A stretch of DNA of 64,000 bases from Eledone cirrhosa (Eukaryota). The stretch lies in assembly GCA_964016885.1 (NCBI GenBank), contig OZ024741.1, positions 193,936,001 through 194,000,000 on the forward strand, in the 5' to 3' direction. Within the stretch, counting starts at the first letter, position 1; every line of letters begins with the position of its first letter. The translations under genes and the position numbers were made by a program. The notes below the pieces were generated by a model. The model was not told the DNA's origin. It saw nothing but the letters and a program-made list of their open reading frames with translations, and did no database searches. Positions 1 through 64,000 of this stretch are shown here, one piece after another.

Positions 1-581
1 ATAACATACCCATCTAAACCCATATATTATTAATACATCTTAATATATTTTAATTAAATTTTAATTCAATTTTTAACTAAAGTTTTTAATTAAATTCTAA
101 CTATATTTTTTTATCCTTAATTTAATTTTTTAACTTATCATTATAAATGTTATAAACAGCATAATGAACGTTATATTTACGTTCTGAGTATTCATCCATG
201 TAAAACTTATTTCTTCGTTCGCTTCGCTTCTCTTCACTATCACTATGCATAGTCTTGTCTTTTCTTCTCTTTTTCTCTTTCTCTTTTCTTCTCTCTCCCT
301 TTAATTATTCTTTCTCCCTCCCTTTCAATATTTTTTTCTCTCTCCCTCTCAATATTTTTTCTCTCTCCCTCTCAATATTTTTCCCTCTCCCTTTTACATC
401 ACCTTTCTTCCAACAGTTTAATTTAAATAAACCGTTGTTTTTTTAATTTTTCTGACACTCATTTGCATACTCACTCATAACTTTGTATCACCCTCAATAA
501 AATATTATCTCCACTATCCAGTGAACTTCAAGGTTGTCTTTTTGTCCGGGTATGTCAATATTTATTTATAAAACAAATCTG

Positions 582-647
582 TATTTTATCTGATGAAAGC
601 GCACCATAATTTGCCTTGGTTGCCCTTGAAATATATATAATAAAATA
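582..647 (+). ncRNA. Minimal type I hammerhead ribozyme motif in a short Penelope-pLTR/retrozyme-like repeat (repeat about 540-690)
   Basis: tattttat-CTGATGA-aagcgcacc..ggttgccctt-GAAA-tatata-TA-ataaaata. Perfect 8-bp stem I, imperfect stem II, palindromic stem III loop, UA cleavage site after 639. Same family as 55796-56104. Confidence 0.75.
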
Positions 648-704
648 ATTATGGTTTTATAAATATAGTTTCCATTTATTAATATATTGTCTATATATAT
701 TGTA

Positions 705-2418
705 TATATATGTATTGCATGAGGTGGAGGTTGTTGTGTATGGACCTGGTCGGGATTGCACACGTTTGCGCTTTCCCGACCAGGCTTTCGACGACAAATG
801 CCAGCCTCGTTGCTAGCACCTTAGCCAAAATCTTTAACTCTATGTTGAGCAGAGTTATGGGCCTGATATTGTTTACCTCGACCTCATTGTTCTCGTCTTT
901 CCTTATCAGCGTTACTACGCCCTTGCCTGCAGAACTGGGAATTGTCCCGTTCTGCTGCCAACTGCAGTAGACGGCTTCGAGGACGCCAGAGAACAAGTCC
1001 GGCATGCCTATGTAAAACTCATAGGGTAGACCATCTAGACCGGGTGATTTGCGTTTCCCGCAGCGGACCAGAGCGTCCCGTATCTCAGTGTCTGTGATCG
1101 GTCTTTCGCAGAACTCGGTGCCCATGTTCGAGAGACGCGACAGGCCGTCGAGATATGAACCAAAGTCCATTGCCCCGTTGGGTGCACCCTCGTTCTGCTC
1201 AAACAGTCGCGCAAAGTGCTGCTGAAAGGCCGCGCACATTTGCTTGAGGTCAAGTAGCACACGTCCGTTTTGGTCTTTCAAAGACCGAATCGTGGACTTG
1301 TTGCCACTTTTCGCCTCCGCCACTCGGGCCCAGCTAACAGCTTTTGCTCCTTCGTTTCCTAGAGCACGTGATTTACTTCTGACCACACAGCCTTCGTGTT
1401 TCGCGTCGAAGAACTGGTCTAGTGCCTTTCTCGATGCTAGCACTCTAGCTACGTTGCCACTCCTAAACGCCTCCTCTACCTTGGCTACTAGTTCTGTTTC
1501 TATTTTGTTTTTCTCTAAAGCTAATTCTCTGCTAAACTCTATCGATTCTACTCTAATTGCTCTCTTGAGAGAGTACCACCATCTATTGTTGACGATGGCT
1601 CCCGTCAACTGTTGTTTAACTAATCTACTTATCCGTTCACTGTAGGCTTTACGTGCCGGCAACGACACGTTCAGCTTCCAGTATCCGAGTCCTTGTCTAT
1701 GTATTCTACCACGGTTGACTATGCAGACGACTAGTTTGTGATCTGAATAGGCAACCATGTGCATTTGTGGACAGCTTGACATTTTCTTGTCCCTCTCTCT
1801 AATGAAGAACCTATCTAAATACGATCTAGATGTCCCGCTGCGGTTTGCCCACGTCCACTGTGGTGCAGTCGGGAAATCCAGTCGATACCTATCGGCCAGT
1901 TGGAATTGGCCGATTAAATTTTTGAGGCTGTTGCATCCCCCTCTACTGGGACATGATCCTACATAGTCCCATCGTGCATCTAGGATAGCCTTCCAGTCCC
2001 CCACTAAAAGCAAGGAGCGAGATGTTCCTAGAAAAGGCTCTAGACGCTTAAAGAAATCTGGCCGCGATTGCCCGGTCGGGGCATAAACGGCCACCAGTTT
2101 GAAAGCTCCACCTCCAACACTGTTCACGTCTAGGACTACCAGTCTACCCTCTGGGTCCAAATGTACTTGCTGTACTTCGAGGTCCAGATTTTTCCGAAAC
2201 ATGACAGCTACTCCCCCTCCACCTCCTGGCTGACAGAGAGATGCGTAGATCTCAAAGTAATTGAAAATGGGGGTTAGCTGCTGCCTGTTGTGGATCCTGG
2301 ACTCGGTGATGGCTATCACATCCATATCGTGTGACCTAAGGTCGTTTAAAAGTTGGCCCTGTTTCCAGGGCATCCCTAGGCCACGCACATTCACACTTCC
2401 AACTCGTAAATTAGCTAT
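705..2418 (-). pseudogene. Tx1/L1 ORF2: apurinic-like endonuclease plus N-terminal part of reverse transcriptase, truncated
   Basis: NVRGL, VYAP, SYLDRFF, SDH, YWKLN, KSPGLDGLPYEFY and RPITLLN motifs. Breaks off into TA repeats at about 705. The likely start codon reads ATA at 2416-2418. Confidence 0.9.
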
Positions 2419-4300
2419 GTTGGTGGAGAAGAGTTGGCAAAAAAAAGGACGAAAAGATGCACTTACCTTTTCGTTTCCTGGAGATCGGGTTGTTCGATCT
2501 CTATTTGGGTGCTGGAGGAGTATTGTGTGGGGTGGGGAAACATTTTAACAGGTTGATTGGTTTCTGGCAGGGGTTGCCCACGTCCTGCGAAAATTCATTC
2601 TTCAGGTCACTATAGGTCTCTATAGAAACCCCTATAAGTTTAAGGTGTGGAGATGAATCCGCCTTCACAAAAGTTTTACCCTCGGTTTCCACCTTGGGGT
2701 TTTGGGAGATGACCTCCATTAAATTCTTGTTGGTGGTGTTGACGTATGCGTATTGTCTGTGTTTTTGTTGTGTTGCTTTTGTTTGTTGTTCGTTCGGGAG
2801 TTTTCTTTTTATGGTGGGTGCTTGTGTTTGGGGTGGTGTTGGTGTTGGTTTTGCTGGTAGGTGGATGTTTGACTGTGGTGTTGTTTGTGTTGTTGTTTGT
2901 GTCTGTGGTTGTGTGTTGGTGTTGGTGATTGGAGTTTTGGGGGTTTTGTGGTGTCTCTTTTTTATTTTATTTCCGAGGCTCTTCTTCTTCTTCACTTAAA
3001 GAAGGAGAAGAAGCCTCATCTGTCGATGAATAATCATCGTCAGGAGTGTGGGGTAGGGGTATGTTGTGTCGTGATGGTGTTTCGGTGTGTGTGTTTGTGG
3101 TAGTGTTTGATGGAGTGGGATGGGGTGGGGCTGTGTTCTTTAGGGGTGTTGTCTGTGTTTTTTCTGTTGTTGTTGGTTGAGTAGCTGTTTGTTTTGGTGT
3201 GTTTGCTTGTTTCGTGTGTTGTTGTTGTTATTGTGGTTGTTATGGTGGTTGTTTTGGTGTTGGTGTTGGTAACAGTATTTTCTTTTATAATGTTTTGTTT
3301 GAGCGTGTTTGTAAAGGGAAGGGGGCCTTTAGATGTGTGGTGCTATTACAACGAAAGCAATGTGGTTTTCATACTTCAACCGAAATGTTAATGTGGTTGC
3401 TGTTGTCACTAGGACGTCTTCGCGTATTTTGGAGATTCTCTCCGGCCTCATCTGCACCAGAATCTTCAAACTGGTACCCGCCTACCTTTGTCTGGTCAAC
3501 TTCCTGACCGAAAAAATTACGTCATTTTCTGGCTCCACGAACGCCGCCAAGATCCACCAGATGTTGATGTTTGGTGGTATACTGTTTTTTTTTTTTTTGT
3601 GTGTTCTTTTTCCCATATAAGTAGGGAAAAAGGTGTGTGTTTTCAAAATGATTGGCTGCACAGAATGCTTCTGTGCGAGGGCTTCGCTTTTAAAAAGTAC
3701 CGAAATACTTCCATACAATCTGCCCCTTTGCAGAAAATTGATGTTTTCCAAAGTCTCCTTCAAGGTGGCTTCAATTTCCTCTTAACTAAGGAAAACTGGC
3801 TTTCTTGTATTATTCGAGACAGTTCTGAAGGTTACTGTCCTTCGAACTGTTTCTCGTTTAATTTCCAAGGGTGAGTTTATTTGAAACCCACCCTTTTCTT
3901 TAAATGTTATAAATTGCTTCGCATCAGACATCTGTTTTGAATTGCTGATGTCCAACTCTTTATATTCTGTTTTGTTTATTACAGTCTGTGTGAATGTTGT
4001 TTTTTCAGTTTTGTTGTTGTTGGTTTTTTCATGTGTATTTGTGTGAGTTATTTCAATTTCTGTATTTTCTGTGTTTTTTCGTGTTTGTTGTGGGCTGTTA
4101 TTCTCAGCTTTTGTAGTGTAAATTCCTATTTCTTTACGAAGCGACGTTTTGTGTATGTCCGTTTCCATAGTTACTTCCATGCAGACAGAAGCAGATTTAA
4201 CGTTCATATCTGCCTTTTTCCCTCTCTTCTCGCTGTCAACGCTAGCCAGCGTTCTCTCTATGTCACACATTGTTACAGTTAGGAAATTTTAAGATTTTCA
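705..4300 (-). mobile_element. Tx1/L1-clade non-LTR retrotransposon, 3'-truncated and decayed
   Basis: Fragmented ORF1 (about 2460-4270) with a degenerate zinc knuckle (KPHCFRCNSTTHLKA, about 3320-3375), followed by an APE-RT ORF2. The 5' boundary is approximate. Confidence 0.85.
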
Positions 4301-5377
4301 ATAATTTTTTTAATTAAATGTTCGCTCCACAGGGGCGAAAACTGATATTACCACTCAGCTGACAATTTAGCCTGGGTGTTAATCTATCTAACAATATAAA
4401 TTTTTACACAATAGATTCTGTTTTTGTATAGAAAATTTTACAAAAACTTACCGACGATCTATCGCATGTCCTATAGATAGATACAGAGCTAGATAGATAG
4501 GTCATATTTTAGCTTACTGATTACGAAGAAACAATAATTGCATTCTTGCAATCGAGCAACATGTCAAAGATTTAATGTAATCATTTAAACATGAATTACT
4601 TATTAATAAGGCTATATGCGATACGTTTATGTATAATATACATGTATTAGTCTCACTATGAGGATATATTAAGCTGTGATCATGTCATAACTATCTCAGT
4701 ATCAGCCTGAGAACTCCAGGCATTAGCGTTTCGGGATATCTTACACATTATCAGACACGTTTTCTCACTCGGTACTGAGATTAGAATAAGCAATATCATG
4801 TACTTTGCCTATAAACATCTGCTGGAGAAGTTCATTTGCATACAGTGTGTGTTTGACTTGGCCAGGATTAATAAGCAGTAACACTTATAAAGGTCTATGT
4901 GAAGGCCATATATGCTGTTAATGCTACTGTTAATATATATATGTATATATAAATCTTTTCAAAGGCAACCTTCACACAACTTCTTTCGACATAGTCTCCA
5001 GGTAGAAGAAGATTATTCACTTTTCCTTGTAAAAGTTGAGTAGAACTTAATGATAAGTTCAATTGACAGACGTATCCGCCCTGCTCGTCATAACAGCTGT
5101 TCGACATAAGCCCACAAATCAACAATGCGCAGACACGGGACGATGTCGTCGTTCTGCACGTATCACCAACAGTTTCAGTCGGTGGTGGCTTAAACACAGC
5201 CAAACCTGTAGATTTTTATCCTAAACAGGCAATGCCCCCTGTATCAACAGCTAGGCCAAGGACGCTCGTAAATTGGCCATAATTCTGGTTTTGAAATTCT
5301 TCCTGAACAGATTACTCAGACGATCCTCGTCAACATCTACTATTGTTCTGGGATCATCTTTTCTCATACCCTCCACT

Positions 5378-5610
5378 AATAATAATAATAATTGTTTCTA
5401 CTTTAGGCACAAGGCCAGCAATTTTTTTGCGGGGTAGGAGGGTGGGAGGTCGATTAAATCGACCCTAGTGCGTTACTGGTACTTTATTTTATCGATCCCG
5501 TAAGGATGAAAGGCAAAGTTAACTTCAGCGGGATTTGAACTCAGACCGTAACTCTATGCTGCAACGCATGGTGTCCGACGCTCTACCGATACTGCCAAAT
5601 CCCCGCCAAC
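5378..5610 (-). mobile_element. tRNA-derived SINE with Nin/Deu-like core
   Basis: Reverse complement has B-box-like gagttcaaatcc, core gcctttcatcct..gatcgataaaataaagtacc and an (ATT)n tail. Confidence 0.8.
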
Positions 5611-6007
5611 ACAAATAATAATAATATCGATTGTTTCGAATAACTACCATAAATACTTGGTCGATCCTATATAGGCAAGCAACTAGTGAAAATATTTAGC
5701 CTTTGTCTACGCCCTTTACTGAAGAAAGTGTATAGAGACAGAGAACACAGCTGTTACCTTCTCTCTACATTTACAACAACTAGTCGATTATTTTCATCCT
5801 TGTTGTTGTTGTTGTTGTGGTGGTGGTGTTTGATCTTCTTCTTCTTCTTCTCCTCCCCCTTAAGTAGAATACACATATATGTATACATGAATGTATGTAT
5901 AGTATATTTGGCAATATACCGTTTGTTTAATTAAAAACATTTTGAAGACCATACGTTATCGGTTTTAAAGTAGTGACTATGTCACTTACCTTTTTTCGGC
6001 AAAAGAA

Positions 6008-6067
6008 GGGAGAGAAGCTAACAGTCTGTTTCACGCTGTTGGCGATCATCAGAGCCACTCACTCTCC
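6008..6067 (-). ncRNA. Type I hammerhead ribozyme motif
   Basis: Minus strand reads gct-CTGATGA-tcgc caaca gcgt-GAAA-cagactg-TT-agc. Stem I extends through gag/ctc. Confidence 0.65.
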
Positions 6068-6376
6068 GCTTTCACCGAAAATTATAGAAGCTGGATTCTT
6101 ATAGAATTTCAGTAATAATCAGGAGCTGTAGCTTCTCTCCCTTCTTTCGCCGAAAAGAAATAAGTGGCATAGTCTCTACTTTAAAACCGATAGCGTATGG
6201 TCTTCAAAATGTTTTTAATTAAACATACTATATATACATTCATGTATACATCGCTATTTCAGAGCACAATCCGAATACCTAATTTTTGCTGGACCGGTAA
6301 TCGCTCTGTATAATCAGCTCCTGATTATTACTGGAATTCTATAAGAATCCAGCTTCTGTAATTTTCGGCGAAAGCG

Positions 6377-6435
6377 GGGAGTGAGTGGCTCTGATGATCG
6401 CCAACAGCATGAAACAGACTGTTAGCATCTCTCCC
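6377..6435 (+). ncRNA. Type I hammerhead ribozyme motif (stem II slightly damaged)
   Basis: gct-CTGATGA-tcgccaacagcat-GAAA-cagactg-TT-agc, with predicted cleavage after 6423. Confidence 0.6.
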
Positions 6436-6798
6436 TTCTTTCGCCGAAAAGAGGTAAGTGACATAGTCACTACTTTAAAACCGATAGCGTATGGTCTTCA
6501 AAATGTTTTTAATTAAACATACGGTACATTGCCAAATATACTATACATACATTTATGTATACATCGCTATTTCAGAGCAGCAATCCTAATGTATATTTTA
6601 ATATATAAAATCTAAGGCATGTGTATTTTTTATGTTGGTTGATTTCCCTATTTCAGCTACGTTAGAGAGAGAAAACAGTGACTGTACTGAGAGGTGTCAA
6701 ATATAGAAAAAGAAAGCGTTATAAGAATTTGATTGGATAGCTAAATAGAGATCGGAGTGATAAAATAACAGAGAATATGTCCTAGAGTGAGAGGGTGA

Positions 6799-6835
6799 AT
6801 GTGTGTGTGTGTGTGTGTGTGTGTGTCTGTATGTG

Positions 6836-6907
<72 letters not shown>
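6799..6907. repeat. (TG)n and (GA)n microsatellites
   Basis: Direct reading. Confidence 0.95.
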
Positions 6908-6912
<5 letters not shown>

Positions 6913-7104
6913 AAAAAGAGTAATAATAACTGAAAGAAGATAAAATGAAGCAGAAGAAAATGGAGCAAGGCTTAAAGTAAAAACTTTAAGAATCACTAAA
7001 AGAAAGCATAAATAAACCTCATCATTTTTCACGGGTACTGCGCTAGTATACATGCATGCATTCTGCTATCTTAATAATATCATCTTCATTGCCATTGGGA
7101 TCGG

Positions 7105-7277
7105 TGAATTGGCTGTATCGGTAGAGGGTCGGACGCCATGCTTTCCAGCATTTATGGTCTGAATTCAAATCCCGCCGAGGTTAATTTTGCCATTCATCGT
7201 TACGAGGTCGATAAAATAAAGTACCAGTAATACACTGGGATAATTGCTGGTCTTGTGCCAAAAGTAGAAACAATTAT
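7105..7277 (+). mobile_element. Nin-core tRNA-SINE
   Basis: Same consensus as the other copies, ending gtagaaacaatta. Confidence 0.8.
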
Positions 7278-7597
7278 CACCATTGGGATCAGCTTGATTC
7301 AGAACCATTTCAGCTATTTCACCATCGATCATAGAATTAACATCGTCACTATTGATGTTAAAAACATTTTCGTTAACCACATCCTCCAAATAACTAATCG
7401 ATTATAACGATCCTACTGAATCAGTGCCATTAATACTCATGACAATGTTGAATGTATTTAGTTTTTGGTGTCCAGAATTGGTATGCCATATACACTAGGA
7501 TTACTGGGTATATGAACAAACTGGGAAAATTGTGTTTTGGTGAATTTGCATAAAAGAAACACTATAGTTTACGTTGATTACTGACACGTGGAAGTGA

Positions 7598-7949
7598 TCA
7601 AAGATAAACATGATATTTTGATTATTTATTTCTATAACTCTCCAGCATGTATGTACAAATGACATACACGTAACTTTTTAACTTTGTCGTAACAACCTGA
7701 CTGAGATAGGAAATGTATTGTGTGATTGTGCATATCTGCTTGTGTGTGTAAATTTTAAAGAGGTACAGATGGACATATATATAAATATACAAATACACAT
7801 GGCGCGTTATTTTGGTTAATACTTCGTACGCTTGTAACAAGGTTTGACATGATATTTTCTCACTTGACATGAGGAATCTTTCAAGCTCATTACTTAGTCC
7901 ATGATCATTACTGAATATAGCTGCAGACCAGATGTTTTGTCAGGCATGC
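7598..7949. repeat. Left arm of a long inverted repeat (partner 16573-16898)
   Basis: Near-identical reverse complement of 16573-16898, apart from one indel of about 26 bp. Confidence 0.9.
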
Positions 7950-9011
7950 GCAAGGATGTTTTTAGTTACATGATCCGATGCATTGGTAACAGTATATATG
8001 GAATTGATCATATTAAGCTCCCTTTTCAAGCTTCCCACACTCGCATGATTACCAACATACTATACAAGAAATTACCTTTATATTTACTCTTTAATGCTTT
8101 GAGAAATTTTCCATTTGTGGCGAGTCATGTCAGCACTAAAAAATATCTTTCGGGTTTTGACATTTCGGATAAAGGATTCTTAACCTGTGTATTCTACTCC
8201 TCTCCAGCACTGATTTCCATCTAGTGTTGGAGAGGAGTAGAATTCATACGGGGGCCGGTCAGCTAGATGTGAAGAGGCTCTATACCGGCTCTCGTATCGA
8301 TAAACAATAGAAGTTGCTTGTCTTTATCGCTAAAATGCTATCTGACGAACTCGGGCCAATGGTTACATGGTGATTACATCACCTAATTATCGACACCAGA
8401 GAAATATGTATAATGCCGAACTTAATTTATGCAGAACTTCATATGGCCTTCACTACTATTTACTGTATGTATACTCTGCCTTGGACTAACAAAACGTACT
8501 TGGATTGGTACATGTCGTCAAATGCTTTAATCCACTGATATCACCATTGACTGATTGGGGTGTGAATTACACTACTCTAGTCAGTTAACACCTTATAAAA
8601 ATGATATATATATATATAATTTGTTATCACCACAGCAGAGGTTCGACGAGATTTTGATTCCAGAAGCGGGTCAGATCGATACAGATCGAACCTTGAGCTG
8701 ATCAATAGCGAAACGCGCGTCACCAATCAATAAACGTAATGAAGACATAGCAAATCATCTTTATATATATATATATGAAAAGGTAGTGCACGTGGCCCTT
8801 TTAGGGGGCCTCTAGGGCCAGTGGAAGGGATACAGATATCCTCAAACTCGAAACCTAACCCGAATATTTACAACAGAGTGGTTTCTGTTAAAGACATTAA
8901 AGGGCCGGGTGACGATTAAGTCTACCACTTTAATGGATTTGAAATTAGAATATAAAGAGCAGGAATAATTACAACAGAGTACAGCAAAATAGTTTGTCCG
9001 GCGCTCTAATG

Positions 9012-9315
9012 CAGGGGTGTGCAACATATTCCATTGGCGGGTCACTTTTGAACATTGGAACAATTATTAGGGCCATTAATATTTATTAAGCACTATTCCA
9101 AAGATTCACCACAACTTCTTTCCATAACATGGAACTGGGAAATTATAACGTACATAACCCTATCAGTGAAACCCTTTAGTATAGCTCAACTAACAGAAAA
9201 TTGTGTTACGGTTACGAAAATTAAAAACGGTAAAAATTAAAAACGGTGATCGCGGGCCACTCTGATTGGTCTGGCGGCCTGGTTGTGGCCCGCGGGCCAC
9301 CTGTTGCACGCCCTG
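9012..9315. mobile_element. hAT-family MITE
   Basis: TIRs caggggtgtgcaac / gttgcacgccctg, perfect 8-bp TSD ctctaatg, ggcccg subterminal motifs. Confidence 0.9.
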
Positions 9316-10142
9316 CTCTAATGATTCTGTTAATTCGCCGATATGTATGTATTTATGCGCGTAAGTATGTGTGTTTGTATGTATATATGTATGTATGTTT
9401 GTATGTATGTGTTATTTAAGAGATTGTCTGTCTTCTTTCTATCAGAAGAATGGTAGAATTTCTACATTGGTTCAGTTGACTTGTAAAGGTTAATATCTAC
9501 GGATTCGATGTGTTTTTAATGTCAAATTAATTATCCAAAATACTCTACTTGTGGTCGATCGATTTATTATACACAGATACTTCTCTTTCCTGAACCCACA
9601 ACTTCTAGTCAAGTTGAGATGGCAGTGTTGTGATATACAGCGTTTCTTGGACATTTTACACTTGGCAGAGACCAAGTCACATGTCTCGACGCACAGTCAA
9701 TTAGTGAGAGAGATTTTAGTAAACAGTGTTAAATATATGTGATTTATTTATGGACGGCGGCTATATATTAGGGATGCGCCGATAAGCAAATTGGCCGATT
9801 ACCGATTAATGATTTCAAATGAGACTTTACCACTTAAAAATGAGAATAGCGATTTCAAAGTGAGATTAACACAAACAGATATTAGAATATAAAATCTTTT
9901 GTAATGTTAACAATGTGAATTTGGCTGATTAATTATAAGTTTCCATTAGCTAAATAAAGTACTCATGTATTTTATGCAGCAAAGTGATTAATATAGTGTT
10001 ATTTAGTGCCACGTACAGACATAATTCATATTGTCTTTAGGTAATGCTTCTCGTTTTCTTGTCTTTATATAGTATAAGATTATTATGTTTGAAATCTTTA
10101 AATGTCCACCTACAGATTGGGTAAGATAATTTTAGTACAATT

Positions 10143-10674
10143 TATGAGTGATAGACACCACAAGAACAATTAGGTGCCACACAGCACCTCCCCTACTTTA
10201 TATGAGTGGTAGACACCACAAGAACAGTTAGGTGCCACACAGCACCTCCCCTACCCTATATGAGTGGTAGACACCACAAGAACAGTTAGGTGCCACACAG
10301 CACCTCCCCTACCCTATATGAGTGGTAGACACCACAAGAACAGTTAGGTGCCACACAGCACCTCCCCTACCCTATATGAGTGATAGACACCACAAGAACA
10401 ATTAGGTGCCACACAGCACCTCCCCTACCCTATATGAGTGGTAGACACCACAAGAACAATTAGGTTCCACACAGCACCTCCCCTACCCTATATGAGTGAT
10501 AGACACCACAAGAACAATTAGGTGCCACACAGCACCTCCCCTACCCTATATGAGTGACAGACACCACAAGAACAATTAGGTGCCACACAGCACCTCCCCT
10601 ACCCTATCTGAGTGATAGACACCACAAGAACAATTAGGTGCCACACAGCACCTCCCCTACCCAATATGAGTGAC
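10143..10674. repeat. 58-bp tandem minisatellite, about 9 highly similar copies
   Basis: Unit tatgagtggtagacaccacaagaacagttaggtgccacacagcacctcccctacccta at 58-bp period. Confidence 0.95.
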
Positions 10675-11049
10675 AGGTAAGCAGCAGACAGCTACGGGAA
10701 AGCAGACAGCAAACACCAGACGGCCTCTGTACCACGAAACGATAAACAGCCACGGGAACACCAAACACCACAATACCTTTGTAATTGTAATACGTTCCCT
10801 TCACCACAACTGGATCACGTAAATATTGGTATGTTGGTTCATTTGTAATATAATAAACACATATAAACAAAATAAACATCACCATTATTTACATTGTTGA
10901 ATATAACTCTCGTTGTGGTTATTGTCTTGTTTACGCACACACCCACTCACTTGTTATAATTCCCACTTACGAATATGGTAAATAGACGAGGGACTTTCCC
11001 TCACGTCTATATTGATAAACAATCCAACTAGGATACTTCATTTACCACA
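10675..11049 (+). repeat. 5' LTR (first 78 bp missing)
   Basis: Matches 15927-16302 with about 3 differences seen. Confidence 0.93.
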
Positions 11050-11050
11050 C

Positions 11051-11059
11051 TGGTGACCC
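11051..11059 (+). promoter_or_regulatory. Primer binding site, tRNA-Trp type
   Basis: TGGTGACCC 1 nt after the LTR, complementary to the tRNA-Trp 3' end. Confidence 0.8.
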
Positions 11060-11703
11060 AACTAAAGAATTTTACGCAGCTTTTTTATTCATTTGAACTT
11101 AAATATTTCACTGTTATTACCACGTTGCCAACCTTTTCGCAACTTACAAAAAAAAAAAAAGACAGAAATAATAAAGTGTTTATACAGTATTGACAAGGTT
11201 TACAAACCAGCCAAACATTTTTTCAAAGATGGCGTTGCTTTCCTTCCCCGTTTTGCAATTTTCCGCCAGGACAGGGACATTTTGAATTGCGTATGTGTGT
11301 TCCATATTTGATCAGAAAAAAAACTTGTTTGTGAACATTACTGCCCCGCAGGGGATACGCATGCCTTACTTTTTTCCTAAGGGATTTTTAGCCACAGGCT
11401 ACCTATTGTTGATATCCAACGTGGATATACTCTAAAACAAACATTTTTTTTTTCTCTTTTTCTCGGGTTATATGATTTGGCTTGCCCGTTGAAGCAACAC
11501 AAGGGGACAGACGTTGAAGGAAATTTTTTTTTTTTAAATATATATATGTACTTTATGTATTTTTGCTATTTCCTAATGTTTTGAATGTCTGTTTCTTTTT
11601 GACCTTTGATTTTTTTTTTCCATTTTGGGTGTTTGCTTTTCCCTGTACTAGGGAACATTAATTGCTGTTTATATATATATTTTTTTATTTTAAACGTTTC
11701 ACA

Positions 11704-12469
11704 ATGAATACGCCACATTTGCCAGCCATTACCGGAAACCCTAAGCTGTGGTTCGCCCAGCTACAGGCGTATTTTACGGTCTGTAAGACCGAGTCTGACC
11801 AGCACCTCGCTGTCTTGATTAGCGGACTTCCCCCTAATTTAGCAGATTCGGTCCAAGGCCTAGTTACAGACACCCCCCCCCCCCTCTGACTTAACGTATG
11901 ACTCTTTAAAAGGCGAGATATTGAGAAGGAACTGTAAATCGGTAGAGAGTCGTTTTCGGTCATTGATCGAGGACGAACGACTAGGTGACAGAACCCCTAC
12001 CGCTTTTCTCCGGCATTTGCGGGAATTGAGTGATTCCCAGGATCAGGATAGTCCTTTCCTGAAGCAATTGTTCTTCTCTCGCCTACCTCAAGCCCATATG
12101 CTAGAAGTAAATACCCTCGACCACATTGCTGTCTCTGCCGACAAAATAGTAGAAGTGACGAAGAGAGACACTTCGAACCAAAAGTACGTTGCTTCCTCTT
12201 CTCTTCCTCAATCACGCTCATCAGCGAGTGATGAGAAGTTAGTCAAAACAATGGAAGCCATGACTCGTCAAATGGCGGAGTTGTGCCAGGAACTCAGGTC
12301 TTTTGGACGGCAGAGGAGCCGCTCACTATCTTATTCAACTCCTCGCCACCGTAGCCCTTCCAAAACACCAAAACCACCATATTGTTATTACCATGACAAA
12401 TATGGTGACAAAGCCGCCCGTTGTAGGCCTCCTTGTGCTTACATGGGAAACGACGACCAGAGTCACTAA
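11704..12469 (+). pseudogene. gag: Gypsy gag (frameshifted at a poly-C run near 11880)
   Basis: NPKLWFAQL and LGDRTPTAFLRHLREL motifs, RS-rich linker, CYYHDKYGDKAARCRPPC zinc motif. Confidence 0.88.
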
Positions 12470-12508
12470 CGGCGGATAGTGCGCTCTGCGAAACATCATC
12501 CAACCGCC
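12445..12508 (+). promoter_or_regulatory. Programmed -1 ribosomal frameshift signal (slippery heptamer plus H-type pseudoknot)
   Basis: G GGA AAC in the gag frame, 6-nt spacer, stem cagagtcacta/tagtgcgctctg, loop ggcgg pairing with ccgcc at 12504-12508. The -1 frame is the protease frame. Confidence 0.85.
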
Positions 12509-15500
12509 ACTTTTTCATTGAGGACCTGCTATCAGGTAGAGCCTTTCTGGTTGACACAGGTGTAGCTTGTTCAATATGGCCTGTGTGTTGTATGAAGGAG
12601 ACTCCCCCTGAGTCACCTATCGAGTTGCAGGCAGTAAATTGTTCGCCGATTCGAACCTTCGGACAATCTCGCTACCTTTGCAGTTCCGTAATCTGCGGCG
12701 CGAGTTTAAATGGATATTTACTGTCGCTGCCTTGCCGTATCCGATTCTAGGCGCTGATTTTCTCCACCATTTTTCATTGACGGTGGACCTCCGTCGTAAG
12801 CGCTTAATTGATGGCATCACTGGTTTAACTGTTGTTGGCAAGGCAGCAGGAGTTCCAACGGTTAGCCCGACCTTTTTTCTTGCTAACACCGGCGATACCT
12901 ACCATGCGTTGTTGAACTCGTTCCCGCAACTGACTCAGGGAAATTTTCGAGTTGATGAGCCAACTCATACCACGGAGCACTTCATAACTACAACTGGTGC
13001 TCCCGTTTTTTCTCGTCCTCGTCGCTTGCCTCCGGACAAACTCAAAGCAGCACGATCAGAGTTTGATCATATGCTGCAGTTGGGGATTATTCGTCCGTCC
13101 ACGAGCCCGTGGGCGTCCCCATTACACATGGTACCGAAAGCGACTGGCGATTGGAGACCTACTGGAGATTATCGACGCTTAAATTCAATAACGGAACTGG
13201 ACCGTTATCCTATCCCTCATCTGCAAGACTTTGCGTCTTCGTTGCAGGGATGCAAGATATTCTCCAAACTGGATTTAATTCGTGCGTACCATCAAATTCC
13301 TGTCCATAAAAATGACATTCCAAAAACGGCTATAGTTACGCCATTTGGGTCATTTGAGTTTTTGACCATGCCGTTCGGATTAAGGAATGCCGCTAGTACG
13401 TTTCAGCGGTTTATGGATGAGGTTACTCGCGGCCTCGATTTCGTCTATACCTATATTGGTGACCTGCTCATTGTTAGTTCTTCTCAAGAACAACATACGT
13501 ACCATTTGAATCTTCTTTTCCGCCGATTGAAGGCGTATAACGTGCAGATTAATGCACCCAAATGTGTTTTTGGTGCTGAGTCACTGACTTTCTTGGGTCA
13601 CGTCATCGATGCTGACGGTATTCGACCCCGGCCTGAGCGAGTTAAGGTCATAGAGGATTTGCCTCCACCGACCTCACTACGTCAGTTACGCCAGTTCTTA
13701 GGTTTGATTAACTTTTATAGGCGTTTCGTGCCAAATTGTGCAAGATTGCTTTTCTCCCTGACAGAAATTTAAAAAAATTGTCGGAAGAAGAATGCAGACA
13801 TTTCTTTGACCGAGACTCAACTTGCTGATTTTCAGCACGCCAAAACTGCTTTGGCTAATGCCTCTTTTCTGGCTCACTCGGTACCCGGTGCAAAGCTAAC
13901 GCTTTGTGTTGATGCATCGGATATCGCTGTGGGCGCAGTGCTACAGCAAAACATCAATGGTTACCAGCAACCGCTGGAGTTTTTTTTCCAGGAAAATGAA
14001 ACCTGCTGAGACGCGCTACAGCACCTTTGGAAGGGAGCTGTTGGCCATCTATTTAGCCCTGAAACATTTTTCACATATGCTAGAGGGTAGACTATTTACT
14101 ATCCTCACTGACCATAAACCATTGACTTTTGCGTTGAGAGCGAAGGCTGATAAATACTCGCCCAGAGAGACGAGACACCTTGATTTCATCTCGCAATATA
14201 CGAATGATATCCAACACATTCCGGGTTCACTGAATACAGCGGCCGATGCTTTGTCCCGCTTACCTGTGACAGCGATTTCATCACCCTCTGACATAGATCT
14301 GACTCGTTTGGCTGCGGATCAGCCTCTCCTTGAGTCATTGGATGTTACATCGCCTGAGTTTGCGAATTGCAAGATGAAATACTTGCCTCTGTCGACTGCA
14401 GTTGGCCAAATTCTCTGCGACGTCTCTTTGGACGTGCCTAGGCCCTTCGTTCCAGAGAATCATCGTCGGACCGTGTTTCTGGCATTATATAGTTTCTCGC
14501 ATCCAGGATCTTCTGCCACAGTTAAACTCATATCAGCTAGATTTTTCTGGCCAAATATGAGGCGTGAAATTGCTGCTTGGTGCCGTTCCTGCGTCGCTTG
14601 CCAGAAATCAAAGGTCCATCGACACGTCAAGGCTCCCTTGGGTACCTTTACTAACCCAGATGCGCGTTTTTCGCACATTCATATTGATATAGTGGGACCT
14701 TGGCCTGTCAGCGACGGTTACTCTTATCTGCTGACCATAATTGACCGTTTTTCGAGATGGCCTTAAGCCATCCCCTTGAAAAACATCACCGCTGAGATAA
14801 CAGCGCGTGCTCTTGTGTCTGGATGGATCTCTCGTTATGGAGTTCCATCCACAGTAACTACCGACCGTGGACGACAGTTCGAGTCGAGCCTTTTCCTCGA
14901 ACTGTCAAAATTAATTGGTGCTAAACGCATCAGAACTACGGCGTACCATCGTGCTTCGAATGGTATGGTGGAGCGTTTTCACCGACAACTGAAGGCCTCC
15001 TTAATGGCCTCAATGGACTCGGCGCATTGGAGCGAGTACCTCCCTGTTGTGCTATTAGGGATTCGGTCAACGGTGAAGGTCGACTTTGGATTTTCACCGG
15101 CCGAAGTACTGTACGGTGCCCCTCTGACGTTGCCCGGGCAAATGCTTGCCCCTATCGATCTTGATGCCTAAGATCACGCTTCCTACGTGTCCCGTTTGCG
15201 CTCCTATTTCCAGGATTTGCCGCCAATGGACACTAGGAAACAAACTGTCAAGACTTCTGTCCCGAGGGATGTTGCCTCGTGGACGCATGTCTTTGTAAGG
15301 AAAGATTCTGTGAAGCCCCCGCTCACACAGCCTTACACTGGACCTTACCGTGTCTTAGCGCGCTCGGCTAAGCATTTCACTTTAGACATTAAAGGGTCCA
15401 GGGAGACAGTTACAATAGACAGGCTTAAGCAGGCACACCTGGACACGGACGCTGTGGTTCCTGATCCACGAACCCCTTCGTATTTGCCTGTTGAGCAAAC

Positions 15501-15627
15501 GCCTGTTCCTGAACCACCATCATCGCCTGTCCCTACACCACCACCATCGCCACGTTACAAGACCACGACCCGTTCAGGTCGTAGGGTCCACTGGCCCAAA
15601 CAATTTTGCAGCACCGTCTATATTTAG
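12445..15627 (+). pseudogene. pol: Gypsy pol (protease, RT, RNase H, integrase) with frameshifts and stops
   Basis: [25 protein letters not shown] (YIDD mutated), VDAS, LTDHKPL, integrase zinc-binding region, [20 protein letters not shown] and YTGPY. Stops at 14764 and 15169. Confidence 0.95.
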
Positions 15628-15848
15628 ACTGTGTTAGCTGCACCTTTTTCTTGCTTTTGTGTTTCTGCTTTTTCTTTGCCTTTTTTTTATGCATGCATAT
15701 TGTTTTTTTTAACATTTTTCAAATCCTTATTCTGGATTCAACGATTGGTAGAGCGAATAGCTCCCCCTTGTTGCATTGTTCACCATCTTACCCCACGTGT
15801 GAGTAATAACATCGATTTTCGATGATTTGAAAATCTGGCAGGGGGAAC

Positions 15849-16302
15849 TGTAGTAAGACGCCTTACGCCCCCTAGCGGATAATGGACCAGGCCTAGTTGT
15901 CTCCCCCTGGATGAGAACCCCTTCCTAGGTAAGCAGCAGACAGCTACGGGAAAGCAGACAGCAAACACCAGACGGCCTCTGTACCACGAAACGATAAACA
16001 GCCACGGGAACACCAAACACCACAATACCTTTGTAATTGTAATACGTTCCCTTCACCACAACTGGATCACGTAAATATTGGTATGTTGGTTCATTTGTAA
16101 TATAATAAACACATGATAAACAAAATAAACATCACCATTATTTACATTGTTGAATATAACTCTCGTTGTGGTTATTGTCTTGTTTACACACACACCCACT
16201 CACTTGTTATAATTCCCACTTACGAAAATGGTAAATAGACGAGGGACTTTCCCTCACGTCTATATTGATAAACAATCCAACTAGGATACTTCATTTACCA
16301 CA
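15849..16302 (+). repeat. 3' LTR (454 bp)
   Basis: Starts TGTAGT directly after the polypurine tract and ends ACCACA. Confidence 0.93.
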
Positions 16303-16423
16303 GTGTCATACAGCGTCTCCCCTACCCTATATGAGTGGCAGACACCACAAGAACAATTAGGTGTCATACAGCGCCTCTCCTACCCTATTTGAGCGGTAAA
16401 CATCATAAGAACAATTAGGTGCT
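16303..16423. repeat. Continuation of the 58-bp minisatellite (about 2 diverged copies)
   Basis: Same unit as 10143-10674, starting directly after the 3' LTR. Confidence 0.9.
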
Positions 16424-16572
16424 AATTAAATTGAGTGTAGGATTTGTTTAATTGAAATGTGATTATTTTGAAATTGTTGTTCTTACTTTGAAGAGATAAG
16501 TGCTCACTTTGAAAATGCTATTCCCATTTTCATGTATTGTATGCTTATTTTAAAATCGCTATTTTTAGTTTG

Positions 16573-16898
16573 GCATGCCTGACAAAACATCTGGTCTGCA
16601 GCTATATTCAGTAATGATGATGGACTAAGTAATGAGCTTGAAAGATTCCTCATGTCAAGTGAGAAAAAATTATGTCAAACCTTGTTACAAGCGTATGAAG
16701 TATTAACCAAAATAACGCGCCATGTGTATTTGTATATTTATATATGTCCATCTGTACCTCTTTTTTAAATTTACACACACAAGCAGATACGCACAATCAC
16801 ACAATACATTTCCTATCTCAGTCATGTTGTTACGCCAAAGTTAAAAAGTTACGGAGAGTTCTAGAAATAAATAATCAAAATAACATTTTTATCTTTGA
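16573..16898. repeat. Right arm of long inverted repeat (partner 7598-7949)
   Basis: Reverse-complement match. Confidence 0.9.
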
Positions 16899-16904
16899 GT
16901 AATA

Positions 16905-17127
16905 GTCTCAATTTTCAAAAAGGGAGACAAGAGAGATTGTTCTAATTACAGAAGGATCTCCTTGTTAAGCCTCCCCAGTAAAGCCTATGCTAAGTGTCTG
17001 GTAAAGAGATGCAGGAAGATTGTCGAGTCCAACTTAACTGATAAACAGTGTGGTTTTCGCCCCGGACGCAGCACAGCCGACCAAATATTCACAGTGCGGC
17101 AGGTATTCCAGAAATAGTGGGAGTATT
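16905..17127 (+). mobile_element. RTE-type LINE RT fragment
   Basis: Decayed PIFK-GDKRDCSNYR-ISLLS and QCGFRPGRSTADQIF motifs. Confidence 0.8.
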
Positions 17128-17261
17128 GTTTTGTTTTGTTTGGAATAAGAATCCATTTAAAATAATTTAATAGAACATTCTTTAAATCAATGAAATTTTA
17201 TTTTTTCTAATTTTATAGAAGTTTAACCAGTTGTTTTATACTAAATATATGACAATATTCT

Positions 17262-18760
17262 TGTAACGGAATTCTCCTATGTTTTACCTGGCGAAGATTC
17301 GAAACCGAATCTAAAAGTTCTCGCCTCTAAAACCACCTATTATTAGGAATTCTCACCATTGTCCTGTCAAAAGACAACTATGATAAACATACAGTATATA
17401 CTACTTGACCTGTGACCCCAGACACTTTACAGATGAAATACACATCCTTCTAGCTATGGTATTATTATAAATTGGCAGTATCGGTAGAGAGTCGGACGCC
17501 ATGCTTTCCAGCATAGTTACGTCCCTTTACGATCTGAGTTCAAATCCCGCCGAGGTTGACTTTGCCTTTCATCCTTACGGGGTTGATAAAATAAAGTACC
17601 AGTAATGCACTGGGTAATTGCTGGCCTTGTGCCTAAAGTAGAAACAATTATTATAAATACAATCGCTTGGAGAACCGAACCAGAGCGTACGAAGCAGCAG
17701 TCCTAGAGAGAATAACGATGTAACACATTCACTTTCTACAGGCCCATTGGGGTCTACAGACCTTTTACTCTCTCTCTCTCTCCTGACATGCTCTCACCTT
17801 CTCGGCCACAGACTACACCAGTAGAGATAGTGATAACACAGGAGAGAAGAAAGTTCTGCTAACACTATGAATATCTCTTCACGAATACAGTCTTCTAGTT
17901 ACTATGCTCTCACATTTTTCATACCAGCTCAACAGAGTGACCACTACTACAGGAACAACGTATACTAATATACTAAGGATAAACACACACACATACATAG
18001 TAGGTTTCCTTATATTGTTCCCTACAACACTATCTATTCTTTCGCCTTCCTGTCATTTCCCTACTACTGTAAAACACAACACTTTTACTATATCATTTTA
18101 TTTGACACATGCATTTACGCTAGCTCGAAGTAGCTACTAGGAAATTAATGTAGTGATAATTGCTGTAACGATTTTATTGCTCGATATTCGATGCACCAAC
18201 AAGTGAATTTTGTTATTGTAAAATAAACATTGTCAACATCACAATTCTGGCATCATTCTTTTTATCATTCATCCTGCAAAGAATACAGCTATTTGCTACA
18301 TAATGGTGACCCCCATCACTATATTCTTGTTAAAGTAAATTCTCATAATTAAGGTTCACTCTGGAAAATCAGATTCGAAATCAGAAGCATTTATTACAAA
18401 TTAAATAACCGTCATCATAATATTACAAATAAAAATAAAAGGAAAAAAAAACACACAAGCAGGTAATACACACAGTTGGGACCACATACAACAAAAAGCA
18501 GGCGAGAGGAGTGGACAGACGAACCGCTGGCAGATCAAAAGACAACAGTATCGCAAGGAGCACTGGGAAACCTCTCTAATCATTTGTTTAGACAAGCCAG
18601 AACGCTCGCAGCGTTACCTCGGGTGATGGCGAGGCTGATGCGCTGGAACAACCAAACGCCTTCACGGTAAACGCCCTCGGTAAAGCGAGCCGCCAGTGAA
18701 AACAAGAACCTTGCAGTCAGCGGCCCAATTCCCCCAAACGTCCCGAACGCCACAGGCTGG
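17262..18760 (+). mobile_element. Remnant of a second LTR retrotransposon: 5' LTR (about 17262-18300, SINE inserted about 17468-17655), PBS and leader
   Basis: TGTAAC...GCTACA termini, AATAAA near the end, then taaTGGTGACCCC (tRNA-Trp PBS) at 18304. The LTR start is uncertain. Confidence 0.6.
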
Positions 18761-19082
18761 AAAAAGTAGTTATGTACTACATACGCTTAAGTGATTACTT
18801 ACAACTTTATTCAACGGCAATGAAATATTTTTTACGAAAAAAGAAAATATATATATACATATTAATAGTCATAATAGTAGAAGGAGTAAAAGTGGTGGTA
18901 ACATCACAATGTAGCCCCTTCCCCTCACACCCACATCGTCTGCGAGGAGTTAAACAAAATAACCAACCAATGGATAGAGTAATTATAGCTTCACCCAATT
19001 TGATGGTGGAAGTTGCATGGATGAAATGGGGAGAAAAACATGTAATATGGGCCAAAAAAACTCTGATATTCTCTGGTAGCAT

Positions 19083-19246
19083 CAGGGTCTATGAGAGTGG
19101 AGGGTTCCACCCGGTACTTTGTTCCGGGGCACAAGAGCTAAGAAGGCCCCATAGCAACCATGTAACATCCCTTTTGAGAAAAACCTGTCTGCTTCAGGCC
19201 CCAAAGGGTCTTGTACCGCCTTGCAAAATTTCTCTTGGAGGCCCTG
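19083..19246. mobile_element. Small hAT-type MITE
   Basis: Imperfect TIRs cagggtctatgagag / ctcttggaggccctg and perfect 8-bp TSD ggtagcat. Confidence 0.85.
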
Positions 19247-19796
19247 GGTAGCATCACTGCTTCTCTGGGCATAGCGGGCGAGAGGTGGTGTGAGCAAGTT
19301 TGTGAAAAGTCAACAGATGATGAAAGGAATCTATCACAGTGCCAGATATATGTAAAGTAACATTGATTTCTAAATTAGGCATACGGCCAGCAAATTTGAA
19401 GGAAGGGAAACGTTGGTCAATTCAACCTAGTACTCGACTGGTATTTTATTTTATCGATCCTGGAAGGATGAAAAACAAAGTTAACCTGGTTGGGAAGGAT
19501 ATTTCGTTAAATGAGGCAAATAATTATTTTAAAGTTTTAAATATATACACAAATAACATTACAAATTGCTCACAATTCTTTTAGAATGAAAATATAAACA
19601 CAAATAGAAACATATATAACAAATACGATTAACTATTACTAAGAACCTTACAATTACAACACACCAAGGTATATCGCCAGAGCAACAGAAAGTAAAAGGT
19701 GGGTAGCAAAAAACAAAAACGACCATCAAGTCAGCACATCGCAAGGGTCAATGGAATATTTGGCGGCAAGCCAATACGCTTGCAGCATTACCACGA

Positions 19797-20190
19797 CTAG
19801 CAGAAAAACCATCCCTCGGGCAGTTTTCTGCTAGCATGTGTCGTGTGTATATTGATATTATACGCAAGTATATATGCATGTAGATATGATACATCAAATA
19901 AAATCGTAATTGACAATATACACAGAAATTGAACGAAGTCTGTTTGTCTTATGTAATCAGTAAAGTAATCCATGATACATTAAAAAACGACGATATTATA
20001 TATAAACTGCATTAGGAGAAAATTAGCGACGGAAATATTTGCGATATTTTTACAAGTGTTATAATATAACGGCCGCTAACCAGAAGTGTTGACATTTGAA
20101 AATTTTAAAGAAGTGAATCTTTAAATAAGCTATAAAATATATTTAATCAACAGCCACGAAATTTAGCACATAAATTATGTAATATTCATT
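19797..20190 (-). mobile_element. Non-autonomous Helitron-like fragment
   Basis: CTAG-bounded hairpin ctagcagaaaa..ttttctgctag like that at 28142-28178. Internal match to 38860-38920. Confidence 0.5.
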
Positions 20191-20191
20191 C

Positions 20192-20790
20192 ATTATTTAT
20201 TCAAAGTAAGAGCGGTGGATTGGCAGTATCAGTAGGGCGGTGGATTGGCAGTATCAGTAGAGGGTCGGACGCCATGCTTTGACGCATAGAGTTACGGCCC
20301 TTGCCATTCTGAGTTCAAATCCCGCCGAGGTTAACTTTGCCTTTCATCCTTATGGGGTCGATAAAATAAAGTACCAGTAATACACTGGGTAATTGCTGGC
20401 CTTGTGCCAAAAGTAGAAACAATTATTTATTCAAAGTAAGAGCGGTGGATTGGCAGTATCAGTAGGGCGGTGGATTGGCAGTATCAGTAGAGGGTCGGAC
20501 GCCATGCTTTCCAGCATAGTTATGTCCCTTTACGATCTGAGTTCAAATCCCGCCGAGGTTGACTTTGCCTTTCATCCTTACGGGGTCGATAAAATAAAGT
20601 ACCAGTAATGCACTGGGGTAATTGCTGGCCTTGTGCCTAAAGTAGAAACAATTATTTATTCAAAGTAATCCCGCCGAGGTTAACTTTGCCTTTCATCCTT
20701 ACGGGGTCGATAAAATAAAGTACCAGTACTGTACTAGGTAATTGCTGGCCTTGTGCCAAAAAGTAGAAACAATTATTTATTCAAAGTAAT
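20192..20790 (+). mobile_element. Tandem array of three Nin-core SINE copies
   Basis: Two full copies and one 5'-truncated copy, each bounded by attatttattcaaagtaa. Confidence 0.88.
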
Positions 20791-21959
20791 CCAACTTATT
20801 TTACAAACGGGGTAAAAAAAATATATTCTGGACGCAGTCCCGCACTCCTTTCTTTATTATAGTTAAGATTATACAAAAATTTTAAATAGTTTTAAAACAA
20901 CTAAAAGTAAATTTTGTTTTGAACACCCAAACAAAGAAATAAAAAAATTTAAGAATTAGATTTAAAGGTTAAGAAAAACAACTAACAAAATAAATGCAAA
21001 CAAAATGTGTATAGTAACATAGTAGCTTACTATTTGACTTCTCAATACTAAAATAAGGTAAATGAGGCATGACCATTTTGCCTTTCTATTTAAAACAGTA
21101 AATTTTGATTTGCATGGGAGGTAAGTGTGTTTTAATATTACAGGAGTTATCTATACTGATAGCGTTTGCAGATACAGGGACAAATTATTTTATGCATTAC
21201 ATGACAAGTTTTTGTCTGGTTATGTGGGTGTCTATGTATATTTGTATGTACGTGTATGTATCTATGTGCGCGTGTGTGTTGTGTGATTTACATGACTAAA
21301 ATTTCTAAAATCTCTATTACGATGTTAATGTGTAAAAGTGCGACGAAACTTTTGACACTTCATACTAGACAGTACTATTGAGAAATAAACGGGCAGATTA
21401 CGTGTCGTAGTAGATGTTGTTGAGGGCTTCGGTGTCCAAGGTTACCAAATTGCTACCCTCTTCGACCAAATTGGTATAAGGACGTTGCGTCGGAAGAAGG
21501 AGCTCTGTTGGGTGGAATGGCTGGTGCAGCGGATATCGTTTTTGTGGCAACGCCTTTGCCACAATGTCCACAGGGTAGCTAAGCTATGCTGTCTAATTGA
21601 GGGTGTGAATTTTACATGTTGTTTTTCTTACTTTTATTTTCATTGTATATATTTGAAAAATAAAAATAAATCCGCTATTTTCCGTGAATGAATAAGTAAA
21701 CAAGATCCAACAGACATTATTTGAGAGACATTTAACTACAATTTCTAGTTGTCCGATAAAATAAAGTACCAGTCACGCACTGGAATCGATTTAATCGACT
21801 TTCCCCCTAACCGCAAAATTGCTGGCCTTGTGCCTATATCAGAAACCATTTTTTTTTTTTTTTCGATATATATATATTAAAAAATCAGTACAAGCGTTCA
21901 AAGCAAGACTTTTAATTGGTTCGTTTCAATAACGGAATCAATTCCCCATTTTGCCCTCA

Positions 21960-22006
21960 CCCCGTTGCTATGACATTACACCAGACGCGTGTTGATTAAT
22001 AACAAG
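21960..22006 (+). promoter_or_regulatory. Candidate DNAAF1 promoter / non-coding first exon
   Basis: X-box-like GTTGCTATGACA at 21964, then a strong donor AAG|GTAAGA at 22006/22007. The ATG exon at 29812 begins at an acceptor and so needs an upstream exon. Confidence 0.4.
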
Positions 22007-22619
22007 GTAAGAAAACATAATTTTATCGCTCATCTCATCTCACCTTACATCTAATAACACATCTAATCTCATTTCTTTTAACGTTTCTCACACTTTCATC
22101 TCCCTTCACCTAAATATGTATTGTTTTGTTTATATTTTATATTCATGGCATTCCCGGGTTCAAATGTCGTCTGGGTCGATTTTGTTTTATGTAAATCATT
22201 CCTGAAAATAGATATCGATTTAATATCTACCAGTAATATAATGTGGTTGTAGGGTCAATTCACTACACTCCACCCCCACCCACCCCCCTACTAAATTTGT
22301 AATCGTGCGTCAACGGGAGAAACATACATACGCGGATACAAACAAACAGACCTACATACACACCACACATCATATACTATGTGATACGTATGTACATCAT
22401 CATATATAACAGAGGCCTATATGGAGGCATGTGCAATATGTTGATGTATAATAAACATACATAAGTCTCGCTGTGGGGATTTTAAGCTATGATCATATCA
22501 CAGTTAACACAGAAACTGCGTGAGAACTCCAAATACTAGCGTGTCAGAACATTTATCTATCTTCAGGGATATCTCTTTGAGGTGAATAGCTCCAATACAA
22601 TTAAGTAATGACTTGGTCT

Positions 22620-23748
22620 GTGATGTACCTCCCTAAGGAAACTAGGTGTACAGGGGTGCAGTCAGTAAAGTGAGAGTAGGAATGGAGTTTAGTGAGGAAT
22701 TCCAGGTACAAGTAGGAGTACATCAAGGTTCGGTCCTCAGCCCACTCTTGTCCATTATAGTCCTCCAAGCCATAACAGGAGTTTAAGACTGGCCGCCCAT
22801 GGGAACTTCTTTATGCTGACAATCTGGTACTTATAGCAGAATCAGTAGAGGAGCTAGAGAATAAATTCTGGCTATGGAAACAGTAGTTGGAATCAAGAGG
22901 ACTGAGAGTGAACCTAGCTAAGATAAAAGTGTTGATAAGTAGAAAAGAGGACAAAATTCTAATTCCATCTGGAAAATGGCCATGTTCGATATGTAGAAGA
23001 GAAGCTGGCATAAATTCTATAAAATGTACACAATGCAGATCTTGGGTACACAAGAGATGTAGTGGGATAGCAGGCAAACTAACAGGTAGAGAAAACTACA
23101 TATGCAGTAGATGTACAGGGAAATTTGACAGTAGAAGTCACAGAACACATTTTTCAAATGCAGGTAGGATCTATAGAAGTGGTTGATAGCTTCCGGTACC
23201 TAGGTGATAAGATTAGCAAGGGAGGGAGATGCTCTGAGGCCATAGTATCTAGAATAAGGACGAGTTGGAAGAAGTTTAGGGAGCTGCTTCTTCTGTTGAC
23301 AAAGAAGGGTTTTTCCTGCGAACGAAAAGCCCGTTATATGATGCCTATGTGAGATGAGCGATGCTGCATGGTAGTGAAACATGGGCAGCAACTGTGGAGG
23401 ATATGCGACAGCTGGAGAGAAATGAAACAAGCATTCTCCATTGGATGTGCAATTTCAATGTGTGTGAACAACCAAGCATAGATGAGTTGAGAGAGAAACT
23501 GTGTTTTAGAGAGATATATTGTAGTGTGCGGGAGAGAAGACTGCGATGGTATGAACATGTGATGTGCATGGAGGAAGACCGCTTGGTAAAGAAGTGTCAA
23601 GAAATCCCAGTAGAAGGAAGACGCAGTTGAGGAAGACCACGAAAAACATGGGCGGAGGTGGTGAGAGCTGATCTCAGATCGCTGAAGCTCACGCTTTTCC
23701 CACCCTTGCAAGCAGGAAAAAGCGGGCGTAAAATGATGATGATGATGA
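22620..23748 (+). mobile_element. RTE-clade LINE 3' portion, decayed
   Basis: GVHQGSVLSP, LLYAD, Cys-rich insert, FRYLG, HGSETW and RLRWY motifs, with an (ATG)n tail. Confidence 0.9.
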
Positions 23749-23771
23749 TATATATATATATATATACACAT

Positions 23772-24600
23772 ATCATCATCATCATCATTTTTATGTCCAC
23801 TTCTCCATGCTTCCATGGGTTGGACGGGTCCTTCTCAGCACGGCATCTCTCCTTTGCCATTGCCTCTGTGAGACTTCTCTTCCTCACACCACATCGAATT
23901 TCTCTCAAACCTAGCTTCTCCCTCAACTCGTCCAAGCTCTGCCTTTCTCTCATACTTACATTGCACATCCAACAGAACATGGTTGCTTCAGAGCCCATGT
24001 TTCACTACCATGGAGCATCACACTTCACACGCAAGTGTCATATAGTCATCTTTTGTACATAGGGAGAAACCTTTTGAACATAGCTCTCTAAACTTTTTCC
24101 ATTCTATCCTTATTTTAGCTATTATGCACCCAGAGCACTCTTCTCAATTGCTAATTGCGTTGCCTAGATAGCAGAAGCTATCAACCATTTCTATGAGTCC
24201 TTTCTGTGATTGGAATAGGCTTATATCACTGGCTATCTTCCACTTGGTTATCCCTGTGCATCTTCTACAAACAAAGTCTTCCCTTCCTGTTAGTCTACCT
24301 GTTATCCCACTACAACTCTTGTGTACCCAAGATTTACATCATATGGAGTTTATGCCCGCTCCCTTTCTATATATTGAGCAAGGCCACGTCCATGAAGAAA
24401 TCAGTCTTATCTTTCCTATTCACTAGCATTTTGGTTTTGGCTAAGTTTACTCTCAGACCTTTTCACTCTAAATTGTTTTCATAGTCACAACTTATTTTCT
24501 AGATCTTTACTGGATTTGTCTATAAGGACCAGATAATCTGCATACAGAAGTTCCCTTGGGCAACTGGTCTTAAACTCCTCTGTTATAGCCTGACGAATGA
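23772..24600 (-). mobile_element. RTE LINE fragment, tail-to-tail with the previous copy
   Basis: (CAT)n tail and decayed homologous RT C-terminus on the minus strand. Confidence 0.8.
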
Positions 24601-24619
24601 TTGGTATAGCTGCATCATC

Positions 24620-25720
24620 GTCAACTGCTACAATGGTAAAGGAGATGCATTAGATAGAGGAAATTATTGAGCATCAAGTTGATAGACCAGGTCATGAAAG
24701 TAACAGAAAGAGTTATAGCACAGCTGATTAGGGACGAAGTAAATGTAGATGAGATGCAGTTCAGATTTGTACTGCAGGGTATAACAGAGGAGTTAAAGAC
24801 CGACTGCCCATGGAAACTCCTGTATGCGGATGATCTTATACTCATAGCAGAATCTATGGTGGAACTAGAGAAGAAATTCCAAACATGAAAGCAGGGCATA
24901 GAAACAAGGGGCTATAAAGTCAACCTGACAAAAACTAAGGTCCTAGTAAGTAGAAAAGAAAACAGAACCCTGATCCTCTCAGGGAAATGGCCTTACTCAG
25001 TATGTAGGAAAGGTGTAGGTAGAAATTCCATCCTCTGCCCCAAATGCAAACTATGGATACACAAGAGATGTAGTAGGATCTCAGGAAGTTTAGCTAAGGA
25101 TATAGGCTTTACATGTAGCAGCTGCACCAGGTAAAGTAAGCAGCAAACAACCACAGGAAACAAGCGCTATCAAATTCTGAGAAGGCTCGATAGAAGCAGT
25201 AGACAGCTTCTGCTACCTGGGTAACTAAATTAGCGGTGGAGGTGGGTGTTCTGATGGTACAGTGGTGAGAGTGAGAACGGGATGGAAGAAGTTCAGGGAG
25301 CTACTACCACTGCTTGCTACAAAATGCTTTTCCTTCAAAATGAAAGTCAGAACAGCAATGCTGCAAAAGCACTGTCTGCAGAAGACTTGTGTAGATTATA
25401 AAGAAATGAAACTTGCATGCTCCGATGGCAAAGCATAAACAAACTGAGAAAGAGACTAGGCATTAGAGAAATCAGATGCAGTGTGCAGGAGGAGATTGCA
25501 TTGGTATGGACATGTGTTACTTATGAAGGATGACAGCTGTATAAAAAGGTGCAGAGCGCTCAAAGTTGATGGAAACTATGGAGTGGGGAGACCTAGGAAG
25601 ACTTGGGATCAGGTGATAAAAGCTGACCTTGTTCAATTGCACCTCTCAAAGATGATGATACAGGATTGAGATCTCTGGTCTTATGCAGTAATACAGAAGA
25701 CCCACCTTCCCATGGGCACA
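24620..25720 (+). mobile_element. RTE LINE fragment
   Basis: IKLIDQVMKV, LLYADDL, RRLHWYGHV and GRPRKTW motifs. Confidence 0.85.
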
Positions 25721-25831
25721 GGCCAAAGCTGAATTATATATATAGTATGCAGCACACCACCCCCACCCCAACCTCCCATGAGGACAGGCTGAAGCATACA
25801 TCCATTGAAGCCTCCATTCCACACTGTAAAG

Positions 25832-26480
25832 CAGGGGTCAGCAACCTATGGCCCACAGGCCGAATCTGGCCCGTGAAGGTATTTTGACCATCCCACTCGA
25901 ACTGATGCCCAATGAGTTTATTTAAAATTTAAATTTATTGTAATATGAGAGACGAGACTTTCGAATACAATAACATTCTTCCACAAATCTTCTGATTCAC
26001 TCTACCTAATTGCCACCACCAACCGAATGTGAATGCTTTGACAGCAAAAACACAATTAAAAATTTGTCGCATACTCAGGGCTCCGCACATCATTTCCGCT
26101 CACACAATACAAAAATAATAACAATACAATTCTGAAACATTTCTACCCAATCACCACCACTCCGCGTAAAAAATAAAACAAAAAACTGAGAGCCAACTTG
26201 AGCCTGCCAATGGATATAAAAAAACTGCCTCAAAGGGAAAATTGTCTCAGTCGGTGCACTGCCTTCACCCTGTCAATGGCAAACCCCCATCTTTGATTCG
26301 CGAAACCAACAACATTCATCTGAGGTTGCTACAAATTATTTTTAAGTATAGTCAACACTCATGATTAAATTTTAGCTTGTGTAATTTTCCATAATTATTC
26401 TTTTATGGCCTTCGTCCGGCCCGCTATCCATCATTAATACTCAATCTGGCCCGTGGAGGCAAAGAAGTTGCCGACCCCTG
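25832..26480. mobile_element. hAT (Charlie-like) non-autonomous transposon
   Basis: TIRs caggggtcagcaac / gttgccgacccctg and perfect 8-bp TSD ctgtaaag. Confidence 0.92.
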
Positions 26481-26535
26481 CTGTAAAGTGTTCGTTTGAT
26501 AAACATAGTATTTTGTACACGTAAAAAGCAAATAA

Positions 26536-27301
26536 TCTCCTTATAATATATAACCAGCAATTTCTCTGTCTGTCTGTCCGACAGTGGAAACACGTGCGCG
26601 CGTGGTTGCTATCTCTCTCTCTCTCTCCAGCTATCCCTCTCTTTTAGTCTGTCTGTTTCTCTCACTCTCACTCTTTCTCTTTGTAACACACTAACATTCC
26701 TCCCCTCTATCGCTGTGACGAATGGGGAGATGGAGGAGGAGGAGGAGGAGAGAGTCACTTCGTCACTTCACCTCTGCCTTTCTTTCTCTCCCCTCACTCC
26801 CTCATTACGTACAGACATTAGGGCGGTGGATTGGCAGAATCTGTAGAGAGTCGGACACCATGCTTCATAGCATGGAGTTACGTCCCTTTAGGGTCTGAGT
26901 TCAAATACCGCCAAGGTTAACCTTACCTTTCATCCTCACGGGGTCGATAAAATAAAGTACCAGTAATGTACTGGGTAATTGCTGGCCTTGTGCCAAAAGT
27001 AGAAACAATTATTAGAAACATTGCTTCATTTTTACATATCTAAGCATTAGTAAAATAACTAATAATTTCAAAAGTAATTTTTCAATTCCAATTGTTATGA
27101 ACAGCAAAACATTAATAATAATTTTGTTCTAAGAAATATATATACATTTCTGTGTGTGTAATATATATATATACACACAGAAATATATATACATTTCTGT
27201 GTGTGTAATATATATATACACACAGAAATATATATACATTTCTGTGTGTGTAATATATATATATATACACACAGAAATATATATACATTTCTGTGTGTGT
27301 A

Positions 27302-27332
<31 letters not shown>

Positions 27333-27358
27333 GAAATATATATACATTTCTGTGTGTG

Positions 27359-27399
<41 letters not shown>

Positions 27400-29375
27400 G
27401 AAATATATGGGCATTTCTCTGTTTTCTGTCTGTCTGTATGTCCTTCCCTAAAACTCAAATGTAGGTGCTACAGAAATATTACCTTCCCCTTCCTTTCTCC
27501 ACTTTGGTACTACCAAGAGAAACACTGTCGCTATAGAAACATTACCTTCCTCTCTCCACTGTCTTTGGTCACTGAGGCCGAGGGAATCGCTGGTTGCTAT
27601 AGAGACACCTTGCACAAGCCAGAAATAACCAGTTCGAGGTGGTTCTGACTTGACACCATGCCAAGTCTACTTATAATATATAATGGGCATTTCTCTGTTT
27701 GTTTGTCTGTCTGTCCGTCTGTAAAAAATGCCAAGAAAACAAATAGACGCGGTTTCAAATCTCTATGCTTTTCAAATTCATTACATTAATCTTTATTTAT
27801 ACGTTTCGCTTTATGAGTGTTTCGACTTACAAGTGTTTCGGCTTACGAGTGTTTCGGCTTATCATTATATATAAACGTTTCTATTTCCATCGTTTTATCG
27901 TAAACGTTTATATATTTCCATCGTTATATCATAACGTTTATGTATCATAACGTTTATATTTCCGTCACTAATCTCTTTTCTCCTTTTTCGTTTTAACATA
28001 TATTTATTTCAAAGATTTCACCGTATAGATAACATATATATTTTTACATGCATAAAAGACACACCGAGAGACGGTGAACATGTGGTGCCGAAAACATTTC
28101 TCATCCAAATCTCAACAATATCAGTATATACACTAGATTTGCTAGCAGAAAACCGCCCACCGGGTGGTTTTCTGCTAGTCTATATATATAAAACTGAGAA
28201 TGTCTGTCTGTGTGTGTGTGTGTCTGTCAGTTTGAATCCCTAAAACTCGAGAAGTACCCTAGGGCCCGCATTAGGTGAAAAACTGCGTTTTTTCAGCTTT
28301 TTAGGGGGTTTTTTAGGCGTTACGTCAGACCGATTTCCTTGAAATTGTAACTATGTATTAGTCAGTCTCTTCTTCATACCGTGAGCAAAGAAAATCCAAC
28401 TTTTTATGGCATAGGTGAAAAACTTCATTTTTTCAGCTTTTTAGGGCTTTTTTGGGTCTAGCCGATTTTCCCGAAATTTCAAGGCATATTATGCACATAA
28501 AAAAATTCATTTTCTTGATCCCCTAGGCCCGCATTAGGTGAAAACCTGCATTTTTCCTGCTTCATCGAGGAAAATATTAAAGATTATCCAGCCATCAGAG
28601 TATTCGGTTTATTTTCTTTACATATTGTCCAGGCATGCAGTTTTTCCACGATTAGGTCTGTTGGCAGCCCACGTTCCAAAATACCCTGAATCATCGAGCG
28701 CTTGCCACACATCTCGGAAGTTGTTTTTCGTTAATTCCTAAGCCGAAATACGATTCTCGCTAATTTATATTTGTATTAAACCCACAGTCTAGCTATTGAC
28801 CAGTTAATTTTCTTGATTTTTTTAGTTGATTCTATTGACTGATGAATAGCTTATGTTATCTTTAACCATTCTGTCAAGAGCTTTATTCGATTTGTGATAT
28901 TTTTCATTCTTACAATATTATACACAACTGAATTCATTCGCCTAAAATAAGTGTTGCCTCCCTTGCTGAACTCCACGTGGGGTCAGTAATAGTCACACTT
29001 TGGATTAGCAATTGAGCAAAAACCTGTTGATAAAGTGGCTTCCTTGTTCAATCATCTTACCAGAAGCCTAACATTTTTTATGTAAGCGGACAGTACTTGA
29101 TTTAGGAGTCGCAGAAACCCAAATACTGGATTTTACCAACCTTCCAGGGGTCCGGGTAAATTTTCAATCACATATATTTTTATTGTTTGACCCAAATTAC
29201 TTGGTCGTTTCTTTGGCTGTGCGGATGTTTGTTTAACCATCATCTCAGTGTGTTTGGCCTTTAAGGTATGTTGTAGCTCTGATTCATCTGATTCATCAAG
29301 CGCTTGCCACACATCTCGGAAGTTGTTTTTCGTTAATTCCTAAGCCGAAATACGATTCTCGCTAATTTATATTTA
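26536..29375 (+). mobile_element. Cluster of non-autonomous Helitron-like elements (with nested SINE 26820-27012)
   Basis: Repeated 5' motif TC..tataatatata..(tctg)n at 26536, about 27666 and 28179. 3' hairpin plus CTAG|T at 28142-28179. Internal direct duplication 28691-28770 / 29295-29375. Confidence 0.55.
27132..27408. repeat. Minisatellite with variable (TA)n core
   Basis: Unit cagaaatatatatacatttctgtgtgtgtaa(ta)n caca, about 5 copies. Confidence 0.92.
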
Positions 29376-29676
29376 TATATATATATATATATATATCCAA
29401 GCTCTTGCTGTATCAACAGCTAGTTCCATGTGGGAGGGTCATGCTGCCAATGTTGGTTTTCACTTCAATTTATTATAAATTTCCAATTGGTTGGTTCAAT
29501 AACTGGATGGTTGTTTATATATTGGCAAAGCTCTTTCGTGGGACGTTCTGTGACCTTCACACTGACTGATTCGATATTTTGTCTCCCCTTTGTTCTGTCC
29601 TACACCATCTTGTTTTTGTATTATAATATACCTTCCATATACTGTACCGATTGTGTTGTTATTTCTGTTTACCTAT

Positions 29677-29736
<60 letters not shown>

Positions 29737-29811
29737 TTCTCAAGTCAACTGGTTGTTTACACTTCTAGTGGCCAACAACTCATATGTATGTATATCTGTT
29801 TCTATCTTCAG

Positions 29812-30034
29812 ATGCCCACCATTAAGATATCTGCTGATGATGTTACTAATATCACTATTGCTACAACCAATACCCTCATCCCAACCACTCCTGCCACCAA
29901 CAATAACAATAGCAACTCAGCTGAACAAGTAGCAGGTATCATCCAGGGTGAATCTGAAGACAACATCATAGTCTCTGTAAAACCTGGAATAAGAATTGGT
30001 GAAGATGAAAGATCTGTTCTTGAGATGGATAATG
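29812..30034 (+). CDS. DNAAF1: DNAAF1 putative first coding exon (MPTIKISADD...)
   Basis: ttcag|ATG acceptor and G|gtaaat donor (phase 1). In frame with downstream exons. The sequence itself is not conserved. Confidence 0.65.
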
Positions 30035-30299
30035 GTAAATCGTATATTTACTTTAATCTTATTGAAGTTAGAAATTTTTTTTTGTCTTTCTTCATAGCAT
30101 TTACTCTTCCAGGACAATTATAAAATGATTGTCACATGATCTTGTCTTTTATCATAATAGTGGTCATTATTTACATGAAAAGGGTTGGATTGGCAGTATT
30201 GGTAGAGGGTCGGACGGCATGCTTTTTCTCTGGAAAAAAAATCTTACTTCTTTCAATTCTGTCTTAACAACAGTGTTACTCCAGAACAGTAGAAAACTG

Positions 30300-31635
30300 C
30301 CAGTGTCATTCTTCTGCTCGAAAGAGGTGATCACACATCATCTGCCAACTATCGTCCAGTCAGTCTTGCTAGCTGCATCACCAAACTGATGGAATCTCGT
30401 GCCAGAGAAGTATTCTGGAATTCTCACAGCCTTATCCAGCCCTTGCAAAATCCAGCTGCTGTGACCAACTCATTGAATTTCTTGAAGACATTACTCGGAT
30501 CACTGATGGCAGCTCATGGGTGGATGTTGTTTATCTTGACTTTGCTAAAGCTTTTAATTCTGTGCCACACAAAAGACTTATGGCAAAACTCTCTGCAATG
30601 GGTGTGAGAGATGATCTTTATAACTGGTTGAAGTCCTTCATTCTCAATTGAAAAGAGATAGTCACAGTTCTAGGACAGCATTCTTCACTCTATGAGATGT
30701 CATCTGGTGTACCACAGGGATCTGTTCTTTGTCGCCTTTTGTTTGTTGCATATATTAATGACACAGATGCCAACTTAAAGAATGCAACACTGCTGAAATA
30801 CGTAGGTGACATCAAGCAGTACCTTGAAATAAAAAGGACAGATACTGTATGCTATAGATCTTTCCTGCAATCAGACATGGATACAATGCAACAATGGATT
30901 ACGGACTGGCAACTCAAGCTTGCTGTGAACAAGTGCACCACCATGCATTATTGTCAAAAGCAATTTGCGTTGAATAAAGCACATCTCTAAAATTGTCAAG
31001 AAGGCAAAGCATGTCTTAGCATCACTCAGTAAGATCTTTGTGAGCCACTCTCCAGCTATCTTTTTAAAGCTGTATATAACTAAGATGTGGCCACACATGG
31101 AATTTGCATCACCAGCCTGGAAACCCTATCTTGCTCAGAATATTGACCTTCTGGAAACAGTTCAGGGATGTGTAACCATGCAAATGCCCTCCATCAGGCA
31201 TCTACCATGCTCTGAACACCTTGCTTCCTTGGGCATTGATACATTAAAACTCTGATGTCTGGCAACTGACTAGGTAAACATCCACAAAATTATTAACTGT
31301 CTTGCCAACAACAACCCTGAGCACCTTTTTGAATTCCAAGTGTCTAACACACGTGAGCATGCCAACAAAGTCAGAAAGCTTCACAGCTCCCATGATTTTC
31401 AGAAACATTTTTTCACACTCAGTGACACTGCATCCTTCAAAACTTCCATGCTTCCCGAAATACACCAACACTACACCTAATATTCCCTCTCCATACACAC
31501 GCATTTTGTATCTGTGTGTATATCATGACTCATGCACTTCACTTTCCTGATATTTGTACATTATTCTATGTACTATACATGCACCTTTGACGAGTTATAG
31601 TGCACCCGAGCACTGTACACAATAATTTTCATTAC
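30300..31635 (+). mobile_element. CR1-clade LINE 3' fragment, decayed
   Basis: DVVYLDFAKAF, VPHKRL, SGVPQGSVL and PHMEFASPAW motifs, followed by a trinucleotide tail. Confidence 0.88.
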
Positions 31636-31695
31636 TACTACTACTGCCGTTGCTGCTGTTACTATTACTACTACTACTACTACTACTACTACTAT

Positions 31696-31726
<31 letters not shown>

Positions 31727-31857
31727 ACTACTACTACTACTACTACTACTGTTGTTGCTGCTGCTACTAATACTACTCTTGTTGCTGTTGTTGCTATTAC
31801 TAGTATCACCACTACCACTACTGCTAATAGTACTTTGACTACTGCTGCTGTTGCTAC
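31630..31857. repeat. (CTA/CTG)n compound trinucleotide microsatellite
   Basis: Direct reading. It is the source of spurious poly-Leu and poly-Val ORFs. Confidence 0.95.
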
Positions 31858-32106
31858 CAAGAAGAAGGCAGATTAGAGTTTACGAAAGTCAAGGAAAATG
31901 CAGAGATTTCAAGCATCTTTATATAGAATGTTATAATCAAGGAATTGTTAAATGAATTATTTTTTTTTTATAAATTCCATCATTTGTGATGGGTACTATG
32001 CTAGTTATTATATACTAGCTAGCACGTCCGGCTACCATTGGCGTGTTCTACGGCATCCAGATATATATATATAGCTGACTTGGATAAACAGACGATAAGC
32101 CATCTG

Positions 32107-32495
32107 TGTATTACTGTTGAAAATATATAGTATAGTATTATTGTTGAAAATATATAGTACAGTACATTATTACTGTTGAAAATATATAGTATAGTATTAC
32201 TGTTGAAAATATATAGTATAGTATTACTGTTGAAAATATATAGTACAGTATTACTGTTGAAAATATATAGTACAGTATTACTGTTGAAAACATATAGTAT
32301 AGTATTACTGTTGAAAATATATAGTACAGTATTACTGTTGAAAATATATAGTACAGTATTACTGTTGAAAACATATAGTATAGTATTACTGTTGAAAATA
32401 TATAGTATAGTATTACTGTTGAAAACATATAGTACAAAATTACTGTTGAAATATGTAGTACAGTATTACTGTTGAAAATATATAGTATAGTACAG
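32107..32495. repeat. 27-bp minisatellite inside a minus-strand Helitron-like remnant (from about 32016)
   Basis: Unit tattactgttgaaaatatatagtatag, about 14 copies. 32025-32108 is the reverse complement of 39594-39688. Confidence 0.9.
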
Positions 32496-32782
32496 TATAT
32501 ACTATATACTGTGAACGCAGAAGTAAATATTTCATTTTGCTATATTGAATTCCTATAAGGTAGAAGATGCTTTTATATCTACAGCCCCACTGCCGTCACC
32601 TTGTTCTACCTCCCTCCATTTATTTTTATATAATCAGAGCCAAAATAAACCAATATAGCTATCTTTTAGTCAACATTCAGTCACAGCTTAGCTTCACATT
32701 CAAATATTTCTTGTTTTTTCTATATTTTGCATGCACTTTTCCCATGTAAGATTATAAATATTGGCTATTTTTCCTCTTTCAG

Positions 32783-34840
32783 ATGAAATTAATGGTCAGT
32801 GTGAACCTGTTGGAGATAGTTTGAAGATAGTGGAAGCTGTTAGGAATTCTTCCAAGATAGCAGAATCTAAAGAATTAAAGTCAGTGGAAGCTGGTGATGA
32901 TGGTTTAAAGCGAGTGGAAGATGTTGGGGATTGTTCAAAGAAAGTGGAAGATGTTAGAGATAATTTAAAAGTGGCAGAATCTATTGGAGATAGTATGGAC
33001 TTAGTAGATAATGTTGGAGATTGTAAAGACATGGTAGATGGTGTTGGAAATCGTTCAAACACATGGAAAATTGATGGAAATGGTTTAGATACAGTGCGAG
33101 TTGAGAGAGATGGCTCAAAGGCTGTGGAAACTATTGGAAATGATTCAGAGGTTGTGGAATCTATAGGAGATAGTTCAAAGGTTGTTGAATCTATTGGAGA
33201 TGATTCAAAGGCTGTGGAATCTACTGGAGATGATTTAAAGCTAGTTGAATCTACTGGAGATGATTCAAAGCCTGTTGAATCTATTGGTGATGGTTCAAAG
33301 GCTGTTGAATCTATTAGTGATGGATTAAAGGCTGTGGAATCTATTAGTGATGGTTCAAAGGCTGTTGAATCTATTGATGATGATTCAAAGGCTGTTGAAT
33401 CTACTAGAGATGGTTCAAAGGCAGTTGAATCTATTGGTGATGGTTCAAAGGCTGTTGAACCTATTAGTGATGGTTCAAAGGCTGTGGAATCTATTGATGA
33501 TGGCTCAAAGGCTGTTGAATCTATTTCTGATGGTTCAAAGGCTGTTGAATCTACTGGAAATGATTTAAAGGTTGTTGAATCTAATGGAGATGGTTCAAAG
33601 GCTGTTGAATCTATTGGAGATTGTTCAAATGCTGTTGAATCTACTGGAGATGATTCAAAGGCAGTTGAATCTAATGGAGATGGTTCAAAGGCTGTTGAAT
33701 CTATTGGAGATTTTTCAAATGCTGTTGAATCTACTGGAGATGATTCAAAGGTTGTTGAATCTAATGGAGATGATTCAAAAGTTGTTGAATCTACTGGAGA
33801 TGGTTCAAAGGCTGTTGAATCTATTAGTGATGGATTAAAGGCTGTGGAATCTACTGGAGATGATTCAAAAGTTGTTGAATCTACTGGAGATGATTCAAAG
33901 GTTGTTGAATCAAATGGAGATGGTTCAAAAGTTGTTGAATCTACTGGAGATGATTCAAAGGCTGTTGAATCTACTGGAGATGATTCAAATGCTGTTGAAT
34001 CTACTGGAGATGGTTCAAAAGTTGTTGAATCTACTGGAGATGATTCAAAGGCTGTTGAATCTAATGGAGATGGTTCAAAAGTTGTTGAATCTACTGGAGA
34101 TGGTTCAAAGGCTGTTGAATCTACTGGAGATGATTCAAAGGTTGTTGAATCTACTGGAGATGGTTCAAAGGCTGTTGAATCTATTAGTGATGGATTAAAG
34201 GCTGTGGAATCTACTGGAGATGATTCAAAGGTTGTTGAATCTAATGAAGATGGTTCAAAAGTTGTTGAATCTACTGGAGACGGTTCAAAGGCTGTTGAAT
34301 CTATTGGAGATTGTTCAAATGCTGTTGAATCTACTGGAGATGATTCAAAGGTTGTTGAATCTAATGGAGATGGTTCAAAAGTTGTTGAATCTACTGGAGA
34401 TGGTTCAAAGGCTGTTGAATCTACTGGAGATGATTCAAAGGTTGTTGAATCTAATGGAGATGGTTCAAAGGTTGTTGAATCTATTGGAGATTGTTCAAAT
34501 GCTGTTGAATCTACTGGAGATGATTCAAAGGCAGTTGAATCTAATGGAGATGGTTCAAAAGTTGTTGAATCTACTGGAGATGGTTCAAAGGCTGTTGAAT
34601 CTATTGGAGATCGTTCAAAGGCTGTTGAATCTACTGGAGATGGTTCAAAGGCTGTTGAATCTATTGGTGATGGTTCAAAGGTTGTTGAATCTATTGGTGA
34701 TGGTTCAAAAGCAGTGGAATCTACTGGAGATGGTTTAAAGACAAAAGAAGTTGTTCAAGATGGTTCAAAGACAGTGGAATCTAAGGAAATGACTACAAAC
34801 ACTTTGGATGACACACAGAAGAATGCTGCTAACAATAACG
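32783..34840 (+). CDS. DNAAF1: DNAAF1 putative giant exon encoding acidic decapeptide repeats (AVESTGDGSK-like)
   Basis: ttcctctttcag acceptor, G|gtaatt donor, phase 1-1, 686 open codons. 54 in-register 30-bp units at 33121-34740. Confidence 0.72.
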
Positions 34841-37699
34841 GTAATTAATCCCCTTTCAATTAATATTAGAAATTAATCAGAAATAACATTGTATATTGAT
34901 GTGTGTTTCTGGTAACTTTCCATACTGAGTACAACTTCTCCCTAGGTGATATATCAAAGAATTGATTTCTTTTGAACTTTGACTGGTCTCGTACATATTA
35001 ATACATTTCTATAAAGTCTTTGGTGGTACACTAACTAGAAATGTGTTCTAATAAGCTCTCACTTGGTTCTTACATATTAAGAGACTGCCCGAAGATAAAA
35101 ATCTTCACTCGGGCTCTAACCAGATGCTTGTTGCAATTTGGAGATGATATATTAGCATTATATTAACGGGCATTATAGAGATTTTGAAAATGATGTAAAA
35201 TTGTAAGTATGAGAGATTCCCAATATGAAAGATTGTAAGTATGAAATATTCACAATATGAAAGATTGTAAGTATGAAAGATTCACAATGTTTCATGCCGA
35301 TTATTTATTTTTTTGATGAAAAGGCTGACAAAAGTAAACAGAAAAAACGAATGCATCTGTTTGTCTAAAATAGAGTTATTTATTTTGTCGAATATTTGAT
35401 TTGCAGCTATGTTCAAACCTTTGGTTAATTTGTGGAAACCACAAGGTTAACAATAAGAGAATCATGACGAATTGGTGAAGCTAAATTGTAAACTATAGAC
35501 GTTTACATGTTTAGTAGTCATTATCACCTTTTAGCATGATTGCCACTTCAGGAAGATGGAGATGTAGAAGTGTTCCAATGGTTCAAAAAGTATAGATCAA
35601 AAGGCGTAGTTTTTTTAAAGAAAAATAATTTATTTTCCCAATTGGCTTGAATACGTGAACAAAGTGAATGCAGCAAGATGTTAGTGAAATAAATGTTTTT
35701 TCTCTAGTAGGCTAAAAATGTAGTGAGACAGGCACTAATTTATCCTTAATTACTGTCACTATCAAAGTTGATCACAGGAAGGGCAATAATGTTGCATCCG
35801 TAAGGGATTAGAATATTTGATAACACAAAGTTGACAGATAAATGGTAAATCTCTGAAACGCCATCTAAAGACCTACTCTCAATGTTAGAGAGAAAAATCA
35901 AAAACAGTGGGAAAGCTAGTTATCGAGCTGTTGCACTACCAGCGTCCAAAACGTAACTGTATTCATACGTCACCAACCCTACAGGGCTGGCGACTGACCA
36001 AGCATGACCAAATTATGCCACAGCGATAAAATAGTACTATCATGTCTTGCTACACATGAAAAAGAGACAGGTAAGCTAGTGATGTGGACAAGGAATTTAA
36101 AAAGGGTAAGAGATGTAATACATGACAGGCTGTCAGTCAAGTGACCTGGGGGTTCAAACAGTGGCCGAAATTGGCCACAGCTAACTCTGTTGCTATCAAA
36201 GTTTATGACCGAATAAGGGGAAGTGAGCTGATGGCACACCACAAAAAGACACCCCGCAGGTTCAGGATTTTTGTGACAGAATCTACTAACATATAATACC
36301 CTTGTGTATTTGTCTGTCACACACTAGAGATGACTGAGGAAGGAAGGGGTGATAATGTCAACTTAGGAAGGAAGGGTTGATAATATCAACTGAGGAAGGA
36401 AGGGGTGGCAGCATCTAATATATGATTATGTCAGGTGTTTGTGTGTGTATGTGTATATGTGTTTGTGTAAATTATATTTCTATATAATATTTGTCTGAGT
36501 GTATATGTGTTTGTGTGTGTTTATTTAGAAAGATACATAGACAATAGAATTACAAACACACACCCATCTACACATACACATATATAAACAGACACGCTTA
36601 GAAAAAATAAGTGTTACATGCACATATATCTATGTGATGACTGAGGAAGGAGGGGGTGAGAAACTATAGGTGTCCATCATTCTAAGATTCGTCACAGCTG
36701 TGTGTTTGTATGTGTATATCATTTGTGTGAGTGAGAGGGAAGAAACCAACCAACAAACATCTCTTTTTTATATTACAATTAGTCATCATTTTTGATGGCA
36801 TGGGGTCATCTAGTTTTATAAATATTAATAAAACTGTAAGGTGGTTGTGTGGGTGTCACAATAAAAAGCACCCAGCACACACTGTAAATGTGGTTGGCAT
36901 TAGGAAGGGCATCTAGCTGTAGAAATCTAGCCAGAAACAGTTCTATATGAGCAAGACATGGTCACCTGACCCAACTTGCCTCAAATGGAACAACCCATCA
37001 AACCCATGCTAGCGAGGAAAGTGGACGTTAAACGATAATGATGAAGATGATGATACTAATACATACAATATGAAAATAGTTATACTTTCATACAGTAACA
37101 ACTTGGCTACTGTATGATTTTGCCACAAGTTTGAAATTGATTTTTTTGTCCTGGAATATCAAATATTGTTTTAGATAACCTTTCAACTGTGGATTAGGTA
37201 TTAGCCAGGTTGACTGAGACAAATAGCAATGGGATATATCTTATCTTGGATTGGGATGTAGCTGTAACTTGGATTGGGTCTTAAATATTGAAGCAGACTT
37301 TGCTAAAGATACATATGAGGCAGGTGGAGGAGGTAAACCTGGCAACATATTAAGTCTATCACTCAAGAAATGGAATATTTCTACTAATCAGCTTCCACAC
37401 AGCTTCTGTCTATCAATTTCCCTCACAGGGCTTTAGTTAACCTGAGGGTATGGGAGAAGATACTTACCCAATGTTCCATGTAGTGGAATCAAATCTAAAA
37501 CCATATAGTTGTAAAACAGAATTTTAACCAAAGAGGCATATCTATACCTAATATTTCGAGTGTACATTTAAAGGGTATTGTCATCATCACTGTGACTGCT
37601 GCCGACACCTTTGTTGTTTCACATCTATTTTTCCATGCTTGCATGAGTTAGATGGATTGTCACATTCGAAGGCTAGACTAGCATGGCTTGAGATGAATA

Positions 37700-38440
37700 A
37701 AGTGGCAGTTTGCTCCATCACTTCTGTGCCTTTGTAAATCTTGAGTACACAAGAGGTGTAGTGGGATAGATGGCACGGCAACATAAAAGGTAAACTTTAT
37801 ATGTGGTAGATGTAGAGGGATAGTTTGTAGTAAGAGCATCAGTAAAATAAACTTTTTCCAATCCCAGGAAGGATCCATAGAACTGGTTGATAACTTCTGC
37901 TACCTAAGTGATCTAGCAGTGGAGAGGTAGTTCTAAGAGCAGGGTGGAAAAGGTTCAGGGAGCTACTACCTCTGTTGACAACAAAAGATTTGAATCTATG
38001 AATGGAAGGCCTGCTATATGATACCTGTGTGTGATGTGTGATGTTGCATAGTAGTGTGACATGAGCAGTGAATGCAGAGAATATGTAATGGTTAGCAAGA
38101 AATGAAGTGAGCATGCTTCAATGGATGTGCATGAACAACAAAACCTAGATGAGCTGGGTGTAAGAGGAATCAGATGTAATATGCAGGTGAAAAGACTGAG
38201 TTGGCATTGACATATGATACATATGGATGAGAATTGATGGGTGAAGAAGTGCCAAGAAATTGCAGGGGAAGGAAGCTGCAATTGAGGGAGACCAAAGAAG
38301 ACCTGAGCAAAGGTTGTGAGAGCTGATCCCAAATTGCTCAGAGGAGATGAGGAAGGACCATAATAGGTGGAGGGAAAGTGTGGTGCAATAGACCTGTCCA
38401 ACCCATGCAAGCATGGAAAGGATGAAAAATGGTGATGGTA
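37700..38440 (+). mobile_element. RTE LINE fragment, strongly decayed
   Basis: Homologous to the 22620 and 56227 copies. Confidence 0.75.
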
Positions 38441-38526
38441 TATATATATGTTGGTGCTATAATTGGGGTGTGATTTCATGGAATGTTAATGTTATATGTG
38501 TAATGTTCTGATGTTCATTGATCTAG

Positions 38527-38617
38527 TTACTGGTGTGGGAGCCTGTAAGAAGGAAAAGAAAGATGAACCATCACATGTGAATTCTACATTTGGTAGACTG
38601 GATGAAAAATGGCCAAG
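38527..38617 (+). CDS. DNAAF1: DNAAF1 exon (VTGVGACKKE...DEKWPR)
   Basis: ctag acceptor and AG|gtaaaa donor, phase 1-2. Supplies the PR that precedes the conserved LTKKFL. Confidence 0.8.
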
Positions 38618-38706
38618 GTAAAATTTATATTTGTCATGCACACACACACACACACACATGTACATATATAAATAATGTATGTATAAAAATACAGACTCAT
38701 GATATA

Positions 38707-39042
38707 TCTATATTATAAAGCTGACGGCCGTATGTATGTAACAAACTTTTCGCCAAACGGTTGGACCAAACAGCACCAAATTTGCACCATAGATGTAACT
38801 TTTTCCAAGAAAGTGAGGGTATTTTTGTCTACTAAATTTAGTTAAAAGATTAAAGATATTTTATTGTTTATTTAAATATTCACTTCTTTAACATTTTCAA
38901 ATGTCAACACTTCCGGTTAGCATTCCCTCTCTTTCTTAGTCTGTCTTTTTAAATAGATACATAGCTATAACGTTGTGCCCTTATAATATGTCTGTATGTC
39001 TGGCTGTCTGCATTACGAAAACCATTCTGTACATTGACTTCG

Positions 39043-39078
<36 letters not shown>

Positions 39079-39202
39079 TGTATATATATATAGTGTGTGT
39101 ATATATATATATATATATATAGTGTGTATATATATATAGTGTTAGTATCATAAATAAGAGACAGTTTAGTTTGTACATTTTATTACAGCATTCCTTTATA
39201 CG

Positions 39203-39268
<66 letters not shown>

Positions 39269-39508
39269 AACATGTTATTTACAGTTGTATAAAAAAGAAG
39301 TATAATTGTTTCTACTTTTGGCACAAGGCCAGCAATTATCCCAGTACATTACTGGTACTTTAATATATATAATATATATAATACGACATTCCTCTCTCTT
39401 TCTTATACTGTCTTTTTAGATAGATACATAGCTATAACGTCGCGCCCTTATAATATCTGTCTGTATGTCTGCCTGTCTGCATTGACTTCGCTTCTAACCA
39501 ACTTTTAA

Positions 39509-39551
<43 letters not shown>

Positions 39552-39709
39552 ATTATATATTCGTGTACATATTTTCAACAGTAATACTATACTACACAGA
39601 CGGCTTATCATCTGTTTATCCAAGCAAAGCTAAGTACGTCAGCTATATATATCTGGATGTCGTAGAACACGCCAATGGTAGCTGGGCGCCACCCGGACGG
39701 GTCAGTTAG
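38707..39709 (+). mobile_element. Non-autonomous Helitron-like element with TA microsatellites
   Basis: 5' A|TCTATATTATAAA, 3' acccggacgggt hairpin followed by ttag|t. Confidence 0.6.
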
Positions 39710-39787
39710 TATAAATATATATAAAATGATAATAATAATAATTAGGGAACAAAGAATCAGTATTGCATCATATACATATTTAATTAA

Positions 39788-39874
39788 ATATTACATATGT
39801 TTCACTGCTGATCGGCCCAAGAAACAATCGATTATGTTCATTCCTAACTCTGGAAACGAAAGCTCCTCAGATAT
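39788..39874 (-). ncRNA. Possible type I hammerhead with long stem II insertion
   Basis: Minus strand reads atat-CTGAGGA-gct...agt-GAAA-catatg-TA-atat. Adjacent to a near-perfect palindrome at 39879-39930. Confidence 0.45.
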
Positions 39875-40009
39875 GTGTTCTCATATGTAGACTCACGTCC
39901 AAATGTTTGGACGTGAGTCTACATGTGAGAGAGAGAAATATATATTTCATATATAAATATATATCATATAAATATATCTATATATATCATATATATATAT
40001 ATACTCTTT

Positions 40010-40850
40010 TACCTGTTTCAACCATCCAGCTGAGATTGACATGCATAGCCGGGTTGGAAGTGGTATCATGATTGACGGGTATAAAATCAGTTGGCTGGAA
40101 TTTACAGATGACATGGTGTTACTTAACTTGACAGAAGTTGAACTTGATAGGTTTGATGTCAAGTGCTGCATGGCTGGAATGAAAATCAGTGCTACGAAAA
40201 CTGAGGCACTCGTCCTCTCAAGGAAGCCTGCACAGTGCACTCTACATTTGAATGGAGTTCCATTGAAGCAGGTAGAGAAGGTCAAGTATTAAAGGGTCGT
40301 GTTCACGAGTGATGGAAGGCAGGAGGCTGAATTAAGTGCAAGAATTGCAAAAGCTGATACAGTAATGCACCAGCTACAGTAGTCAGTGATCAGAAGAAGG
40401 GAGGTAGGTGTAAAAGCCAAACTCGCTATCTTCAATTCAGTATTCATGCCAACCCTTACCTATGGTCATGAATCTTGGGTAATGACCAAAAGAATACAAT
40501 CACGAATACAAGCGGCTGAAATGGGGTTCCTCCGAAGGGTCTTTACCACATAGAACCACTAGTTCTCCGAATTGAGAGATCACAGCTCTAATACTATGGG
40601 CATGTGGTTAGAATGTCTCAGGAAAGAATCACTGGACAGATTCATAGGCAAAAACCAACTGACAGGAGACTCAGGGGTGTACCCTAAAGAAGATTATTAG
40701 ATAGCATCCATTAGCTTGGTTGGTCTCACTTGGGGATCCAGCCAGATCAGTTGGAGATGGTTGCTTCTGACAGAACCCACCGGAAGGAGTGTTTGAGGAC
40801 TCTGACCCCACTACCCTCTCAGTAATAAGTGGGTCAAGAAGAAGAAGATA
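40010..40850 (+). mobile_element. RTE-clade LINE 3' fragment (second family)
   Basis: LEFTDDMVLL, GMKISATKTE, LKQVEK, PTLTYGHESW and IQAAEMGFLRR motifs. A related piece lies at about 59420-59710. Confidence 0.85.
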
Positions 40851-40862
40851 TATATATGTGTG

Positions 40863-40895
<33 letters not shown>

Positions 40896-40899
40896 TTAC

Positions 40900-40955
<56 letters not shown>

Positions 40956-41175
40956 GGGAAGGCGTGTGGCTGAGTGGTTAGAGAATTGGATTCGCAATCG
41001 TAAGGTTGTGAGTTCGATTCCTGGACCAAGCAATGCGTTATGTCCTTGAGCAAGACACTTTATTTCACGCTGCTCCTTCTACCTGGAGTTGCGACCGATA
41101 GATAGTATTAACAATTGGAAAGACCAACGGAAACATTGTTCCCTCGGTCCGATTTGACGAAAGTCGATCGTTCCT
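40956..41175 (+). mobile_element. tRNA-derived SINE (second family)
   Basis: A box tggctgagtggtt, B box gttcgattcc, then tgtccttgagcaagacactt. A related minus-strand copy lies at about 63410-63536. Confidence 0.8.
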
Positions 41176-41176
41176 T

Positions 41177-41230
<54 letters not shown>

Positions 41231-41243
41231 TATATATATATAC

Positions 41244-41307
<64 letters not shown>

Positions 41308-41526
41308 TGCGGTGCTGAGATTGGAGAGACCACTAATCATGTGAGTACTTAGTGCACAGTGAGATGCAGATTGTGTATAGAGATGTATAAAATCCTGACT
41401 GTGGTACGAAGCTGTTTCACTTGCCACCACAGTCAAGATTTTACATATATATACATATCTCCCTCTCTCTCTCTCTCTATCTCCCTCTCTCACTCTCCCC
41501 CTCTCTTTCTCTCTCCATCACTCCTC

Positions 41527-41573
<47 letters not shown>

Positions 41574-41983
41574 ATAAGTTAGCATCACATTGGAGGAGCA
41601 ACATCAAAATCCACCAAAGACTTATCACATGTTGAACAAAAGATTACTCAATAGTCGTTTGATGCGGTTGTATCTTTTACATAACAGATACCACTGAAAT
41701 ATATATAACAATAACAAAGTATTCATTAAATGATGTTAGATTCAAGCACAGTGACTTTTTCTTCTTTATATATATAGTATTGTAGTAATAGTTTGGTAAA
41801 GATATCGAAGGTATAGAGCAGCTCAAATTTGTAGGACGACTTTTAATATAATTATTAAGGCCAATTACCACAATGATGCTATACCAAAGTATCCTTTTCA
41901 TTGGATCCGAGGGCCCCCTTGTTCAAACTATCCAGTATACTACGATCCAAAACACTATAGTTTACCATTGTATATGTCCACAG

Positions 41984-42075
41984 ATTGACCAAAAAATTCC
42001 TCCGTCAGCACTGTAAGGAGGCCAAACTATATCAAACACCTGAGCTTAATGATGTTCTGTATTTACACTATAAAG
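41984..42075 (+). CDS. DNAAF1: DNAAF1 exon ([31 protein letters not shown])
   Basis: cag acceptor and G|gtgagt donor. Matches the DNAAF1/LRRC50 signature CK..KLY.TP.LND.LYLH.KG. Confidence 0.96.
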
Positions 42076-43166
42076 GTGAGTACTGTCTGCTAATGTTGAT
42101 ATAAAGGTGTGGGTACTCTCCCTTGGTAAAAGAGGTACAGTTGATAGGATAGGGAGTATCGTTTTTTATGAAATATGTGAGTACTCTCTATTGATAGCAG
42201 AGGGAATATTGATATAATAGGGAGTAATGTCTGTTAATGTTGATATAAAGGTGAGAACTCTCTTGATACAAGAGGGAGTACTGTCTGTTTATGTTGATAT
42301 AAAAGTGTGAGTACTCTCTCTTGATATAACAAGGAGTATTGTCTGTTGATGTTGATATAAAGGTGTGAGTACTCTCTTGATACCAAAGGGAGTACTCTCT
42401 TTTTATGTTAATGATGATATAAAAGTGTGGTTTTAATATAAAAGCTAGTACTATTTGTTAATATTAATTTAATATAATAATAATGAAATTATTGTGTACA
42501 GTGCTCAGGTGCACTACAACTTTAGATATCTTGACTGTCTACAACTTTAGATATCTTGACTGTCTGTAGTAGGTTGTTAGATCAACCTTACAACCTAGGT
42601 TAACACCAACACTTGGTCCTTGTGTGTCTTTAGTAGGGTGGTAGGTGTAATACACCCAATCATTGTGTTGCATTTTGGGGTGAGGTGGGAGCAAATAAAT
42701 CACCCATTTACCACCACCTTTGTGACTGTGCCAAATAAATTTTAATCAGATGTGGTAATCACTACATGTTAGATTCTATGTACACTACTATAGCTGAATA
42801 GACATATCTTGAACATGTTTGATCATAAGTCCAGCAATTCAAAAGCTGACCTTGAGCTAAACAACTATAGCTTTAGCCATCACATTGGATAATGTAGTCT
42901 TAGCTAGACCACTATGTCTGAATAAAAGATTGGCTGGTCTACCAGTATAGAAATAAGTACATACAAAATGAAAATGATGATGGCAGTTATGATGATAATA
43001 AATTAACTGTGTAGACTTTCCATGTAATAATCAGTAACATGGTTGCCAAGCAATTGAGATATATGAGGTTCAAGTGCCATCTGTAGGCCTATTGCTGTTT
43101 CTTGTGTAAAATTGGTGCTTTTAATTATCTAATTGTTGTGTTCTTATGGGGGTCTCTACTGTGCAG

Positions 43167-43388
43167 GTATTTATAGAATCGAGAACCTTGAAGAATATGT
43201 TGGATTGAAGTGTCTGTGGTTAGAATGTAATGGCTTGAATAAAATTGAGAACCTTGATTACCAAGTTGAAATGAAGTGTCTCTATCTGCAACAGAACCTC
43301 ATACATAAAATTGAAAACCTGGAACCTATGCAAAAGTTATCCAATTTAAATTTGTGTAACAATATGATTGAAACCATTGAGAATTTGT
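43167..43388 (+). CDS. DNAAF1: DNAAF1 LRR exon ([22 protein letters not shown]...IENL)
   Basis: SDS22-like LRRs. gcag acceptor and T|gtaagt donor, phase 1-1. Confidence 0.97.
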
Positions 43389-44349
43389 GTAAGTATCATC
43401 TTAAATGTCTATCTCTTGTGAATGATATGAAGAACAGGCTGGTACCAGGCTTGCAAGGCAGACTAACTTAGTAATGCTTTTTTATCAGGTTTGTTTGGCA
43501 GACTAACTTGTTGTTATAGTTCACATCTGCACAGGTGATGCCAACCTCTTATGAGGTTGGATCTCATAGGTTTCTTGGGTGTTTTAGTGCTTGGGGTTTC
43601 AATCCTGTTACCAAGCTTACTTTGGGAAGGTATGAAGGACAGCCAGATTTACTTTGAGCAGATATTAAGGGCTGGCTGGCTGGTTTTATCTGCTTAGTTT
43701 GGCAAGTCTTCTTTTATCAGGCTGTTTCCCAATGGTTTGGAGATCACACTTTGGGAAATGAAAGTATAAGTGAATACACTTTAACTGAAAATAATAAAGG
43801 AGAGTCCTGATAGTGGTTGGATTATGTACCATATCACCTACTGATGGATTAAGATATATAAGTTTGATAGTCTGGCTTAGATGGAAGTAAGTGCTCTTCT
43901 TTATATGGCCTCTAATATGTAAGATATGAGAGACTGACTCAAGTGAAGGTATGAGTGGTGGTGAATGTCTTTCTTATATAACCTTTAATTTATGGAAATT
44001 TAAGTGTCTGAGTTGAGTGAAGATATGTTGGAGCTGGATGTCTTTATTGTATGGAAATTTGAATGTCAGATTAAGGTGAAGGTGATGTCTTTATTTAGAT
44101 ATATGAAAATGTGAGTGTCTGATTTGAGAGGAGTCTTTCTTATGAACATTGAGTATGGAAATTTATTAGTGCGATTCAAGTGGAGTTGGATTATAAAATT
44201 TATATGGATAACACTTAGATATGAAGTAGAAATACAATACCAAACTCAATATGAAAGTTGGTGTGGAAAATATTCCCATTTAATTAGAATTATCAAATAT
44301 ATTTATATTGAATTGTTATACTCATTATGTAATCCTATAATTATGTAGG

Positions 44350-45850
44350 TGATGGTGAAAGAATGTGTTTCAGGGAACTGAGAGTTGAGTACTCTTATTC
44401 CTCTGAATAAGGAAGAAAGGTGTTGTTTGTACAGAGCAATTAAGTTATAGGAACATGGAATTAAGGTATTGGAAAAAGCATTTAAGAAAAGAGTAAGGAA
44501 AATAGTGAAGATTGCTGAAGTGCAGTTTGGATGTATGCCAGGAATAGGAATGACTGGTGTAATTTTTATTGTAAGGCTGTTACAAAAGAAGTATAAGGAC
44601 AAGAGGAAGAAGTTGATTTGGGGTGTTATTGATCTGGGGAAATCTTTTTATAGGCTTCCATGTGAAGTGATGATTGACATTGAGAAAGTTAAGAGTGGAG
44701 GAATGATGACAACATATGAGAGAATTGGGAGTGGAAGGGCTGTTGGTCAGAGGAATGATAACAATGTATGAGAGAATTGGGAGTGGAAGGGCTGTTGGTC
44801 AGAGGAATGATAACAATGTATGAGAGAATTGAGAGTGGAAGGGCTGTTGGTCAGAGGAATGATAACAATGTATGAGAGAATTGGGAGTGGAAGGGCTGTT
44901 GGTCAGAGGAATGATAACAATGTATGAGAGAATTGGGAGTGGAAGGGCTGTTGGTCAGAGGAATGATAACAATGTATGAGAGAATTGGGAGTGGAGGAAT
45001 GGTTAGTTTAAAATTGTGATGACATGGGCATTGAGAGAGTTTAGGAGTAGAGGGATGATTGGTTAGAGGAGTGATGAGAATGTATGAGAGAGTTAGGAGT
45101 GGAGGAATGGTTAGTTTAAAATTGTGATGATGATACGAGAGAGCACGTATAGTCGTAAGGACAAGAACAGAGATGAATTTGAAGGGAAGGTTGGAGTGCA
45201 TCAGAGGAAATTATTAATCCCACTACTATTTGTTGTTGTGATATAAGGCAGTTTTACCATGTATGCAGATGATCTGGTGTTAATAGCAGACAGAGTGTAT
45301 GAATGGAGTGAAGGAAAGGATGAATGTATGGAAGCAAAAGGTGCAAAGGTGGATATTAGAAATATATAAGTGATGGCATGTAGTAAAGCATGTGATAAAG
45401 TGGAACGAAGAGAGGGTTGGATGTTTGCACTGTAGATGAAAGGCATTGGAGTAATCTTCGTTAAATGTATGATGTGCATTGGGTGGGTACCTTGAAAATG
45501 TAGTGGTGTCAGATGGTTATTAAATAATGCAGAAGCTACATCTAAGCATTAAGTATCTATGGGGGGGAGGGGGGGGGGGGGGGGGGGGGGGGCTACAGAT
45601 GGAGGGGATGTTGAGATAGATCTTGGAAATAACATGAAGATGGAAGGTGTAAAACCATTTTATTATCTAGGAGACATGTTGAATTGGCTAAAGTGAGATG
45701 ACAGGCTAATGAGGAGAAAAGTATCATTGAAACTGAAGGCAAAGGGGTAAGCTGCATGTATGAGAATCACCATGATTTATAGAAGCAAGACATGGGAGAT
45801 GAATGTGAAGCAACCAAAAAGGCTGGAAAGAAAAGAAATGAGAATGGCTG
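44350..45850 (+). mobile_element. Highly decayed RTE LINE containing a 52-bp minisatellite (44715-44995)
   Basis: QFGCMPG and MYADDLVLIA motifs. Unit tatgagagaattgggagtggaagggctgttggtcagaggaatgataacaatg, about 5 copies. Confidence 0.75.
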
Positions 45851-46670
45851 CCTACGAGACTTGGAACCGGCTCAGAATCCGCCCAGTAGACGTCCATCCT
45901 CCTCTTCCCCCCGTAGATGTCAAATCCCCCCAGAGCATATGGGATGCCATCCAGTGCAACATGGCCTCAGACAGGCAAGTGCACCAACTTGACCAGCGCT
46001 GCCTCGCATGTTTTTGCTCAGCCTCACAACCCCACAGCGGTGCTGGCTCAATGCCTTACCCTCATATCTGACTGGCACACAGCTGGATAATGATAGCCTG
46101 CAAATTGGGTTTTCCCTGAGGTTCAGCCATACAAATATCACTGCGGATCCACAATAGGCTCTTTCGGCCTCCACCAGCTGTCCTGATGCTATAGTGCTGG
46201 TCGCCTTCCATACCATGCTGCTCTCAATGGGGTCATAAAGCATGGCTTGGATGCTGCAGGCTTCCTCACCCCCAGCTTGATCTGGTGGAGCTGGACCATA
46301 GGGACGGCAAAAGGCCAGGCGGCATGACTATCTTCCCGTTCCACGGTGGAAAAACCCTTCATTTTGGGATGCCACATGCAGCGACACATTCTCCAGCGGC
46401 AACCTGGTGCAGTCTGCGACTGACCACACTTCACGCCGAGGAGAGTAAACTCTCCAAATATCAGTTGCTCACCAGCAGGTTTGCAGTCGAGTCCATAGCA
46501 GTGGAGACTTCTGGTGTCCTTGGCCCTAGGGACCCCTCCCTATTCACCACTATCAGCACAGAGTTGGCTACCTGCAGGTGTGAGCCTAGCAAGCTGGAAT
46601 GACTCTTCCAGCATGTGTCCCTTACCATCTTCCGGGGAAATGCCTTCTCTATTCTGTCCACTGGGGCTGA
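45850..46670 (+). mobile_element. CRE-clade (restriction-like endonuclease) non-LTR retrotransposon 3' fragment
   Basis: HSGA-WLNALP, RDGKRPGGMTIFP (decayed RPDG), KLSKY, IAVETSGVLGP and SLTIFRGNA motifs. GC-rich relative to its flanks. Confidence 0.75.
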
Positions 46671-46851
46671 TGGTGGCCAGCACGTGGATCCCCATTTGCT
46701 CATAATGGTGAGAGATGGGGAGAGCAGGAAAGTGACAGTTGCAGTTTGGTTCCTTTGTGTTTGGACCTGGTGTATATGTGTATATTCATTTACTGCACTT
46801 ACACACACACAAACATAGTTATTACACTTTCTTTGAAGAAATTATAATATA

Positions 46852-47825
46852 CTAGCATTAAAGCCTGGCGTTGCTCGGGGTCAGTAAGTTACCAAAGTTA
46901 GGTTGCACCACCCATTTTATGGCAGCACTTTTTTGTCTGCCAGGCACTGGGTGAATGAATTGCAGACCTGGACTGCCGAAGCAGGAGCTGCGCCAGCAGT
47001 GACAATTGTAGTTTCGCCTATGGATATTGTCTCTGTGCAAAGAAGTGTTGAAATTTATTGTTTCACAGTACTTGCGCAACACGCGCGTAGACGATGCCAG
47101 CCGAACAACAGAGCTGCGATGGAGTTGTTCTGCATGGTTGACTAATGTGTGTTTTCTAAATTTAAGACAGTAGGGAGGGGTGTGATATGGGGGAGAGTTA
47201 GCTGCTGTTTCTAGCAGGTTTATTGACCTCATAGAGGATATGTTTTCTAAATTTAAGACAGTAGGGAGTGGTGTGATATGGGGAAGAGTTAGCTGCTGTT
47301 TCTAGCAGGTTTAGTGACCTCATAGAGGATATTATTGTGTATAGTAAATGAACTGATACTTCTTTCTTCCACGTTCGTTGATAGATGTTTTAAAAAAGAT
47401 TTATCGTTATTTTTGTTGTTGTTGAATAAATTTATCTGTTGCTTTTGAATAATTGTTGTTTCGTATGAAATGTAATAAGTTCTCTTTGTCATTGAAGTAA
47501 ATAAATGTTTGACCGTTCCACACTCAAAAACAAACGTTCTCTCTCTCCCTCTCTCTCTCTTAAAGTTTAAGGGGAGTAGAGAGAGGAAATCTGAACGTAT
47601 TAGAGGGGTAAAGCGTCATGTATTTAGTTTTATCGATTATTTCCGTAATTGTGGGTGAGTGTGAATGAAATAAATAGTCGTTGACCTAAGTTAGACCATT
47701 TATAACATTCTTACAGACTTTGAGTCGAATCGGTTTGAAATTGTGCAAATGTATAAACATGGAACATGCACACACACACACACACACACACACAACAACA
47801 ACAACAACAATCTGCCTTTTATAGA
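46852..47825 (-). mobile_element. Non-autonomous Helitron-like element
   Basis: Minus-strand 3' end is a cccgagcaacgccagg hairpin followed by CTAG|T. 5' end is TCTATAAAA followed by microsatellites. Confidence 0.6.
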
Positions 47826-48393
47826 TAATGATTTATGATTTATTATCCATATATCGTTTATAACAGATTTGCATTTTTTTTAATAGTGACAGCCAAATGG
47901 CTAAAATGTTAGTGTAATCAGCAACACACATTGGCATGAAATATAAATCTTGTGGTCCCTCTGGACAGTTGAAACTTGTGGTCTCTCTCTCTGGACAGCA
48001 GTAACTCAAGTAGATGAGTGGAATATTACTGAGTGAAAGAGGGGGGAAGACAGATAATGAATTGCAGAGGATGATGGGGATAGATCCAGTAATGGTTGTG
48101 AAGAGAAATAGAATGAGATGACTGAGTCATGTGTTGAGGAAGGATGCAAGTGAGAGGAGTGATGGAAATGAATGTGGAAGGAAGTAAAGGAAGAGGAAAA
48201 CCAAAAAAGACATGGTTAAATATGAAGGAGGAGGAAATAAAAGCTTGGAGTTGGTGAAAGGGTGAAGGGAGGTATAGAGGATAGGGAGCCTGCAAGGCTT
48301 TAGCAAGAAAAATGGCCATCAAATGTTTTTTGTTGTTGCTGTTGTTTTATTGAATTGTAATCAAATTATCAAATATTTCCTATCTAATTACAG

Positions 48394-48563
48394 CATGCTT
48401 GCCCCAACTCTCAACTCTACAAATGATCCACAACAAACTGTACAGTTTAGAATCTATAATCCACCTCAAAGATTGTTTAGCCATTAGTGTGTTAGATCTT
48501 TCACATAATCGACTGGAACAACCAGAAATTGTGGAAGAGGTGTTTGCCAAAATGCCTTCCTTG
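48394..48563 (+). CDS. DNAAF1: DNAAF1 LRR exon (SCLPQLSTLQMIHNKL...VLDLSHNRL...MPSL)
   Basis: tacag acceptor and gtttgt donor, phase 1-0. Conserved LRR. Confidence 0.95.
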
Positions 48564-49186
48564 GTTTGTATTTCTTCCAATATTGTTATCATTGTTGTAG
48601 TGGTGCTGGTGGTGGTGGTGATGTTTGTGGGGAAGGCGATGGTAGTGTATTGGTGTTGTTGCTATTATTGGTAGTGGTGATAGAATACAATAAAGTACAA
48701 AAATTATATTTACCGAAGCCAGGAAGCCATGTTTGACCACACACATAGAAATTTACATTTGAATTGGCAGTATCAGCAGGTGTTAGACAACATGCTTTGT
48801 GGCATACAGTTAGATTCTGAGTTCAAATCCCGCTGATGTTACAGGTCGATAAAATAAAGTACTAGTAATGCGCTTCTCTCAAAATTGTTGGCCTTGTACC
48901 TAAATCAGAAACCATCCTTATATTCTTATCAAAATCTCAAAGAAAATTGTTTCAATGAGTACTCAATAAATGTTAATTAAAATTTATGAATAGTGTTTAC
49001 ATATTTATTAGAACTTTTGGCACTATGGTAGAAATTCCATGCTTCACTGTAATAAATTATTGAAATGGGAATTGCTAACATAGAGCCTAAAGCATTTGTA
49101 TATAGTGTGTGTGTGTTTATGTACATGTATGAAAGACAGACAGAGTTAGTGAAAGCTGGTCCTCTAGATATATATATATATATCTA

Positions 49187-49833
49187 AATGCAGTTGGGTT
49201 CTATGGAAGTGGTTAATAGCTTCCGGTACCTAGGTGATCAAATTAGCATGGAAAGGGGGTGTTCTGAGGCCATAGTATCTAGAATAAGGACGGGTTGGAA
49301 GAAGTTTAGGGAGCTGCTTCCTCTGTTGATAAAGAAGGGTTTCTCCCTGCGTATGAAAGGCCAGTTCTATGATGCCTATGTGAGGTGCGCGATGCTGCAT
49401 GGTAGTGAGACATGGGCAGCAACTACAGAGAATATGCGACGGCTGGAGAGAAATGAGGCAAGCATACTTTGTTGGATGTGTAATGTCAATGTGCATAAAC
49501 GACCAAGCATAGATGAGTTGAGAGAGAAACTGGGTATAAAAGGGATAAGTTGTGGTGTGCAGGAGAGAAGACTGAGGTGGTATGGATATGTGAGGCACAT
49601 GGAGGATGACCGCTGGGTAAAGAAGTGTCAATAAATCCCAGTAGAAGGAAGACGCAGTAGAGGAAGACCACAAAAAAACACGGGCGGAGGTGGTGAGAGC
49701 AGACCTCAGATCGCTGAAACTCACGGAGGAGATGACGAAGGACCATGACAAGTGGAGAGATGCTGTGCTGAATAGGACCCGTCCCACCTTTGCAAGCAGG
49801 GAAAAGCGGATGTAAAATGATGATGATGATGAT
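49187..49833 (+). mobile_element. RTE LINE 3' end
   Basis: 148-aa ORF with FRYLG, HGSETW and RRLRWYG, and an (ATG)n tail. Confidence 0.92.
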
Positions 49834-49853
49834 GTGTGGGTGTGTGTGTATAA

Positions 49854-49917
<64 letters not shown>

Positions 49918-50836
49918 AAATTGGAAATAGCATAGAAAATATATTTAAGGATCTGTTTTTCTTTTTTTTTTCCTTTCTTTGATTCGTCAAAGTGACATTA
50001 TTGAAAAAAATGAGAGGGACAATTTATAATATATATAAAGTTTAACCGGTTTCGATGAGTTCACATCCCGTCGAGGTTAACTTTGCCTTTCATCCTAATG
50101 GGGGTCGATAAAATAAAGTATCAGTAATACACTGGGATAATTGCTGGCCTTGTGCCTATTGTAGAAACAATTATTAAACTTCATCTTATCAAATGTTGAG
50201 TATTACAATTAAAAAGAATTAATAAGAATTAAAAACTAAAAATTAAAGACTAATTTTGAAAGCCACCACTGATGCTTTGCTCTAAAATTAAGTGTTGAGG
50301 CAAGTTTTTTTCATCTTCCTTGTTGAGAAAGAGACTGGAAAAATGAACTCTTGTGTATAGAGAGAGAGGTGTGTAGTCATGATAGTAGCAGCAGTGTTGG
50401 TAGTTGTGTTTTTTCACACAGAACAAAATTGTTTTTAGGGAGGGGATTTTCTGTGAATATGTGTGTGTATCTCAATTGTGTTAATGGACTGGTCAAGAGT
50501 TCAGATGGGGTGGCGAGGGGGGGGGGATTGTAAGCTAGAGACAAATTCTATGGGTGAGGGAGGTAAATGGGATTGGCAAAAGTAGGGTTGTAAAAGAAAT
50601 TTTATTTTTGGAATATGGTTTTAGAGATTGTGTGTGCGTGTGAGAGTGTATATATAAAAATACGTGTGGGGGGGGGGGGGGCTTCAGCCTGTCTGTCACA
50701 GATCCCTTTGTGGTGGGAATTTAAAAAAAAAAACAGAGCAAAGCATCAGTGGTGGTTTTCAATCAGGAATTTTTTGAAAATATGTGTATGAGCAATTTTT
50801 TTCTTATTTCGTGGTGTTTTCATATATATATGTATA

Positions 50837-51738
50837 TACGAGATGTGTCAGAAAAGTTCCAGGACTGATGTCACAAAAGATCTATTTCATACCCAAACTT
50901 CACACTAAGAGTTTTCTCCTTCAAAGTAATCCCCCTGGAGTAGGTAACTGTAATCTTAACTTTCTACAGCGATCAAACTTTTTTCTTCTTAATTTTATAT
51001 ACATGTCCTCTTTTTCAGGTCGTCTAGCAATGAGCACAGACCAACGAAAAAACTTGAAAACTCCGTCAGAAGCACTGGGATTGCTGCAGCAAGTGTATGG
51101 AGATGAGACGATGTCACGCTCACGTGTTTTTGAGTGGTGGAAGAGGCTTAAAGAAGGACGCGAGGACGTGGAAGATGATCCCAGGAGCAGAAGGCCCTCA
51201 ACAACCAGGACTGAGGTCAACGTTGAGCGCGTCAGGCAGATCGTGCGTAGCAGTCGTCGGCTGACTGTTAGACTGATGGCAAATGAGCTGGGCATGAATC
51301 GGGACAGCGTCTGGAAGATTCTCACTGAAAATTTGGACATGTGGAAAGTCTGCGCGAAGATGGTCCCAAAACTGCTGAACGATGACCAGAAGGGTCGACG
51401 CATGTAAGTGTACCAGGACATCCTCGAGCGTCTTGAAACCGAACCAGACTTGCTAAGGACAGTCATGACCGGTGATGAGTCATGGATCTTCGAGTACGAC
51501 CCGGAGGAGACCCATTTTGAAGACGTGGACAACATCAAAAAAGGCCCGTGACGACGGAACTGCAGAGGATCCTGGAAGAATCCTTCCAGGAGTGCATGCA
51601 AGCATGGCAGAAAAGGATGGAAAAGTGCATTAGACTCCAGGGGGATTACTTTGAAGGAGAAAACTCTTAGTGTGAAGTTTGGGTTTGAAATAAATCTTTT
51701 GTGACATCAGTCCTGGAACTTTTCTGACCCACCTCATA
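50837..51738 (+). mobile_element. Internally deleted mariner transposon with about 105-bp inverted ends
   Basis: TA-flanked TIRs. HTH region (MSRSRVFEWWKRLKEG), AKMVPKLL, TGDESWIFEYDPE and C-terminal GDYFEG are present. Most of the catalytic core is missing. Confidence 0.93.
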
Positions 51739-51769
51739 TATTATGTATGTGTGTGTGTATATATATCAC

Positions 51770-52150
51770 CATTATCATTATAATCATCATTTTTAGGTAT
51801 GCTTTTCTATGCTCGCATGGGTTGGACAGGCCCTTTCCAGCACACCTCTCTTCATCATCTCCACTGTGAGGTTCAGCACTTTAAGATCAGCTGTAACAAG
51901 CTCTGTTAAGGTTTTCTTGGCCTTCATCTACTACAGCTTCCTTCCACTGGCATCACCTGGCACTTCTTCACCCTGCATTCATCATCCATACACATCACAT
52001 ATCCAAACATGCACAGTCTTCTCTCTTTCACACTACACTTAATTCCTCTTATACCTAGCTTTTCGCTGAGTTCTTCCATGTCCCATTGTTCATGCGTACT
52101 AATATTACACATCCAACAAAGCATCCTTGCTTCATTTCTCTCCAGCCTCC
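51770..52150 (-). mobile_element. RTE LINE 3' fragment
   Basis: [14 protein letters not shown] and [16 protein letters not shown] motifs. Confidence 0.85.
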
Positions 52151-52242
<92 letters not shown>

Positions 52243-52315
52243 TTACATATGTATTTATTTTATCATCACTATGTCTACTGTAATACCGGTGTAACTGTTA
52301 TTTCTTATTTTGCAG

Positions 52316-52390
52316 AGTGTTCTATATTTGATGGGGAACCCTGTCATCAGAAACATAAAGAATTACAGGAAACACCTTACTGTAACAATT
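52316..52390 (+). CDS. DNAAF1: DNAAF1 exon (SVLYLMGNPVIRNIKNYRKHLTVTI)
   Basis: tttgcag acceptor and gttagt donor, phase 0-0. LRRcap motif GNPV...NYR. Confidence 0.95.
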
Positions 52391-52783
52391 GTTAGTAGAT
52401 CCATCTAACATAGAAACTTTGATCACTCCATTACTTGGTGTGTATGTGTGTGTGTGTGTGTGGATGGGGTATGTAATATATGCATATGTTTATCAGTGTG
52501 TTGTGTGTTCTGGAGTTCTGACAGTTTCAATAGTGAGTCTTCCAGTTATTTGATCAATGGAACATCCTGCTCACGAAATTAATATACAAGTGGCCAAACA
52601 TTCCATACATATGTAAACCCTTAACAGAATTCTCAAAGAGATTCGGTGCAACACAATGCATGACACAGCTGGCTCCTTGAAATACAAGTACAACTGCATG
52701 GACTGGAGCGATATGAAATAAAGTGTGTGCGCGTGTGTGTGTGTGTGCATGTATGTATCTGAGTGGTGTGTGTGTGTGTATAC

Positions 52784-52823
<40 letters not shown>

Positions 52824-53454
52824 GGAGGGGGATATGTGTGTGTGTGATAAGTTGTAAGATGAGATACCTACAATGTAAGCAAAGGGCAAGGCAGAATGAG
52901 GAGAGTGATTTAAATGGAAATTATCTCTCCCTGATAAGCCTCTAAACAATTGGCCAGTTGTTTGACTCTAAATTAAATTAAATTCATTCAACATAATTTA
53001 ACATAAGAATCTTTTGTTAAATTATATTACAAATAACACCTTAATAATGAAATAATTATGTTAGTAAATACTTCCAAATTTTTCATTAATTAATTCAAAT
53101 ACAGTGTATTTCATTATGAATATGGTTATGAAAGAGTTAATGTGATGCAGTCATATTGTTGTTTTGTATGTTTTAAGAATGTCATATGATACAGTATGTT
53201 AAGAGTTAACTCTCAGTCAGTTTTAACTGAACAGACTTATCATCAAAAGAATTCTACCTATGTCTTTCTCATCATTTTATACCAACTTATGTACATCATT
53301 GTTCATCAATATAGTGATTTTCTCAACACTAATCTAATATACTTTGCTAATAAGACTGAAACATTTAATTTCTAATTCATATCAAAAAGTTCCTGAATGA
53401 ATTTGCATAAATTAACACACTCATATTTATCAACTGAATTTTGAATTTTGGCAG

Positions 53455-53519
53455 AAAAACTTGAAATATCTGGATGATCGACCAGTTTTTCCGAGAGACC
53501 GTGCTTGTGCTGAAGCATG
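53455..53519 (+). CDS. DNAAF1: DNAAF1 exon ([22 protein letters not shown])
   Basis: Signature [17 protein letters not shown]. gcag acceptor and gtaggt donor. Confidence 0.97.
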
Positions 53520-53587
53520 GTAGGTAATTTCTGCATCATCATGACATTTTATATACATACATTGCATATATTATATATATAATGTTT

Positions 53588-53619
<32 letters not shown>

Positions 53620-53917
53620 GTCGACATTAACTTTAGCAGCTTCTTCCTCTAGCCCATCGAATCTGCTCTATCCCTCCTTTTGTCTCTCCCTTTTCTCCTG
53701 CTCTTTCTCTCTTTCTCAGAATTGCTATCCCATATCAGTGCACACCTCGCCACCACTACCATCACATTATGTTTTTCACCCTACAAAGAAATCTAACAAA
53801 TTTTTCCTGTCATAAAAGACTGATCAGCTAAGATTCTGCCTCTACTGTTTTGTTTTTATTTATAAATTTATTTCTCAGTCAATTTCATAAACTCCTGACT
53901 TTTTAATGTTTTGTTTT

Positions 53918-55460
53918 AGGGTCATTCCATGTCAAATCACCCAGAGGGTCCCAGGTCACCGCCTCAGAACCCCCTGAAAAAATTCATACTAGCTCCTGTA
54001 TCTATATGATGGAAAAATATCAAGTATTAGGTCAATATCTTTGATAGTTTTGAAATTGTAGGCCTTTGAAATATTAATTAATTATACATTTTTTTTCTGA
54101 ATGAGCCTCTCGGACCAACATGAGACAACCATTTCTCCTCTACAAGGTGGGCACAACTTTGAAATCATGTGTTTGGGGCTAACTTTTTCTGTAGAGTTCA
54201 AATATCTTATCAAATCAAGTGTATCTTGTATATCTTTCCATCTACAGGCCTCTGAAAATTGCCAAGAATTAAACGTACAGCAAATGTATGCCTATTTTAG
54301 CTATTTCTATCTCAATAGGAACACTAGATAAAGCGACCATAATTGTTTTCCTGTTACTTAGCATATAGTAGACTATTTCTGAGCAGTAACCATGTTAGTT
54401 ACTATTATGGGAATGTCAGAATAGTTTTTTGAAATATGTGCGATTTCGGAAAATGCCCATTTGCAGCCATTAGTTGACCATGTGGGAAGTTTACTATCGT
54501 TTTCAAAGTTTTACCATGCATTCTTATATTTCTGAAAATGATATGTCAACAATTTGGTTTTGTTACTGAGCTTCCTTTCAGAGTTGTGAATTTTTAGAAA
54601 TTCAGTTGTCAGTGCTTTGTACAGGATCAACTTATTCATAAAGCATGAATATAAAACAGCATATTATCCATCAGTGATTTATTCAATATAGTATAAATAA
54701 ACATCTTTTAAATTAATGGGTATTTATTGATTCAACAAATGGCAAACTACTACAAGTATATCCATAACCACATTTTACATGATAATGCCACACATAAGAC
54801 ACAAATTTCTAAAAATTCACAACTCTGAAAGGAATCTCAGCAACAAAACCAAATTTTTGACATATCATCTTCAGAAGTATAAGAATGCAGGGTAAAAAAT
54901 TTTAAATGATAGTGAAATGCTCACATAGTCAACTAAGGGCATCAAAATGGGCATTTTTTGAGAAATTCTGAAATCGCACATATTTCAAAAAACTATTCTG
55001 ACACTCCCATAATAGTAACTAACATGGTTACTGCTCAGAAATAGTCTACTATATACTAAGTAATAGGAAAACAATTGTGGTCGCTTTATCTAGTGTTCCT
55101 ATTGAGATAGAAATACCTAAAAGATGCATACATTTGCTGTATATTTAATTCTTGGCAATTTTCAGAGGCCTGTAGATGGAAAGATATACAAGATACACTT
55201 GATTTGATAAGATATTTGAACTCTACAGAAAAAGTTAGCCCCAAACACATGACTTCAAAGTTGTGCTAAAAAAATGTACAATTAATTAATTGTTTCTACT
55301 ATTGGCACAAGGCCAGCAATTACCCAGTACATTACTGGTACTTTATTTTATCGCCCCCGTATGGATGAAAGGCAAAGTTAACCTCGGCATATGTATAATT
55401 AATTAATATTTCAAAACTATCAATGATATTGACCTAATACTTAATATTTTTCCATCATAG
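53918..55460. mobile_element. Fold-back / long-TIR non-autonomous DNA element
   Basis: About 54005-54605 is the reverse complement of about 54800-55460. A SINE fragment is inserted at about 55290-55390. Confidence 0.85.
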
Positions 55461-55841
55461 GTGTGTTTGGATGAGTGTGTGTGTGGTGAAGGGGGTGTTA
55501 GTGGGTGTTAGTATACTGGTGGTGGGGAAAGGGTTGAATGCGGGTGTTAGTGGGGGTCAGTGGTGGTAGGGTGTGTAGAGTGGATGGTGTAAGTGGGTGT
55601 GTGTGTTTGTGTGCGTGGGGTCGGGTTGGGGTGGGGGGGGGGGGGTTAGTGATATTAGTTGTGGGGTGGTGGGGGTGGGGGTGAGGGTTAGTGGTGGTAG
55701 TAGGGTGTGTGGTTAGTGTGAGCGCGTGTATATATGTACCGGTGGGTGTGTGCATGTGATAAGGGGAGGGGGAGAAGAAAGGAGGGATATACATGTATCA
55801 ATGATATTAATAAATGGAAACTATATTTATAAAACCATATT

Positions 55842-55902
55842 TATTCTATTATATATATTTCAAGGGTACCAAAACTTTGGTACACTCTCATCAGATAAAA
55901 TA
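55842..55902 (-). ncRNA. Minimal type I hammerhead ribozyme motif
   Basis: tattttat-CTGATGA-gagtgtacc aaagtttt ggtaccctt-GAAA-tatata-TA-atagaata. Confidence 0.75.
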
Positions 55903-55997
55903 CAAAGTTTGTTTTATAAATATTGACATATCCAGGAATGAGTCCTTAACGGTTCAAGTTTTACCTGGATATGTCAATATTTATAAAACGAACTTTG

Positions 55998-56058
55998 TAT
56001 TTTATCTGATGAGCACATACCAAAGTTTTGGTACCCTTGAAATATATATAATAGAATA
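55998..56058 (+). ncRNA. Minimal type I hammerhead ribozyme motif (base of stem II damaged)
   Basis: tattttat-CTGATGA-gcacatacc..ggtaccctt-GAAA-tatata-TA-atagaata. Confidence 0.62.
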
Positions 56059-56226
56059 AATATGGTTTTATAAATATAGTTTCCATTTATTAATATCATT
56101 GATATTATACTCCAGAAAATCTGTTGAGTGCTTCGAATCTGTTATAAATATATTTGTTGAATTACCAACAAATTAAATATCCCTTTGCTTATATACATGT
56201 ATATACATATATATGTATATATATAT

Positions 56227-57260
56227 ATCATCATCATCATCATCATTTTACGTCCGCTTTTCCCTGCTTGCAAGGGTGGGACGGGTCTTATTCAGCACAG
56301 CATCTCTCCACTCGTCACGGTCCCTCGTCATCTCCACCGTGAGCTTCAATGATCTGAGGTCTGTTCTCACCACCTCCGCCCATGTTTTTCGTGGTCTACC
56401 TCTACCACGTCTTCCTTCAACTGGCAATTCCTGGCACTTCTTCACCCATCGGTCATCCTCCATGCGCATCACATGTCCATACCACCTCAGTCTCCTCTCC
56501 CGTACACTACATTCTATCCCTCTCAGACACAGTTTCTCTCTCAACACATTTATGCTGGGTCGTTCACGCATGTTTACACTGCACATCCAACGGAGCATGC
56601 TTGCCTCATTTCTCTCCAGCCGTCGCATATCCTCTGCGGTTGCTGCCCATGTCTCACTACCATGCAGCATCGCGCTCCTCACACAGGCATCATACAACCG
56701 GCCTTTCGTACGCAGGGAGAAACCCTTCTTCGTCAACAGAGGAAGCAGCTCCCTAAACTTCTTCCAACCCGTCCTTATTCTAGATACTATGGCCTCGGAA
56801 CACCCTCCTCCCATGCTAATCTGATCTCCTAGGTACCGGAAGCTATCCACCACTTCTATAGCGCCCTCTCGCATTTGAAAAATGTGTCTATCAGTGCGAC
56901 TTCTACTGTCTAATTTCCCTGTACATCTACTGCATACATATTTCTCCCTACCTGTTAGTTTGCCTGCTATCCCGCTACATCTCTTGTGTACCCAGGACCT
57001 GCATTGTGTGCATTTTATAGAATTTATGCCAGTTCCTTTTCTGCATATCGAACATGGCCATTTCCCTGACGGAATCAGGGTTTTGTCCTCTTTTCTACTC
57101 ATCAACACTTTTGTCTTAGCTAGATTTACTCTCAGTCCTCTTGCTTCCAACTGCTGTTTCCATAGCCGGAATTTATTCTCTAGCTCCTCTACTGATTCTG
57201 CTATAAGAGCCAGATCGTCAGCATAGAGAAGTTCCCATGGACAGCCAGTCTTAAACTCCA
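56227..57260 (-). mobile_element. Young 5'-truncated RTE LINE with open ORF (RT C-terminus with PHD-like Cys/His insert)
   Basis: Uninterrupted ORF of at least 300 aa from LYADDL to the stop, with an (ATG)n tail. Confidence 0.95.
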
Positions 57261-57301
57261 GCTTGACTATATTAATAAATGGAAACTATATTTATAAAAC
57301 C

Positions 57302-57333
<32 letters not shown>

Positions 57334-57555
57334 GATCGAGTATCGAAAAATCGGCGCACGAGTTCACGATAAACAAAATTCGAAATAAGCGGCAGAGGGC
57401 TCAATAATTCAGATGAATCAGAGCTATAACTATCGTTAAAATACCGTCACATATAGAACAAGTCTACAATCAACCATACGATAAAAAATCGATAATAGAA
57501 GATTCGGGACAAACAGATAAAAAATATCAATAAAACAATACATCAATAATTTAAA

Positions 57556-57603
<48 letters not shown>

Positions 57604-57821
57604 TATTATTTCTGAAGACAGCATATATATGTGTAGGTATGTATATTTCCTCTGATAGTTTGTAAAATTTTTACATAGATCTATATAATATACATACCAA
57701 CACACACATATATATCCTAGAAACGATCGTAAAATGATGAATTTTTTAATATAAGGAACTGTTTCTTTGTTTTTATTCATTGTTTTTATTAATTTATATA
57801 TATATATATATTGTCTGACAG

Positions 57822-57907
57822 GGCCAAAGGTGGATTAGAAGCAGAGAAATTAGAACGACAAATTTGGATTGATAAAGAAAGAAGAAAAATTCAAGACAGT
57901 GTGGATG
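57822..57907 (+). CDS. DNAAF1: DNAAF1 exon (AKGGLEAEKLERQIWIDKERRKIQDSVD)
   Basis: gacag acceptor and G|gtttgt donor, phase 2-1. Conserved coiled coil GG..AE..ER..W...ER.KI.DS. Confidence 0.95.
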
Positions 57908-57917
57908 GTTTGTTGAT

Positions 57918-58645
57918 TATTACTTTGCCTTTCATCCTTACGGGTTCGATAAAATAAAGTACCAGTAATGCACTGGGTAATTGCTGGCCTTGTGCCTAAA
58001 GTAGAAACAATTATTATTATTATTAGGGCGGTGGATTGGCAGTATCGGTAGAGGGTCAGACGCCATGCTTTGACGCATTGAGTTATGGCCCTTGCCATTC
58101 TGAGTTCAAATCCCGCCAAGGTTAACTTTGCCTTTCATCCTTACGGGGTCGATAAAATAAAGTACCAGTAATACACTGGGTAATTTTGTGTCAAAAGTAT
58201 AAACGATTATTATTATTATTACTATTATTATTAGGACGGTGGATTGGCAGTATCGGTAGAGGGTCTGGCGCCATGCTTTCCAGCATAGTTACGTCCCTTT
58301 ACGATCTGAGTTCAAATCCCGCCGACGTTGACTTTGCCTTTCATCCTTACGGGGTCGATAAAATAGAGTACCAGTATTGCACTGGGTAATTGCTGGCCTT
58401 GTGCCTAAAGTAGAAACAATTATTATTATTATTACTATTATTGGACTTGCAATATCAATAGAGCGTTGGACAACATACTGTGCGGCATAGAGTTACGACC
58501 CTTTATGCTCTGAGTTCAAATCCCTCTGAGGTTAGCTTTACCTTTCATCCTTACGGGGTCAATAAAATAAAGTATATTTAATTTACTTTCCCCTCCTGCC
58601 AAAATTGCTGGCCTTGTGCCAAAAGTAGAAACAATTATTATTATC
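57918..58645 (+). mobile_element. Head-to-tail cluster of about 4 Nin-core SINEs
   Basis: Repeated SINE consensus separated by (TTA)n tails, starting about 10 bp after the exon donor. Confidence 0.88.
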
Positions 58646-60859
58646 ATTACTAGTAGTGGTAGTAATAACAAGGGTAGCTGGTTTGGCAGAGTTAATAGCA
58701 TATTGAACAAAATAGTGCTAGGTTTGTGGTGTGCAAGAGAAAATGATGGCAAATTGGCAAAAGCAGTAGAGTGTCAGACAAAATGGTGTTGGATTGGCAA
58801 TTTGTTTCTTTCTCTCTCTTTTTATTCTCTCATTGTCTTTGACTCACATGCACATACTCTTACCATCCTTTTTCCATAAAGGTGTGATTATTTTTATGGT
58901 TTGTTCCCTTTCAAACCCTCTTTGGGGTTTCAGGATACACAATCTTTGTGCATCTACAAGTCTAGGACAGGTGACAGGCCTATCGCCAGTTTTAACAGCA
59001 TGAGACAGAGACTGCAGTTTCAAACAAGTCCCTCAACCTAAGGCCTGAACACATCCCTTGTTAACATGTGCAAAGGACGATATGGTGTGACTGCCTTTGT
59101 TGTGTCTCACCATATTGCCCCTGGAGGTTTTATTTGCACCAGTCACCAATCTGGTACTTTCTCAGACCTGCGAAAACTAGGCTTTTTTACCGATATTGGT
59201 CCAAGGTTGCTTATTCATCTGGCAGGTGGCTGCTTATATCGTAACTAGCCATATTACTATCTGCCACCTGCAAATGAATCTAGCAGAATAAATCTTGGAT
59301 AATGTCCAAAAGAATATGATCACACATGCAAGCGGCCAAAATGAATCCCTCCAAGGGGTTTTTGAAGTAACGTTACACAATAGAATATGTAGCTCAGAGA
59401 TCAGAGAGCCACTTCAGGGAGAGCCACTACTTTTCCGAATTGAGAGATCACAGCTCTGATATTACGAACATGTGATTAGAATGTTTCAGAAAAGAATTGC
59501 TGGACAGATTTTATGGGCAAAACCAACTGGCAAGAGACCCAGGGGTGGACCCCAAGCATGATGGTTGGATAAATCCATGAGCTCCACTGGTTTTGCTTGG
59601 GGATTCAGCCAGATCAATTGGAAATGGTTACTTCTAACAGGACCTGCTGGAAGGAGTCTTTGAGGACTTCCCCCATGACTTACCCAGGAATAAGTAGAAG
59701 ACATGTGATTAATGGAATAGAAATTTCAGCATTTGCTGTTGCCACCACTGTCACTGTCTTTCTCTTACTCTACCCCCTTTCCACAGGGTTACCAGTAATT
59801 TACACCACACAATATCTATTATTAATGCTTTGATATAATAGATGAACTGAGTTCTGATACATCCAGTGCTCTCTTTGCCTTACTAATTTCTAGGATTAAA
59901 ATAATCGTAAAAAACTTGAATTGATCAAATCTATTATCTTGTCTACACCTCCTTCGCCAAACTCAATATCTGTGACCCTCTATCTGTTTTAGAAATTATT
60001 ATTATTATCTTTGGTAGAACCATTAGAGTTCAAAGTGCGTTTACATTCTGTGTTCAAATCCAGCCAAGATCAACTTTTTCTGGCTTGATAAAATAAAATA
60101 TCAGTCAAGTACAGGAGTTTAACCCTTCCATTCCCATATTTCAAATGAAAGACATTGCCTATGATTTTCAAATCATTTTTAAAATACTCAAGAATTTGGA
60201 GGGCTTTAGTAAAATAACTTTACAATTACGATCAAAGATTCTTAAAAAAAATCTAAATACTTTAAAATAAACAGCTTAGTATAAGAGAGCCAGGGCCGGT
60301 TTCAGGTGGTTTAGTATCAAGGGTTAAATTGACTGTTTTCTCCCAAAACATTTTTGGACTTGCACCAATGTTAGAAATTATTTTTACTAGTTATAGCCCT
60401 GTGAGAGCATGATGAATGGACAGACAGACACGGCTCTTATTATAGTATAGATTATTTGGACAAAATGTTTTATTACTATATAAGGTAAACAGAACAGACT
60501 GCATTGGCAAAAATTAAACAGTGACGTCTATAAGTTTCTCCCTCTCAGATTAAGAGACTGCTCTGAAATTACTCTTCTCTCCACTGTATATGAACTTGTC
60601 CAACTCATGGAATTTTATATAAGAACTTATTTCTAGATTTGAACTTTTGATCAGTATTTCAAGGTAGATCTGAATGTAGTCCACCTGTTAACATGTGTAA
60701 CATTTAAATATCTATTTTTTTAATTTATAGTAGATATGTTACCATATGTAGTAGTAGATCTATTATAAAACTACTGAAACTTAATCTTCAGAGCTCCTGA
60801 TATTGGAAGGGGTCTCCATAATAGCTCAAGCTTCAGGACCCCCAAACTGTGAAGGGATC

Positions 60860-61630
60860 CCAATAGTAATTCAAGCAGGTTTGCCACTGATCGTTTGTAA
60901 TACTAAAGTCACAATGATCTGTTGCTTATTGTATATATTTCTAGCATGTGTGATAGACTATGTAACACTAAAGTATGTACATTGTGTTGTGTTTATCTAT
61001 TTGTATCACATGTGACACTGTAGGTAGTACTAAAATAACTATGTTCTGTTGTGTTTGTCATATCTATTTCTACCACATGTGTTATGATAGGTCATACTAA
61101 AGTAACTATCTTCTTTTGTGCTTATCTAGTTGATGCACATGTGTTACCATATGGTACATTAAAGTATTTTCTATTGTGTTTATCATATATATTCATAGCA
61201 TATAATACTATATGTAACATATCTTGTGTTTATTATATCTATTTGTAGCAAATGTGAATACAATGTGTAGTACTACAATATATATGCTGCATTTATTTGC
61301 AGCACATATGTAACACTAAAATATATTTGCTGCATTTATCTATTTGCAGTGCACATGACACCACATGTAACACTAAAGTCTATATGCAGTCTTCATCTAT
61401 TTGTAGCTCATATTCACCATATGTAGCACTAAAATATATTAGCTCTCATATTTATTGCATTTATTTGTAGCACATTTTACACCATATGTAGCACTAAAGT
61501 ATAAATGTTGTTTGTTTGCCATAACTATTTGCAACACTCAAATAACCATGTTCTCTCATGCTTATCACATCTATTTGTAGTACATTATACATAACATTCA
61601 AGAATGTATGTTCTCCTGTATCTATTGGAA
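60860..61630. repeat. Degenerate tandem repeat (about 55-60 bp)
   Basis: Recurring atctatttgtagcaca..accatatgtaacactaaagt. Confidence 0.75.
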
Positions 61631-61640
61631 CTATTTATAG

Positions 61641-62011
61641 CTCTGATGAAGATTCGGCAAAAGAGTGAGGCGAAGAGAATTCAGAAGAAACTGGATGGAG
61701 AATGGCAGGAACGAGGAGATGCAGACAATAATCAAAGAGAAGTTGTTATTGAGGAAAGTATTGACTGGTTGTATGGAACATACAAGACTGAATGGGTTGA
61801 TATAAAGGAGAGAGAGAAGAAAGATGAGGAAAAGGTAGAGAAAAAGGAAGGAAATGAAGGAAACACAACTGAACTGAATCAAAAAGATGGAAGAGAAGTT
61901 GTGGAAGAGAAAATAGATGAATGTACAGAAGTAGATAAAGATATTCAAGAGGAGAAAAGTATGGAAGAACAACAGAGTAAAAATGTGGAAAAGAAGAAAG
62001 AGGTAGAGTAA
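61641..62011 (+). CDS. DNAAF1: DNAAF1 exon (ALMKIRQKSEAKR..., Glu/Lys-rich). 3' end uncertain: donor at 62003 or 62008, or stop at 62011
   Basis: tatag acceptor in phase 1 gives DSVD-ALMKIR, continuing the conserved helix. Confidence 0.85.
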
Positions 62012-63220
62012 AGAATTTCTTAGTTTTGACTATCATTATAATTTGTATGAATATATTGTATGAGGTATATATTGTAAGGAATAGCTGTCTGTCTCTCTAT
62101 CACATGTGGTGTTTCTATTAGGGCCTTATTGTTACTTATTTTAATTGGTTTATATAATAACATTAATTAAGTTGATAACAAAATATGATGACAATATATT
62201 TTATATAAAATCACTTTTCAATGTGTTGGTGTAAGGAAAGAGGGAACATGCATGCATATCTGTGCATATGCACACACACATTTAGACATATGTGAGGACC
62301 CTTTAGTCATGTCAAAGACATAATAACCTCCCTAGTGCCAGTGCCATAATAAAATGCAGTCAGCAGGCATTGTAAAGTGGTTAGTGTTAAGAAAGAAATC
62401 TAACTGTAGAAATCATGCCAGAAATTGGAATATATATTCAAAATTTGGTCTTTTGATTCATCTAGGAGAGCAATACTTCTGCGTAAGAACTGACTTGAAC
62501 TGTGACAATCTATTTAACTCAGGCCAGCATGGAAAACACATGTAAAGTGAAGACAGAGATGACAGCAGAATGTTGAAGCTGTTGGGGGAATTTGTATGTT
62601 TGAAACCATGCTGAAAAAGTGTTATGAGAATTCATTAGTTGCATCAAGAGCGTGACAATCTCTAGTGTTGGTGTCATGATAAAATACATCCAGTATACTC
62701 TGAAAAGTGTTTGGTGATAGGAAGGCACCAAGTAGTAAATTTGACAAACAAAGAGTTGAAAGGATTCTTCAGTTGTGTTAAAGATATGGCAATCTCCATA
62801 GTGCTGATGCTATGATAAAACATGCCCAGTATACTGTATAGAATATGGGAATAAATGTAAACATATGCACTCCTTGGCTTGTCAGGGATGTCATTAGTTC
62901 TGGATGGGTACTGACTTGGTCTATGATGACCCCCCTAACCTTTATTAGCAGGCAAAACAGAGAAAGAAAGACCATGATTAAATGAGTTCTTACATATTAA
63001 TTGTGGGAAACTGTAGATTGTATGTTTTATTACAATTTTCAGTTCAATGCTGAATTATTCTCTCACTCTTGTTCATCAGGAGTTAACATTTGTCTTAAAA
63101 ACACACATGATCATTATTTAATATCCATTTTCCCTGCTAGCATATGTATGTGTGTTTATATGTGTATCATCATTTTTATGTCCCCTTTTCCCTGCTTCCA
63201 AGGGTGGGACGGGAACTGAT

Positions 63221-63394
63221 TCTGGCTTGATTTCTACAGCTGGATGCCCTTCCTAACACCAACCTCATTTACAGGGGTCCCTATCATTCCACTGCAAAGT
63301 GGTCATGGAGGTGCCATGGCAAAAAAGCACCCAGCACTCACTGTAAATGAGGTTGGTGTTAGGAAGGGCATCCAGCTGTAGAAATCAAGCCAGA
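63221..63394. repeat. 54-bp inverted repeat of SINE-derived sequence
   Basis: 63221-63274 is the reverse complement of 63341-63394. The motif aggaagggcatccagctgtagaaa is also seen at about 36900 and 62380. Confidence 0.85.
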
Positions 63395-63607
63395 TCATTT
63401 CTACAGCTGAGTAAACTGGAGCAATGTGAAATAAAGTGTCTTGCTCAAGGAAACAACACATCACCCGGTCTGAGAATTGAACTCACAACCTTTCGATTGC
63501 AAGGCCAATGCTCTAACTACTAAGCCATGTGCCTCCATATTACATTTATATATATGTATATTTATATTAAAATACAAATATTAATAAAATAGATGTTCTT
63601 TTGATCA

Positions 63608-63670
63608 ATTACATTTTATTATACATATTTCGGATGTACAACAGTACGTCCTCATCAGACAAAATATAAT
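63608..63670 (-). ncRNA. Type I hammerhead ribozyme motif (best-formed in the window)
   Basis: attatattttgt-CTGATGA-ggacgtac tgtt gtacatcc-GAAA-tatgta-TA-ataaaatgtaat. 12-bp stem I with 2 G-U pairs, and stem II 7/8 paired. Confidence 0.82.
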
Positions 63671-64000
63671 GATACATGACATACCCTGAGATGTTAAATG
63701 GTTAAGATTTAATCAAGGTAGTGATTAACCTAAGAGAAAATTTTACATTTATACCCTAATTATGAGAAAATGCGAAAACGTAATAAATTCAATAGAGGAT
63801 GCGTGAGTAAGAAAAACGTTGCTTAATGTAACAGTCATAGAGATTTTAAAATGTATGATACTACAATTTATCTATGAAAACATCTCATGAATCATAACAG
63901 CCAGTGATAGCCCCTGGAAAAGGATTAATAGAGAGGGAAAGATAAGGGAATATGCAGAAGGAGATTTTTCCCAAAAGTTAAACGGTTAATTTTGAAAATA

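What the first reader, a model, noticed from the sequence alone, without database searches (positions are those of the whole stretch)
32783..34840. DNAAF1 carries a 686-codon exon of decapeptide repeats ahead of its LRR domain
Seen: good splice sites, phase 1-1 symmetry (skippable without frameshift), no stop in 2058 bp, and 54 consecutive 30-bp units without an indel. Variants recur in higher-order blocks (ISDGLK, IGDCSN) and divergence rises toward both ends. Including it gives about 1150 aa against about 464 aa without it, if the gene ends at 62011. Known: the DNAAF1 N-terminus is normally short and poorly conserved. Inference: a lineage-specific coding VNTR that adds a large acidic, Ser/Thr-rich disordered tract to a dynein assembly factor, possibly isoform-specific and length-polymorphic.
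Basis: partly seen in the sequence, partly recalled or inferred. Interest (0 to 1): 0.75.

Follow-up and report, generated by a model that had tools for sequence, protein, structure and literature searches.

The report
Octopus DNAAF1 acidic repeat exon
An octopus gene for a protein that helps build the motors of cilia carries an extra, intact 686-codon stretch of ten-residue repeats that a second octopus also has; it likely lengthens a floppy acidic tail, and such tails have grown by unrelated repeats in many other animals, so the case is real but fairly ordinary.

Summary
32783-34840 is open, bounded by AG/GT, phase 1-1, with 64 units of 30 bp in register. It lies between coding exons 1 and 3 of a DNAAF1 (LRRC50/ODA7) gene. 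The Octopus bimaculoides model XP_014788744.1 has a homologous tract (35 units, 375 aa) at the same place with alignable ends, so the segment is likely a real, ancestral octopod exon whose array was re-expanded here. Corrections: the gene runs 24 kb past the window (15 coding exons; 1327 aa with the exon, 641 without, not 1150/464). Phase symmetry says little (5 of 13 internal exons are symmetric). The antisense frame is nearly as open. Amino-acid changes are close to neutral; the frame and the acidic make-up are kept. Repeat growth is habitual in DNAAF1 tails: 61 of 332 homologues carry arrays, with unrelated units in sharks, salamanders, primates, salmonids and insects, and all 51 N-tails over 200 aa are acidic. 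No RNA run was listed, so splicing, skipping and length polymorphism are untested. AlphaFold gave no confident fold. Verdict: likely a tolerated expansion of an acidic disordered tail; a new member of a known kind.

The parts
29812..30034 (+). DNAAF1 first coding exon (ATG directly after an acceptor AG, so an untranslated exon likely lies upstream, not located)
   Evidence: 53% identical to the O. bimaculoides N-terminus
32783..34840 (+). Repeat exon, 686 codons, phase 1-1; net charge -91; acceptor at the 98th and donor at the 81st percentile of local AG/GT sites
   Evidence: both ends align with O. bimaculoides P0002
32884..33153 (+). Nine old, diverged units (7-14 differences from the core consensus), still in 30-bp register
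33154..34743 (+). Young homogenised core, 53 units, consensus VESTGDGSKA, 0-6 differences per unit
34744..34840 (+). Two diverged units and the unique 3' end of the exon, alignable with O. bimaculoides
32796..34754 (-). Antisense open frame of 652 codons; by-product of the repeat unit, used as a control
38527..38617 (+). Coding exon 3, ends at the start of the conserved core
41984..42075 (+). Coding exon 4, conserved pre-LRR segment
43167..43388 (+). Coding exon 5, LRR core (Pfam LRR_4); also phase 1-1; one match in the genome search
48394..48563 (+). Coding exon 6, LRR
52316..52390 (+). Coding exon 7
53455..53519 (+). Coding exon 8
57822..57907 (+). Coding exon 9
61641..62002 (+). Coding exon 10, start of the acidic C-terminal tail; donor after 62002. 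Five further exons lie beyond the window (G000:C2 194009360-194009462, 194015840-194015905, 194019437-194019480, 194022558-194022635, 194023704-194023952)

Best explanation
The segment is an open, splice-bounded array of 30-bp units inside an octopod DNAAF1 gene, shared with Octopus bimaculoides, and it is likely a routinely included exon that lengthens an acidic, probably disordered N-terminal tail ahead of the LRR domain. Shown: anatomy, gene model, homologous tract in a second octopus, different copy number and homogeneity in the two. Inferred: a 10-codon unit multiplied in an octopod ancestor; slippage or unequal exchange keeps copying blocks of units, and in this lineage a young core of 53 units replaced or displaced the older array. 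Selection likely removes frameshifts and stops, because the LRR lies downstream, and tolerates most residue changes and large length changes. The tail would act as a flexible acidic spacer or solubility and chaperone-like surface during dynein pre-assembly, whose exact sequence does not matter; the folded LRR does the specific binding.
For: O. bimaculoides P0002 (1298 aa; same sequence in NCBI RefSeq, UniRef and EukProt) has 35 units in 375 aa between the same flanking exons, with both exon ends alignable; the core is 87% identical (251 of 287). Unit identity is 0.75 within this core, 0.38 within O. bimaculoides and 0.39 between species: turnover with recent homogenisation. Distinct core variants are 18 residue-changing and 9 silent against 61:24 possible, near neutral. 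Charge per residue is alike in both (-0.131, -0.155) and close to the family median for N-tails (-0.11; 248 of 260 tails of 40 aa or more are net acidic). 21 of 332 homologues have N-terminal and 40 have C-terminal arrays with unrelated units. AlphaFold mean pLDDT 37 and 38. DNAAF1 is described as an interaction module with large unstructured regions (PMC10835030, passages read; PMC12633730, passages read).
Against: No transcript was seen: inclusion rests on a gene model of another species whose RNA support I could not view. Without the exon the protein is 641 aa, the size of other mollusc DNAAF1s (620-660 aa), so skipping would give a normal-looking protein; the donor is middling (81st percentile). 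Within-genome tests are weak (P about 0.02-0.04) and the antisense frame has only 1 stop where about 3 are expected. Both AlphaFold models place one beta-strand per unit, with pLDDT 52-59 over residues 161-240. The survey is redundant (isoforms, close species), saw only proteins of 713 aa or more, and no control family was run.
Confidence: 0.68

Rival explanations
1. Regulated cassette exon: a long isoform (1327 aa) and a short one (641 aa) are made in different tissues, for example sperm against epithelial cilia, and the tract tunes partitioning into dynein assembly foci or binding to partners.
For: Phase 1-1; skipping gives a protein of normal mollusc size; middling donor; catshark DNAAF1 has 19 RefSeq isoforms of different length, and those measured differ in the N-terminal tail.
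Against: 5 of 13 internal exons are symmetric; the acceptor is strong; only one O. bimaculoides protein, with the tract, came up. The catshark isoforms could be alignment artefacts within a repeat.
Confidence: 0.17
2. The decapeptide folds or assembles as a beta-solenoid or beta-serpentine, one strand and one turn per unit, and gives octopod DNAAF1 a new structured surface.
For: Both models show a strand in most units; V1, E2, D6 and K9 are the commonest residues in both species and the 10-residue period is kept.
Against: Mean pLDDT 37-38, pTM about 0.3, no residue above 70; no PDB match at E <= 0.001 (best 0.82); near-neutral residue change; Pro in 11 of 35 units at position 8 in O. bimaculoides; 34% charged residues.
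Confidence: 0.07
3. An intronic minisatellite that is open by chance and is not spliced in.
For: The unit has no stop in two of six frames; this region holds many arrays (23 in 324 kb); no transcript seen.
Against: Homologous open tract with matching ends in O. bimaculoides while units diverged to about 40% identity; no frameshifting indel where 3.3 are expected; strong acceptor.
Confidence: 0.08

Closest known systems
Octopus bimaculoides LOC106882542 (XP_014788744.1, UniRef100_A0A0L8FLP4), annotated 'uncharacterized protein'
   Same: Orthologue; 87% identical core; homologous 10-residue tract at the same place with the same ends and similar charge.
   Different: 35 old, Cys-rich units (20 Cys; within-array identity 0.38) against 64 units with a young core (6 Cys; 0.75). 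Its C-terminal tail is longer.
DNAAF1 / LRRC50 / ODA7 of human, Chlamydomonas and zebrafish (PMC5886296, passages read; PMC12633730, passages read)
   Same: LRR core, 63% identical to the human protein (168 of 268); long acidic tails. The human C-terminal 'Pro-rich' region holds a 26-residue acidic array that is longer in orangutan.
   Different: Human N-tail is 85 aa against 788 aa here; the array lies before the LRR, not after it, and the units are unrelated.
N-terminal arrays in DNAAF1 of catsharks (Scyliorhinus, 8/16- and 82-residue units), other sharks (79-83), salamanders (46, 100), toothfish (17) and a bee (65)
   Same: Acidic tandem arrays ahead of the LRR; the short catshark unit has a similar make-up (E, S, G, A, V, T).
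   Different: Unrelated unit sequences (no BLAST hit to the octopus tract), so independent origins are inferred; these are gene models too.
Coding tandem-repeat exons under concerted or birth-and-death turnover, such as the filaggrin repeat exon (PMC5225520, search listing and start of abstract only); mucin PTS domains (recalled)
   Same: One large exon, copy number that differs between species, homogenised core with diverged ends.
   Different: Here the host is a cytoplasmic assembly factor, and no function of the repeat is known.

Membership tests
DNAAF1 (LRRC50/ODA7) | LRR domain with best matches named DNAAF1 | tested here: met
   Nearly all named rows of the 120 listed are DNAAF1; Pfam LRR_4; core 63-67% identical to human, Aplysia and Solemya.
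DNAAF1 (LRRC50/ODA7) | Intact, single-copy gene | tested here: met
   15 exons, all AG/GT, one final stop; 1 match among 18 candidates scored in the genome.
DNAAF1 (LRRC50/ODA7) | Role in cytoplasmic dynein arm pre-assembly; binds RUVBL1/IFT88 | not testable with these tools
   Known for human DNAAF1; inferred here by orthology.
Coding VNTR | Head-to-tail units of a length divisible by three within an open exon | tested here: met
Coding VNTR | Copy number differs between species | tested here: met
   64 against 35 units.
Coding VNTR | Copy number differs between individuals | tested here: inconclusive
   Only contigs of one sample were available; none spans the core, no indel or joint listed.
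Coding VNTR | Exon present in mature mRNA | not testable with these tools
   Supported only by the O. bimaculoides model.
Intrinsically disordered acidic region | High charge, few aromatics, no confident fold | tested here: met
   34% charged, 2 aromatics in 685 aa; mean pLDDT 37-38. Shallow alignments lower pLDDT by themselves, so this is supportive, not proof.
Alternatively spliced cassette exon | Frame-preserving symmetry | tested here: met
   Phase 1-1, but shared by 5 of 13 internal exons.
Alternatively spliced cassette exon | Both inclusion and skipping transcripts | not testable with these tools
   No skip form among the proteins listed (weak).
Beta-solenoid repeat protein | Confident solenoid model with a structural match | tested here: not met
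   pTM about 0.3; no PDB match at E <= 0.001.

The most novel reading that the evidence does not exclude
DNAAF1 tails are a recurrent, selected tuning device: octopods, sharks, salamanders, primates, salmonids and insects each lengthened an acidic tail by unrelated repeats, and in octopods the whole addition sits in one skippable exon that switches dynein pre-assembly (for example entry into assembly foci in sperm-forming cells) between a long and a short form, perhaps with the decapeptide folding into a beta-solenoid when bound or phosphorylated (68 S/T-x-x-D/E sites).
Probability: 0.12. Interest if true: 0.7.

Novelty: new member of a known kind. Interest (0 to 1): 0.33.

Why it matters
For annotation: it corrects the gene (15 coding exons, 1327 aa) and identifies the 'uncharacterized' O. 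bimaculoides protein as DNAAF1. For cilia biology: the role of disorder in dynein assembly factors is an open question (PMC12633730). DNAAF1 tails that vary from under 100 to nearly 800 residues while staying acidic suggest that charge, not sequence or length, is what is kept. The octopod exon is a natural, modular reagent for tail-swap rescue tests. I found no paper on repeats in DNAAF1 tails, but King 2024 on disorder in these factors was not held and may cover part of this.

Tried and rejected
RNA: no RNA holder listed; the three runs laid are contigs of one sample that cover introns and cannot show splicing. Other cephalopods: only O. bimaculoides came up in three homology searches and the representative search, so the age of the exon beyond these two octopods is open. 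The repeat exon as query found 2 weak unnamed or hypothetical hits among 7463 candidates (its length limit excluded P0002) and a Pfam PMG hit with no stretch passing on its own: rejected as compositional. A second copy of the array elsewhere in the genome: none (the search skips common words). Regular higher-order repeat: rejected. Stop at 62011 as the gene end: rejected, though read-through of the weak donor (67th percentile) could give a short form. Indel test over all 64 units: the aligner made compensating gaps in the diverged ends, so I used the core only and dropped 6 of 22 background arrays below 80% match; one of the 16 kept may itself be coding. Fold search on a low-confidence model: nothing significant. 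Earlier scan notes: none for this locus or its relatives. No supplements were read.

Full report
Observation. The stretch 32783-34840 is 2058 bp, preceded by a pyrimidine-rich AG and followed by GT, and open in the frame set by the upstream exon. TRF reports 54.5 copies of a 30-bp unit with 86% matches and no indels. In register there are 64 units from 32884 to 34803: nine old ones, a core of 53 with consensus VESTGDGSKA, and two old ones. The window holds no N, and contigs of a public run match both ends of the exon and its flanking introns without a gap (possibly the same sample, so not independent). Recurrent variants reflect irregular block copying: the longest exact block is 101 bp, reached by 11 of 1000 shuffles, with no preferred lag.

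Gene. Ten coding exons lie in the window. The LRR exon finds DNAAF1 proteins, best of all an Octopus bimaculoides protein at 89%, and has one match in the genome. The organism is therefore an octopod; I did not determine the species. Neighbouring DNA holds five more exons with AG/GT ends that join in frame through a donor after 62002. The protein is 1327 aa with the exon and 641 aa without; the N-terminal tail is 788 or 102 aa.

Is it coding? Evidence from this genome alone is modest. Random mutation of the consensus to the divergence of the 11 end units leaves no stop in 2-4% of trials, but the antisense frame, also open for 652 codons, has 1 stop where about 3 are expected. Sixteen neighbouring arrays of at least 80% match carry 20 frameshifting indels per 168 distinct substitutions, which predicts 3.3 in the core against 0 seen, P about 0.04 (6 of 22 background arrays dropped). 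The acceptor ranks at the 98th and the donor at the 81st percentile of local sites (a matrix from this gene's own sites). The stronger evidence is comparative. O. bimaculoides XP_014788744.1 has a 375-aa tract of 35 ten-residue units between the same flanking exons, and both ends of the exon align. The same sequence stands in RefSeq, UniRef and EukProt. It is a gene model: I saw neither its DNA nor its RNA support. No transcript of this organism was seen.

How it evolves. Units are 75% alike within this core, 38% within O. bimaculoides and 39% between species. The array is thus old, and this lineage re-expanded and homogenised it. Among 27 distinct core variants, 18 change the residue and 9 are silent, against 61 and 24 possible (the one scored as a stop sits in a doubly changed codon that reads Ser). 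That is near neutral. The six differences inside the exon seen in low-depth contigs of the one sample all change the residue, none to a stop; two lie in the core and may be misplaced. Charge per residue is -0.131 here and -0.155 in O. bimaculoides. So frame and make-up persist while sequence and length drift (inference).

Family context. Of the proteins fetched, 332 had a near-complete core. The median N-tail is 85 aa; 51 exceed 200 aa and all 51 are net acidic, as are all 293 C-tails over 200 aa. Twenty-one have N-terminal arrays: the octopus, 2 salamander, 16 shark, 1 toothfish and 1 bee protein, five lineages. Forty have C-terminal arrays, among them primates (26 residues), salmonids and pike (10), pipefishes, snails and insects. 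The short catshark unit is made of the same residues as the octopus unit but shows no BLAST similarity. Limits: the set is redundant, favoured long proteins, new repeats inherit acidity from the tail they copy, and no control family was run. The octopus tail is among the longest seen (3 of 332 are 790 aa or more) but not unique.

Structure. AlphaFold gave mean pLDDT 37.0 for the exon alone and 37.8 for 200 residues with a six-row alignment; no residue passed 70. Both models draw a strand per unit, best over residues 161-240 (52-59). Foldseek found no match at E <= 0.001. Disorder is the better reading; a solenoid is a weak lead.

Mechanism. [quoted passage not shown] The likeliest account is that a minisatellite arose in or beside the acidic N-tail of an octopod ancestor and has been kept in frame because the LRR lies downstream, with the tail acting as a sequence-tolerant acidic spacer (confidence 0.68). 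A regulated cassette (0.17), a folded repeat (0.07) and an unspliced intronic array (0.08) are the rivals. Phase symmetry does not favour the cassette: 5 of 13 internal exons are symmetric, the LRR core included.

Novelty. Searches for DNAAF1 with tandem repeat, VNTR, octopus and cephalopod found nothing on this (listings only), nor did. King 2024 on disorder in these factors could not be read. Coding repeat arrays in disordered tails are a known kind. The locus is a new member; the family-wide recurrence of acidic arrays is the more interesting by-product. Interest 0.33.

Noticed in passing
Homologues P0152-P0160, P0009, P0020, P0133-P0149, P0182: DNAAF1 tails carry unrelated acidic tandem arrays in many lineages; the primate 26-residue C-terminal array spans about 98 aa in human and 235 aa in orangutan and may be a coding VNTR in a ciliopathy gene.
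   Followed up: partly
G000:C2 about 193855770-193857550 (80 kb upstream of the window; loci L023/L022): A 15-bp array of 121 copies with open frames of 646 and 663 codons on the + strand (Ala/Thr-rich or Ser/Thr-rich); may be another coding repeat.
   Followed up: partly
window 11864-15627: Ty3/gypsy-type retrotransposon (gag-like, protease, reverse transcriptase, RNase H, integrase motifs recognised from recall), broken by stops and frame changes.
   Followed up: no
window 691-2544 (-), 56248-57285 (-), 49188-49634 (+): LINE-type endonuclease and reverse transcriptase fragments, two of them inside DNAAF1 introns (motifs recalled).
   Followed up: no
window 50778-51407 (-): Mariner-like transposase fragment in a DNAAF1 intron (recalled).
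   Followed up: no
window 32108-32492: A 27-bp AT-rich non-coding minisatellite (14 copies, with indels) 290 bp upstream of the repeat exon.
   Followed up: partly
window 62003-62011: The weak donor after 62002 is followed by an in-frame stop three codons on; read-through would give a form lacking most of the C-terminal tail.
   Followed up: no
G000:C2 about 193917956-193923772 (L016): A 310-bp satellite of 19 copies at 99% identity 12-18 kb upstream of the window.
   Followed up: no

What the first reader, a model, noticed from the sequence alone, without database searches (positions are those of the whole stretch)
63608..63670. Well-formed antisense hammerhead from a further family, making the window unusually ribozyme-rich
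Seen: intact core, 12-bp stem I, GC-closed stem II, near-palindromic loop III (tatgta) and a UA site. Stem I and loop III resemble the 582/55842 family while stem II is unrelated in sequence. With the other motifs this gives six clear and three or more decayed hammerheads in 64 kb, with no Penelope ORF recognised in the window. Inference: a large population of non-coding ribozyme retroelements in this genome.
Basis: partly seen in the sequence, partly recalled or inferred. Interest (0 to 1): 0.75.

Follow-up and report, generated by a model that had tools for sequence, protein, structure and literature searches.

The report
Hammerhead tail of Hydra-clade Penelope element
The self-cutting-RNA motif is real but ordinary: it is the tail end of a broken Penelope-type jumping gene whose protein-coding part lies just beyond the window, one of tens of thousands of related motifs in this genome, and it is predicted, not shown, to cut only weakly and in pairs.

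Summary
The hammerhead is there as described (minus strand 63670-63608); a strict descriptor finds 3 in the window against 0.01 in shuffles. The inference of a non-coding element fails for it. The motif sits 56 nt from the 3' end of a 5'-truncated Penelope-like element (PLE) whose broken reverse transcriptase and GIY-YIG gene lies 1.4-3.1 kb past the window's right edge. In 20 of 30 loci holding the gene's start, the same end lies directly upstream as a pseudo-LTR. The protein carries the Hydra-clade motifs, and copies end in (TA)n. The 582 and 55842 motifs belong to sister PLE families, and their stem II is homologous, not unrelated. One pattern for this lineage matches 59,434 places (control 0), so the genome is ribozyme-rich and the window only mildly so (4 against 1.3 expected). 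Only a 314-bp family at 5879-6592 looks truly non-coding. Copies end at two fixed sites, each followed by a small hairpin that may mark where copying starts. The scan reached the same Hydra reading, hairpin included, on other DNA of this genome. Cleavage and expression are untested. Verdict: new member of a known kind.

The parts
63608..63670 (-). Type I hammerhead motif of the PLE pseudo-LTR: 12-bp stem I, CUGAUGA core, 7-bp stem II with one mismatch, GAAA, 2-bp stem III with self-complementary loop, UA site
63652..63658 (-). Catalytic core CUGAUGA
63632..63651 (-). Stem II and loop 2; a shortened form of the stem II of sister subfamilies
63620..63631 (-). GAAA, short stem III/loop III and UA; predicted cut between 63620 and 63619
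   Evidence: cleavage not tested
63564..63619 (-). 56 nt from the predicted cut to the element's 3' end (end site 1; a few bases ambiguous because the end resembles the TA target)
   Evidence: 22 of 58 places end here
63537..63563 (.). Degenerate (TA)n tract into which the element inserted
63671..64000 (-). AT-rich 3' untranslated region of the PLE. It continues past the window edge (L031 1001-2440; about 1.7 kb of UTR in all, plus a later roughly 200-bp insertion) to the broken RT plus GIY-YIG gene at L031 2441-4076 (G000:C2:194001441-194003076, minus strand), which lacks its first 226 or so codons and is frameshifted at a C run
1..700 (+). Related, separate insertion: 3' end of a sister Hydra PLE, hammerhead core at 590; its RT/EN remnant lies left of the window (L130 6840-8071)
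55796..56200 (.). Related, separate insertion: inverted pair of 3' ends of another sister family, cores at 55894 (minus) and 56006 (plus)

Best explanation
The motif is the pseudo-LTR hammerhead at the 3' end of a dead, 5'-truncated copy of a Hydra-clade Penelope-like retrotransposon, which likely arose when the element's endonuclease cut a (TA)n tract and its reverse transcriptase began copying the RNA at an internal site 56 nt past the ribozyme's predicted cut site. Shown: the motif, the gene remnant beyond the window, partial-tandem full copies with the hammerhead about 212 nt before the ATG, two fixed 3' end sites, (TA)n flanks, and RT and GIY-YIG folds for a sister-subfamily protein. Inferred: transcription from a tandem copy, priming by pairing of the cut TA end with the AU-rich end site, and copying of RNA not cut at this ribozyme (the copy holds sequence on both sides of the cut site). 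Predicted: weak cleavage, needing two RNAs or two motifs to pair through the self-complementary loop III.
For:: 40 scored copies at 95-98% identity over 341 nt, 1,630 candidates; sharp end on the hammerhead side, ragged end on the other. RT and EN frames at L031 4064-3126 and 3133-2465, 93% and 86% identical to the 636-aa open frame of copy L077; 8 of 15 extended loci (picked as the longest) run on into the ORF; 20 of 30 gene-start loci have the 3' end directly upstream, 16 with a readable hammerhead; 6 have it only inverted, 4 have neither; of 58 places, 22 end 54-63 nt and 21 end 153-158 nt after the cut site, 14 run into the ORF, 1 ends at 126; 39 of the 43 ends at the two sites meet TA repeats (read by eye); the model of the 750-aa frame of L076 best matches telomerase RT (Z 16.6, rmsd 2.8, 260 aligned); its C-terminal domain matches I-TevI (Z 9.4, rmsd 2.4, 89 aligned), T4 EndoII (8.4) and UvrC (6.4). 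Hydra motifs present; stems I and II are kept with changed pairs across subfamilies (93% paired against 40-54% slid); stem III pair probability is 0.0 in the monomer.
Against: No activity or expression was tested. In 300 nt of context the predicted fold loses the hammerhead (stem I pair probability 0.01-0.02, stem II 0.3), and the loop III self-duplex is weak, -2.2 kcal/mol. Rfam does not call the motif. Pfam and PDB sequence searches did not recognise the protein; only 1 of 4 homologues scanned hit RVT_1, below cut-off. The folded protein is from a sister subfamily (77% and 67% identical to the window copy). No fully intact ORF was seen among the 14 longest candidates fetched. No tree with published Hydra proteins was built. 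The covariation rests mostly on three subfamilies, so on few independent events.
Confidence: 0.92

Rival explanations
1. The motif belongs to a non-coding, non-autonomous ribozyme element (retrozyme) that is copied as a small circular RNA by a partner PLE.
For: Most copies of these families lack an ORF; none of 45 top hits of the 55894 family showed one in line within 1.5 kb. A 314-bp unit with partial head-to-tail repeats and no ORF exists at 5879-6592. Animal retrozymes are described as PLE derivatives (10.64898/2026.07.22.740005).
Against: This copy is collinear with its own RT-EN remnant. The unit is about 4 kb, not 150-450 bp. 5' ends are ragged, as expected from truncation. No short tandem unit was seen in the 30 loci.
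Confidence: 0.04
2. The ribozyme is a passenger. It is kept by selection on the element lineage, but cleavage is not needed for insertion, and this genomic copy does nothing.
For: For a Poseidon PLE, hammerhead mutants did not affect insertion in vitro, and uncut RNA was the main substrate (PMC11167929, passages). Copies here carry 56 or about 155 nt beyond the cut site. The context fold is unfavourable. The motif faces away from the plus-strand host gene.
Against: Core and stems are conserved with pair changes while flanks diverge, which implies some function in the lineage. This rival concerns the role of cleavage and is compatible with the best explanation's identity.
Confidence: 0.35
3. 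The motif is a chance match in AT-rich DNA.
For: Folding z-score only -1.69; no Rfam call; stem I is mostly A-U.
Against: 3 against 0.01 in shuffles; 1,396 exact copies and 59,434 lineage matches with controls at 0; fixed position in the element; pair-preserving changes.
Confidence: 0.01

Closest known systems
Hydra clade of C-terminal EN+ Penelope-like elements (Craig et al. 2021, PMC8557442; read: passages, section 11, supplement part 2 and supplement search rows)
   Same: Single RT plus C-terminal GIY-YIG ORF; RW[KR], DKT, CxCx5C linker, CxxC and CxH around the conserved E and N; no CCHH finger; sense hammerhead near the 3' end; (TA)n targets; partial tandems and inverted 5'-truncated copies.
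   Different: The unit is about 4 kb with a 3' UTR of about 1.7 kb (listed Hydra consensus lengths are 1.1-3.0 kb). RWR replaces RWK. Stem III is 2 A-U pairs where listed Hydra motifs have 3-4 pairs starting AC. Stem I is 12 bp. The optional tail is about 100 nt against the 30-40 bp described for PLEs. The lineage has tens of thousands of copies.
Hydra-1_Obim (same paper, supplement rows seen)
   Same: By eye, the protein start, DKTNNLY, YRDD, WFAP and C-terminal motifs line up; (TA)n target.
   Different: Different family: its hammerhead stems differ, it is 2,507 bp, and it was listed with no pLTR. My 15-nt hammerhead and two peptide probes had 0 hits in the supplement text held. No alignment score was computed.
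Metazoan PLE hammerheads with short palindromic helix III (Cervera and de la Pena 2014, PMC4209133, parts 1-2 of 4 read; review PMC6765202, passages)
   Same: Type I motif in the pLTR, unstable helix III with palindromic loop, most genomic motifs single and tied to truncated PLEs, opposite-strand pairs 100-700 bp apart, predicted dimer cleavage with low activity.
   Different: Here helix I is long, and there is no bulged base after A9. The count (59,434) exceeds the 2,000-9,000 given there for other animals and is below the 'up to 120 000' in a section heading for axolotl (PMC7229834).
Poseidon PAc of the green anole (Frangieh et al. 2024, PMC11167929, passages)
   Same: Two internal reverse-transcription start sites that match two classes of genomic ends; AT-rich targets; insertion from uncut RNA.
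   Different: There the sites lie inside the ORF in an AC-rich stem-loop and the hammerhead overlaps the start codon. Here both sites lie before the ATG, about 100 nt apart, each followed by an RCTC...GAGY-GC hairpin.
Metazoan non-LTR retrozymes (PMC7229834, passages; 10.64898/2026.07.22.740005, part 1 of 5)
   Same: Type I hammerhead in a low-GC repeat; relation to PLE pLTRs.
   Different: Retrozymes are non-coding 150-450-bp tandem units; this element has its own ORF and a unit of about 4 kb.

Membership tests
Type I hammerhead (PLE form) | CUGANGA and GAAA cores with UH site, stems I and II closed | tested here: met
   stem I and II pair probabilities 0.6-0.99 in the 63-nt monomer
Type I hammerhead (PLE form) | Pair-preserving changes among relatives | tested here: met
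   166 places, stem II 93% paired against 40-54% slid, G-C/A-U/G-U and U-A/C-G swaps; few independent subfamilies
Type I hammerhead (PLE form) | Short stem III with self-complementary loop | tested here: met
   monomer stem III probability 0.0, self-duplex -2.2 kcal/mol; loop limited by the pattern to TATATA (97) or TATGTA (69)
Type I hammerhead (PLE form) | Match to an Rfam hammerhead model (a convenience test, not a defining character) | tested here: inconclusive
   none among 83 matches at E up to 1; the models need not cover this form
Type I hammerhead (PLE form) | Self-cleavage at the UH site | not testable with these tools
   needs a bench assay
EN+ Penelope-like element | One ORF with telomerase-like RT and C-terminal GIY-YIG | tested here: met
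   folds done on sister-subfamily frame L076; sequence libraries did not recognise it
EN+ Penelope-like element | Partial tandem pLTR, inverted 5'-truncated copies, optional tail | tested here: met
EN+ Penelope-like element | Hammerhead in the pLTR, sense to the ORF | tested here: met
   212 nt from cut site to ATG in L062
Hydra clade | RWK near the N terminus; DKG changed to DKT | tested here: met
   RWR and DKT in family copies; RW[KR] 68 of 84, DK[TS] 84 of 84 aligned proteins
Hydra clade | CxCx5C linker; CxxC and CxH around E and N; no CCHH finger in EN | tested here: met
   all three in the window copy's EN frame, one cysteine only before YI; 71, 83 and 81 of 84
Hydra clade | Insertion into (TA)n | tested here: met
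   39 of 43 free ends, read by eye
Hydra clade | Generally short, under 3 kb (a tendency in the paper, not a defining character) | tested here: not met
   about 4 kb; the excess is 3' UTR
Hydra clade | Groups with published Hydra proteins in a tree | not tested
   published sequences were only compared by eye
Naiad/Chlamys clade | EN N-terminal to RT; no canonical hammerhead | tested here: not met
   EN is C-terminal and the hammerhead is canonical
Non-LTR retrozyme | Non-coding 150-450-bp tandem unit with a hammerhead in each unit | tested here: not met
   for this family; the separate family at 5879-6592 partly fits
Non-LTR retrozyme | Circular RNA in cells | not testable with these tools
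   needs RNA data or a bench test

The most novel reading that the evidence does not exclude
In this Hydra lineage a small repeated hairpin (RCTC, loop, GAGY, GC), placed about 5 nt beyond each of two AU-rich sites 100 nt apart, is the signal that sets where reverse transcription starts. One start is used at each end of the cut (TA)n target, which would explain the two end classes, the uneven inverted arms and an expansion to tens of thousands of hammerhead-bearing ends.
Probability: 0.4. Interest if true: 0.5.

Novelty: new member of a known kind. Interest (0 to 1): 0.2.

Why it matters
As a single motif it matters little: PLE pseudo-LTR hammerheads, truncated copies and Hydra elements are all in print. 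Two points have some value. A clade described from a small number of families has expanded here to at least 59,434 intact-core motifs, about one per 50 kb, and its protein escapes the Pfam and PDB sequence searches I ran, so such copies are easily misread as non-coding. And the many young copies give two sharp end sites with a shared hairpin, which makes the open question of how PLE reverse transcription is positioned testable. The scan had already noted that lead on other DNA of this genome.

Tried and rejected
Rfam: no hammerhead call, only low-complexity miRNA-type matches. Pfam on 9 ORF pieces, phmmer and a profile against PDB sequences: nothing meaningful; identity came from motifs and predicted folds. 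Naiad was considered and rejected (EN position, canonical hammerhead). The 55894 family first looked non-autonomous, because copies found with short queries were short; a query further upstream found 3 of 25 copies collinear with the endonuclease end, so I rejected that reading. Core matches with one substitution at 32114-32443 come from a 27-bp tandem repeat and were rejected. Candidates at 8342, 39870, 54874 and 57221 were not followed up. Sequencing runs: no RNA holder listed; no reads were laid. Look-ups of earlier scan notes near the finding and by sequence returned nothing. Literature searches found no paper describing this family; an Octopus repeat annotation (PMC13282606, passages) mentions Penelope-like expansions but has 0 occurrences of hammerhead, ribozyme or Hydra in its main text. 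The library omits most subscription papers and Repbase or Dfam were not available, so the family may already be catalogued. Long sequence runs in the PMC8557442 supplement were cut, and the bioRxiv supplement was not seen. The host taxon was not tested.

Full report
Observation. The minus strand of 63670-63608 holds a complete type I hammerhead: a 12-pair stem I, CUGAUGA, a G-C-closed stem II of 7 pairs with one C.A mismatch, GAAA, TATGTA and a UA site with the predicted cut after 63620. A strict descriptor finds three such motifs in the window (590+, 55894-, 63658-) against 0.01 in 200 shuffles; a relaxed score agrees. Folding energy alone is not striking (z -1.69), and Rfam gives no hammerhead match. 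In the 63-nt monomer stems I and II form and stem III does not; in 300 nt of context the predicted fold mostly loses stem I.

What it belongs to. The window lies at G000:C2:193936001-194000000 in a 3.0-Gb genome. A 341-nt query around the motif gave 40 scored copies at 95-98% identity from 1,630 candidates. Across the 30 loci fetched, similarity stops sharply just past the hammerhead and ends raggedly on the other side, often beyond the window. That is the pattern of a minus-strand retroelement with a fixed 3' end and variable 5' truncation. The DNA right of the window holds two long minus-strand frames at L031 4076-3120 and 3292-2441. They are 93% and 86% identical to the 636-aa frame of copy L077, and start at its residue 227. 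So this copy lacks its 5' part and is frameshifted at a C run. Of 15 loci extended because they reached furthest, 8 run on into this ORF.

Full-length anatomy. I searched with the ORF start and fetched 30 of 40 matches. In 20 the hammerhead-bearing end lies directly upstream in the same orientation, in 6 only inverted, in 4 it was not found (two of the 20 are neighbours on one contig). Sixteen have a readable hammerhead, 212 nt before the ATG in L062. This is the partial-tandem pseudo-LTR layout of PLEs, with inverted truncated copies, as described in PMC8557442 (passages).

Protein. Pfam and PDB sequence searches did not recognise it. A homologue search with the 750-aa frame of a sister subfamily (L076) gave 189 proteins, the 120 listed at 31-40% identity, mostly unnamed. 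The model built on 84 sequences (pLDDT 84.6) matches reverse transcriptases, best telomerase RT (Z 16.6, rmsd 2.8, 260 aligned, tied with a DGR RT at 16.1). The C-terminal domain folded alone matches I-TevI, T4 EndoII and UvrC, all GIY-YIG nucleases, above the other rows. The motifs that PMC8557442 section 11 gives for the Hydra clade are present: RWR for RWK, DKT, CxCx5C, CxxC and CxH, no CCHH finger. The published Hydra-1_Obim lines up by eye but has a different hammerhead and length, so this is another family. I built no tree with published sequences. No complete ORF turned up among the 14 longest candidates fetched from 127 matches, so current activity is not shown.

The other motifs. The 590 motif ends a 2.9-kb truncated sister element whose RT and EN remnants lie 0.9-2.2 kb left of the window. 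The 55894/56006 inverted pair belongs to a family whose copies are mostly short, but 3 of 25 longer ones are collinear with the endonuclease end. Stem II of the three families is homologous: the same 3 pairs, mismatch and 3-4 further pairs, with intermediate forms in the genome. Over 166 places it is 93% paired against 40-54% when slid, with swaps among G-C, A-U and G-U; three subfamilies dominate that count. The pair at 6052/6391 has the hammerhead form listed for several Hydra elements in a 314-bp unit. It shows a 313-315-bp partial repeat in 6 of 20 loci and no ORF in line, and is the one candidate non-coding family.

Density. The exact 39-nt core has 1,396 copies. One pattern covering the three sister families matches 59,434 places, reversed control 0; it does not enforce stem II pairing. 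That predicts 1.27 per 64 kb. The window has 4, in three insertions (Poisson P 0.04 for 4, 0.14 for 3). The richness is a property of the genome. Published counts are about 2,000-9,000 minimal motifs in three other animals (PMC4209133, parts 1-2), about 5,000 in a mussel and up to 120,000 in axolotl by a section heading (PMC7229834, passages).

Mechanism. Of 58 distinct places, 22 end 54-63 nt after the cut site, 21 end at 153-158 nt, 14 continue into the ORF and 1 ends at 126. Thirty-nine of the 43 ends at the two sites meet TA repeats, and both sites end in an AU-rich run that could pair with a cut TA end (inference). The window copy ends at the first site. In 6 of 7 inverted pairs with two free arms, read by eye, one arm ends at each site. 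Two internal start sites that match genomic ends were shown for a Poseidon PLE, where hammerhead mutants did not affect insertion (PMC11167929, passages). Since copies carry sequence on both sides of the cut site, they were copied from RNA not cut there. Short palindromic stem III motifs are reported to cleave weakly and as dimers, and I predict the same here; the predicted self-duplex is weak.

Earlier scan notes. I reached the Hydra reading and the two end sites before reading them. Notes on other DNA of this genome give the same reading and add a hairpin lead; they are unchecked AI notes, not support. Testing the lead on 16 direct-tandem copies, a loose RCTC...GAGY-GC pattern follows the first site in 14 and the second in 14, about 5 nt on, and both fold as hairpins in L062. 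The window copy stops before the first hairpin.

Verdict. A real hammerhead of a known type, in a new family of a known PLE clade. The non-coding inference does not hold for it. Interest is low; what remains open is cleavage, expression and the role of the hairpins.

Noticed in passing
window 5879-6592: Inverted and partly tandem copies of a 314-bp unit with a Hydra-type hammerhead (cores 6052 minus, 6391 plus); 2,519 candidates, 313-315-bp repeat in 6 of 20 loci, no ORF in line. Likely a true non-autonomous, retrozyme-like family.
   Followed up: partly
window 55796-56200: The inverted hammerhead pair lies between plus-strand exons of an LRR gene. The copy on the gene's sense strand (56006) has three changes in the 5' strand of stem II that break pairs; the antisense copy differs only at the unpaired position. 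One case only, but it suggests a strand-bias test.
   Followed up: no
window 43133-43471, 48354-48674, 61595-62011, perhaps 32758-34848: Plus-strand exons of a leucine-rich-repeat protein gene; from recall it resembles DNAAF1/LRRC50, not tested. 32758-34848 is a 696-codon frame made of a 30-bp repeat.
   Followed up: partly
L031 4060-4095 (just right of the window): The 5' truncation point carries a 14-bp fold-back duplication, and no long inverted arm was found in the 10 kb fetched.
   Followed up: no
L031 about 1790-1989; window 20464-20659, 17471-17659, 58233-58429 and others: A roughly 200-bp dispersed repeat sits in this copy's 3' UTR, is missing at that place in most relatives, and has many copies in the window.
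   Followed up: no
window 54151-55266: Large inverted repeat (arms 96% and 87% complementary) with a CTGAAGA core at 54874 but no convincing stems; family not searched.
   Followed up: no
window 11864-15627 (+) and 691-2544 (-): Broken LTR-retroelement gag-pol frames, and a 617-codon endonuclease-RT frame of a LINE; both named from recalled motifs.
   Followed up: no
window 63213-63401 and 63470-63527: An inverted repeat of about 190 bp and a tRNA-like piece (Rfam 26.3 bits, below cut-off) lie just beyond the element's 3' end; unrelated repeats.
   Followed up: no
L061, L086, L088, L096, L103, L134, L153, L161: Further hammerhead families with other stems turned up in fetched flanks, some outside the lineage pattern, so the 59,434 count is a lower bound for the genome.
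   Followed up: no
window 27100-27410, 32100-32470, 10020-10790: Tandem arrays (a palindromic TA/CA unit, a 27-bp unit and a 58-bp unit); the first gives spurious miRNA matches.
   Followed up: no
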